Of a stretch of 64,000 nucleotides of DNA, positions 1 to 64,000 are shown piece after piece; position 1 is the stretch's first letter; every line of letters starts with the position of its first letter. A program made the translations under genes and the position numbers. The stretch covers positions 2,480,001 through 2,544,000 of the forward strand of contig CM039007.1 of assembly GCA_017499595.2 (NCBI GenBank), written 5' to 3'. Under the pieces are notes generated by a model. That model saw only the letters and a list, made by a program, of their open reading frames with translations, was not told where the DNA came from and made no database searches. The DNA comes from Psilocybe cubensis. Taxonomy: Eukaryota.

Positions 1-89
1 CATAGACCTGAACATCTCGCTTGGGAAAGAGGGGAGACACTGTCAACATTTCTTAGGACGTATTCGTCATATCCCGTCTTTCTTGTATC

Positions 90-798
90 ATGATCATCTT
101 TCAATTCTCGTTAATTTCCGTCCAGCTTCGTACTACACATATCTTTCTCGAAAAGCACCTCACCTTCCTAAATCGACTAACCGGCCTCGAGCTGTTCGCA
201 AATCTATTTCTGTTATTTCTGTCATTCGAGATTCTGACGATCGACAGCTGCAGGGTTGCAACCACTGATATCTTCAGCTAGAAATTAGCCTATTGTGGGA
301 AACTTGTTCCTACCCCACCCTCCAGGGTTCGTGAATGACGATAACATTTTTGAATTGAACTTCCCATTGAAGTAATCAATTTACGCCTTTGTATTGATCG
401 AAGATGCTCCTGCCACCACCACCATCACCACCAAAAATCATCGACGAAAAGTTGACACTTATTCCCTGTGGCACAAAGTTCAAACGATTGGACTGACCAC
501 TGTCCTTCCTAGCTAATGCGATAAAACTCAATACATCATTATCTAACCCCCATGCAACCAGGTACTTGTGTATGACTTTCATGCACACACATACATCAAG
601 CTCCGTAAACCCTGGTCAGCTGTCCTCTCCCGTCTTCGTAAACTTGCCGTCGGCTCATCCATATTCAGAAATCTCCTTCCTCAACGTGTGCACCGAGATG
701 CACTCGATGAGCGATACGCTTTGCTCGTCCAATCGCATCACACCCCTTTGTTACATAATTACGCACCACTTGACTCCTCTTTCTTCTGCGTCTTTTGA
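90..798 (+). pseudogene. Possible degenerate fragment of an F-box/LRR (RNI-like) gene
   Basis: Broken ORF pieces with leucine-periodic stretches (HLTFLNRLTGLEL, LSFEILTIDSC, LSRLRKLAV..FRNLLPQR) separated by stops and frame changes. No clean splice path found. Resemblance only. Confidence 0.25.
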
Positions 799-3585
799 CA
801 TCTGTTTTCTCTAGTTGTAGGTATTTGCGCCGATACCCAGGGGGCTGGCGGATTTGTAGATGAACGCGGTTGTAATTGGTTGGTTGGTTCGGTGGTTTGG
901 TCGCTGAGACGGCACGAATTCCAGGGAAGTGGGTAAGTGCTGCACCAGTTTCAGTCCGTGTTCAGAACTTAACTTTAAATACATCGCAACGGCAGATATG
1001 AGCCCAGCTTTTCGTTCCTTCGTCTTATTCGCTTTTAGATGCAAAATGGATCGGGTGGCTCCAATTGGGCGGTGTTGAGCATCTAAAACTACCGGAACTC
1101 TTCAATCCAGGACAGTAGCCATGATTTGTTTATGTGTCAAATGTCTGAACAATATGGTGTATAGGTTCCCAGTCCCTTATCTTGTGTACTCGATATGTTC
1201 CTCTGGCGGAAACGATCGTGGTTATTACACATTTAGAAGGGGCACACTCCCCAGAGACTGCTTGCTGTGGCAAACCTATTGTGGGAGCTCGAAATTGGCC
1301 AGAATATCTGTAATGCAGTTTATTGTCGCTGGACTTGATTTACATCTTCAAAGTATATTAAATACTGTTGTTCGATTTTAGCTATATGCTCACCCTCTTT
1401 GCCTCACAGGACGCGTGGACTATATCAAGTATTGTCCTGCCAAGTTCTTTGAGGATTCAATCGAAAAAAAGCTATTTCTCCGATATCGTTTGCCCAAATA
1501 CAAGCATCTATTTGCTTTACTCTACAGTCTCTTAGTGTTTATAAACTAAGAGTTTTGCCCGCTTTCAGACGCATGGCAAGGTGTGGTCGGAATTCAGAGC
1601 TGCCTGCCCGGTATGCCCGTCGAATTAATTGAAGCCACCACAACTTTATTTAAGCCATACTCTACTTGACAAGACCCTTAAAAATTGAAATCCGCGCCGT
1701 TGCAGTCGCGATACCTTTCCGTCCACAGCCATAGCCATAATCTTTCGAAGTTCGAACATACCAATTTACGGAAAATCGACGACAGTCGAGGACAGTGTTT
1801 GCTGCGGACGGGATCACATCTTTGACACGTTGGAGCACCGTTCATATGTATTATTCAGGTTTCTACTCACCCACCCTGTCGATCGTCCCCATGAAGGCTG
1901 ACTATCGCAGGTCCCATATTTATTTTATCTATATGACATTCCGCCAAACACTCCGAGTAAGTAACGGCATAAAGACACGCAAGGGAACGCCGCGGGGAAT
2001 GAAAAGTCTTTCCCACCACCAGTTCAACCAGCTCGATTGCTTTTTAATTTTAGCTATTTCAGGACGCAGTGCGACAGCTCCAGATCTCACTCTCGGACTC
2101 GCCCTTCTGAATCCGGTCTCCACGATTAAGCCAAAAAATCTGGGGTTCAGGACAACGTCTCGAGGCTCCGTTTCTCAACGGCAGGATATAAGAACTCGAC
2201 GACGTTACAGGGACATTGACTCAGTAAATAAAATCCATTAGAACCCCAGGCTTCAAACACCATAAACAGAATAAACCAGAAAGAAATCTTGGACGATCCT
2301 CGCTTTGTTTTTATTACTTACATAGGTCACGTATACTTATGTAGCTAAGTCTGCGGTGCGCAATCCGATTCAGAGGCCGTTCCATCACCATGTACGTACA
2401 TAATTGTGGGCAGGAATTTCGCGAAGCTAAATCCCTGAATTCTCGTAATGGGGCGCCTACCGCGATTTTATCGGGTGCTAGTGCGGATTGTCCTTTCCCT
2501 GAACCAACTTACACTGGTCGGCTAGATAGATAAACGGAAATGCTGAGGTTACAATCTCCCACCACAAACCCAAGTCCAACGCCAAGGACTCGTAGAGGCT
2601 TCTAACCAACTTCTAATGGGGGTTTGAACAAGCCAACTAGCTTCTTCCGAGTTGTATGTACCCCAAACGAATTATTTTCAACTAATTTTCTTGTTCTAAA
2701 CTTCTAATAAGAACTTTAATTAATCGCCAAGAAATGGGTTTGTTTGCTGCAAAAGGAGAATTCGTAAGTATTGTGCGTCATCGTTATTTTATCGCCTTTT
2801 GGGTTGATTCAAAGACCCTGACGGAGATCGTCTTGAACGAATTATCATCATCGAGTACATATAGATTGAAACGGTAAAAACGTGTTAGTTTGCTAACGCC
2901 TGTTGGCTGAGGGGGATCGTGCTCCATATAATGATTTGGGGAGATGATTGAGCATGTACAACCTAGGTGGGCAGATACGACTGGTTTCCGAGGTTTACTA
3001 GACGTCTTTCGATTCTGTACACGAAGCTCTTATCGTCGAGCAGGTATCCAGGAACTGGGAGTTTGAGACGCTGCCCGAGGCCGAGTCTATATAACTTTCT
3101 GCCGTATTGGTGCTCGTAAATACAGACACATGTGTATACCCAATATTTCTACAATAGATACCATGACGCCGAAGGGTCAGCGGAAATGAAGTAGACTAAC
3201 AGAATATGGGATTTACAGCACTAGGGCTACGGAAACTGGGAAGTATAGAAATTAAGTGTGATAGAAAGGCTGCAGAGTGACAAGAGGCACAAATTTGGAC
3301 TTAATGGCTACAATAGTGGCTCTAAGAGGCCGGTATATGGTTGGTAAATTTAAATGACAGGCTGGTTGCTTAAATTGCCTGTCCCGATAAAAAAAGATGA
3401 GCAAGATACATAACCCCAGCGGGTACAAAATACAATCCAAAGAAGAAATGCAAAAGAGAAAAAGAATTGGAAGGGTTTCAAACCTCAGATACACTAAAGG
3501 TAAGGTTTAGTCAGTCGATAATCGCCTGGTCTGTTCAGCCATTGCCAATGCATACGGGTTTCCTGTTGAAGTCTTGATCGGCTTT

Positions 3586-5402
3586 TCAGAAGTCACGGGC
3601 GTAAGATGAAACCGACCACGTACTGCTTCCCCATTCCAAGGGCCTTGCCTCTGGCATCCGGTCCAGTTCACCGGGTGAACTTGATCGTATAGGTGCAGGC
3701 TCGCGTTCAGGTTCACGGTGAGCTGTAGGAAACGGGGGAGGATCGGACGTCACAGGTGCATGACTTAGAGTGGCTCCGTCATGATGACCAGGCTCTGGGA
3801 ATCTCAGTGTGCTCGGGTTATTGGTCACCACATCGTAGCTTGGAGGTGGAGGGTTCTGCGCAGCGTAACTCTCAAAAGTGGCTCTCCTGAAGCTATCTAG
3901 CTCCCTTCTTCTTGCATCTAGTGTCTCGGCAACACGCATTAATCGCGCTCCTGCCGCGTCGGCTCGTCGACGTGCAGCATCGACCTCAATTTTCAGCTGG
4001 TCGTAATGACGTATGTAAGCCTCGATACGGCAAAACAGGCAAGGAAATTTCTTACCCTTTGATTTGCTAAAAGAACCTGTGCAGCCGATTGCTTGATTTT
4101 GTCTGGAAAAAATCTCATTAGAGCACTACCAGCCTAGGGATAGAATCAATTAATATTACTGTGGAACGCCATATCTGTAAAAATATTGTCGAAGAAAACA
4201 TCGCTCACGATGGATCTGTTCAAAAAGGAAGTAAGAAGCCGGTCGCTCAGCATTCAACGGACCTACCCTTGAGCTATATTGACGCGCCCGACTGGCTGAA
4301 CCGCTGGTGACTCCCGTACAGCTTGATCAACTAGCATTTCTACTTGGAAAGCGTTAGATTGTGCATTTCGCAATGCGTTTCGCTCCATCATATCGGCCAT
4401 TCTAGATAGAATTTTAGTATCTCTATGTCACCACCTCAAAGGCAGAAATGTTTAGCGTACGTTCCACCGCCCCACATATCTATTCAACAATTAGCATGCT
4501 AGTGATACAGTAGAAGAAAAAGAAAGAAGAATCACCGTAACGAGAATACCCTAATGCTTCTTGCATGTTCTTCTGGCAAAGATCCATTGCCTTCGCCGCT
4601 CTCGCCAGTAGCTCGGCTGCTCGACTTTCAGCGTTAAGATTTGCTTGGATTTCTCCGTATTGTCTTTTTACAGTTTCCAGATCATACTCTAAACGATCAT
4701 CTTCTGGAAAAGCTATGTGACAGCGGAGATGATGGCACGTATGCATGGTGCGCATTAGCACATATTTACTCTGTAAGGTTGAGGTACAAGCTTGCCTTCG
4801 GAGGGTCCATCAAATACCCGTGCATACAGAGCTTGCAGTTCTGCTTGAGCTGATTCGTACAGCATTTGCTTTTGCTGTAAATCTGACATCTGGAAAAGAT
4901 AAGTCCAGGTATAGAAGGTTAGTAGCCATATTGCGAATGATAACCAGGTCCGTTATCGAGGCTCACCACGCTCTTAGCGCTATCAAGAAGCTGCTGGATG
5001 TTCACTAGATTATCTCTTTCGGTCATCTCCCGCTCCAAGGCTTCAACATACTCCCTTCAAAAATGCAAACTGTAAGCATCTTTACAAAGAACAAAAGAAC
5101 GCGCGGACTCACCGCTCCTCTTTGCTTTCTCTCGCCTCAAATTTTTCTCTCTTTCCCAAAAGCTTGTGCGCAAACCGCTTCGTGGTTGCATCTCGAAGTG
5201 CCTCATGCTCTTTCCGTTCCTTCTTCGTCTTCTCCGCTAGCCGTATAATCCTTTGTTGACTCGCAGATACCTGATTCTCCAGATCTTTGATGTAACTCGA
5301 CTGGTTCTTCTTGGCCACTGGCACATACTCGAGTTCCGCGATAGTGTTTAGGAGGCGTGTGTGGTAGCCTGCGTTGGCGACAATGGCTTCTTGGGCGTCC
5401 AT
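3586..5402 (-). CDS. Fungal hypothetical coiled-coil protein with a C-terminal PPxY motif (multi-exon)
   Basis: ATG at 5402 (MDAQEAIVANAG). ORF pieces 5109-5402, 4480-4761 and 3586-3939 are linked by short GT-AG introns. Charged helical segments and QNPPPPSYD near the C-terminus. Confidence 0.8.
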
Positions 5403-5949
5403 AGCTCCAATAGCTCCAAGGGGCCGTGGGTGTGGTGTAAGAGAGGAGAACAAGTGAGATCACCGAATTTGCATAATGTGAAACTGTTATAACCATTTCG
5501 CGTCAGGTGGCAGTGGTGCGCCATTTACAACCTGGACCACAAGTCCTTGTGTATTGTATTTGGGCCCAGCCTTGAATTCACACATTATATGGCAGAAGAT
5601 ATGCACTTGAATGCGTAGGCTGTTCAAAACTCGACCCAGTTAGCACAAGATTTGCACATATGAAAGGATTGCAAGCCAAAAGCTGTGCAGCACGTCACCT
5701 TCGCGGAAACCTGTTTACAGAATGCTGTGCAGCTACTAGAAAAGCAATGCATATGAAGTCAATACTATAGTTACAAGCGCTCAACTACAGAGCTACGTCC
5801 AAATACAAATATACATGAAAACCATAATACTACTACATGAAAGCATAAAAAATGTGTGAGCAATACTACAATGAGGTCAAAGCAATGATTACTAGTAACA
5901 AAGAAAAAGCATAGAGAAGAAAAGTCATAGATATAAATGAGATAAAACA

Positions 5950-7841
5950 TTATCGCCTGCGACTCATCACAAAACAGCCTTCATAACCAGGAACGTCGGC
6001 AGGGCTGAGTGTGTCTCTCCATCGACCAGCGAGATTCCCGTTCGTGTTGCCGATAAGGTAGCCTCGATACAACCACTTCCCTCTATCACCGTCAACCTGT
6101 AGAGATATGGTAGTTAATCACACGACAAGTTCAACTAATAATGAAAGACAAACATAATCTTTCGAGAGGCTAATAAAACCATCGCACGGTCGTATTCGAC
6201 CTACAAGGTTGAATTGACCCCATGCCGAATGACCCTATCGAACTGTAAGAAGAGAGAACTTGGGGGGACACGTTAAGGGTGACAAACCTCGCCAGTGATG
6301 ATTATATCCTGCACGCGCGGGCCAGGTTCATCTAGATTTGACCGCGAGTCTGATGCAGATGCTCGCACATATCGTCTGACCTGCGAACTTCCAGAACCTT
6401 GGACGGTGAGACCTTCCCTATGCTCACGTATCTGGGTCCCTATCGGGAAATATGAACGCAATGGGTCTCCTGCACGCAGTGGTGTCACAGAGTCAACATC
6501 CATGTCGATTCCGGAATCAGAGTCAGAATGTTCGAAAGCAAGTAAGTGGTGTTCTCGAAGTTTCCACGTCTGCTGATGTCTCCCTACAACGCCTTTTTGA
6601 ATGACTGTCGGAGAAGCACCCGCAAGCATAGCAGCATAAGCTGTAAATTCAGTATACTTGGTCTTTTAGTTAGACAACGTAACACAAAAATAAACTTTGA
6701 AATTACCGTAAAGAAACCTTCCCAGACCCCTTCGATACTATGACGCTTGATCAGAACACAGTAACGAACAGGACAAATCAAAATTTACCTCCCAGGCTCG
6801 AAACAGTCTGTAATGTCTCTTTTGGATTTACTGAAACATCGTCCCCATTCTGAGTCCCACTCATGGAAAGACTGGGTGGCTGAATCAGACGGGGGGAGTG
6901 GTATCGATCGTCTTTTGTTGACGAGAGCAAGGAATGAGAGGATGGCAGGTGCAGCAAGTGGAGGTGGTATCATGTCCATTGGCTTAGCGTACAAAATTGT
7001 GTCCTCGAAAGGCCTCCGGGCTTTTGGTTCAAACTCGACCCATGGAGTCGTTGTTAAGTCGTACTGTACCAAATGATGATAAAAAAGATGCGGATCACGG
7101 ATTTGCGCAAACTCACAAGGTGTGCACCAAGAGCCATTGCCTTTAGAACATTCAACGGAGATTCTACACCATCATTAGTCGCAGTTTCGTAATCATCTGT
7201 TCAAGCATCAACAGACCGACAAGCACATCATAACGCCATAACGCACCAGTATTCAGCAGAAACCAGAACATCCACATTCCCAGTGCTGTCTCTGGCCTAT
7301 TGACGGGCCACTGACCTATCCTGATGTAGTATATTGCCAGAGAAGCCCCGTGAGAGTCGAACCAAAATTCTCGTATCCATTCCTTCATTCTCCCATATTC
7401 CACAAGCTGTCGCTTGTTCATCTCCTCATTTTCCAACATCATGATGTAGGCCGTGAAAAGGACATCATATACTGACATTTTGAGGGTACTTTCTGCATCT
7501 TCGTCTTCCGCGCGCCTGGCTTGGGTTGTTGAATCGAGTCTTGCTCGAAGTCGCTGAAGTGTGACGCATCGTCTGCGCAGCTCATGTGCAAGCGCCCACG
7601 AAGTTAACCGGACCGAACCCAGGCGTGCCAGCGGTGCCGCAGTATCGAACTTGCTGCAGAATATTTGTGCATAAAGATGGTGATTGGCCTCAATCGATAA
7701 GCTTGCATGTATCTTGCGATTGCATAACAAAAGCGGTACAAGAGACGATGGAGGCCCCAGCAAGGAATCTGTGCCAGCAAAGAATGCTATATGTTCAAGT
7801 ACCTCCTGGGGCACTGTATGCAGAGAGTGTGGTCCATTCAT
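5950..7841 (-). CDS. F-box-like domain protein, paralog 1
   Basis: N-terminus LHTVPQEVLEHIAFF is F-box-like. Exons lie in ORFs 7164-7841, 6785-7072 and 6273-6629. Last exon reads GKWLYRGYLIGNTNGNLAGRWRDTLSPADVPGYEGCFVMSRRR with the stop at 5950-5952. Confidence 0.8.
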
Positions 7842-8380
7842 GAAGACTGGTGGTGAAACGGTGACAAGTCGTGGTTTGGGAAAGCTCTCCTTTCTCAGTA
7901 TTTTCCAGTGAGCAACTGCCCCGGCACCCGGGTATCCACCTTCCCGATTGAGCGACTGACGCTGTGGCCTCCGCGCGAGACGTCATTGAAGGTGATGGCA
8001 CTCTCTATCTCAGTACTCAGTACTCGTCCTAAGTTATGTCTCTAACATGATTTCAAGATACTCATACATGCCTGTCTCCGTCAGCATACTCATTGCTATT
8101 ATAACACGGTTAATAATATCATTATTTCTTTGATTAATTGAATTCAAGTGACGCTGCCATTTCCAACAAGACTACAGTGCAAATCAATCAGATTCTGCGT
8201 GTATTACTGAGTACAGACAAGAATATAACTAAGCTTATGTACATGACATACAAATATACAGCGGTTGTGTGAATACGCTGGTGTGACATATTAATATAAG
8301 AAGAGATAAGCAGATAATTGACAATGATCATTAAATGATCAACAAACAAACAACGCTGCGCTCATCAAACGTTATGTATG

Positions 8381-10453
8381 CTAAAACTTATTGAAAGAAA
8401 ACGTAGCGTCGCCGGTATGGTTTTTGCTGAGACTAAAGGCCCCCTCAAATCGGGTTTCAGAAGTACCGCGATAGTGCCTCATCCTTCCGACAAGATTTTG
8501 CGACGAGGTCACTGGGTAAGAACGAGTTGATGCATGAGAAAAGCTATAAAAAACTAAAGTGTATCTGCACACACCGTATCCGTTAAGAACCATTTTCCCT
8601 AACTGAGGATCCTATCAACGAATTAAGAGTCAGATGTTATCCCAGTGGAGAAAGAATAAGCTTTGAGACGTACAGGATCGCTTTGAACAAGGGCCAGAAG
8701 TCCGTCGTGTAACCTTACACGCCCGATAATCTTTCTGTATCCACCCCATGCCACCCTATATCGATCCTCCGTCTATTCATGGTCAGTCCTGTTTTTCACC
8801 ACGGTCCGATATTGGATGACATGCCTTTGCAGTAATGATAATATCTACTATCGAGGGATGTTCTCGAAGAGATGATTCGCTGTCGCAACGAACATGTGTA
8901 GTGTACGTAGTGAGAAAAGTCCCGCCCTCGTCCGTAAATTCGATGCCGCCCTAGTCATAATCAAGGTCAAAAGGGTTGAAAATTCGCACAGTAATCATAA
9001 AAACGTACAGGCGTTTGACGAGCCTGTATATCTTCTGGGAGCCATGCCTCTTGGATTGCATTCTGTTTACGATTGACAGGGACAGTGTACCGAGTATCGC
9101 AGCAGTAGTGTTCTTCAATGGTCAAGTAAAATGGCCGTCTGGTTTCCAAAACAGAGGGATGATCGAAAACTGCAGGAGTATGGATAGCACTGACATCACT
9201 GTAAATTCCATGCATCTATGGGAGGAGACGTAAGAATAAATAATGACAGAGTAAGATTCGACAAACGTACGATGAACATTCCCTGCCATTGCCCTGTGAG
9301 GGACCCCAGCCTGTAGAACGAAGGCTGGCACAGGATAGTGTCGGGGTTGGTAGCAATCGACGACGATTGAATGCCAACATCTATACCTGGGAAATCCGCG
9401 AAGCGTGTACGGCAATGATTAAAAAAATGTCGAAAGTCCTCGGCACAGGGACCCTCCAATCCCTGCTGAATGGCCTCCGCACGGGTCTCGCAGGTGACAT
9501 GTGCGGGTATCTCAGTGACAAACTCCGCATCCACTCGGACAAAATACAAAAGAGTAGCAAAGATTGCCGCCAATGGGGGACGTGCCTTTCGTTTAACTGC
9601 TCCAAAGTAGTCAATTTGTTGAGGTGGGTATGCAGATATAGGATATGATGGGTGGGTCATATTTAGAAAAGACGTAAGAGGGTGAGAGGAATCAGCGAAC
9701 TCAAAACTATCCGGTGACAGACAAGAAATAGAATACTGCACAATAACGATTTAGGTCTGATTTTGAAAGATAAACCAATAAAAAAAAACTGACTCGGAAT
9801 GAGGCGAACGTGATGGGTTTCAACATTGTCACCATTTCCGTACGCGCATCTGGATGCTCGGAGCCCATTACTCCTGATATGACGGTAAGATAGTCAGGGT
9901 AAAAGATTTAGGTAAGAAACGTACTTGGGGAAGCAAGCGTCCAAGCAAGAGCGATGGCAAGAGACACATTTTCGTCAACGATTGGCCAGCCAAGGTTATC
10001 CCCAGCGTCATCTTTTAGTCGAGAACGCAGATACGAGTCCAGAAAAGTAAGAGTGCCCACTCGGAGCAATTGCTTGATGTTTTTCTGGCTCGTATCAGAG
10101 TCCTCGACCATGAGATACGCTATCCACAATGCCTCAGTCAGGCCAGGATGGTCGAACATTCGATTTTTGAATATATGGATCGCTTCAAAGCGGCGTCGCA
10201 TCTCTAAAGGAGCATGCTCGTGGATAACATCCTTGGTAAGGCGATATATGGGGCCGCGAGCGTCGAATTTTTGTGCAAATATCAGGAAATACAGCTGACT
10301 GGCATTTTTCGGAAGTAGGCGCTCCCAGAAGATACGACAGACAAGCATACAGTTTAGAAGTTCCTTCGGGGGACCAAGTGGCGAGGCAAGGGTGGCGAAG
10401 AATACAATTTTGTGAAACACCTCTGGAGGTGCTCGAAAGATGTTGCAAGACAT
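8381..10453 (-). CDS. F-box-like domain protein, paralog 2
   Basis: N-terminus IFRAPPEVFHKIVFF..LGPP..LYFLIFAQKFD matches paralog 1. Internal GSLTGQWQGMF and AWGGY..GRVR. C-terminal NLVGRMR..FEGAFSLSK. Short GT-AG introns between the ORF pieces. Confidence 0.75.
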
Positions 10454-13193
10454 GATAGTATGGAATGGTGAATGAAAAATTAGAAATATTAATCTTACTG
10501 GCCTCTTTTAAGTGGTCATCGTGTTGTGCTGTAAATGCTGCTTAGGTTGGATGTCCCAGAAGCCAGTTGCCTTGCGCTGTAAACGGCCTTCATTTTACGA
10601 CTCTGGTTCCCACGGCCAATCATAGACAACCACTTACCGGGTCAGCGTTTGTACTGCATGCAGTAATTGTAACTGAGCCACCAAGCCAATGCCCCTGTTC
10701 TCAGAAAACGGCGACGTTGGTTTGAATCTTGAGATTCCAAGGGGAAAAAGGATGGGTTTCGGAGATATTTTTTTTGGCAAGTGTCTCTGGATCCATTCAT
10801 GAGCCAATCAGGTGGGTACGACAGGCCTTTCATACCAGGAATCTCCCGATATACGCCCAAAATAATAGTGGAGAGGCGATCGCGGGATCGCGTCACTTGA
10901 CAATTTGGTGACGGCGTGAAAAGGTTCGACGTGCAAGTCCGAATCCGCGCAAAGCCATCACGGATATCCATTAGCATCAAAACATAACGAGGTCGATGAC
11001 AATTTCGAGGTGGGAACACAAGAAGGTGAGCCGTTGACGGCTAATGCCGTTGAAAGTGTGGAGAGAACATCCTAAAAGAAAAGAGCCATCGCCAAGAGCG
11101 AATTCGGGGAAAAGAACTAGTAATGAGTTGGCCGTCCTATTTCTGTCGGGACAGGCTGACTGGATTGCATCTTCTGAAACACGAAGAAGTGTCTCGGGAT
11201 CTGTTTTCTCTTCTTTATCTCGCTGAACGTCCAGCATTGAGAATGTCTTCTGTTCTTCGATGGAAGGGCTTGAAAGGGGCCGCGACAGAAACCTGTTGTT
11301 TGAGGTCCTAGTCCGGTGTACACCCGCAAGCAGTTCCTTGGATTCTCCTAAAACTTCAGTTTTACTCGTGCATCCTAATGAGGTATTCGTTTGTAACAAT
11401 CTGTGGCGAGAAGGATTCGGAACCGGCATGTGGTCAGGTATAGTATCCAAGTTTAGGGCTTTCGTTGTGGTTTATTGTCAAAGGGGCGGAGTTTGTATAG
11501 TAAAAGCAGATTACGTCTTTCGTAAGCCAACTACATTGAATTGGCAAATTATGATCGCCGCTTTGTGTTGCTGCCGAAGACCAAAGGAGCATAACTAGCG
11601 TGGCAGTGAGCTTTCGCCAGCTTAAAACGATTCTTGGCTGACAAGATCTTCGACCTCGGAATCCCGGCAGCCTTTTATACTCAAGTTGGTTTTAAACTGG
11701 TAAGGAACAGGACATCCAAACGCTTTCCTTCGTCATAAACGCGTGGCATTTGCGTGGCCTGAGTATCATGGAGGCCGTTACGGCCGGAATGTGCTACCCG
11801 ATTTAGCATTAATTAGGGCATCCAAGACGTCCGTGCGGGAGGTGAGAAGGATAACCAGAAACAATGAAACAAACGCCCTATGTGCAATTTTTTCCTACAG
11901 AGAATTTCAAGGTCTAAAACTGTTTGATTTATTGTATTTGTGATCATGTAGACAGTAAGTGTAACTTCATACCAGTAAATAATCCCCTGGCAGTCGAAAA
12001 AATTGGCATCTTGTCTCGAGGTAGAGAGTATCGGAGGGACGCAATGACTGCCCAGTACGGTAAGACTAATGTAAAATCTCATCAGACAATTCTCTTTTAT
12101 TACCACATTTGAACAAGTGTAGTAACAGGTGAGTCGCTTGGTGTGGTTACAACCTTATTATTCATCGTGAAAAAGTATAAAAGTGGATATGTTTGCAAAC
12201 ACCGTACGTCGGGCAGGCTATACACTCGTTGGATCTCTAAAATACACGAAATAAGACAAAATGTATCCGATTATTAGCGCTGGATCCGGCGGACACGGTG
12301 TATGGGCAATCATGACATTTACGGCCATTTTTGCGGTGATGATTTGGGATTAGGAGAGATATATGACGTCGAGTCAGCCTAGAATCCCTCCTGAAGCCTA
12401 CCTTTAATATCACTCCAAATCAAGGCCCTTCCGATAGGTGATGGTAAGACAGTCAAAACCCTACGCTCTTCTTTTCGGTGATTAACGCTCCACGTTTATC
12501 AACGGTCGTATAGTGTGGTAACCGAGGAGGATAAATGTCCTTTATTAATATCTCTTGCATTTCAAATTGCATTTGATCCTATGAAGTTGGTCGGCTATCA
12601 GATTATTCTGGCTTGCCATAATTATTACTATTACTATTAGCTCACATCACAGGTATATGTATACAGGGCAACTGTGTAGACACAGACCCACTTACTTCTC
12701 AGCGACATGTGTAATTACTCTCAACATTTATTTTAAGCCGTTGCCTTAGAGCGCCGCTGTCATTTTCTAAACATCATAACCAGTTATACTGGGATACTAT
12801 CTCAACTGAAAACCATTCATTCCACACTCTTGAGGGTGAGCTGTTTTCAGAATTTCCCCACGAAATATCATGCTCAGTTGAGTTAACAAGGGCCGGTAAC
12901 TCAACTATCGAGTACTTGTTTCATGCATGAAATGTGTTAACGGAGATGAATATGCCTCTCATATTCCATGCGCTCTCTTAACTGCGCAGTGAGCTCTCCG
13001 GGCTCTAGAAGGGGCCACTCACAGCCAATCGTAGTAGCATAGAGAAACTGTTCGCTGACCTTGAAAACTGAATTCGGAGTTAGATTTTCGGCGCTAGAGT
13101 CACGTGTTGAGATCAGATAAATGCGGGCCGACAGCGATCACGATGCAAGATAACAAATTTTTGGAAGAATATTCTTTATCCTCAACCGCCATC

Positions 13194-14069
13194 ATGTCTG
13201 CCAACCTCTCCAAGCTCGAAGCCCACCTCGCCACCAGGTCCTACGTTGAAGGGTGAGTATTTGGTGTTATGCGTGTAGTATTAGAATACTGACCTTCATC
13301 GAATCAGATACACCCCTTCCCAGGCCGATGTGACCGTCTTCAAGGCAATTTCTGCTGCTCCTGATGCTGCCGCCAACCCCCACGTTTCCAGGTGGTACAA
13401 ACACATTCAATCCTATGCTGCGGAGCATGCTTCTCTTCCCGGATCTAGCACAGCCGGTGAGGCGTTTGTCGGTGGAGCCGAGGCTGCCCCTGCTGCTGCT
13501 GCCGATGCAGAGGATGATGAGGAGATTGATCTCTTCGGTTCCGATGAGGAAGAAGATGCCGAGGCCGAGAAGCTCAAGGCTGAACGTGTTGCTGCATACA
13601 ATGCTAAGAAGGCCAACAAGCCAAAGGCTGTCGCTAAGGCATGTACATTTTGCTGGATCTCGTTTAGGGCTCCCATTTACCACCCTATTATTCAAGTCCG
13701 TCGTTACCATGGATGTGAAGCCCTGGGATGATGAGACTGACATGGCTGCTCTGGAGGCTGCTGTCCGCTCGATCGAGCAGGATGGCCTTCTCTGGGGTGC
13801 CAGCAAGCTCGTTCCCATTGGTTACGGTATCAAGAAGCTGCAGATCACCCTTGTCGTTGGTACGTTATTCCAGTCTTCCGCTTTGATTTTATCGTGTATT
13901 CAAAATATCTCTCAGAGGACGAGAAGGTCTCTACAGATGAGCTCCAGGAGAAGATCGCTGAGTTCGAGGATTATGTCCAAAGCACTGATATCTCTGCTAT
14001 GCAAAGTAAGTCGACAGCTCTTATCGATACGTCTATGTCTAATTGTGATGCGTTGCAATAGAACTCTAA
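13194..14069 (+). CDS. EFB1: Translation elongation factor 1-beta (eEF1B guanine-nucleotide exchange subunit)
   Basis: Exons 13194-13252, 13308-13638, 13697-13859, 13916-14005 and 14062-14069. Hallmarks: [71 protein letters not shown]. Confidence 0.97.
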
Positions 14070-15162
14070 GTACCGTGGATTATCATGCATAGAATGACAT
14101 TCCTTGTTTGTACACATACCTAAGTACCATTCTCGGTGATGATGAACATGAACACAAGTGCCTTACATCCATTTTTGAGTCCCTTTCGTCAACCATGTAT
14201 CCATGGTATCTGCTGCATCGGGAAGACAAAGAATTTCGTCTTAACAGCTTTCCCTCGGTCTCTACTTTTCTTACATACGTTAAAACAGTAACAGAGCCAA
14301 GTAACAGGACCACGGGTATCAGGATTTAAGCATCTACTGGGTCCTCGTGTTCATGTGTTGGGGAGAAGGTTTCATTTCTGACTGGGGCAGTTCATTGGAT
14401 AACCAAATGGGCTCATGGGGACATGAACACAAAGGCTATCCAACATTATCGGATATTAAATGCCCACAAACGCTAGTGTTAGGTATGTGATTTGCTGCCT
14501 CTAGGACGATGTGATACATCTACTGAACGTTCATTTCTGTATCCCTATATTTGGAAAGTTCACCCTGAGCTATACTTTCACGAAATTGGGGGAAGACGCA
14601 ACTCCGAAGCCAACGCGGTCCCTCCCGGAGTCCGCCAATTCCACACATGGGTGGGATTTCCTTCGTGTACAATTACAATGCAGATGGCCATTACTCAAAT
14701 GGGTGAGCTGATGATATTTAATATAACCTCGTTTCTTACGACTGACGTATCATATACCAATGTTTAGTGCCAGGACACATGCCTTGTATTGGTTCTCAAC
14801 TCTAATGCTATTCGTCCCTTTCATTTAGGTTTTCAGGACCTATTTATGGCAACATTCTTCTATACACCTGCACGGGTCTGGACTCAACGTCTTTGTGGTG
14901 CGCTGATTGTAAATTTTGCCCAGTTGTCCCTTCGTTATCTCCCCAACTGCTGGTTATACCAGCGGCACTAAGATCTGATCCGCAGATTGCAGATCTCACT
15001 ATCAGCGTCATATGCCGCAAGTTAAACTGAAACCTACCTCAAACCGCCTTGCGTGTATTAACATGGTGCCTATGAGCTGCACATTCTCTTTATGGGCGCT
15101 ATCGTTGTATCCTTTAAAAACTGGCATTCTGGTTAATAAGTTAGAGTCACCAAACGCAAAAT

Positions 15163-17286
15163 ATGGCTTCATACCTGGAGACAATTCCCCTTGACATTTT
15201 ACAACACATTGCCGTTCTCTCGGGATCGTCGTCTGCGTTAGAGCCTCCCGGAAATTTATACCGACTCTTGCAAACGTCCTCCACCATCTACCAATCGTTG
15301 AATGCCCATTTGTCCCCCCACATCTACTCCCGATTATTTTCTTCTAAATTCGACACCAGGGCGCATTGTCGAAGGTATAGAGGTCGACTCCCGGACTCGG
15401 CATTCGCTGCCGAACTGTTATGCCGTTCGAAGCTGCTTAGACGCTCTCACCGTGCGGAATTGTCCACCGATGGACTGATTCAGGACTTGTGGACGGCATT
15501 ATGGATGTTCTTGGAGAACGACAGTCTCAACGAGCAACAACTTCTTGCCGCTGGCTTTCCCCATTTTCTCTTGTCTTTGGCCCGTATGAAGCTCTCCGAT
15601 ACAGACACAGACGGTCGGACCGACAACTACACAATTAAGATGCTCATCATCTGGTTACTTAGTTTAACCCTCTCCAGGCGTAAGGAGACTTTCGCGCTCG
15701 GAATCGTTCCGTGGATGCTGAAGTTCAATTCTATTTTCAGAAATTATCATGGACATGTCTAAAGCTCACCGAGACGAGCTTTATGGCCTAATCTACCCTT
15801 ACATATTTATGGATAAGCAGGTGAGATCGCTTCCATGAGGGTGTGATATATCCCACGCCTTGCTAATCATATTCACCGTCCTCCTTGGTTGTCACTTTTT
15901 GGCCGTGCGCACTCTGAACCTTTACGTGCTTCTGACGACGGTGTTCAGGAAATACCCCCGAAACTTCGGACTTCAGGAGATTCTGGCCACACTATGCCAG
16001 TGTACGTCTATCTGTGTAGACAGATGCCCCTGGTCCCAGAACCTGCGATCGCGGCCATACATCTGACGCTTGTATTACTTGAGAGTAACACCCTTCAGAT
16101 ACCACCACACCTCCCAGAGACTCGGGCAATTGCAATTGCAACGTTGAGGTCAGGACCGACGATAGAGGACTACAGATTTATGGCGTCTTATGAGACTACG
16201 CTCTCTAAAGCGACTCACCGTTCACCAGATCCAGCGTGTGCTGCTTTACCCATTTCGACAGAGCCAGATCCGAGCACGAATAACGACATGTTCTTTGGTG
16301 CCATTTTGCGGTCTTTAGGCGAGGCACAGAGCACAGAGACATTTGCTTACACCCCGGGAACAATGTCGGGCCTATGGGAAGGGGTATTCAGAGTTAGTCC
16401 TCTCAATTTTTGGTCACGTCTATCTGAGCGGCATTTTTGAAAGAGGCTAACTGGATTTAGATTTTGAACATGCCAATCACAAACATCGATTCTTCTGCAG
16501 ACCACGACTCTCTGTTTTCTTCTGGCCTTATCTTCCCCATGCAATGTGCCATGGTGGAGTTCGTATGCTCGGATTTTGGAATCCAATCCAATCCGTTAGA
16601 CCCTGATATTCTGGTCGACTCCGACATTTGTCCCCCGCATTTGATCAGCACGGTGAGAAACTATAGATATTGACATTCGTCAAGTAATTTCCTCCGCTTA
16701 CTACTGACAAAATCTCTATTTTGCGCAGAATGACACCGAGCTCGCGTTCAACGGTCGCAGATATAAAAAGCACACTATCCACTCAGGCACAGCGCCGGCC
16801 AACGACGACATCGAAACCAAAATCCCTGCCCAGGAGGCGCGATCGTGCTCTGACGTGATGCTGCTGGGCCAGGTTTGGACTTCCTTTCCCCGTATATCGA
16901 CGTATATCATTTTCTTCTAACGAGGCACAGACGCTAGACGACTACGATCAAGCCTGGGGAGGCTACAAGTTCTCTGGAAGAGTTACAAACAACGGGCGGG
17001 TCCTTCTCAAACGGGAACAGGTAAGCACCTGACAAACTTCCCTCACTGAACGTACAACTCATTGGGAACGCCCACCACATTCAAAACAAAATATCTTGCA
17101 TTTATAAATCCTGGTTCCCGCTTTGCTGACTCCCAGAAATACACGGATGGCCAACAGCGCGGTGTTTGGATATTCGAGGGATATTTACGATCCGACTCGC
17201 TTCTCCTTGGACGCTGGAGAGTTTCGGGAAATCCCAGTGCCGTCGACAAAGGTGTTTTTAGCATGGGAAAGGCTCGCGGGAGATAG
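15163..17286 (+). CDS. F-box-like domain protein, paralog 3
   Basis: N-terminus LETIPLDILQHIA..PP..HIYSRLFSSKFD. Internal GTMSGLWEGVF and AWGGYKFSGRV. C-terminal WIFEGYL..LLGRWR..GVFSMGK. Multi-exon. Confidence 0.8.
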
Positions 17287-20200
17287 CATGTTGACTTTGT
17301 TCGTGAAGATCAGCTGGGGTACCTTGGGGATTGGGACGGCGGATTAAGGCGCGGGTTCGTGGTGCTACTAACACAGATTATGGGCAGGGGTGGAGGGGGT
17401 GTGGTTCGATTTGCCTTTTGCTTACTCTATTTTGTGTATCTTAATCTCAAATGTTGATTGTTTCCTTTTTTCATTCGTCGGACAATTTTGGCGCCAACCT
17501 CGCCGATCATTCCTTCCCCTTTGAGAGGTGGTCGATGCTTAAATTATACCTTTTTACGGCCTTAATACCCTAACAATATCGGATCAGTTCGACAGGAAGT
17601 GAAGCTGACAAGGCACGAGGCTTGAATGTGAGTGTAAATGTGAACATGCCCGTCGTTGTTCACAGGGACCAGGGAATACAAGAAACTTAAGGCTACACGA
17701 TGGTAGTCGACTGACTCTTTCTGTTCCTTTTGGGTGTCCGTGATGAATGTCAACTGGCACGAGACTAAAAAGTAGAACACGTAGTACTAGTTAGCTTCCA
17801 GGCGTCACTGATGTTGATGGCGGCTGAAAGTTATACTAATTCTGACTAACGAAAGCTGGCGTTTTCTCATAGAAAGGATTGTTTTCCTGAGAGCAGTGTC
17901 CATCAATAAGCAGTCGATCGAGCGTAGTCTGTCTTTCGATTCAGCGGTTCTAGTCGACGGCGGTGAAAAAAAAGAATCGTGCCGCGTGCCAGTGTGCGTG
18001 CCAGTGTGCGCGTACGTATGTACGTATACACTGGATTGCCTCACGACACACCCTGCCGCCGACGACTGACGAGCTAGGAGTATTATTGATACAGTCAAAC
18101 TCTCAACATAAAACGCGTCTGAATCCAAAGGTGGGTGGTATTTATCTCCGCCTATGATAGAATTTACTCTCTGGGCGGCGGCGAAGACCCAAGCGCATAG
18201 ATGCCTTTTTCACCAGATGTTTCATAACTATGCTGGTTATAATAGTCGGGAAGGAAAGGAACAACTCAATTCGGGAAAAATTGTTGCGGGAAAGGTAGAT
18301 CGATACAGACATGGAGATCTCGTACAGACAGCGCGCGTATAGTGGTTTGGGTACGGGAAGGAGAGAACGAGGCTCGGGAAAAAATCGTTGCAAGAATGTA
18401 GGTAGTAGATTGATACGGAAACACGCTTTGTTATACAGCCAAAGGAAAGAAAAACCGTTCCGCCTCGCTTCAAAGTTCTATCATGCGCGTCAGCTTCATG
18501 ATCTACGTATGTACCTGGGACCAAACTTAGGCCGCCCTTTGGACGTGAACGCCGTTCTTCATTTCATTTACATTTTTTTTTTAGAAAAGAGATTACATAT
18601 GTCAGGCGAATCGACCGTGATGCCGACATCCCTGCCGTCGCATCATGTCTTCTTTTTTGTTCTTTTTTGACATTCAGCCAGCTAGCTGTACTTACTCCGA
18701 ATGCATATGTAAGATTAATTCTTGGATGGATGAAAAAACTTTGTCGGCCTGTGATTGCAGGTTGACATTGTGAATTGCCAAGTACGTTCATTGGTCACGC
18801 AAAGGTTAAAAAAATATACATATTCAACCAACAATCCCTCACAATTCAATTCCATGGCATACAAAATACCTGTATCAGTCTAGTATTTCAATGGTCTCTG
18901 TATAAATATATCATCTATTTCGACAATATCATTCACTGAATGAATGATGATGACAATGATGATGAGGGCTGGCATGAGTAGGGCTGAGGGAACAATGAAT
19001 TAAACGGATAGTAAAGAAAGCCATATCAAGTGAATTATGCAGTAAGATAGAAGCGCAAGTGTATTGTGTGGAGTGGGTGCATTCGTGAATGGCCGTGCCC
19101 GGGGAACAGCTGCGTCGTCCGAAGTGGGAGTGAGAACAAATAGCGAGATAGCGCTGAGGTCATTGAGGCATTCAATTGTATGCATTAAAGCATTTTCGGG
19201 AATGGGCTTATCAATGGATAGTATTTGGCGGTATTAAAGTGTAGACTGCATGGTCCAGACTCGGAAAGGTTGAAGGTTGAAGGTGGAGGTGGAAGCTTAA
19301 GCCTGTAGCTGGACCAATGACATTGGTGAATCCCTTCAGAATACAGCGGGTATGATATAATCCCCCTGTGCAGGATTAGACTCCAGAGTCATTGCAGTCA
19401 GCTGTTGGCACAATCTACAGTGTCAACTCACACCCACCCAACCCCAAAATAAGAACATGGCCACCACATTCTCCCGAGTTCTCAGATGCGTAGTTATCGG
19501 ATCCATCGCGTCCTGGCAGGCTCAATGTGTCAGTGGACAGACGGGAGGGCGTGTATTGCGCGCGCGGGCGCGCACGAGATGCATACGCATGAGAGATTGC
19601 CTTCAGTTAGGGGATAAGTTTAAAATATCATTCGGTAAACCTGCATCGATAAACTCGGGTGTTCAGGATCATGATATCCTCCGTCCTGGGTCATCCCCCA
19701 CACACGCATTGTGCGCCTGTGCGCCTGACCCTGCTCATGAGCTGGATATTCAGGCACATCGGGGGAGCTGCGCTGCGCGCTGCTCATTGCTGTTCATGCG
19801 AGATGGGAAGCCGGATATCGAAGATGTTAGCCCAGTGAGGGGTTTCGGAACCTACCCAGCGGGCACATCCACGACTGTACATTGTAACAGTCATCTCACC
19901 ACATGAATATTTTTCCGATATCGACGTGCGCAGAAAACATGACGTGTGTTCGAGTCTAGAAGAGAAGAAATGTAAAGTGAAGTGAAGTCGAAATCAAGAA
20001 GCAAGGCCACTTCGCCCCGTCCAGCAGAGTTCCGTCAGACGACCCCATGTTCTTTACCCACAGAGGCTGGAGCCGCGACGCGCGCAGAAAATGTGAGATC
20101 CTCGCGAAGTTGAGAGGGTGAGAGCGCGAGCTGTGCCGCATAACGTTACTGTCAAAGAAAGTAAAAAAAAGGGTAAGCGATCAAGAAAGGTGCACCGGAG

Positions 20201-21319
20201 TACTAGCGTAATTTGCACGGGCAAATTTGAAATTCGGAAACCTGGATAACCTGTCACTCCAAATCTTATCAGTTGTAACCTTGATTGATACATTTCTCCC
20301 TCATAGGTTGAGTTGCGTGGGTTTGATAACGGGTTTACTTGATTTTCTTACTTCATTGATGATGGGAGACCATTGGAAGACCTAACTTTCGCAACCGCCT
20401 AACGTACCTATGTTTGGCTAGAGTATCATTTTCGTGTTACAGACTTCTTTTCAGGCCTTGAACGGAGTTTCACGACATTTACTTAACGCAGGGATTTGAA
20501 AGGTTTTCTTCAGCAAACGGAAGGTGTAATAACGGCACGAATTATGCATACCTTTCGAGTTTCGTCTTGATGCGCGGCGCTAGGAGTTCACGGAGTATAC
20601 TATAGCCAAGTTGTGTTTGATTTCCACAGCGAGATCGTCGAATTGCACCCCTGCGTGGAGAAAAATTCCTGTCTTGCCGTAATTTGTGATAAAAGTCTTT
20701 CGCCCAGAAAACAGCAGAAAGGCGACGTAAACTGGATGTTCATTGTCGGTCTAGGAAGTCTTGCGCCTAACGTCAATGTCTTCTTTGTGCATGTCGCCTT
20801 TTGGTCAGTTTAATTGGAGCGGGTAGCGTTTCATGAGGTTACGCGTCCACAAGCATCCTAATGAGCGCGTTGATTCAGAGCGGAATTCCACGCGAGAACC
20901 GCCTGACTTGGAGATTGTGGCCTTCATGTACGACATCCGATTTCTGTTCGCGTTCTAGGGTTCCAGCGACAATGTTTGTTGGCAGGCGCGTCTGCAGCAT
21001 TCTGAATGTTTTCCCAGCCATCATTCGTTGAACAGCAATCTTCGAGTAGCAGAGAAGCCCCAATGAGCTTAAGCAATGGTTGTGAGTAGTCGAACACGAC
21101 CCGCGGTGGATAATAATAATGATGGATTGGTTTGTACCCTCAATGCCATGGCAATGTCGCTGAAGGTTCCGCCACCGCAGTGTTTGGTTGTGTTTTGACG
21201 GCACGTTTGCAGAACAATGATTGATGCAGCTTTTCTCTCAGCAACACCACCTTCTCGCCGTCATTGTCGTCGCCAGCGGTTAACCAGTACACTCCTTCAT
21301 CCACACCACCAACGAAAAA

Positions 21320-22347
21320 ATGCTCAAAACTATCACCATTGTCTCCGTTCTCGCTACCGCTGCTCTTGCTCAGAGCTCAGTGAGTATATCCGTGTCGTGC
21401 ATCAACAATTTCTCATAAATTTGCAGTCTGCATCAGCGTCGTCGTCGTCGGCGTCGCCATCGTCGACCGCCAATCCTTTGATTCCTTCGGGCATTAGCCA
21501 GACCTGCTCGTCGTTCTTGTCGAGCCTCAACAGCGACTCTTCGTTGACGAGCTGCCTGTCGTCCCTGTCTTCGGCAACCTCTGCCTTTGCCCCGGGCAGC
21601 TCGACCTCTCCCTCTTCTGCCGCTGTGACGACGGCGCTCGGAAACCTTTGCACCGACTCCATCTCTAGCGCTTGCTCCGAGTCGCTTGTTCGCTCCAAGA
21701 TCGCCGCTTTCTACACTGCGTGCACCAGCGAATTGACCACCAGCCGTAGCGAGGATGTGGTCAAAATTTACGACGTTCTCTACACTATCCTTCCTCTCCG
21801 CACATCCGTTTGCTCCAAAGACGACTCTGGCTCGTGGTGTGTTATGGCCGACACCACCTCCACACGCGAGGACAGCGAGGACTCAGGGGAGACCTCCACC
21901 TTGAGCCTGGCCAAACTCATGGCGATGCTCTACACCAAGAACTCCGCCCTGCAGCGCCGCGCTCCCGTGTCCGCCATCGTTCCCAACATCACCACTTACC
22001 ACGACACAAACCTGCCCTTCATCTTCTTCAAGCCCAGCCTCGATGCCACCAGGCTTTGCACGACGTGCTCACGTAATGTTCTCACGGCCTACATCAACTT
22101 CGAGTCAAACACCCCCTATGCACCCGGTCTCAGCCAGAGTCTGCTCCTGAGCACCCAGTCCGACCTTTACAGCGCCATCCAGCAGAAATGCCCTGCCAAC
22201 TTCCTCAGTGGCGCCGTTCAGGCTGCCGGTGGGCTTTCTGGCGGTACCTTCTCATCCGGCGCGGTCTCCACCGTCGGCGCCGCATCTTCCGGCCTCTTTG
22301 CCATCGCCATGGGTGTTGCCACTTTAGGCTTCTCGGTTGCTTTCTAA
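21320..22347 (+). CDS. Secreted Ser/Thr- and Cys-rich, probably GPI-anchored cell-surface protein
   Basis: Exon 1 21320-21379 encodes the signal peptide MLKTITIVSVLATAALA. Intron 21380-21426. Exon 2 is Ser-rich with several Cys and an internal RR. C-terminus has SSGA followed by a hydrophobic tail. Strong C-ending codon bias. Confidence 0.88.
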
Positions 22348-25300
22348 AGTCATAGCTGAGCTATAATTCATGATCTTATGATCTAAACTTCGGGGCGTGC
22401 CCTGCAGGCTTTTTTACTTACTCACATCTCCGCCCCCTCGAGCTTACCAAGTTATCTTTTTCCTCATTACTTGCTATTTTTTTCTAAAGTATATACCCCA
22501 AGGGTAGTTCGCGGGCGGTAAATCATTATTATCAGTGAAATAACATTACTGGTACATACATACATCACATCACATCTGGCATTGATCTATTCAAGGATTA
22601 TTTATCAGTAGAGTCGTGTGGCATGGCATAACTTACAGGATTTGCAATTACACAAGATACGGTTTCTTCCTCTGAATTCGGGAACCATGACGGAGTGTTC
22701 CAGACCCAGGAACCCTACAAGCGTCATAGAAAGAATGTGAATTTGCAAAGGAAAAAAAGCTTGAAGCAAGATTGGAATTTGAATATACGTGCCAGGTCCA
22801 ATCATGACGCATCAACTGTACTTAACAACGTACAACGCACGCTTGTACAGTGGACATACATAGCGTTCTATAAAAAGCTTTACACGCGTTCCGGCGTTTT
22901 GCGACCGAAGGAAATTCAGAACCCGCAGATGGTCACGAAAGGTTCACAAACGCAGGTACAGTACCAGCTTCTTGGAACCGGAAGGACACAGAGATCAAGT
23001 GGGACGGCGCGGCTGAGAAGAAGTTTTGGATGTGTTTTGCCCATTTTTGTTGTACTTTTTTGCGGGTCTTTTTTGCCGTGGAATGATACCAGAATTAAAC
23101 GTTGAATATGAATGCCGGATTGCATGGCGGAGCTCAGGCTCAGACAGCTTACGCTTATTTACAGTTAGTTAAAAAATAGAAAGCGGGAATTTGAGGATCA
23201 GCTCTATCTACGTGTATGGAAAACCTGATAGATAGGAAGTGAAAAAATGAGCTCCACAAAAGCGACTTGTGACTCTACCTCAGGCTCCAGGAGAACTTCT
23301 CCCGTGTTGACAAAATGCATTATACAGCAATCAATCTTTTCATTGTACTCGCTATGGAAATGCACCCCCGATCATACTCGTTTGACATGGACAGTTGAGT
23401 TTAGGGTGGCATTGTATGTGTGTGTGCAGATAAGTGGGAGATTTGACGGTGGCCAATGAGACGCTCTTGGTTACGTTTTCTTTCTAATCTCAGGGTTCTT
23501 TGCGGAGCGGTGCATACACAGGCGTCCATACTCGGCCCCTCATGATTGCAACTTGCTAATAAAGCATAAAAAGAAAGAAAGATCTGAATGCTTACCTCAG
23601 TGATCCTGGCGCAAAGAGTTGACCCGGGTCTAATTAAACAGTTCTGAAGTAAGCAAGGGCAGAGAGGGTCCAATAACTCAACGGGTATCTTCGGTGTATT
23701 GTTTCTCACTTGAGATACATTTCTCCAGATGATTGTAAAATCAGTTGAAACAGGGCTTCGATCAATAGCCCTGTTTCTTGACTATCCTCCCAAAATAAAT
23801 CGCGACCACTTGTGTGTGTACCACTACTACGGTACACCCTCTCAAGCGGAGAGTTGAGTGGGCGTGTGTAGACGCCGAGTTTCTGGAAACATGCCTGTGA
23901 GGATCTGTAGCACGTTAGTTAATACAGTAACATACCAAGTAAATGTAAATATTAACAACGCCGTGATACGACCATACCATACTGGTTTTCACCCCCAATT
24001 GTAGGTTATACCAATCGCTAATTGTTAGTCGAAAACAGGCTTGGAACCCTCCGAATTCAAGGTCGCCGTTTTCCTTTGCAACAACCGTGTCTTCCCTAAC
24101 AGGTCAATGCTATTGTCGGAGAGCGCCGCCTACCTAACCTTCCCATGCCCACACTTAAATGCCACTGGCAGTCTAATATTCCCTTTCGAGACACCGCGGT
24201 TAGAAGCCGCAGAAGTCTATGCGGAAAAGTAGCAAAGTTATGACTTGGCACTGGACAAAATCACTGTACACGGAATTTTTTCAGAGCGGTTTGAGGAGTC
24301 TTATTTTCTCAAGGAGCGTTAGTCGGCACATCGTTTGATGCAATCTTCTCTTCTCTTCTCTTCGTCGACGCTCCTCGGATGAGCTAAGAGAGGGTTCATG
24401 AGCAACCTGAAAGCGCTAGAGTTCCAGTAAACCCTAGGCATTCATGTATCATATCTGGAGGGTGAAATCTCTTCAGATCCCCGTTTGTCTTTTCATCCTT
24501 TGCTCTGGGGCATGAGCAAACTCAATAACTACGGAGTTGGAGCCACCTACTACAGCACACATAACTTCCCTGAGTTCTAAACACTTTACATGTATGTCAA
24601 TATTAATCTAATCGCGTCATGCTACCACGGACACCTTCTTCTCGGTAGCACCGACAGGCTAACACTACGCACCAAATTGCAGCAGCCCATGAGAAGCGGG
24701 AATTACATAGGCGTGTGGGTTGCAGTAACCCAGTGTGTGCGCGCTTTACTTGAGTAAGTAAGTAGAAGGAGCATTCAGAAGACGACGTGAGGCCTGAAAG
24801 TCTAGACCGGCCTCGACAGCGAACCCTGACCCATTCAAATCCCTTGCTCGCGTCTGTCAGCTATGAATGTACTTAGTTGAATTAATGTTTTGATGCGTCT
24901 ATGCTAAATATAATGACATCAAAAAGACCTTGGCTGGCACAAACGGGCACGCATTGGATTTCAGTGGTACAAGCCTGCCGTTCATTATTCGGCACAAAAC
25001 TATACATATTATGTCCCCTTCTGTCATATGTGCGAGTGAAAGCTTTTAATTTCGCACTTTCCTAAAATGCCGAACATTGTGTGATGGATGTAAACTGTAG
25101 CAACGTCTATTCAGTGATCTGATTTCATTTCCCTACTTTTCATATATCACACGGGTGAGAGAGAGATGAATTTGAATTTGACTAGCGAAAGCTATGCTTA
25201 GTAGGCTCAGGTTCCGGGGAGCGTCAGAGTCAGTGAGGATGTAAAGTCAAGTGCCGACGTTGATCAAACCAATGGGATACCGTATGCATATCGCACAGAA

Positions 25301-27048
25301 GATTTGAAAAGAAGACGGCAATGAGCAGCCTTATTTTACACTCCTGGTTGAGACCCAGAATTTGAATTGCTGTTAGCCATTAGCTATAGATCTTTTACAC
25401 AATCACACCGTCAGTCCTCTCCGTTTACTTCCCCAAATTCACCACACGCCCGGCTATTGGTGACCACAATATTTATTTGGGTAGAAGTATTGTAAATGCA
25501 CAGCATAATGCCATAATAGCCCCTTTTTCGATGGTTGGGGTACGTGTGTTTGTAGTCCGAAGGCATTTACGCAGACGAGGGAGTACTAACATCGGAATCT
25601 CAGACAATGATTAAATCGAGAAAGCGCAGTTCAATAATGCTCCTATCTTTCGATAATGGACCCAAGGGTCTAGAGCCTTGGATTCTAGTACGCAGCACCT
25701 CGTGTGAGGGAGCCGTCTTTGAATAAATTCATGTAGTAGAAACAATTACAGTGTAGACGATCCAGTTACCAAGGATCCATTACTCAGACAGATTCCATCA
25801 TTAGTTGGTACAAGTTGGTGTATAGTCACGGATTACGAGACGTAGATAAATGTCACTGAGGTAGTTTATGTCAGCAATGGTAGGCATAACCGTGCCAAGC
25901 GAACACAAGGCAGTATCTATATATCAGAGATTTGTGGTGTTCTCCCATTGCCAGAAGAGAGGAGAAAATCGATTGACACTATTGAAATTAAATACTCTAT
26001 TTGGAAATTGGAGGATCCCCTATGTCCAGGGACGAACAGTGTGGCGCATGCATCGAATCCACGAAGTGTCCATATATGGCGCTCGACTGACCCATTATGG
26101 TATCCGATTCGCTTGGCGGGGAGCTGCGTCGGCATCAGATCGACATATCCTGTCAATTCCACATTCATATACTAAATGACCTCAGTATATAAATGCACAA
26201 GTGCCACAAGACCCTGGGAAGACTATGGTCGGGTGAGCATGATATTGAAAAGACCTTTTGCCACTCGGACGCCCAGAATATTCGGTCTTTGTCGTGCTAT
26301 AAAAACGGTGTTAAGCAAAATGTCAGTAATGATCTTCATATTGAGAAGCACTTAACATGATCCGTTCATAAATCAACCGTCGTATCCAAAATATTGAGCT
26401 GAAAGGCAGATATCGTGTTTCCAAATGCACTCGTCTTGGGAATGTCGGGGGAGCAACTTTGTGGGGTCAGACAATGTAATTTGGTATCCGACTTAGTAGA
26501 GAAAGTATTATTGTAATTAATTATATAGATACATTATGATTATAACGAAGTGAGGAACATCAGTACAGTTGAAGTCATACATGCATCAGAATTATAGCAG
26601 CGAAGTGAAAGTACATGATATAAGGTTTACATAGTGAATTGGTAACATAGTTGCTAAGTAGTCGTAGATTAGGGCTGAATTACAGTAGAAGTGGAGTTTA
26701 GACATAGATATGAATGACAAGACTCCCATACCGCCTTAAATAGGCTCGATAGGTGCGCATTCGAATAACAATGGATACATGGTTGTGAAAACAACAAAAA
26801 TAAACAATAGCGCGAAAAACAACAAGTAGAACATAGACACTGAATGAAGCCCTTTTTGACAGACATGGGTGGTCTTCATGATACAGGCCAAATAGACCAA
26901 GAATAAGAACCAGGGGGTCATACAAGTATGACCACAGGCCTGCAGTCGGTCAACCGAAGAATCGGCAGTTAATTCCACTGTATCAGTGGAGAAAAATCGT
27001 GAGAAAAGGTGTAAATCAAACAAATAGAAAGACACACCGCTAGAGCTT

Positions 27049-27195
27049 TTATCCAGCACAGTTGACGCAGGTAACTGCTTGTGTACGTACGTTTTCACTT
27101 GGCGATGCGCATTTCACAGTGCCCGGCCTGCAGTAAATCACCTTGTAAGTAACGGCATTACAGTTTTTACAGCGAATTTCCTGTGTAGTGCACAT
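27049..27195 (-). CDS. Small 48-aa 7-Cys protein (putative metal-binding), cassette copy 1
   Basis: MCTTQEIRCKNCNAVTYKVIYCRPGTVKCASPSENVRTQAVTCVNCAG. Cys spacing matches the ORF at 30706-30903, which sits in the equivalent position. Confidence 0.6.
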   Translation of the reverse strand: MCTTQEIRCKNCNAVTYKVIYCRPGTVKCASPSENVRTQAVTCVNCAG

Positions 27196-27594
27196 AGAGA
27201 TACGAGTGGGTTGTAGCACCATCTTTAAGACATTGAACACTCTTTAAAATGTCAATTTTGGCGCCAATATTGTTCAATAGGTGTCGAAAAGGTCGGGAGT
27301 ATGTCCCTACTGAGAGCCATAACTTTCCTAATGTGACCATTTCCCGAGCCATGCATTTATCGCCCACTAGGCCTCGATATAACTCAGTGGACACACAGTT
27401 TAAAAGGGCGGTAAGTCCATTTCAAGCCCTCGAGATCAGAGCTCGGTGGATGAACCGAAAGAATGGAAAGTCTATGTTAAGATCAGTCATTATTCAAGCT
27501 CCGCCTTTTCCAGATGTTGTGGGCTTGTCGTGATTCAACACGAGGCTTACTATCTACCTAATCTGCACTTGACCTACGACCCACAACACTCCAA

Positions 27595-29032
27595 ATGAAT
27601 CTCCCAAGATATCCTGACCTCACGATAAAGCGAATCCCGACACACTCTCCCGTACATCCTAATACAGTGGCATTCCTTGGCGGAGATGCATGCGTTTTAC
27701 GTCCTATATATGTCGTGCTAAAGGATGGTATTCAAGTGTGGATTGAAGGACCCCCGCTCGACCCAGAAGCTACCCATCTTCCCTCGGTAGAGGAATTGGA
27801 TAATACAAAATTAAAACAATTGAATGACGAGTATCGGCGGTACCTGTTGATAATTGTACGTCCGGAATTGTTGACTTCTTTTGTTGAATGTCTGTGTGGG
27901 AATCAAATCTTAAATCATACCTTGCAGGAGGACCTCACTCAATCCATTGACTTCGGTGCATCTCAGATGGCATACCTAACGAAAGACACCTATGGCGAAT
28001 ATTGCATAGTACATGACTACCGGAGGATCATGCAGGTCTCATGTCCAATGTGGGGCCCTAAAATATACATCGATGATGTTAACATCACGGTTTGGGGCAC
28101 ACATTTTGATAGGCACCGTGGGATATGGAATGGGAGGGAAGTTGGTCAGTCGAAGAAACCGTTAGGCTAATTGACAACACTAATAGTTACTTTTCCACGC
28201 AGATATCTTCTACGCATTCCAGGAGTATGATCGCATCCTCCTGAACCGCGTAATGTACGTCTTACGCCATCTTGAAGGCACCGATTGCGATGTCACCTTC
28301 GAGTTCTACGGGCATCTATTGGATAAGGACGAAACAATTCTTGGATATGTCGCCGAAGCTGCCTGGGGAAGGAATATTGGTCTTGGAGACGAAGAACTTG
28401 TGTCAAGCGCCCTCAAACGCCTCGAGAGTCTGGGTTGCGTGTATCGGGCTGTTTCAAGCAACATGTTCCTTGTATCTGATGGGAAGTTACGCTTATTAAT
28501 GCCTCAGAACATCGAACGATACAATTGTCCGGAACTTCTCAAAAAGAATGCAGAATTTCACCACAACTGGGCATTAGATGAGCTCTTTGACGAATTCCGG
28601 AATTATGGCTCATATGGACTCTTGAGGCTCCCTCCTCTTCGGCTGATAATGGATCCCATGGATGTGAAGTATCTTCGCATGCTCCCTACTCCTGAGCGTT
28701 TATTTAATCACTCATGGCGTGGAGTGTTTCTAACCACGTGCAAGTTGACTTGTGTCGAAGAGGAGGATCAACAGAATGACCGAGTTACAACAAGCTCCAG
28801 AAGGTCACTCAGAAAAAGAAGATATTTCCTTCATGTTGACCCTGTCGATATCAACGCCTACCAACGAGGCCTTACCATATCACCTCCATCAAGAATTACC
28901 AACTTCCATCCCTATCCGCGCCGGAAAAAGGTTTTGCAAGAATTATCTAGCACCGAGGGCACGGAAAGCATAGTCGAAGGATCGACCAGCGATTTGGATG
29001 TGGTCTACGGTGCTCTCAAGAGGATTTATTGA
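27595..29032 (+). CDS. Kinase-fold-like protein with degenerate catalytic motifs (putative pseudokinase), copy A
   Basis: Three exons (introns about 27857-27927 and 28145-28202). RHRGIWNGREVDI, FYGHLL..ILGYVAE, ALKRLESLGCVYRAVSSNMFLVSDGKLRLL. Clear paralog of 31316-32800. Confidence 0.8.
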
Positions 29033-30705
29033 CAGCGGTATTACCCCATAATCGCGTCTTTTCGTTCATATCAACGAAGATCGTCACTAAATTGAAATCC
29101 CAACTACTTTACTACCAATCGTTAGGTCAAATGAAACAAGATTTAAGTCATTATATTCATGATTTATTTTGACCTCGTCATTATGACTTTCTACAATGTA
29201 ATCGAAATGATTATCAATAAGTAGGCATTTGTACTATTATAGGGATACCTTAACACATGCATTTCCCGGGTTAACTTGAAGAGACACCGAAAGCTTTGGT
29301 ATACCGCGCGGATTTCAACAGATTTCAACCGACTAGCATATGACCCGGTTATAATTTAATAAGACATTCGGTCGATTTACAAGAATTTTGCCGACTGTAG
29401 TGCACTTGGATAGAAATCATGGGCGCAATTCCCCTTTATGAACTATCGCATAGGTTACTTGCAATATTCTCAAGATTCATAACTCTGGACTTTTTTTATG
29501 TGATGGGACACCGTTTTTTTCCGACAGTCTTATATGAGTTCAGTCCCAAACGTTGAACGTTGATGGCTGGTCGGTTATAATAAAGATCACGTCATTCGGT
29601 TTGATCAAGTTCTCGGAAATCTCCGACGGAGAATGAAGTCGGAGTTGAGCTTCCTAGAGAAATCGGAAACGTCGTGATTACATACCCATTCGTTATTAAG
29701 CTCTTAACCAGCATTTCTGACATTGAAAGTCAATATTACGAAGTAAAATAGGTTTGGTCATAAACAGCTCAGCTAAAAGAGTACCATTTGGCAGCTAAAG
29801 CTTAATTTGACAGCAGTTTTGTTCTCCGATCAGCGTGAAATCTCCGGCGCAAGCTGGAGCCGAGATAAGAAACATCGTTTGCTACTGGAGCGTTTGATTC
29901 CAACAACTTGCTTTCACGAAGCGTTTGACTCCGACTTTTATCTCCGCTTCCGGCCGCTCCTACTCGAAATCTTGATAATCGAGTGGATCGCGGGGTTAAT
30001 ATCGTGCCATATACCAAACTACCTGAATTATAATTGAGTAACTATAGTTGAAAGTAAAGCTTGTGTACACTAGAGAAGTAGATTTCAGCATGCCAAGTAT
30101 GTCGCCTTGCTGAAATTTAATCATGATGTCTACAAGAAGTATGTTTCCAACAGTAGCCGTCTGCTGAAAGTGGTAGAAAATAGGCGGCACGAGTATAGTT
30201 CTAAGCCAATGCATTGAGCCTTAAAAAAACCTTTGAACTTTCAAAGTAGACTGAGAAGCATCAGGGTCGAGGTCGCGCGCGCATGAGAAGATTACATCGC
30301 CGATTTGTTGGCAGTTTGGCCTTGGGCGTTGTGGAAGATGCATGAGGACTCCGTCAACTGCACCTTTTAGGCCTTGAATACACAATGGCTTTTCCGACTT
30401 GGGCATTCTCCAGACCCAGGTTACAGACATACCCCAACCGTCAAATTATGTGGTGAGATGTACAGCTTAAAGCCGTTCTCATCACGGTTTTCCTTGAACA
30501 AGCCTTGGCCAGCCGTGCCCTGAGTTTGAAAAACGGCGCAATACCACGATGGACTTGAGTTAGAGCCAAAGATTGACGAACTAATACAGAGAAATAAAAT
30601 GGATTTAGTGAGATGTAAGACTTTGTGTGGCTGTGAGTGACCTTCATACTTCTTTCGATGATGATCCTGAGGAATTTTTGACATATTCTATTATTGGGTT
30701 GATCA

Positions 30706-30903
30706 TTAAATAGCTATCATGTAATGGGACAAAGGCTTACTATGACGGGCGCTCTCGGTACATGACGAGCATATATCTAGCGTTGAGACCCCAAAAGTTC
30801 GATTCATGCAAAATTTAGGCACTATCTTTAGCTGGCAAGGGGTCGTTACTGACCGAAAAGCTATTCCACACCTAGAACATTGATAGGTTAGCTCGTAGCA
30901 CAT
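30706..30903 (-). CDS. Small 65-aa 7-Cys protein (putative metal-binding), cassette copy 2
   Basis: MCYELTYQCSRCGIAFRSVTTPCQLKIVPKFCMNRTFGVSTLDICSSCTESARH. Same MC-x6-CxxC...CxxC skeleton as 27049-27195. Confidence 0.6.
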   Translation of the reverse strand: MCYELTYQCSRCGIAFRSVTTPCQLKIVPKFCMNRTFGVSTLDICSSCTESARHSKPLSHYMIAI

Positions 30904-31315
30904 TAGTCTTACAGAAAATAATGGGTTCATCCAGTAGATAGACATACCAAACATTGGAATTGAACAGGATTTAATACTAAACGTCTCAGATGCACGTTTG
31001 GGGTGGTTAGCCAGTGGAGGATCATTATCGTTCTCATTCTCAGCCTCGAGGTTTATTTGTGCGGTGGTATATTCATTATTACCTGTGCGGTCTACATGGG
31101 ATGGCGACAAATGAGTGAAATGAGCCTGACTCCCTTCCTGAGAACTTGTCATTTCCGAGTCGTGGACTCTATAGTGGTGAACAAATTTGGATCTCCGATT
31201 CAGAACTCCCGATAATCCAAATGCTGATCGATCTTGAACCTCTTGAAAACACGAGGTATTTATCCAAGTCATTTTGTCGCCAATCTGCTCCTACGGATTC
31301 AGAATATTCAGGATC

Positions 31316-32800
31316 ATGCCATTGGTGTACGAGTCGAAAACAACCCTACAGAGTATTCCTCCGAAATCCCCAGTAGTTCCCCACGGTATAGCGTACATTG
31401 GAGGAGTTGTGGACGCATGGAAACCTCAATTTGTGCTGTTGAAAAACAATCGTGAATTCACCATTCAAGCCCCGCCTCTTGAGCCAAAGGTTACGAAAAG
31501 CTCCAACGAATCTGAAGATGAATTTGTAGCGAAGTATGTTGAGCAGTTCCAACGATATCTTGCGGTGCTGGTATGACATCTGGGTTGATGATTGGAATTA
31601 CTGCTAATCAGACATATGACAGGAATGCTTACTTTCTATCATTGATTTCGATGCCACAGACATGGCTTACATGATAGAAGACTCCAACGAGGACTATCAA
31701 ATCATTCCAGGGCGGAAGGCTCTCAGGAATGTTTCCTGTCCTCTTTGGATGCATAAAATCTACGTAGATGAGGTAAATATAACGGTTTGGGGTAGTGATT
31801 ACGATGGTCGTCGTGGAATATGGGAAGGGAAAGAAGTAGGTTAGTTGAAATGTCCAACTAGGGCGTTAAGCACCTTTATACTGACATGACATCAGATATA
31901 TCTTACGCCCTTCACAAGGATCTAGATCGATTCGTATTGAATCGTGCGATGCAAGGACTTCGAGCTCTAGAAGGGAGGAATTGTGACCTTTTATTCGAGG
32001 TGTATGGCCACCTGGTCGATAGAGACGAAACAATTGTGGGACTTGTTACCGAAGCAGCCAAGGGAAGAGTGGTCACTCCCGACGATAAAGACCTGATTCA
32101 AGCATCCCTCAAGGCTCTCGAGCACGCCGGATGTGTATACACTGCAGTTGCAAGCAACCATTTTCTCATAACCGATGGGAAGTTGCGTTTGCTGCAGCTG
32201 AACGCCATCATTCCGTATCCTGATCAGGAGCAATGTAGAAAGGAGGCCGCATATTTTCATGACTGGGCACTAGATGAACTCATCGAAGAACTTCGGGAAT
32301 ACGGAAAAACGGGCCGCGGTCATGGGCCACCAGGTCGATTGGTGAGAGACCCGTATGCTATCACATACCTGCGATTTCTTCCCCCACCAGAGCGCCCTCT
32401 CCGCACGAACCTCAATTTTACGCCTCTTCCCATGCCTGTGGCGCTGCTGATGATATCCAGGTACCTCAGAGGAGAGAAATATCCTATGCCTTTGGAAGAC
32501 CCGGATGATCTGCTTGCAAGAAGAAAGCAGAGTAGGAAGAATCGTTATCTCATTTACAGAGACCCTGAGGAAGACTGTGAGGCGGCGGACAAACAGGGTT
32601 TATCAACCTTCAAAAGTATAGACGGTGATATTTCTCCTTACAGACCAGCGCGTAGCACTCGTATATGGCGTCTCTCAGGACGAACACCTTATACAAGGCA
32701 TCTGCATGCAGAGAGGGGGCTCCCTGCACTATCTAGCACAGAAGGGATAGCAAGCATTACAGAGGTTGTAGATGACGTCGTAAAAGGTAAAAGTGTATAG
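31316..32800 (+). CDS. Kinase-fold-like protein with degenerate catalytic motifs (putative pseudokinase), copy B
   Basis: Three exons with introns at the same protein positions as copy A. RRGIWEGKEVDI, VYGHLVDRDETIVGLVTE, LKALEHAGCVYTAVASNHFLITDGKLRLL. Confidence 0.8.
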
Positions 32801-35065
32801 GGTAGAAAATTTGACTGTTTCTTCAAGAGTTTTGTTTAATATTACTCTTACGTTTTTATCCGAGGAGAACTTGAAGTTCGCTTGTGTTCAATGTTGTTGG
32901 TTTTTGAATCAACACCGGAGCCCCGCATTCGTCCTCAGCAATGCTGTGATTAGGGTATATATTTATACGATTACCTTAACCTTGACGTACAACCGGAGTG
33001 ATAGCTTTTCAAAGTAGGCTGAATGTCATTCAGATGTGCTATTATCAGCAGCTCGTTCTGTCTCTGGTTTGTGTTATTTTCATCAATGGGGAATGGGTCT
33101 CTGTCGGTTTAATCTCCAGTAAACTCTATGGAAGACTTCACATTATTGGTGTTGCTCCGTATGGTGGTTTGGAGCTGCTCTGTTATTTCTTCGATAGATG
33201 TCAAAAGCTAATAATATTTTGACTTGAGCGCTTGACTCGATTCAGGGAGCCTATTATGCGACGAGTGATGTGATGCGTAAATCCTTAAAATAGAACCGCT
33301 GCAACTCACTCTGAGACACACGCATAAAATGACAATGAAATATTGTATCCACTAAAGTAACTCAACTAACTTACTGAAAAAAAATCCAAACCCTTCTGCA
33401 GATTTATTTTTGTCTTTGATTCGAAAAGGATATGTTTACAGACCAGATATTCCATTCCCACTCTGGCAAGTGGTAGCTGAGCACAGGGCAGCACTTGGGC
33501 GTACATTATTAAAACAGCGTGGCGCGAGAAGCTGGCACCGCAATCCTGTGTTTTCACGATCGCTTCGGCGCATGTACCTTCCTTGTGTGCCAGCATTTTT
33601 TTACCTGTTGAGGATATTTCCCCTATGAGTAGGTACTCTCCAGATCTAACGACTTTTGATATATTCTCATGTTATCCTATGTCCATTTTTCCATAGTATA
33701 TGTAGTCATAAAACATGTAGAAAAACATGATGTTCAGACATTTCCCAGAGAAATATAGAAACTGTCCGATCTTCAAGAGGTGGTCTGCGCTGAACAAAAG
33801 GAGGCGAGGTTCACTTCCTCTAGACTCGGTTCATACAGGCCTCGGGAGTGTGAAATCTTTATGATATATTAATACGATCATGGATGTAACCTTCAATCTG
33901 AGTTTGACGAGTCGTTCTCCAACCTCAACAATTTCGGGCGGCTCAAAACGTCACCAGCCGCTTTTCTTTAGGGTCGACATCAAAATGTGTTCTTATCGTC
34001 CCTCGGCTATAAGATGTGCAATGTTTGGCCAATTGTGCATGGCCATCACTAGTTAGGTATTATGTTGGACCCATATCCAATTATTTGACTCTAAAAAGCA
34101 ACTAAAACTTTCAAGGTTTTATTGTTCGAGAAAAAGGAATCCGAATCATTTCAATAACATTGCTCCGAGGACTCAGGAAACTGTTTCATGAATAAGAGTT
34201 CTCACTGTCACCGCCGTTGAGGCGATGTCATTCGGAAATTCCAGATATTCACACTCACCAATGAACGTAGCCTTCTGAAGATTCGTAACTCAACACAACA
34301 TACCAAGGAGTGTTACATATTGTCAGATTCGAACAAGCATCGGGCTTGGGTACTTAGTTGACAGAGAGGAAACTAGACCTTCCGATCAATACACAGGGTA
34401 AGAGACGAGTGTTGAGTCCATGGGCTTGGTACTGTGCTCTGTTCTTCTACACGATGTTCCTCGCCTCAAGGAAGCCTTACGCGACTGTCTAGACACAATC
34501 TCAAGTTGTCCTGATATTTTATTTCTTCTCCGCAGTGCAAAATATAAGAGGTACCGAGGCATTCAACGCTGTCCTTACTCTCTACCTAAATGTGGAAAAT
34601 ACATAAGAGATAAGGAGATGCAACCTACACAGCTGCTGGTATTTGGCGAACACGACGTCTGCGTCGACCATCGCTGACATCATTGAGGCTGTGCGGTTGT
34701 TCTCTCACCAGAATAAAACGAGAGTCTATTTCGGATTGTGAATCTAGGTCCTCGAGAGTCTAATGACCAGAGAAGCTTGATGAAAATGGGTGCGATAGGC
34801 TCCTAGAGTGTGAATGCTGATCGGAAAAGTGTAACGGTATCAGGTGCTCTTCAACACATGATGATGAAGATGCACATGCCTTCATGAACATGGGATTCGG
34901 CATATCATTATCTATTTTCCCTTGATCATTGGCGATTGTCGGCGTTCTCCGACTTTTGAGGTGCTTCAGGAGCAGAAGGTCGGGGGTCGGTTAATTGGAC
35001 TATAATCGCACTTCCACTTGTCCAGTAATCACCAAGCCTCATATACCCCTCAACAAATATCCATC

Positions 35066-35959
35066 ATGTTTCGATCATTTGCACTCGTTATATTGTTTAT
35101 CTCTCTATCACTACATTCTTTAATATCACAAGCGGCTCTGTTACCTGTAGGAAACTTTGTTGAGTCGGTCCAGCGGAGGACGGTGAACCCAACATTTCCC
35201 GATTCGCCACCGTCCTGTCCCATTTGCGCTCAGGTAAGCTCTGGATCTTCATTATACTTTCACACCGTGGGCGCATCTTTTCTGCGGGAGAGGAATGTCG
35301 GCAATGAACGACAGTCCAATAGTCCTTGTTTCCTCATGGACAATGTACCATACTACCCGCTGAGTCTCTCTGGCACGGATCCCGCAAGATTATCAATATA
35401 TATTGTCACATATAGGTGAAATCCTGAGCTGAAATGATAATCAGGGTTATCCAAGCATTCAAGGATGTGCTCAAGCAGCACCAGTTTTGTCCAACTTCTC
35501 CATGGCGAGTATCGTTATTCATATTTAAGTTCTGGAAATTCTGACTACCTTCTACCAAAAGATCATCTTTAACCCAGGAGCCTTCATTGACGTCATCCGA
35601 TGTGCCTGTGCCGACACATTCAAGTCCGTGTTTCCTCAATGTGTTGACTGGTGAGCTTAGGAAACACTGTTACCTTTAATCAAAGATACTCACCAAAGCC
35701 TTTCACCAGTTTCATTCAGACCAATCAAACTGATGTTCTCGATACATCAGACCTCCCCAGCCTTGTAGGGTCCATACGACAAATCTGCTCCTTAGAGAGC
35801 GCATTGCTTGGGAATGTGTCTGGAGTAGATGCTTCATTGACGGGATCAAATGTACCACTGCCAACCAGCACGTCGGGCGGGATTGGGATTAAGTGGAATG
35901 CCGCTTACCTCAAAGCGGCTGTTGTTTTCACTGGGGTAGGACTTGTTGTTGGATTCTGA
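35066..35959 (+). CDS. Small secreted Cys-rich protein with a hydrophobic C-terminus (GPI-like)
   Basis: Signal peptide MFRSFALVILFISLSL. Exons 35066-35233, 35445-35504, 35562-35650 and 35710-35959. Spliced sequence CPICAQ-GYPSIQGCAQAAPVLSNFSM-IIFNPGAFIDVIRCACADTFKSVFPQCVDC. Confidence 0.85.
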
Positions 35960-36225
35960 GTATTTCTTTCTTTATTTTCTTTTTTGCATGTCTGGTCATT
36001 AGGACTACTTCACGACCTTTACGACGATGACGATGATTAACGAATTTAGTAATGATCTGATGCGCTTTGTTTAAAAATAACTCTTTATTGGTAAATGACG
36101 CGTTTGCAGCAGTTTGTAACCTGAGTGACCTGTGAACAAGATCAGTGTCTTCTCTTGTAACACTCTCCATCTTTTTGGTTCTTTCACCGCTACAAGTATT
36201 TCCTGTGATCTGATCTGCTGGAACT

Positions 36226-37149
36226 ATGAATTCCTCCAATAAACCACCAGCTACCCCCTTGCCGGATGAGTCGGCGGGTGCACAAGCATCGCCGCCAGAG
36301 TCCTCGACACATACCACACAGGAGACAGATGCCACTATCGTTGAAGAGCAGGAATCAATTCCTGCTCTTTCAAGGTGGTCATCTCCCGCAATTCCTCAAA
36401 GTACATGGTGCGCCTCCGACTTCATGGTAGGGGTAGGGATGGTTATCATCCAGCAAAAAACAGAGAAGATAGTCTTGCTCTACTCATCGAAGTGGAAATA
36501 TTACTTCTTTCCGCGTGGCAGAAAGGATGTCGGCGAGACCCTACAACAAGCCGCATTACGAGAGGCATACGAGGAGGTAAGTACCGAAGGCGTTTCTTTT
36601 ACCCAGCATGTCTGATTGACCTCACACTGCAAGTCGGGATATCGCGTCGATTTCATGCCACTGGCAATCCCAACCCGACAACCCCACTCACCAGAGACAC
36701 GAAACAGGCGAAGTCATTTCAACACAGAATCTATCTATATGACCACCACGAACTGGAGGGCTGGAAGGAGTGGTCCCACTGACCACGGAGGGGTATATTT
36801 GACGTCCTGGTTCGTTGGACAGATACCTGAAGATGCGGTATGTCTCCGCTATCAATGCATCAAATGAGGAATTGGTTGATCTAATCTTTCTTCTGATATC
36901 TTATCTTCCCCGCACCTTCAGGTATGCGAATCTGGCACGCGTATGCCCGATGAAGACCACTTTACAACGCACTTGTTATCCTACGAAGAGGTCAGAAACC
37001 TCATCTGGGGAACAGAAGTAAAATTATTTGATTATGTCTGGGCTGTATACCAACATACAAAAACCATACTACAACAGGAAGAATCTCAGCGGGCACAACA
37101 ACTACGTCGATTTCAAATCACCAAAAACCGCCCAGTACGCCGGCCGTAG
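36226..37149 (+). CDS. Nudix hydrolase family protein, paralog 1
   Basis: Nudix box GRKDVGETLQQAALREAYEE-SGY spans intron 1. Three exons. Confidence 0.88.
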
Positions 37150-40100
37150 ATCAATTTGAATATTGAAACGGGGCGTGGACTGCGTGATTTGCCTTCAACT
37201 GTTAGGAAAGCAAAATTTGTATAATTGGCTGAAGGTCATCGGGTGACATCATTCAGAAGATTAGTCACTGTCCCTTTTCTGTACGTACAGACTGAACAAT
37301 ATCAAACGAGTCTAGTACGCTGCAGAGATTAAGCCATAATCGAGATGATATCACCACTTTCTGTACACCGTCCGTGGTTTCCCCAACCAGGTAGAAACAA
37401 ATCAGAAGTTCCTGTAAAGTCGCCATGGGCTCATATATTCCAAATCAAATATTTTGTAGAAGATGTTGCTTGGTAGCATTCTCAAAGCGTCGTCGTTGAG
37501 TCAAAACGAGCTGGTTGGTGCCATCCAATGGTTGCTAGCTGAACATACATTCCATCAACAGTATCAGAGAAACAATCCTCATGTACAGCATATCCTTGGA
37601 TGTATGACGACAAGCACGCATACCTAGTTTCGACGGGGCGTGATATCATCAATTTTGACATCGACAAGCTCTGTATCCAGCAAGCAAGAATCCAGCAATT
37701 TAAACAAAAGAATTTTTTAAACCAAAAGTGAGGTGCTGTGGGTTGTAAGAAAAATCTTTATTAGCGTAGCGCTGAAGATTGGATTCAAGAAGAGAGATTA
37801 AGAGGACACGCCAAGGTGTGATGTTGGGCCCGCCGCATGATTCTGATAGTTTTTGTCGGCTATGTGCTATGTCCGTCGCACCATGTGAGCATTATCCTGT
37901 GTACACACCAATTAGATAAGAAACGGAGAGGACGGAGGGTGTTGGCAAGTCATAGTTTGGGGTGTGCAAAGGCCAGCTAAAAAATAAAGGGCCCACAAAA
38001 GATTTGGATGACGCGTTAAAATGCAAATACCAGAAATAGCACTTTAGGTTGACACATGCCATGAGTTACGTGGGGACCAAAACAAAGCTAGGGAAAGCCG
38101 ACATGACCAGTGAAAGAGAGATATAAGTAAGACGATAGTTGACTCGAAAAAAGCGTACAGATAATGATGCAATAAGCCCAATGGCAAGGACACAAGCGAG
38201 TCATGGGGCAAGTCTTCTTGGCCTTAGCGTCAGAACATGGCGATACATATGTGGTTGACAAATTATTTTTCTCTACGATAACCTGTGGGCATCCGTCAGT
38301 AAAACGCGGCAGCAGCAAATGGCGAGGTTGGGCGTCGTATTTTCTGTAAGTTAGGATCGCGAAGTATCAGGGTGTGAGCTCCTCGGTGATCTCTGAGATC
38401 GTCAAAAGCATTTTGTCTTTGCAATGTAGATTGACAGCACCACATTAGGGAAGCTAGATTTCAACATCTCCATAGGGTGTAGCGAAAGGCAAGATGTAAA
38501 GACGACGAGAACCTAAGTCACGGAATATGAAAGTCGCCAACAATGAGGAATTGAATGAAACCTTCGTTGGCCCGTACCGCACCAATGGCTTTCCGAATAC
38601 GATGCTATTAGGGAACCCATGAAGTAACTGAATGACTGAAAACAGTCCTAGCCAGAAGGTCCACTGCGCTCTTGCACCGGATGTCCGCTTCAGCCTTGCG
38701 TCATTGTACGATTATTTTCCATTTTGAGCCCGACCCAAACAGGAAAAAACATAAAACTCGTGTCGGAACACGACACTTGGCCTCAGATAAGGCGAGATGA
38801 AGTGCACAGGATCCGAGGGAAACGTGAATGTCCAGCAAGATTAGGCCCAGGCAACCAAATAATTCTGGATATCTTGGCCCAAGTAAAAGGATCATAGACA
38901 AGAAGCGACAGTGATACAAGGCTGCTAGCTGTAGTTGTTGGGAACAAATAATAAACCTCGCTGTTAGGTCGTGGCTGTCTGAAGGTGCTTTGTCTGTCTT
39001 TGTGTATACGGCTCAGAGCTTTTAGAGCCCCATTTCAGAGTGGCTCCTTTTTGGACATTGGATCACAGTTGTTGGGACCGACGCGAATATGTCGATCGAA
39101 TCATTTCTTGAAACATGTACTTTGAGAAAGTAAGGGAGCATATGAGCAGAAAGTTCATCCACGAGGTTTATTTTCGCGGCAGTACGGCGGATTGAGCTAT
39201 GCCGCGGATATCTGTAATCCCACTGTGACATACAGAGACAGAGATTGGGGTCACCGGCCTTCAAGTTCCTCACTGCCTGGCTAGCACTGCCTTCAGATCG
39301 CCGGACAGTCCCCTTTTTTCGTGGAACAACTTGCCCTCCATGTACATGAGAATACAGACAAGCGATTAACCAGGGATAAATGCGTTACCCGTCTCTTTCA
39401 GAGGTGTTGCAAAAACGCGTCAGCCATAAGGGTCGGGCGTGAGTTGAAACAAGACTCTGTGCCGGCGCGAGTCACAGTGTCTGTCGCGATCACGTGAGAT
39501 TAATCAACAAACGCGAAGAAGATGTCACAGGTCAGGACGCGCAATCGTCTCAGGGAAAACTGAAACGAGACCTCCCAAGGATACAGAGCCGATGCGACCG
39601 ATAAAGAGTAAAGAGCATTTTACCAGCATGTGTAGAAGCTTCAAGGGGTCCGCGTCCAAAAAAAGGACATTAAAGACTCTTGCCTCTTGGATAAACGCAC
39701 GAGGTCGAAATAGGGCATGGAAAGGAAGTGATGGGAGTAAGCCTGCATGAAAGCAAGGGTGGATATTTGTAAAAAAGATAAATACCAGGAACCGTGCTGT
39801 CACGCGTTCAGATGGCTGTCGACCACCGTGGCAGCAAGTCAAGGAAACGCTCTTGAGATCTTGATCCTTGAAATACGTGCAATGCAAAGATGTGTACATC
39901 ATATTCTTCAGTTCATCGCAGTTATCCTTAGACTGGTAGAAGACTGAATTGGAGACATAGGTAAGATTTGTGTCAGTCAAGATGTAAGAGCCGATGAACA
40001 TACCGAAGAGAAAGCTCATAGATTCAAGGTTTACGCGACCCACACCTCTCTTTCGACAGTTTTGAAAGGGCTACTCATGTCCCTGTTTCGTCCCGACTCT

Positions 40101-40525
40101 TTATAAGATGGGATATGGCGTTGTTTGCATTCTTGGTTCGAGTGTCCTGCTTTGTATCAGAAATAAACATAATGGGATGCGTATACCATTGATCTTGGCG
40201 TCTACACATTAGACCTCCCTAGCACTTGACAGTCCTGACATCTTTCGTTTGGGAAGTTGGCGACAGCATAGCAAAATTGAACATGGCCGTTTAAGGACAA
40301 CAATGGTTTCCACCGCGTGGAACCAAAATCAACTGCCGATGGCCCGCCGAAATCAAAAAGACCAAATAACACGTCAACAAAAGGCAGTAAATAAGCGGGG
40401 GCTCTCTCTCTCATCTCATCTCTTACCTCCTCATCTACCAAACCCTTCTCTCCATTCTCGTCCTTGACTATCACCGATTTCTACATAGATATTAAGTAAC
40501 TTAGTGGCTTTACAGAGATCGACAC

Positions 40526-42335
40526 ATGGATCCGCCAGCTGCGTCCACTTCTGGTAACTCGCAGACCGGCGGTCCGGTAAATCTAGGCGTCAGGAAACGC
40601 GTTGACTCCAATCCTGAATTGGTTGTCGAGTCCAATACATCCACTAATCAAACAAAGAGGCCCAGATTGTCGTCTTCTAGTCTATTCGATCTCAGCTTAG
40701 ACCTATCCCTCGATTCAGATGCCTTCTCTGTTTCTAGCAGCCGGCCGAGGCCTCGTCCATCTGCCATGGCGATTCCCTCCAGTTATGGCCGCCCTGGTTC
40801 TATCGGCTTCGGTGTAAGTCACAACTCTACTTCGACAGTAATAATTCCCTCATGACTATCAATATACAGGCTGATAGGATTGTGAGCCGCAGTATAAGCC
40901 GCAGCTCCCTGTCTCTATTCGATACAAGTTTCGAGGACTTGAGCAACACCAGTATCGAATACACACCGTCTTTACGCCTTGACCGACCTTTAAGTCGACA
41001 CTCATCATTTACGGGTTCCCGCCACGGAAGCCCTTTTGCAAGCAGGGAATTCCTGCCTGTTTCCGATTCGGACGACCCAACTGTGAGACAAATGCGGCTC
41101 GCAGCGAATGAAATTATGTTGCCGGATCCCTTGTCTAGATACCCGGAATCGTCTGCTAAGCACTGGATGCGCAATACGCGTACCACCATTGACTATACGC
41201 CCTCCGCCCCCAATCAGCCATCCGCTCGTCTCCTAGGATGTTCTGTCAACAACTTCGTCTACTTCACCCGCGGAAATCGTGTTCATTATAAGAACATTAA
41301 TGTCAACGCTAACGAAGAGATTGGACAGCTCATGAAGCTGAAGGAGAGTCATGGGAGCCTGCGCGCTCTGGAGGTCAACACCACGTCCCAGCCAGACGTT
41401 ATTGCTATCGGGACGAGCAAAGGCTGCATCCAGCTCTGGGATGTCAAAGCTAAGAAGATGACAGCGTCATGGCACTCTAGCAAAGAAATTTCTGCAATGG
41501 CTTGGAATGGCCCAATCTTGACGATCGGCAGCCTCAAGGGCGTTATACGCAACTACGACACGCGTCTGCCACATTCAAAGATCAAGGAACAATCCCGCAA
41601 ATTCTGTCGTCACGAAGGCGAAATTACAACCCTCCATTGGAGCGTTGACGGAAAGTACCTTGCTAGCGGCGATGCCATCGGCCAGGTCTTGTGCTGGGAA
41701 AATGGGCTTGGACCTCCTATGCAGGTCGGTGAATCGGTTCATCGCCGCAGCAAGAAAATCCAGCAAAGTGGCAAGATATCGGTTAGTGTTTTTTTCCTAG
41801 ATCTCCTGTCCTGTCGCGATACTGACTACTGCCTTCGTCTGTAGTCTGTGGCATGGTGCCCTTGGCAGCCCAAAGTTCTCGCAACTGGAGACATCCGAGG
41901 CATATTGCGGATTTGGAATGTCAGCGAGAATAAGAACTCCAACGCCCTGCCCTCTAAATTAGACGTCAAGTCCGTTATGACGGGCATTCACTTCTCTCCT
42001 CAATGTAAGGAGGTTCTGACGACACAAGGCCCACCTATCGGCGAGCCCATGCCTATGGATTTCAACAACCTCAAGCCGTGGTTTGAAAACTGTCTCGCCG
42101 TCCATTCGTTCCCGTCGTTCTCCACGGTGACCACTATGCGGCTTAGTATCGACAAACCAATCGGATACAGTGTCCTTGATGGTACCGGTACTCGATTGGT
42201 ATACCAAACACCATCGGACGGCAAAATTAATGTCTGCGAGGTGTGTCAAAGCGAAAGGAGCCACCCAAGCTCAAGAAACGCGGAAGCATGTTGAGCATCA
42301 CTAGCTCTGATTCCGCATACTCTCAGATTCGTTGA
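40526..42335 (+). CDS. Divergent Cdc20/Fizzy-family WD40 APC/C activator-like protein (3' end ambiguous)
   Basis: Introns 40814-40869 and 41782-41844. WD repeats IAIGTSKGCIQLWDV, SAMAWNGPILTIGS, HEGEITTLHWSVDGKYLASGD, AWCPWQPKVLATG, IHFSPQCKEVLTT. An IR-stop ends at 42335 in a different frame. Confidence 0.75.
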
Positions 42336-44363
42336 GGTGCATCCCCAGCACAGGAGTTGCGCGACACCATTGTGCTTTATCTCTTTCATCACATCCACAC
42401 CCACCGCCAGCGATACCGTTTAACTTTCCAAATCGACGAGCATTTGACTTGATTTATCTCCTATCTTTTGAATTCTTTTCTAGTCAGTTATTTTTACGTT
42501 CACGACCTCTGACGACCATATGCTCGATGTATGACTTCCACAAGTTTGAAACATCGGACTCACTTTGATATTATCGACATCAAGTGTTGTACTCTAGTGG
42601 CATGTACTGGATTGCATTGTAGGATACGTTATCTTACAATGAAATCATACGCAATTGCCCTAGTTTGAAAATAACATTATCTACACGTCTAAAGTAAACA
42701 TCCAACGACTACGACTTGGGTATGGTTTAGTCAGTTCAATTTGATCTATTTGACAGCAAATGCGACAGTAATTCAGGACACATACTCAAAAAAATGCAGC
42801 GTTTTAATCAGCAAACAAACCTCCTTCATTTTGTACTGGCGACGAAACGAGACGCTGAGGTAACGACACATCTTCTTCCCCCAACTTGATCATTTCCAGC
42901 TCATCTCTCCAGCTAAGTTTGTGGAACTTCAAGTCATCTTCTGGGTCAGGTTTGCAGATAGCTCTGATGCCCGTTTTGTGTGTTTATTAGTCATCGCTGC
43001 CTTCATGAAGGAATTTTTATTGACAATAGTACTAAGTATATCGTGTGTAACTCGTTCTTTTCACCTCTCCCCTTACACAAGTGTTGATGAAGTGAGTTCG
43101 TTTATGGCTCACACATACAGCGGCCACATTGTACCGGGGAGAGTTGCACTTCCAGGCTCCCTCGCTTGTCACATGTCATCATGATCCTCCACATTTCAGA
43201 ATCCTACTTACGACGTCATTTGGGTATTCTCACAGATGTACCTCAATCGAACACGACAGTATAACACAGCATACCTACCTCCTTACTGTCTCTTTACTCA
43301 CTTGTATGCTTTTATTAGTAGCCTCAGATTACAGATATCAATGGGTTTAGCGCTGTAGTCTGTCATGCAAGCTATTTTTATCACCGGTCGCCATCATCAT
43401 CATCCTCTTCAATCGTCACAGTCTGTATTCGCTTCGGTAACTTCGAGGATAGACTGCTACTTAAATTCAATAAGTCTCTCTCAGATAAAAGTTCTTTTGT
43501 TCAATCTGGCGGGTCCAAGTCAGGGATGGCTTATCGCCACATCGGGTGACAACACCGATCATTTTTCTTGGCAGTTTGATCACAATACACTTCCTTTTTA
43601 GTCAAATAACACAAACCTTCTGAGCTTCATGAGCAGGGCTGCTTAGGTTACGGTCATCCAATTGTGCAATGAGGCGTGGAAGGTTGGGAAATGTAAGCCG
43701 GATATAAGACCGGCTGAAAAATAGTTCAAGCGCCGAAGATTACCATCAGGGCTCACGCTCACGGCGATGCTTATGTTTTTGGTTCTTGGTCAACATCGGA
43801 AAAAATTTCCCAGCACCGTTTCAGCGGTAGTGATCAACGTAAATATATCTGTAGTGTATACTATATTGCCAGCGTGCAGGTGTATCTGTAGATTTCAACG
43901 TGAGCATAGGCAAGAATTGAGATTTGCGCCGTCCTACCGTACTCGATGTCCATCGACGCCGTCCCGTTGGTTAGTGCAATATACTGCAGTTTATAAGTAA
44001 GCCTTTAGTACCGATATGAACCTATCCCATGTGGAAAATGATGCTGCAATGCAATCAGACGTCTATCTGATAGAACGGCTATAGGGTTGCACGATGCTTT
44101 CTGCCAGATTCTTTATCGTTCCAGAATTCAGTTTGGCAACTTTACCTTAACGTATGAATGGTTTATTGCCAGTAACTTGTGACAAAAGGTTAGAATCCAA
44201 CGAGTCAAGGCTAAACGATGACGAATTTGTGGTATATTAGATTGCGAGGAGAATGGAGTTTGTGGCGGTGTAAAATGTAGAGGCGCAGAACGAAACAAAG
44301 GAGGCCCAGAATAAAGTCAAAAACTCTACAGCAAAACGATAAAGACAAAGGCTCTTGCAACTC

Positions 44364-44911
44364 CTAATGAGCAGGTAAGCTCGAGTTCCGATCGGTACGA
44401 TTGTAGTTCCCCAGCATTGAGGACCGTCCGGTAAGGAATATACCGAACCTTTGAGTCCTCGGAGCTTGGCGGAATGCAATTGTGGTCTCCGGAGCGACAT
44501 TTTCTTGCTCTAGCTTTTCATCCGCGCTTTGCTGCTGAAAGCGGTGAGGACTACGACTACGACTACGATGCCTTGGACCCACGGAGGCATAAGATAGTTC
44601 ACGGCTATCCCATAGCCTCCGATGACGTGGAGCCACCGGAGATCTATTCGGTGGTTCCACTTGCCGAATTTCGTTGGGCGCTAGGAAATGTTATTAAGCG
44701 TGAGACGTGGACGGATGGCTGTGTTCTGTGAAGCCAACTCACGGAGCATAGAGGATGACGAATCATCTTGCGATTGTAATGTAGACTCAATTTCTTGAGA
44801 GTTGGAGACAGAAGAGTCAGTGCTAGGAGGGTTGCGACCCGTTACCAGAAGTCTGGGGGGGATCGAGGGCGGCGGTGACGGCGATGTGGAGAAGTGCGAT
44901 GTCAAAGGCAT
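44364..44911 (-). other. Possible small disordered protein gene or pseudogene (two out-of-frame Ser/Pro/Arg-rich ORFs)
   Basis: ORFs 44681-44920 and 44364-44660 read like one disordered protein, but they are separated by a stop and a frame change with no obvious intron. Confidence 0.25.
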
Positions 44912-46709
44912 CAACAACACTCGTACACGCCCTACATTAAGTCGAGTGGAGAACCAAGGATGAGCATGTAATCAGTGTGTGAGTACCTTTGCATGATTAC
45001 TTACTTTGTGATTCGGTATCTACGTGGCCTTGGTTGGCTCGAAGCATTCTTAGAAGTTCTATGTAAGAAGCTTTGTGGTCTGTAAGTTTAGCTGGACATG
45101 ATGCCCATAGAAATAAAACAATCCCAGCGGACTCGAGAGTTTTTCGAGCCAACTATTAATAAATGCAGTCAGTAGTCAAGTTGCAAGTAGATTGCAATAT
45201 CAGGTTACCTCTATAATGTCAATGATCTAAAGAATAGTCATGAGTACGTGCGTTAAGGTAAAATTTTAAGTAATGATAACAAGCACTAACCTGGTTCTGA
45301 TATATTGAAAAGTTCGAAGCGAGAGTTGCAAAGTCCAGTAGATCTTTGGATGCAGAGACGAAGTTTGACAGAGACCTAATCTGATAGCTGATATTGGCGA
45401 TTCTGGTTTCGCATCTAAATGTGTGCGCCAATGATCCCTCAGGGGATGAGGGATATTGCTGTATAGTAAATGAAGATATACTACTCTGAGGTTTGAGCAT
45501 GGCCGCAGGCGATAAGACGGGTTTGAAGCAGGCGCTCAACCAAGATGAAGGTCAATGGCAAGCTGTAAATGACGATCCAAAATCAGCGGTTGTTGGCATT
45601 TACAAACTACGGCACTCCCCGGAGCCGCAATTTTAGACGACCTGCCCCATTGTGCCCTTCAATGCGGTTGTACACCATCCCTGTTACCCACCTCCCCTGT
45701 CAGATGATATATTTTTGTGTCATCCCCCATTTTATAGCCACATTTGAATCTGTTTCGCAGCGTTTTGCTGCGATAAACGAGGAATCTTCACACCATCTGA
45801 GTTTCAAAGCGTGGAAGTAGGATGGTCCGTGGGATCAAGACAAATAGATGACAACTTCAAACAACAACAGGTAGCCACATCTCTAACCCCTGGGCCCAGG
45901 AAACTGCCCGTAAACAGCGTAATATATGCCTAGAATGAGATTTTCTTTTTTTTTTGCTTAATAGGTCCTACGCTTTCTGATCTGTTGTTCGATCAGTGGC
46001 ACATGGGAAACATGACCACTACGGTGTCGTACTGACTCATGGTCAACAGCTCCAAAACGCTTATCCGTTAATGTCCGTCTGCATATTATCCACTCCGCCA
46101 TTCCTACGCTGCTTCGAAAAGGAAGGCCTTGAAGCCCTTGTTATCTGAGATGAAGTCCTCTACTTTTCAGGATGCAGATGATTGCATTCCTATTCTACAG
46201 TGGAATCAATTCCACCATTTCTGGCACGCAGGGGCATTCAAAAAGTGTTAAACAACTATTAGAGATATTTATATTGAAGAAGCCTGGTCACCGAGGTCAT
46301 CGGTCAGGAATTTTCTCTTTCTCTCGGACGATAGGAGGCCGTTAAAGAATAGACTCGGTAGTGATAGCTAGTAATAGGGGAACGTGTGATATAAGACTCT
46401 ATTTCTTGTATAAAGAAAGACGACCTGCGCACTTTTTTCTATGTGCAGAGCTCTATTTTTTTTTACCATTTAGTATGTCTTATTATTTGCTGCCTGGTGG
46501 GTAACAGTGACTTTCAACGCGGGTAAGTCGGGCAACGGCTCAAAACATGTCAACTACAGTGGTAATAAAATCCAAATATCACAACGACTAGTGTATATGT
46601 CTATAAAGAACGTATATACAGTCAGCATGAATAACATCTCTCCGTGCTTAAGGCATTTCAGCCCATTTCAGTCATCCTCCTCCAAGAATTCAAAGACCGC
46701 GAGCAGTGC

Positions 46710-46786
46710 CACGTGACATGTGTCCATATTGATTTGAGACTCCGATCCACGCGTCGTGTATCATTGGCGCGACTTGGTTCGTGACA
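46710..46786 (+). promoter_or_regulatory. MCB-type element (ACGCGT) with CACGTG and GTGACA motifs upstream of MCM10
   Basis: ACGCGT at 46749-46754, CACGTGAC at 46710-46717 and GTGACA at 46781-46786, all within 100 bp of the ATG. MCB boxes are known at fungal S-phase genes. Confidence 0.5.
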
Positions 46787-46807
46787 ATTTGAACACCACC
46801 CTTTGCC

Positions 46808-49253
46808 ATGAACTCCTCAACAAGCCGAAATGCTGCAAAAAAGCAAACCCAGGAGGAAATTAAGAGGCAGATAGCACTGCTTCAAGCATGTTTGGAGCCT
46901 GAATCTGAATCTGAGACGACGCCAATGGTGAGGTCACCGAAGAGGAAGAGTGTGGATCAGCCTGTAACGTTGGCGCCAGCGACACCGTCACCAAGTGAGT
47001 TCTATGAACCAGATACTTGAAACACGTTGATCTTTTGTAACTTAGAAAAGAAGAGAAAAACAGACGATCGTTGCTTGGGGAAACCCATTGCCAGACCGGT
47101 ATTTCACTCAACGTCTCCGAATATATCGCGTCTTGTGGCAAGTAGCAGCAAACCGCCCCAGCAATTCACAAAACTTGCTCCTTCAAACATAATAAACAAG
47201 TTAGCAAGCATCACTCAGAAAGGGGATGGGGAGGATGCACCAGAGGCACACCCACGCTCTGCAGCATTCACTGACCGACCTGTAAAGCCATCACCTGTTG
47301 ACCATGAGATACACGGACATAAACGCGATGAACGGCTGGCTCTCATAGAGAATATAGAACCGGGCCCATATCAACATACGCCGCCCACCGACGACCCCAA
47401 TTTCGAGAAGCTAGAGCCTCATTCAGGCATTGCCATGGTGTATGTTTCATTTCCCCTCGACATCAATTTTTTCTTATGATTTATTACAGCTCACGGACAA
47501 TACCACATGAGGAATTTAATGATCATTTGGCGGGGCGATACTATCTTTCACCATCCCGTCTTTATTCGTCCATCAGGTTACTTCCCGATAAGCAGGGCTA
47601 TGACGTCTCTGTACCAGGCGACTGGATCACCATCGCCGTAGTGGCAGAGCGAGGTCCGATCAAGTTCACGCGCGCACCGGTCGCAATCGAGCGGGAGAGT
47701 GGAGATCCCGATGCTAATAAGAAGCATTGGAAGGGCAAGAACAGAGACAACGAGCCTGAAAAGCCAGGCGGAAAGAAGTTCGTCAATTTGAAGCTGGTGG
47801 ATTTCGGTGCGCGGTCGGGGTCGACGTCGTCGGCGACGGGGCGCACGCCAACGATTAGGGGTGATGCATTTTTGACGCTGCTGCTTTTTGAGGCGGATGG
47901 GTTTGATTTGATACCCAGGGATGATGGAAGGAAGCCGGAGAAGATTTATAAAGGCGGGAGTCGAGGCGCGTTTGAGCATCTTACGAATGTGAAAGAAGGG
48001 GATGTCATTGCGTTGTTGAATCCCAGAATACTAAAGCCTTTCCAGGCGAGTATAACTGTCACCATGTTCTATCCGTTTAATTTCTAACGATGTACTTCTG
48101 ACAGAGGTCGAATGATAGTCCTCATCCAGTGAACAATATTCTGGCTCTAACCCCAGAATCTGCGTCTTCTATCATGGTTCTTGGACGTGCGCGGGATCTG
48201 GGTATGTGTACTGTTCGAAAACAAGACGGAAAGATATGTGGTAGCTGGTGTGATAAGCGACTGAGCGAAGTTTGTGATTACCATGTTCAAAACGCTGTCC
48301 AGCGGCGCAGAGCAGCGCGGCCTGAATTCTCCGTCGGGTGAGCAAATTTTCTAATGCGAGTTTGGTATTGGATGTATTAATGCCCCTCTTTTCCATTTTC
48401 CCTAGTACTTCTGGAATGTCTACGTCCGCGACTCATAAGAGCAAAAACGCTTATGATCCGTTACGCAAATGGGGTCTCAAACCATCAGATGAGGTTTCTG
48501 GTAATGGAGCGACGTATATGGTCGCGGGGCATGTCGTCTCTGGGTCATCTGCTGACCCTAGGACAATGTTTGTTGGAGAAACTATAGGAAGAGAAGGACA
48601 AGCCAGGGCGAAGCGGATAATGGATAACAAAGACTCCGATCGAGCACTCAAAGCACTGCTGCAGCGAGATAAGGAGGGCATGAAGGCTGTCATGAAAGCT
48701 AGGGAGGTGAATCGCCAGCTCACGAAAAGTGGAAAGGACAACAAAAGCGTGGGTACTACGACAAAGAAAAGAAAGAAAGATCAGGAGGGCAGCGATGAAG
48801 AGGATCAAGGGGGTCAGAGTGACACCAAGATTGACAATCTCCGGAAGACAGCATATTCCGCTGGAATCATCAAATCTCTAGGTTTCGACCCCTCGTTGAA
48901 ACCAGGTCAACGAAGAGTGGAAACAAAGGGTGTCCAACAGAAGGTGCGCTTTGTGTGTACTGCCGTATTTTCTATGACAATTTATATTTTTGCCGTTGAA
49001 CTAGCTAGAAACTCTTGAAGCGCTACTACAGGGAAGAAAAGACATTGCGTTGGGTCCTAAGCCTGGTCCGCGGATTCGATCTGGAGTCACAGCGCCCAAA
49101 CGAGATAAGGTGGCACCGGAAGAGCCAAGAGAGCAAATGTGTGATTTGGACAGTGACTCGAATGACGAGTTGCCAGAGAAGATGACGCTGGCCCCCAAGG
49201 CGATAGACAAGAATGAACCAGAAACTAAAATGGTGGATCTTGACGACTTCTGA
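46808..49253 (+). CDS. MCM10: DNA replication factor Mcm10
   Basis: OB-fold segment (DWITIAVVAE, LTLLLF, EGDVIALLNP) followed by ARDLGMCTVRKQDGKICGSWCDKRLSEVCDYH, the Mcm10 CCCH zinc finger. Six exons. Confidence 0.9.
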
Positions 49254-49430
49254 TTTCCTTTCGCCTCTCAATCTTTATGACTACGGATCTAGTGTACTTT
49301 TATTAACTTGCGGGTCGGAATTCAGAGATCAATGGTATATTGACACAACAGCGACTATCAAATGGTTAAAGTGTATAAGCTACAAGGATGAAGCAAGAGA
49401 GCAAATATTACAATAGTCCTTTAGGTATGG

Positions 49431-50171
49431 TTATGATTTGCCATTGGTTTCTACTTCCATTTTATCATCGTCGTTGCTGATATCGTCCGCGGAGGGTACT
49501 GGTGCAGAGGTTGCAGCACCAAGGGCTACAGAAGTACCAGGCTGTTGAGCAACATCCCTGGGAAGAGTAAGGCTCAGCGCGACGAAAGCGATGCATAGGC
49601 CATAGATACACACCATTTGATGCTGAAAGATGTCACACGAGGTTTCGTACTAATGTCTCTCACCAGGCGATTAAACATAATTTGTGGGGGTGGGGTGATG
49701 TTCATCTCTTCATTGTCGTATTCCGTATTCTGGTAGTATCCCACTCGCACAAATTCTTGGTCTTTGTAAGATCCTGTTAGGATGAGAGCTGACACTCCGA
49801 GCACATCATCCGTGGGTATTCGCGAGGGATCAGGCGCACAGCCTTCAAATTCGAATGAGTTGACTCCCTTTGGAACGGGACCAACAAGACAATCATCGAG
49901 TTCTTGATCCAGCTCTTCGTCGCCAGGACATGATACGAAAATAAGCCTCCACTCGAGATCTTCAAAGTAATCAGAATTTCGAGTCTGAATATCCAAAAAT
50001 GCGAGACATACCATCTTCTAGTGGTGCCATGCATTCAAAGGTGACACGAAATCGGTATACATCCGAGAAGCGCGCTGGGTTGTTCATAAACTCGACATTC
50101 TGGAAACCCGAGGCGTCAATCCTAATGAATCTTTGAAAGGAAGGTAAATGTACCCTGATCGTGACAGCCAT
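49431..50171 (-). CDS. ASF1: Histone chaperone Asf1
   Basis: NNPARF..FRVTFECMAPLEDDLEWRLIFV..DQELDDCLVGPVPKGVNSFEFE..GVSALILTGSYKDQEFVRVGYY..KPRVTSFSIKWD. Confidence 0.95.
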
Positions 50172-50279
50172 TTGAGACAGATCTTCGGTAGTATATACGA
50201 AAATTCAGTGGAGATGTGTGAAAGGATACACTTGAAAAATACAAAGGTCGCGAATGGTAGAAATATAAGAAGCGTTTCG

Positions 50280-50541
50280 ACGCGACCGTGACAGGGTGAT
50301 AACAGCATGTCACATGTTCACGTGCCATTGTGACAAACTTGGCCGAGACTATTGAAAGAAAAGTATTTGTATATTATAGGTAGAAAAGTTGGAGATAAAA
50401 TAATAAAGTAGAATTATAAAAGAGGACTCTCCTTGTCTCTAAACCTTACAGATTTTTTCCGTATTTTTCTTACATATGGCCCATCCGGAATTATCAAGGA
50501 GGATTGACCTATTCTGGACATAACTGCACGTGAATGTGACA
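50280..50541. promoter_or_regulatory. Bidirectional promoter region between ASF1 and the RasGEF gene, with ACGCGA, CACGTG x2 and GTGACA/TGTCAC x4
   Basis: ACGCGA at 50280. GTGACA at 50288, 50330 and 50536. TGTCAC at 50308. CACGTG at 50319 and 50527. Confidence 0.4.
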
Positions 50542-50796
50542 CACGATTATTATTCCTGATTTTAGACGTCGGCCTTTCTTTCTCCTCACTGACGACGACC
50601 AGCGACGAGCAAGTTCACGCATTGTATCAGTACGTATAGATCTAATACAATATTATATAGGCTAACTGTTTTCTAGTAAAGCACGCTTCACTTTGAGGCC
50701 ACCGGCTCAGAGGTCCACCCTACGACTTCCAAATTGCTGAACCATGTCATATTGATCGTCGACGCTGACTCTCGCGCTTATATTCATTATCCTACC

Positions 50797-53700
50797 ATGT
50801 CCGATACGATACAAATCGACACCACCATCCCTGATGTCCAGATACTGCCCGACACTAATCCCTCATCGACAGTACAAATACCAGTAATTGAAGCTCCAGA
50901 ATCCATTTTGGCTGTTGATCAGCTCGACGGCCCTTCTTTAGCATCTACTCTCAAATTACCGGAAACTTCTCCTCAATATCTGTCACCATCTCTACCTGTT
51001 GCCCCGACACCCCATGTCTTCTCACTTGCCGACCTGCGTGAAGAAAATGGAGAGTTGGATTTGGGCCCTGATGTAGCTTTGAGCGACATCAGCGTTGCAC
51101 GTATGTTCTCTTATCACCCTGTTGATGGTCAACTCTCACCGTCACCACCCCATCAGCTGATGGCAGTTTCATTGAAACGTCGTCTGGACCGACAGCTCAT
51201 ATTCTGAAGAGAAGATACGACCAGTTGGCAGGCGTTGGTCCTTCCGTTCGTTCTCCCTATGCTATAACAGCTTTCGTAAATCAACATGGGAAATCAATGT
51301 ACCGCATTGGGTCCGTATATTGCTTCCTTGAGCATCCGTTTTACGAGAACTGACGATGCACCTTAGCCATCGCGGCAAAAACTCTGCTCCTGCTGCCTCT
51401 GCAGCTGATGCCGACGACCTTTTAGCGCAACCAAAGAACTCAAGTGACGCCTCGCATTCTCCTCGTACACAGCGCCGGTCTCGGCTGAGCATGCATTTTC
51501 TCCAACCCGGAATGTTTGCCAAAACCTCTATCCCCCCAACTAGTCGTCCTCCTATTGTATCTAATACTCCTTCAATATCCAAGAAGCTCCGGAAGACTCG
51601 GTCCATACCCGATATGTCTAGCTCCGAACCCACCATCACTTCTGCGCCCACATTTGCAGTTACAGGTAGGGGTCACTCGCAGAGTGTTACTGCCATGGAC
51701 ATTCCTCGACTTCCCATGCCATTTGCCTCATATCCTCCTCCTCGTCCAATCGACGCATTTGCAGAATTGTTGGATTGGTTCAACCCTTTGACCTCAACAG
51801 CCGACTTTTCCAACCAAAGCCTATTCACCCCTGATACGTCATCTCCAGATGCCCCTAAAACTCGTCCGACAGTACCACAACCATTTGGTCCGAATGTCGT
51901 TTTCAAGTCGCCAGCTATCAAGGTCGCACCAAACCCTCCACCCAGGCATCTGCGAGAAATGCAATCTTTTGAGTCTGGGCGAACGGCTCGTCAATGTGAT
52001 TCCCAAGAGAGTCTGCCAGGCAGCGATTCACCCGTGCCTTCCTCTGATGATGCGTCGGGTACGGCTGGTGAAAGGAGTCGTCCTGCCTCAGCTATTCGTT
52101 TAAGTTTACTCTCTGAGGTTTCTATTGATTCCGACACGCATAGTGATCCGCCTGCTGAAGCGGAACCTGATGTGGCACCAATGGCCGAGGGTAATCGACT
52201 GTCAACTCAATATTCCACCGAAGTCTTCAATGTGCTCCAAACGTACCGTGGTCTTCCTATGTTTGAAAAATTGGTGCCGGAAATCGACAACGACAACGTG
52301 ATCAAACTTTCTTTGGCTGCCGACCAGAGTGCAGCCCCGAGAGACGACCCTCGTTTCGTTCTTTGGGGAGAGACGCAAGTTGAGTCTGAGGCGGACGATT
52401 TCAATTCGAAATCGCGCGACAGCTTGACGGATGTTTCGTCGTCCAATCCGTCTTCGAGCATATCAAAAAGACGAAGCAGCAAAGTTTCCAAGTTCAAGTC
52501 CCCCGACGCTTCAGCCGCCAGTCTTCCCAAGCAGGGGCAGCGGGTGCTTTTGGCAGCTACAATCGAACGTTGGATCGCGCAGCTCACCAGCGACTTGAAT
52601 TACGACGAACTCCTTAACTTCTTTCTGACATATCGGACGTATGTCCCAGCTGTGGATCTTTGCCATTTGTTCATATGTCGCTTCCATTGGGCACTTCAGA
52701 CTGGCGCTTCCAGACAAGACGAAACTGTCCGTCGCATTGTTCGTGTGCGAACGTTTGTCGCTATTCGATATTGGCTGTTGACTTTTTTCACTGTCGACTT
52801 TATACCGAATCGTGAATTAAGGTTGTTAATTGCGGACTGGCTGAACACTTTGATCGAGGATCCGATATTAAAGAAACACAGTGATGCGACCGTAAGATAT
52901 TATCACGCTTACTGGACCTTAGATCTAACATTGCCATGAATCTTACAGGATATTGTCAAGAGGTTGATCAAAGTTGCAAAGGAATGCAAACGGGCCCACA
53001 TCCGCACTGAAAAACCTAAAGAAAACAAGTCTAGCTCAGACAATGAAGAACGCCCTGTCGATCACTTACTGGGTAAAAGCTTCGCTGAGGCTATTCGGAA
53101 GTTACCTCAAGAAGACCACGATTCGATCCTCGACCTTGATTTTCTTCCGGACGAAGCTAAAACTGAAGAACTTTCCGGCTTCCCGATCGATTCAGCCAAC
53201 GCCCATCTCACAGCAGGCGCCGTTGGTGGTACCGTCCTTTCACCGAATCGGCCATCATCGCTTCCGCTTTCATCGTTCAACATTCTTCAACGCACGGACC
53301 ATGCTCCAGGACCAAGCGCAGATGTCGATTTGCCTTTCGTTGAGAATACGGCTCCCGTTCTTCTCGGCCACCACCATAGCGCCTTGTCGAGAGCTTTCGT
53401 CAGGACAATTGGCAGACTTGGGCGTTGGAAGCGTGTTTTGAACCAGAAGTCAGCGGTTCGTCCTGCCAACACCCTGGGTGCCTGTGGTGTTGGAGATCAA
53501 GCTTTCGATCTTGACCTCAACGCTGCTCGGGATCTTCTCACTGTAAACGGTGGCGTTGAGAACTACCTCAGGATGGTAGAACCTCCGGCCCCGAGGCCCA
53601 GCTCCTCCGAGATCATCGTTGCCCCTCTGGAAAGCCATTCTCGGACTCCTTCTCTCCTTGTTTTACCGCCATTGCCATCTGCACCACCAACTCCTTCAGT

Positions 53701-56095
53701 ACCTCTATCAACTGCAAATATATACCCAAGTTCCCAACTATCAAGTTCTCCTCTGTCATCTCATGTTAACGCTTCTCCTGCTCCCGACACGACTGCTACG
53801 ACCACTATTAAGACCGAATCTCCAACTTCGATTTCTTCGCCATTGCCTGAACCATCAGAATCGTCTCCTCCACCTTCATTTGTGGAATCCGTGCAAGAAC
53901 TTAACGAGTTATCTCCTGATCCCGTTGTCTCGCAGGACGAAGCTTGCGCTGGCCCAATAGAGTCTGCTCCCGAGACGTCTGAAATTCACCGACTTAGTCC
54001 TGCATCATTCAATTACGACACTCATGGCCTTAGAGAACCCGACCGTCCTGAATCTTTCATGTCTTCTTCGACTGACTCTTTCGGTGCCATCTTGACCGCC
54101 GACGGTCCTCTTCCTCCTACGTTCCCGGGACAACACAACCAATGGTCGTTTGACACTTCCATTGATGATTTAGATTTATCTGATACTTCATCGTTGCCTG
54201 GCGGATCAGATCTGCCTGCTCCGCCAGGATTAATGCGCCCCGCGAGAAGGCTTCCCAACCGGCGCGATTTCGAATTTGTGAGACGCTCAGAGGTGTCTTC
54301 AATGGGCTTTTCCAACGAATATATGCGCGATTCTGTTGCTAGTTCAACACATTCCCAGTCTTCGCCTTCATCTTCTGGGCTTCCACAGCCCATTTCTCGC
54401 TGGCAGATGAAAACCCTTCAGCGCACATTTGAATCGATGAGCAATGATGGGGAAGATGGTGGAGACGTGGAGGCAGCTTTGCGGAGGCTGGAAGGGCAGA
54501 TCAACCCAAAAATCCAGCAGGAGAAGGCGGAAAAGGTGGATGGGTGGGTTCGGTCTATGCAGGAACGGCTTAGGAATGGCGATTATGATTATGAGAGTTC
54601 AATATTTTCCGAAGACGACGTTGAAGGATTCATTGACGAGGTATACCCAGCGACTGATGATACCGACCCCGAAAGTCCTCCTGACTTGGTTGTGTCCTCC
54701 TCCGAGACGGATGACAGTAATGATAATGATGACAGGGATGGAATGCCGCGCACCCCGATCCCTTCGCAATCTACTCAGCAACTCCCTTTCCCACCCGGCC
54801 TCGAACCAATTGCTCGTAACGAGTCACAAAAACCGCCCCCGGAGCCAGCAGTCCCTGAGGAAATTCTGCAGAGCAGATTGCCACCAATTGCAAGGCCCGC
54901 GTTTGATTCCATCAGTCCACCCACAGAATCCATCTTTTCGTCCAAATTTTCTTCTGAATCGACGCATAGCATCCACCGATCGTTTATTCTCAATTACTCG
55001 GCTGAACAGCTCGCGGAGCACTTCTCGATGATCGACAGAGAGCTCTTTATGGGCGTCAAGTTTGAAGAGCTGGTCACGGGCGAGTGGATATATTGTCAGG
55101 AGATTAATGTTTATGAATGGGCGCAGTATCTCAAGGACAGAGCGCGATGGAAAGCTGAGCAACAGTTCCCCGAGAAGACAACTGCCCTGGCGGCTGTGCG
55201 CGCCCGCTTCAATCTCATGGTTTCTTTTGTCATTTCTGAAGTCGTTTTGACTCCACCTACTGAGAGACATATCGTCGTCTCGAAGTTCTTACGTATTGCC
55301 TGGGTAAGTTGTGGCTTCTGATGTGTGCCGATTTCTTTTCATCTTATTCTCTTTTTTAGAAATGTTATTCCCTCAGTAATTTCAACACTTTGACGGCCAT
55401 TATCATGGCGCTGAAAGATGAATGGGTTGCCAGAGCTATGAAAAGGCAAGGCTGGAATCGGATCGGCGTCTTCGAGGCTCGGGTGTTCAAGGATCTGAAA
55501 ATATTCATTACGGTCGCTGATCATTTTAAGTTTATGCGCCAAATTGTCGATTCGATTGTCGACGCGAAGCCTCTCGAGGGTAGCTCTCATGCCGCCTCCG
55601 TGATTAGTGGCGGGGACTCTCAGAGCGGTAAGGGCAGAGGAACTTCAGATAACCGCCCAATGGTTCCAACTGCTTGTATCCCTTTCATTGGTATGCGAGG
55701 TTACATTTTTCTTTCATTTTCTTTGGTATTGATTCTTCGCAGGCATTTATCTTTCCCAGCTTCGCGTGTTTACCAAACTCCCGGGGCTCATTGATGCGAC
55801 GGCGCCTCATCTTGTTGTCGGTATTGATCCTGTCCATGCGACCTTTGACCCTCCAGCCCATCCAGAAGTGTTTTCTGCGCTCGTACCTTTACCCAAGTCC
55901 ATGCACCTGGAGCCCTTAATCAATGTTCACAAGCAACGTCGTATTGCCGACGTCATCAAGGCTCTTGTGGCCGGACAGCACCTGGCAAGTAGAGTGCAGT
56001 TCTCCATCGACAAAAGGTTGTTCCAGAAATGTCTTCGCCTTCGTGGTTTGCAGCCAGACCTTCTTCAGCGTGCGCTGGCAATGTACCCCGAGTGA
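50797..56095 (+). CDS. RasGEF-domain protein, Lte1-like (REM domain, long disordered insert, CDC25-homology domain)
   Basis: REM: LLAATIERWIAQLT..FFLTYRTY..RVRTFVAIRYWL. GEF: SFILNYSAEQLAEHFSMIDRELF, RFNLMVSFVISEVV, SNFNTLTAII, CIPFIGIYL, LINVHKQR. Confidence 0.88.
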
Positions 56096-56621
56096 TTTTT
56101 CTCTGCTTTGCTTTGCCTCCCTTTGCTTTTAATATTGCTAATGCGCTTTATGCGTGTAAAACCTTGTTTCATATGGTTCATGTTCACGAACGTGCCTCTT
56201 TTTCGCTTTTATTATACTGGATATTAGGTGACTCGTGATTGCGAGGTTTTTGATATTTTTTTGATGCAGTTTACTCGGTATAAGGTTGATTAGAATTCGC
56301 GTTTTTTGTATTTATGTATGGTATATGCTGAATACCTTCGAGGTACAGTACTTCAGCTGTGATGGCTGAGAATCTAGAAATTTTTAACATTCTCTCAGAG
56401 CGTAATGGGCGGTCACGGACAACATTGAACCTCTGAAATTTCTTTGTTTCTTGTGAAATAAATTTGTATGGGAGTGATTTCATTGTCACTTCTCGGCAGA
56501 CAAAGAACGTTTACCGTAAACAATCGAGGAAATGAAGCAAAACAATTACACGCGAATTCTTACACAGCTGCAAGCTATTAGTTTCATCACTAGTGTGTCT
56601 ATCGCCGAAAGTATTCCTATG

Positions 56622-57923
56622 TTACAAAGCAACTACTTTCCCCTCCTGTACACTTGCTTCGATCGCATCTAAAAGACGATGGTGCTTGACGGCATCTTCA
56701 ATAGTGGCATAATCACCTCCAGGACCGTTGGAAAATGGCATCCATGCCTCGACGCACGATTCGACTGCGTTTCCAGAGGTCTCGAAGTCGACTTTCTTGC
56801 CGTTAAGATAGAGGTCTGGCTCGATCATGCTGGCCATAGCTCCCAATAAATTGTTCGACTCCATCCTTATTGTGCCTTCCTCTCCCTCAATCTCCCAGAC
56901 GTACTGACGTCGGCCTTCTGTCGAGGCATATCCCGTTCTCCACAGTATGTTAGCGAGAATACCACTTTTAAGCACGCCGGATATGGCGTAGTGGTCAGGT
57001 TGATGATATGCCACGGTTTTTCCTGTTGGTTTGTGGGTACGGTCGAGCACGGTGAGCACAGGGTAGACATTGGTTGCTATTGCAGAGACTTTAACAAAGT
57101 CACCGAGGACATGTGTGAGTGTATCGAGCTGATGTCCAATCGGTACCGTGAGCATTGTAGCACCTATTTTTATTTCGAAACATGAGATTGAATGAAAAGG
57201 AAATCTAGTAGTAACAGTTGGCACAAACCATTATTCTTGTCAAGTGTGTATTCGTAATAATCAAATGTGAATGGCGGAAAGGTTCCCGCTTCTCTCGGCA
57301 GATGTGCAATCTGAGAATAAAATGGATAATTAAAACATTGGAAAGAGAAGTTATTTGTAACTCACGACGTTGGTAGACCTGACCGTACCAACAACACCAG
57401 ACGACAAGATTTCCTTGACCTGTTATTCATAGGTTGAATGACTAATATTCAGGTAGAAAAAGACACATACCTTGCGAACGACGACAGAATGGCGTCCTTG
57501 AAGTCCAACGAGCGATCTGACTCCGTGTTCGCGAGCTGAAGAGGCGATTTCTTCCGTTTCTTTAGTTGATATCCCAGCGGGCCATTCAACAAAAAAGTCC
57601 TTCTTCGCCTCAATGGCGGAGAGAACAACCTCTTTGTGATGTGGTGCCTTTACCGAGATGGCGACGAGATTGACATCCTCATCGGAAGCTATGCGAGATG
57701 CGGGTCCAAAATACGATTTAATGTGATGGCCGACTTCCTTGGAATATTTATCGGCTGAAGCCAGGGATGAAGCTTCGGTTGTGGTTGACACAGCTACAAG
57801 ATCGTACTTGTCGCGCAACGACGGCTGGATAAGCGCGGGCGCAAGCGCCGTCGCTGCCCAGCCTGAGGTTGCAGACAAACCGATGAAGCCGACGTTGGTC
57901 TTCTGATTAGAGTATTCGACCAT
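56622..57923 (-). CDS. Gfo/Idh/MocA-family NAD(P)-binding oxidoreductase (Gal80-like)
   Basis: VGFIGLS..GWA, DVNLVAISVKAPHH, KDFFVEWP, VGLQGR, GHQLD, IEGEEGTI. Confidence 0.9.
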
Positions 57924-58987
57924 GTTTCGGAGAAATTAAGTGAAAGAAAAAGATGTAGGAAAAAATGACTATGATACCTTGCTTTTATACATCTTAATCC
58001 TCAGCACGGACTAGACGATGATTAAGATGTTGGGATGGTCCTTTAGGATATCGGCTTGAACTTGAATACGGGGCTTAAATGTAGACCAAAAGCGTCTATA
58101 CAAAGACAGTAAATGATTGCATTATGAATCGGTGGTATAGGAATAGGTATCTGACCCACAGCTTCGCTCTCAAAAAGTGGACTCACCAACAATTCCTTTG
58201 TAAGTTGTGTCGTCTTACCCCAATGTACCATCTTTTATCTCCATTCACACTCTCATATCTCCATTTATTGGTCTTTACCTTTGGAATATGACATACTTAT
58301 ACCCATAAATGAAGCAAGTAAGCCCCTAAGGAAGTACATTGAGTCCATGTGGAATGCAGACGGACCCACTTCTATGAACAACCAGTTAACGTTATGTTGT
58401 AGGAGATGCTTATCTATCTAAAGGTCTATCCTATGTTGCATATGATTATAGAGAGTCATACACCAATCAAACATACAAATAATTTCAATGCACTGGCAAG
58501 GGATGTTTAGTGCAGTGAATCTTTTCGAGCACCATTCACAATATTGCCTTTGAGGAAATGACTTCTATATAATAGGAGAACAGCTCCTACGGTACGGGAA
58601 CACTGACTTCAAGCTCGGACTTGGACTCTTTGGAAGAGAGCAAGTGATTTCGATTGGGACTCAATGGCCACGCAATCTCGGGCCTCGGCCACTCCCGCTA
58701 CTCCGGCATGACAGCCGAAGTCGGACTTAACCTCGGATCACCAACTGGCGGGAAAAGGCCGAGGAGGCCTTATTCTCAACAATTGAAGGACTTGAATGTC
58801 AAAGGTGTTCATTTCGTTGAAAACAATACCATATTTATTTGAATATCTGTCAAAATATTGGCATATTGAGAAGAGGTTTAAAGCATGGCAGGGTAGATTG
58901 CAATGGGTAAAATATCGTGAAATTCCGTTCATCGCGCGTGTCGAAGCAATCCCAAAAACATGAGTACATGTATACAACAAACGTTTC

Positions 58988-60600
58988 TCAGTATGTCGCA
59001 GTAGGGTAGTCAGTATATCCTGTAGCCCAGTCACCAGAAGTCTTGCTGGTTTGAAGATGAGGGATATCCGGCATGTTATTGAGAGGCTTTCCATGCTCTA
59101 CGCGCTTTGCTAGATCGGGATGTGTAATCCAATTGAATCCAATGGAAATTGCATCGAGTTTTCCGGCAGATATCAATTTTTCTCCTTCTTCGGCGGTTAC
59201 TCCTGCGTTCAAAAATTTCTTGCCATTCTTAATTAAATGCCCATATGACTCGAGCACATCATGCTTTGTGGCTCGTGGAACACCTTGACCTTTTATCAGT
59301 TTCTGTCAATATAAAATATACCGGATTGGAAGACTTACCATCAAATTCAACATCAAAGGAAGGGGAATATCTGACGAGATTGAAATAGGAGAGCTTCAGT
59401 TTGTCGGCTTCCGAAATAAAGTACGAATAAGTGTCCAGCGTCTCTTGAAGGGGCATGCTTGTTGCATACTGTCAGTAAAAGTGACTAATCATATCGTATT
59501 AACGGTAAATAATGCGCACCCAACGTCGTTGTAACCTCCGCAAGGACTAAGTTTCAATGAAACGTTTTCTCCAAATACCTCGACCATTACTTTAAGAACC
59601 TCCAAGCCAAAGCGGGAACGGTTTTCAATACTCCCGCCCCATTGGTCAGTGCGCAAATTAGCAGTGCTGTCGAGGAATTGCTGAACAATGTAACCATTTG
59701 CTCCATGCACTTTTAAATTAGATCATAGTCAGCGTTGTACAATATTAATAAGGCTGAGATATTCACGCTCAACACCATCGAAGCCGGCTTCTTTAGCATT
59801 GACAGCGGCATGCTTAAACTGCTTGATGATCGTCCAGGGATCTTCAATAGCTGTAGGCTATGAATAATTTGCAGGAAAATCAACTGGAAATTCCACAAAC
59901 AAGTCAAATGCTATCTTACCGTAACATAGCCAGGAACTCCAGGAATGGTCCTGAACTTGCCTCCACGAGCACTGATTGCGGAAGGACCATATACTGGCTA
60001 CCAATGGAGTTGTTAAAGTTAACAATTAACTAGCCACATAAACAGTATGAAAGATCGCAGTACTTACGACTCCGGCTAGTTTTTGCTGTTCAGCCTCAGG
60101 ATGGGACAAGCGACCGACTTTTGAAAAAAATAAGTCTAAAATTTAAGATTGGATATGGGATAACATCACCATGCCAAAGCTGTCATATACCTCCGTGTCA
60201 GTATTTTAGGCTCGTCAATAATAGCAAAATCAGACGAACTTGTGCGTAGATATGCCCTCCTGCTTCATGGACTGCATCTACAATATTTTTCCAACCTGCG
60301 ACGTGCTTGGAGTCCCAAAGTCCAGGGGCATGGGGCCACTCAGTTCTGTCAAGAGGAAAACATTCAACAAACAATACACAAGCATCGTATTCTATCGGCG
60401 TACCCTTGACGCGTCACTAGAATGCCTTCTGTGACGATGAGTCCAGCTCCGCCTTTCGCACGTTGAACATAGTACTCCTTCATGAGATCACTAGGATACG
60501 TATCCGCTGCACGATTTCTAGTGAGCGCAGACATAGTAATACGGTTCTTCAGCGTTATAGATCCAATCTGAAGAGGGGTGAAGAGCGACTTGAAAGACAT
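58988..60600 (-). CDS. NADH:flavin oxidoreductase / old yellow enzyme (ene-reductase)
   Basis: LFTPLQIGSITLKNRITMSALTRNRA, YYVQRA, QLWHVGR, AGFDGVE-HGANGYIVQQF, RTDQWGGSIENRSRF, GYTDYP. The catalytic H-x-x-N-x-Y motif is intact. Confidence 0.95.
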
Positions 60601-62105
60601 CTCGTTATGCGGTGAGGACGATTGAGTGGATAAGAACGACAGAGGTTATCCGGATTTTGCTGAAGGATGCCAGCATTTCTAATGAGCTTTTATACGTGTT
60701 CCTTACTACCCTAAACATCACTGACTTCCATTTATATCAAGGGCATGAGGGCCAATGTGTGGGCTGTAAAGATCAAATATTGCGGTTGAGTTAGACGGTT
60801 TACCGAGCATAGGAATGGTTATGTCATACCTGCAATGTGATCTGCCCGGCAGAATCCGAAATTTCCTTTCCACACTGTTGCCTTGATGGCTTTATTGTAC
60901 AACTTCAAGGAAAAGTATTCAAGCATAAAAAATATATTTTACACTTTATTAGTTTTTGTTTCAAGAAAAAGACGTTAGTAGAAATCCAAGAAACCGTGTT
61001 TGCCTTCGAGCTGCCGAACTGCCGTGGACGCACCAGCACCTGCTATATAGGGCTTGATTTTCCCAGGGTAGTTCCTCGGTAAACTTCAGTCAGCGCAAAG
61101 TCAGCGTGGGTATTCACTTTTCATGGTAGCCCGTCCCAAGCCCGTCTAAGAAACTTGGGCCGATAAGCAGTTTCTTTTCTTTTTACAAATATCGGAAAAT
61201 AATCCAAAAACTGCAGAGCTTATACGCTGATTGATCATTAACTTGTACTACTGTTAGCACAATTACACTACTGTTGAGCACCGTACGCTTAATCATTCTG
61301 ATCAACTGGATTGGAGATAAGGTACAGCGATGCGTTCATGATTTTAGAGGGTGGGTTCAAGAACTCTGGTGCACAATTGAATTGAAGGGATATTGCTCAA
61401 ATCTGACGCAAGAAAGTTGATATAGCACCATAGGCTGGGAGAGTACGCGGACTGGCAGAAATTATCATTTTCAGCTTCTTTGCATCCCCTGCTTGATGTC
61501 GGTGTCTTCTAGCTCACAACTGACTGTACAAATCTCTGCTTTTTTCCATATCTTTCTTGAGTTGTATGTATTGACAATTGTAATTTCTTTCACGAGAATA
61601 GGTCCGGGAAACCATTTGGCATTAGGCTGTTTGACGATCCTCAACTAGGTCTACCAGTTAGGGACGACATTTTTTTAGCTTTTCCCGTGTGTGAAAACAG
61701 AATAAGAAGTATGTGTATAACGATCAATAAAGAAGTATCAAGAGTGTACACCAACCAATCCTGAACTAGTTGAACTCTCCGGAGCGATCGTATCTTGAAC
61801 CTATTAGACAACTTCGCCTGTCCATGTTGAGTTTAATTTTCACCGGCAGTACAGCCTCTCGCAATGTGATTGCTTTCATTATGGGCATAGAACGGACACC
61901 TCAGAGAAAACGGAATCTCAGCGGGCGGGAAGTCACTAATCATCGGACTTTATCGACTTGTTCCGATTCCTTAACCTAACCTAACCTCACCCAAAAATTC
62001 AAATGACTCACTTGCTTAGACTCGATCGGTAGCGAAGCTTACCGAAAGCACTAAAACAATTAAAAGCCTTGATAGACCTGAAGTCCTACCCGTTTTCTCT
62101 TTGAT

Positions 62106-62950
62106 ATGGAGTCAAACACAGCTCATATTAAAGCGACAAAGGTATCAGGTCAGACTGTGGAGGAAGCTCAGGCAGAGACGACCGCTCAGAAAGCATCTAC
62201 CGATTGCGAGTCGGAGGTCAATCAGTTTCCGCCCATCCCAGTTCCAAGTCTATCAAAATGGTCGACACCTGCCATTCCCGAAAATGCGTGGTGTTCTACC
62301 GATTTCATGACGGGTGCTGGGATGGTGGTTATCCAACAAAATACGGAGAAGATAATAGTGTTATATTCAACGATGATGGATTATTGGTTTTTTCCCCGGG
62401 GCCGAAAGGACATCGGCGAGTGCATCGAGCAAGCTGCATTACGAGAGGCTCATGAAGAAGTGTGTCTATCTCCTGACCAAGTATCGGTTGTGTTTGATGC
62501 ATGTTATAGTCGGGTTATCGAGTTCACTTCCTTCCTGTGGTCAATCCGACCCGCCAGCCCCACCCAACATTTACAAATGGGAACAACCAGACCGTGCTCA
62601 ACACGGAACCAATATTTATGACCACCACGAACAAACCCCCCGGGGAAAGTGGTCCTGATGATTACGGGAAGGTATACCTGACTTTGTGGTTCATAGGCCA
62701 GATACCGGAGGATGCTGTAAGTACCTTTTGAATAACTGCTCATGCAGCGAATTTTGACCGTAAGGAACTCGAACACCAGAAATTCGAAGCCGGAACACGC
62801 ACTGATGAAGAATTTCACTTCGAGACACACTTACTCTCATATGATGAAGCCGTGAAGAAGATTTGGTATAGCGAGCGCCCCGTCCTAAAATATGCATGGC
62901 ATGTCTATCAAAAGACACTCGAGTTTACACGGAGTGTGCCTCGCGATTAA
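62106..62950 (+). CDS. Nudix hydrolase family protein, paralog 2
   Basis: GRKDIGECIEQAALREAHEE-SGY. Introns 62460-62509 and from 62717, at the same positions as in 36226-37149. Stop at 62948-62950. Confidence 0.88.
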
Positions 62951-63154
62951 ATCGCATGAGGTCGAAATCGGCCAAGTTGGCTTATTTTGCAATCATAAAC
63001 GTGTATTTCGATATATAATACGCACCACAAATCATATCCCAAATAGCCAGAGAATGATGCAACGACAAAGTCAGGCTTCAACAAAGAACAAAACCCATAA
63101 AAGAAACCAAGGAAAGCTGTTGAAGTCCTCCGAGAGGGTAATAAAGACCGACAT

Positions 63155-64000
63155 CTATAGTCCAATGAGTGATTTCAGCCTATTGACCATCAAAGATCTT
63201 GACTTGACGAGGCGACAGAACCAATCTCCAAGAACAATTCCCCACAGAACGTCGAAGAATGCCACACCACCGTTCTGAACAATAAAGATAGGTGAATCGA
63301 CAGGGGTATTCAGGAACGGGCGACAATGCTTACTTTTCCTATAGTAATGACAATAATTTCTCTTGATCCTTTATAAGGCGATAGGGGTTTGTTGTGGATG
63401 GAGGCGATTATGTTCGCCGCTACAATGTTAGCTTGGTTGATCGACTTCATGTATTGCTTCTGTTCAGCATAATCAATGGCATCTCCGACGGCATATATAT
63501 TGGGATGGTTCAATAGTCGCAGAGTAGGTGCGACCTTGATATACCCATTTTCCGTTAACGCGTCGGAACCTAATGATTTGGCGATAAATTCTGTGTTGGG
63601 TTGGGGACCTACAGTCGATATCTATAACCACCATTTGACATCATCCCCTGCTATCGTCATGTATGGCAGACGTACCACTAGATCTGCTTTGATGACTTTT
63701 CCGCTTTTAGTCTTGATGGTGCCGTTTTTAATCTGGGTATCTTCAACATATTCGCCAAAGATGAGTTCGATGTTGCGTGCAATTAACCGACTTTCCAACG
63801 CCCGTCTGAACTTGTCCGGATAAACCTTGTTCAAAACCATCCCTGCGGCTTGAACTATGGTGACTGATTTTTTCTGTAGATTACAACAATGAGGTGATGG
63901 GTTACAATCGTTAACAGAAGCTGATGAGCGTACCGGGTAAACATCAGCAATCTCGCCAGCGAGTTCTACAGAGACAATCAGCTCATAGTTTGGAGGCAGA
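63155..64000 (-). CDS. FAD-dependent pyridine nucleotide-disulfide oxidoreductase, AIF/AMID(FSP1)-like; 5' part outside the window
   Basis: ELAGEIADVYP-KKSVTIVQ, GKVIKADLV, GYIKVAPTL..HPNIYAVGD, ITIGKNGG..KSRSL. Stop at 63155-63157. Confidence 0.88.

What the first reader, a model, noticed from the sequence alone, without database searches (positions are those of the whole stretch)
27049..32800. Tandemly duplicated head-to-head cassette: 7-Cys micro-protein plus putative pseudokinase
Seen: two copies of the same layout, a tiny minus-strand ORF pointing away from a plus-strand kinase-fold gene. ATG-to-ATG distances are 400 bp (27195/27595) and 413 bp (30903/31316). The small ORFs share almost nothing except the Cys skeleton: MC-x6-CxxC-x9-C-x6-C-x13-CxxC versus MC-x6-CxxC-x10-C-x8-C-x12-CxxC. 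The large genes are diverged but keep their intron positions. Inference: pairing, orientation and spacing retained after this much divergence suggest a co-regulated two-part module. Possibilities include a cognate regulator/effector pair, a poison-antidote pair or an allorecognition pair. I do not recognise it as a described system, and annotation pipelines would probably miss the small ORFs.
Basis: partly seen in the sequence, partly recalled or inferred. Interest (0 to 1): 0.8.

Follow-up and report, generated by a model that had tools for sequence, protein, structure and literature searches.

The report
Duplicated pseudokinase plus unannotated Cys7 microprotein
In a mushroom (Psilocybe cubensis) genome, two neighbouring copies of a kinase-shaped but probably inactive protein each have a tiny, apparently unannotated seven-cysteine gene pointing the other way about 400 bases upstream; the tiny genes look real and selected, but whether they work together with the big genes is still unproven.

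Summary
The window is Psilocybe cubensis. The large genes are JR316_0011025 (435 aa) and JR316_0011026 (458 aa). They are sister paralogues, 41% identical, with both introns at the same positions and phases. Each has a minus-strand short ORF whose ATG lies 400 or 413 bp from the large gene's ATG. The two ORFs share Met plus seven Cys at nearly the same spacing and little else.

The skeleton occurs twice in the whole window and in 0 of 300 simulated windows. Synonymous sites of the large genes are saturated, and nothing else upstream aligns. The retained frame and cysteines therefore indicate selection on a protein. sORF B is unannotated (consecutive locus tags), and none of the seven start variants tried is in the protein collection.

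The large proteins belong to a Pfam-less, mainly Basidiomycota family (186 representatives). Their predicted fold is protein-kinase-like, but the positions of the HRD and DFG aspartates are not conserved, so "pseudokinase" is supported.

Functional coupling was not tested. No fungal genome DNA was available, the complex prediction gave no verdict, and no fused forms exist. Adjacency could simply be inherited from the duplication. The result is a moderately interesting lead, not a demonstrated system.

The parts
27049..27195 (-). sORF A: 48-aa basic Cys7 microprotein (stop at 27049-27051). An alternative in-frame start at 27222 would give 57 aa.
   Evidence: Searches give the ORF and Cys skeleton. 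One search gives pI 8.8 and the start-codon contexts. One search shows that the 48- and 57-aa forms are not in the protein collection. One search shows the skeleton is absent from 300 simulated windows.
27196..27594 (.). Intergenic A, 399 bp. This is the presumed shared (bidirectional) promoter region. The 9-mer AACACGAGG lies at 27537, 58 bp upstream of the gene A ATG.
   Evidence: One search gives the length. Searches show no alignable similarity to intergenic B apart from one 9-mer, which is not beyond chance as a count.
27595..27855 (+). Gene A (JR316_0011025) exon 1, followed by a 72-nt phase-0 intron at 27856-27927.
27928..28144 (+). Gene A exon 2, followed by a 58-nt phase-1 intron at 28145-28202.
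28203..29032 (+). Gene A exon 3, holding the kinase-like core and a disordered tail. The stop is at 29030-29032.
   Evidence: One search shows the model equals P0002 (435 aa). One search gives the protein sequence.
29033..30705 (.). Spacer of 1673 bp between the two cassettes. No feature was recognised and no gene is annotated here.
   Evidence: (consecutive locus tags), (no tandem repeats; no tRNA genes).
30706..30903 (-). sORF B: 65-aa basic Cys7 microprotein. An alternative in-frame start at 30930 would give 74 aa. The frame stays open to 31290.
   Evidence: One search shows 0 of 5 start variants of this ORF in the protein collection. One search shows it is not annotated between the neighbouring locus tags.
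30904..31315 (.). Intergenic B, 412 bp. The 9-mer AACACGAGG lies at 31248, 68 bp upstream of the gene B ATG.
31316..31570 (+). Gene B (JR316_0011026) exon 1, followed by a 52-nt phase-0 intron at 31571-31622.
31623..31839 (+). Gene B exon 2, followed by a 56-nt phase-1 intron at 31840-31895.
31896..32800 (+). Gene B exon 3, holding the kinase-like core and a disordered tail. The stop is at 32798-32800.
   Evidence: One search shows the model equals P0001 (458 aa). One search is the AF2 model: 10-residue block means are 84 or higher from residue 11 to 320, and 258 of 458 residues reach 90 or more.

Best explanation
SHOWN. This is a lineage-specific tandem duplication of a two-gene unit in Psilocybe cubensis.
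- Part 1 is a 435/458-aa member of a Pfam-less, mainly Basidiomycota protein family. It has a protein-kinase-like fold, closest to small APH/Kdo/RIO1-type atypical kinases.
- The positions of the HRD aspartate, the DFG aspartate and the candidate beta-3 lysine are not conserved in the family. It is therefore a pseudokinase or an enzyme with a non-canonical site.
- Part 2 is a divergently oriented 48-65-codon ORF about 400 bp upstream. sORF B is demonstrably unannotated.
- Part 2 encodes a basic (pI 8.8) microprotein. Only its start Met, seven Cys and a few other residues survived a divergence at which synonymous sites of the large genes are saturated. That points to purifying selection on a translated product.

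INFERRED.
- The two CxxC knuckles, about 30 residues apart, bind zinc, giving a zinc-ribbon-like fold.
- The microprotein and the pseudokinase are expressed from the shared ~400-bp intergenic region.
- The microprotein acts as a small metal-dependent binding partner or regulatory subunit of its own pseudokinase copy.
- Both pairs were kept after duplication because the partners diverged together.
For: Duplication and gene models:
- The models equal P0002 and P0001.
- A and B are 41% identical, E 2e-105.
- A and B are sisters, support 1.0, in a tree of 55 of the 150 listed representatives.
- Intron positions and phases are the same.

Reality of the sORFs:
- The skeleton is found only twice in the window, and in 0 of 300 simulated windows.
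- pS of the large genes is 0.74-0.76.
- Nothing else in the two upstream regions is similar, at protein or DNA level.
- In the Cys-anchored alignment, 12 of 47 positions are identical, and 8 of those are Met or Cys.

Large-gene fold and catalytic residues:
- The AF2 model has mean pLDDT 78.5, and 258 of 458 residues reach 90 or more.
- All 47 Foldseek PDB matches listed (ranks 1-50) are protein kinases, E 6e-5 to 7e-4.
- In the Atlas, the nearest clusters that carry a Pfam family carry APH, Kdo, RIO1, ABC1 or Pkinase. The best structural match has TM 0.74, normalised by the hit.
- HMMER aligns the family's '..lysal.asnilI..gkVRllnl' to 'IIYRDLKPENIML..GHVKLTDF' of S6K1.
- In 55 members, the HRD-Asp column (241) is led by Gly 14, Ala 10 and Ser 9, and Asp is not among the eight commonest residues. 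The DFG-Asp column (258) holds Asp in 11 of 55. The candidate Lys column (155) holds Lys in 15 of 55.

Pfam and zinc-ribbon leads:
- 0 of 55 members match any Pfam family better than E 0.027.
- For the sORFs, Pfam shows only insignificant matches to zinc-finger and zinc-ribbon families, E 0.15-3.6.
- The PDB profile gives only insignificant matches at CxxC segments, E 0.1-1.5.
Against: - Coupling is untested. Two neighbours copied together remain neighbours by default, so the layout alone does not show joint function.
- 0 of 150 family representatives carry a fused CxxC...CxxC module.
- The intergenic regions share nothing beyond chance. Shared 8-mers number 4 against 2.7 expected. The single shared 9-mer is matched or exceeded in 193 of 500 shuffles.
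- The codon-usage score of both sORFs is low, -0.12 and -0.15 per codon. Known exons score +0.07 to +0.24. The sORFs sit at the 2nd-3rd percentile of 531 stop-free ORFs of similar length. The Cys richness explains part of this.
- Start-codon contexts at the 'MC' Met are poor, with T or C at -3.
- No relative of the sORFs was found in the protein collection. The Atlas score of 0.88 is below its 0.9 line.
- The AF2 model of sORF A is unreliable, pLDDT 48.
- With only two sequences and saturated sites, the sORF dN/dS (pN 0.59, pS 0.69) is uninformative.
Confidence: 0.42

Rival explanations
1. The microproteins are real but functionally unrelated to the pseudokinases. The small gene simply lay next to the large one when the segment was duplicated. 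Both small copies are kept for a function of their own, for example a basic zinc-ribbon protein that binds nucleic acid or metal.
For: - Adjacency, orientation and roughly equal spacing are the default result of a segmental duplication.
- There are no fused forms in 0 of 150 family representatives.
- No promoter similarity was found.
- Both sORF proteins are basic, pI 8.8, as many nucleic-acid-binding zinc ribbons are (recalled).
Against: - Both members of both pairs were retained through a divergence with saturated synonymous sites. Redundant duplicates are usually lost.
- The intergenic length stayed at 399 versus 412 bp, while the intron lengths changed to 72/52 and 58/56.
Confidence: 0.3
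2. A rapidly co-diversifying recognition pair, either poison-antidote or allorecognition. Each microprotein matches only its own pseudokinase copy, and mismatch has a phenotype.
For: - Apart from Met and Cys, only 4 of 39 aligned sORF positions are identical, while the large-gene core keeps about 50% identity.
- One family representative (P0004) has a NACHT/NPHP3_N STAND NTPase domain fused or merged upstream, E 9e-29. That domain is typical of fungal non-self-recognition proteins (recalled).
Against: - No toxin-like domain is present.
- The neighbourhood is housekeeping genes: EF-1 beta, CDC20, ASF1, RasGEF and NUDIX.
- No population data were available.
- P0004 may be a merged gene model, because the family part starts at its own Met.
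Confidence: 0.08
3. A peptide precursor plus its modifying enzyme. The Cys/Ser/Thr-rich small ORF would be a substrate that the kinase-fold protein modifies through a non-canonical active site.
For: - The sORFs are rich in Cys and Ser/Thr: 7 Cys with 8 or 14 Ser+Thr.
- The family has its own invariant polar residues: D221 in 55 of 55, R215 in 53 of 55, H196 in 49 of 55 and D158 in 44 of 55. These could form a non-canonical site.
Against: - There is no leader/core organisation, since the Cys residues start at residue 2.
- There is no signal peptide, protease, transporter or cyclase gene nearby.
- The canonical catalytic residues are absent.
Confidence: 0.05
4. The small ORFs are not translated. 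The shared skeleton would be chance, or a by-product of some DNA- or RNA-level element.
For: - The codon-usage score is low.
- The start contexts are weak.
- The ORFs are not annotated.
- No homologues were found.
- All 7 Cys codons make the same TGC/TGT choice in both copies. This might hint at a nucleotide-level constraint.
Against: - The 7-Cys pattern occurred in 0 of 300 simulated windows and the six-Cys pattern in 1 of 300. In the real window both hits sit at the equivalent place and strand.
- What is conserved is in-frame codons for one amino acid, while the surrounding bases differ. That is a protein-level signature.
- BLASTN finds no similarity between the two upstream regions at any of the sORF positions.
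Confidence: 0.08

Closest known systems
Small atypical protein-kinase-like proteins of fungi (clusters carrying Pfam APH PF01636, Kdo PF06293 or RIO1 PF01163)
   Same: - They share the overall fold. The Atlas feature score is 0.96, and the structural TM is 0.74 (normalised by the hit) over query residues 3-328.
- All 47 Foldseek PDB matches listed are protein kinases.
   Different: - No Pfam kinase-clan model matches any of the 55 family members scanned or the exon translations.
- The HRD and DFG aspartate positions are not conserved.
- The family has a long disordered C-terminal tail.
Kinase plus small Cys4 metal-binding regulatory element: the CK2 alpha / CK2 beta zinc-finger subunit, and the rubredoxin-like domain of mycobacterial PknG (the roles of these elements are recalled, not tested)
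   Same: - A kinase-fold protein is associated with a small CxxC...CxxC metal-binding module.
- CK2 alpha and PknG are among the structural and sequence matches of the large protein.
   Different: - Here the Cys module is a separate, divergently encoded 48-65-aa product with no detectable sequence relation to CK2 beta or rubredoxin.
- The large protein lacks catalytic residues.
- Binding has not been shown.
Zinc-ribbon / Cys4 zinc-knuckle microproteins
   Same: - There are two CxxC knuckles separated by about 30 residues.
- The protein is small and basic.
- The low-confidence model has a beta-hairpin between the knuckles.
   Different: - There are three extra conserved Cys, at position 2 and two single ones between the knuckles.
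- No zinc-ribbon Pfam model reaches significance; the best is E 0.15.
Fungal copper metallothioneins with seven Cys (Neurospora / Agaricus type; recalled)
   Same: They are small, have seven cysteines and lack a signal peptide.
   Different: - There are no CxC motifs.
- Cys content is only 15% (7 of 48) and 11% (7 of 65).
- Aromatic and aliphatic residues are present.

Membership tests
Protein-kinase-like (PKL) superfamily (large genes) | Bilobal kinase fold | tested here: met
   - The AF2 model has mean pLDDT 78.5, with block means of 84 or higher over residues 11-320.
- All 47 Foldseek PDB matches listed are protein kinases, probability 1.00.
- Atlas structural matches are to kinase-clan clusters, with TM up to 0.74 normalised by the hit.
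Protein-kinase-like (PKL) superfamily (large genes) | Significant match to a kinase-clan sequence model (Pkinase, APH, Kdo, RIO1, ABC1) | tested here: not met
   - 0 of 55 members and 0 of 6 exon translations match.
- The profile search against PDB gave 68 matches up to E 10. The best is E 0.071, and 59 of the 60 listed are kinases, all at the same segment.
Active eukaryotic-type protein kinase | Conserved HRD Asp, DFG Asp and beta-3 Lys | tested here: not met
   - Column 241 is led by Gly 14, Ala 10 and Ser 9 of 55, and Asp is not among the eight commonest residues.
- Column 258 holds Asp in 11 of 55.
- Column 155 holds Lys in 15 of 55.
- The catalytic-loop Asn column 246 holds Asn in 24 of 55.
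- The Lys assignment is my guess from the model's strand order.
Pseudokinase | No phosphotransfer activity or nucleotide binding | not testable with these tools
   This needs biochemistry. The family has its own invariant D221 and R215, so a non-canonical activity is not excluded.
Zinc ribbon (small ORFs) | Two CxxC knuckles positioned to bind one zinc ion | tested here: inconclusive
   - The knuckles are present in both ORFs.
- Pfam zinc-ribbon and zinc-finger matches reach only E 0.15-3.6.
- The AF2 model has pLDDT 48.
- PDB matches reach only E 0.1-1.5.
Fungal metallothionein | Dense CxC/CxxC clusters, few or no aromatic residues, low-complexity Gly/Ser/Cys composition | tested here: not met
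   Direct reading shows no CxC motif, 11-15% Cys, and Tyr, Phe, Ile and Val present.
Basidiomycete lipopeptide pheromone precursor | C-terminal CaaX box | tested here: not met
   The C-termini are ...CVNCAG* and ...HYMIAI*.
Poison-antidote / toxin-antitoxin pair | One product is toxic and the other neutralises it | not testable with these tools
   No toxin-like domain was found. Testing this needs expression experiments.
Conserved two-gene module | The same pairing at homologous loci in other genomes | not testable with these tools
   - No fungal genome collection was available.
- The genome-contig scan (bacteria and archaea) found no relative; 13 pattern matches gave 0 confirmed.

The most novel reading that the evidence does not exclude
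The two cassettes are cognate microprotein-pseudokinase recognition pairs. A fast-evolving zinc-stabilised microprotein docks only on its own kinase-fold partner, and mismatch triggers a response. This would be a self/non-self or poison-antidote system of a kind not described in mushroom-forming fungi. A possible link to STAND/NACHT signalling is hinted at by the NACHT-fused relative P0004.
Probability: 0.07. Interest if true: 0.85.

Novelty: new variant of a known kind. Interest (0 to 1): 0.45.

Why it matters
If the small ORFs are translated, they are a clear example of selected microprotein genes that fungal annotation misses. sORF B has no locus tag between JR316_0011025 and JR316_0011026.

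They would also be the first functional handle on a family of at least 186 representative kinase-fold proteins that has no Pfam model and no known role.

If the pairing recurs at other family members, it would define a new microprotein-pseudokinase module in Agaricomycetes. That is a group in which the molecular basis of somatic recognition is largely unknown (recalled).

If the pairing does not recur, the finding reduces to an ordinary tandem duplication that happens to include an unannotated small gene.

Tried and rejected
- Complex prediction of the gene B protein (residues 1-330) with sORF B and one zinc gave no verdict. The three runs scored 0.75, 0.01 and 0.00, median 0.01 against a mark of 0.34. 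The alignment was not used and the partner's own fold was uncertain. This counts neither for nor against binding.
- The single-sequence AF2 model of sORF A had pLDDT 48 and is unusable.
- A word-indexed homologue search with the two-sORF alignment found no candidate among proteins of 26-114 aa. An exact look-up found 0 of 7 start variants.
- The Atlas search with sORF B gave a best score of 0.88, to unnamed Ascomycota clusters. That is below the tool's 0.9 line.
- Word-indexed searches for the large gene returned only 1 and 4 proteins. Taxon names for most of the family could therefore not be obtained.
- A scan of bacterial and archaeal genome contigs with a 7-sequence alignment found no relative. 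The 55-sequence alignment was too diverse for that tool.
- A six-frame and BLASTN comparison of the two upstream regions (24500-27594 against 29033-31315) found nothing better than E 0.012 for 13 residues.
- A search for shared k-mers in the two intergenic regions found no excess.
- Codon-usage scoring did not support coding, but it is confounded by the Cys content.
- dN/dS of the sORFs is uninformative because the sites are saturated.
- Literature: five full-text searches (listings and abstract starts only, no paper opened) turned up no description of such a pair or of this family.
- Readings rejected: metallothionein and pheromone precursor (see the membership tests), and a longer spliced gene. 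The GTACGT inside sORF A (27090-27085) would remove the conserved last CxxC. The 188-aa extended form of sORF B has no counterpart at A and would leave 43 bp between its own ATG and that of gene B.


Full report
**Identity of the window and gene models**

The third exon of the downstream large gene matches NCBI protein JR316_0011026 of Psilocybe cubensis (P0001, 458 aa) at 100%. The upstream large gene is JR316_0011025 (P0002, 435 aa).

My splice models are:
- Gene A: 27595-27855, 27928-28144, 28203-29032.
- Gene B: 31316-31570, 31623-31839, 31896-32800.

They translate letter for letter into P0002 and P0001. All four introns are GT...CAG, with lengths of 72 and 58 nt in A and 52 and 56 nt in B. 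Intron 1 is phase 0 and intron 2 is phase 1 at the same aligned positions. Exon 2 is 217 nt in both (216 nt, 72 whole codons).

The two proteins are 41% identical (E 2e-105). There is no third copy in the window.

**The observation**

- sORF A, 27049-27195, 48 aa.
- sORF B, 30706-30903, 65 aa.

They have the stated Cys skeletons and exactly seven Cys each. The ATG-to-ATG distances are 400 and 413 bp, and the intergenic lengths are 399 and 412 bp.

A loose six-Cys regular expression and a seven-Cys one with +-2 spacers each hit exactly twice in all six frames of the 64-kb window, and both hits are these ORFs. In 300 simulated 64-kb windows the seven-Cys pattern never occurred and the six-Cys pattern occurred once. 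Even the bare stop-free pattern CxxC-x20-40-CxxC occurs only at these two places in the real window, against a simulated mean of 0.59.

**Are the small ORFs selected?**

- Synonymous sites of the large genes are saturated. pS is 0.76 overall and 0.74 in the core.
- A six-frame and BLASTN comparison of the two upstream regions found nothing. Even the sORFs themselves were not detected.
- In a Cys-anchored alignment, 12 of 47 positions are identical: Met, seven Cys, three Val and one Thr.

A sequence drifting neutrally to that degree would not keep an open frame, the start codon and seven in-frame Cys codons at near-identical spacing. This is the strongest argument that a protein is made and selected.

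Evidence against, or not in support:
- The codon-usage score is low. It falls at the 2nd-3rd percentile of 531 stop-free ORFs of 45-80 codons, partly because Cys codons are rare in the training set.
- The -3 position of the 'MC' ATG is T or C.
- No relatives were found.
- The single-sequence model is unreliable.

The start is uncertain. Both ORFs have another in-frame ATG exactly nine codons upstream (27222 and 30930), and the one at 27222 has a good context.

On annotation, the consecutive locus tags leave no annotated gene between A and B. None of the seven start variants is in the 15-billion-protein collection.

**The large genes**

- No Pfam family matches the exon translations, or any of 55 family members better than E 0.027.
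- A full HMMER scan of 1.84 billion representatives found 186 relatives at E <= 1e-3 and 108 at E <= 1e-10.
- The Atlas places the protein's own cluster (146 members) mainly in Basidiomycota.
- With a 55-sequence alignment (A1, chosen from the 150 listed hits for near-full length), AlphaFold2 gave mean pLDDT 78.5. In that model 258 of 458 residues reach 90 or more, and the tail from about residue 327 is disordered.
- All 47 Foldseek matches listed against the PDB (ranks 1-50) are protein kinases, E 6e-5 to 7e-4.
- Atlas feature and structure searches point to fungal APH/Kdo/RIO1-type atypical kinases, with TM 0.74 normalised by the hit over residues 3-328.
- A profile search against PDB sequences is insignificant (best E 0.071). 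However, 59 of the 60 matches listed are kinases, all aligned at the same segment.

In the S6K1 alignment, 'YRD..N' and 'DF' of the kinase face family columns that are not conserved:
- Column 241: Gly 14, Ala 10 and Ser 9 of 55. Asp is not among the eight commonest residues.
- Column 258: Asp in 11 of 55.
- Column 246: Asn in 24 of 55.
- Column 155, the candidate beta-3 Lys: Lys in 15 of 55.

'Kinase fold without canonical catalytic residues' is therefore supported. The family has its own invariant G206 and D221 and near-invariant R215, W152, W280 and F287, so an unconventional activity cannot be excluded.

**Age and nature of the duplication**

In a FastTree of the 55 aligned representatives (362 columns with fewer than 30% gaps), P0001 and P0002 are sisters with support 1.0. 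The duplication is therefore lineage-specific, but old enough for synonymous saturation. The small ORF was part of the duplicated unit.

**Is it a functional module?**

This is the part I could not test. No fungal genome DNA was available.

- No family representative carries a fused CxxC...CxxC module (0 of 150).
- The two intergenic regions share no more k-mers than shuffles do.
- The one shared 9-mer, AACACGAGG, lies 58 and 68 bp upstream of the two large-gene ATGs. That is a lead only.
- Neighbours are housekeeping genes: EF-1 beta, NUDIX, CDC20/Fizzy, ASF1, RasGEF and a Gal80-like oxidoreductase.

Layout retention is the default after a segmental duplication. What is not default is that both small ORFs and both large genes survived, and that the intergenic length stayed within 3% while the intron lengths drifted.

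**Working model**

The microprotein is a basic (pI 8.8) zinc-ribbon-like protein. It is co-expressed with, and binds, its own pseudokinase copy. This is functionally comparable to the Cys4 element of CK2 beta or the rubredoxin-like domain of PknG (the roles of both are recalled).

I put this at about 0.4, and the 'unrelated neighbours' rival at about 0.3.

**Literature**

Five full-text searches were read only as listings and abstract starts. None showed a paper describing this family or such a pair. No paper was opened and no supplements were seen.

**Verdict**

The 'pseudokinase' label is supported. The small ORFs are probably real, unannotated microprotein genes. The 'co-regulated module' and the more exotic readings remain untested.

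- Novelty: a new variant of known kinds, namely a kinase-fold protein and a Cys-knuckle microprotein.
- Interest: 0.45.

Noticed in passing
27052-27195 (-) and 30709-30903 (-): All seven Cys codons make the same synonymous choice in both sORFs (TGC, TGT, TGT, TGC, TGC, TGC, TGT). At conserved two-fold-degenerate residues of the large genes only 32 of 58 codons are identical. That is roughly a 1-2% coincidence and is unexplained.
   Followed up: partly
27222 and 30930 (-): Both sORFs have a further in-frame ATG exactly nine codons upstream of the 'MC' Met, giving 57- and 74-aa forms. The one at 27222 has A at -3 and G at +4.
   Followed up: partly
30706-31290 (-): The reading frame of sORF B stays open for 194 codons. 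Its first ATG is at 31272, leaving 43 bp between that ATG and the ATG of gene B. Nothing comparable exists at sORF A, and the extension has no Pfam match.
   Followed up: partly
27090-27085 (-) and 30740-30735 (-): There are splice-donor-like hexamers inside or at the end of the small ORFs. GTACGT in sORF A lies before the last CxxC. GTAAGC in sORF B lies after the last CxxC. An alternative C-terminus for sORF B cannot be excluded.
   Followed up: no
27537-27545 and 31248-31256 (+): The 9-mer AACACGAGG is shared, 58 and 68 bp upstream of the ATGs of gene A and gene B, and is followed by T/A-rich sequence. A single shared 9-mer is not beyond chance (193 of 500 shuffles), but the positions agree.
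   Followed up: partly
protein P0004 (relative from the representative library, not in the window): One relative (707 aa) has a NACHT/NPHP3_N STAND NTPase domain (E 9e-29) in front of the complete family domain. The other nine long or multi-stretch relatives scanned have no Pfam domain. It may be a merged gene model.
   Followed up: partly
C-terminal tails of the family (gene A about residues 390-397): A basic-x(2-5)-Pro-Tyr motif occurs in the last 160 residues of 31 of 55 family members, against 7 of 55 in the rest of the protein. The Pro is near-invariant. It resembles a PY-type nuclear import signal (recalled).
   Followed up: partly
36214-36612 (+) and 62082-62618 (+): There are two separate NUDIX-domain ORFs in the window, E 6e-9 and 6e-8.
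   Followed up: no
13285-14089 (+), 40738-42291 (+), 49577-50017 (-), 51332-55791 (+), 56625-57935 (-): The surrounding genes are housekeeping genes: EF-1 beta, CDC20/Fizzy WD40, ASF1 histone chaperone, a RasGEF and a Gal80-like/GFO_IDH_MocA oxidoreductase. The window has no tRNA genes, and 24-35 kb has no tandem repeats.
   Followed up: no
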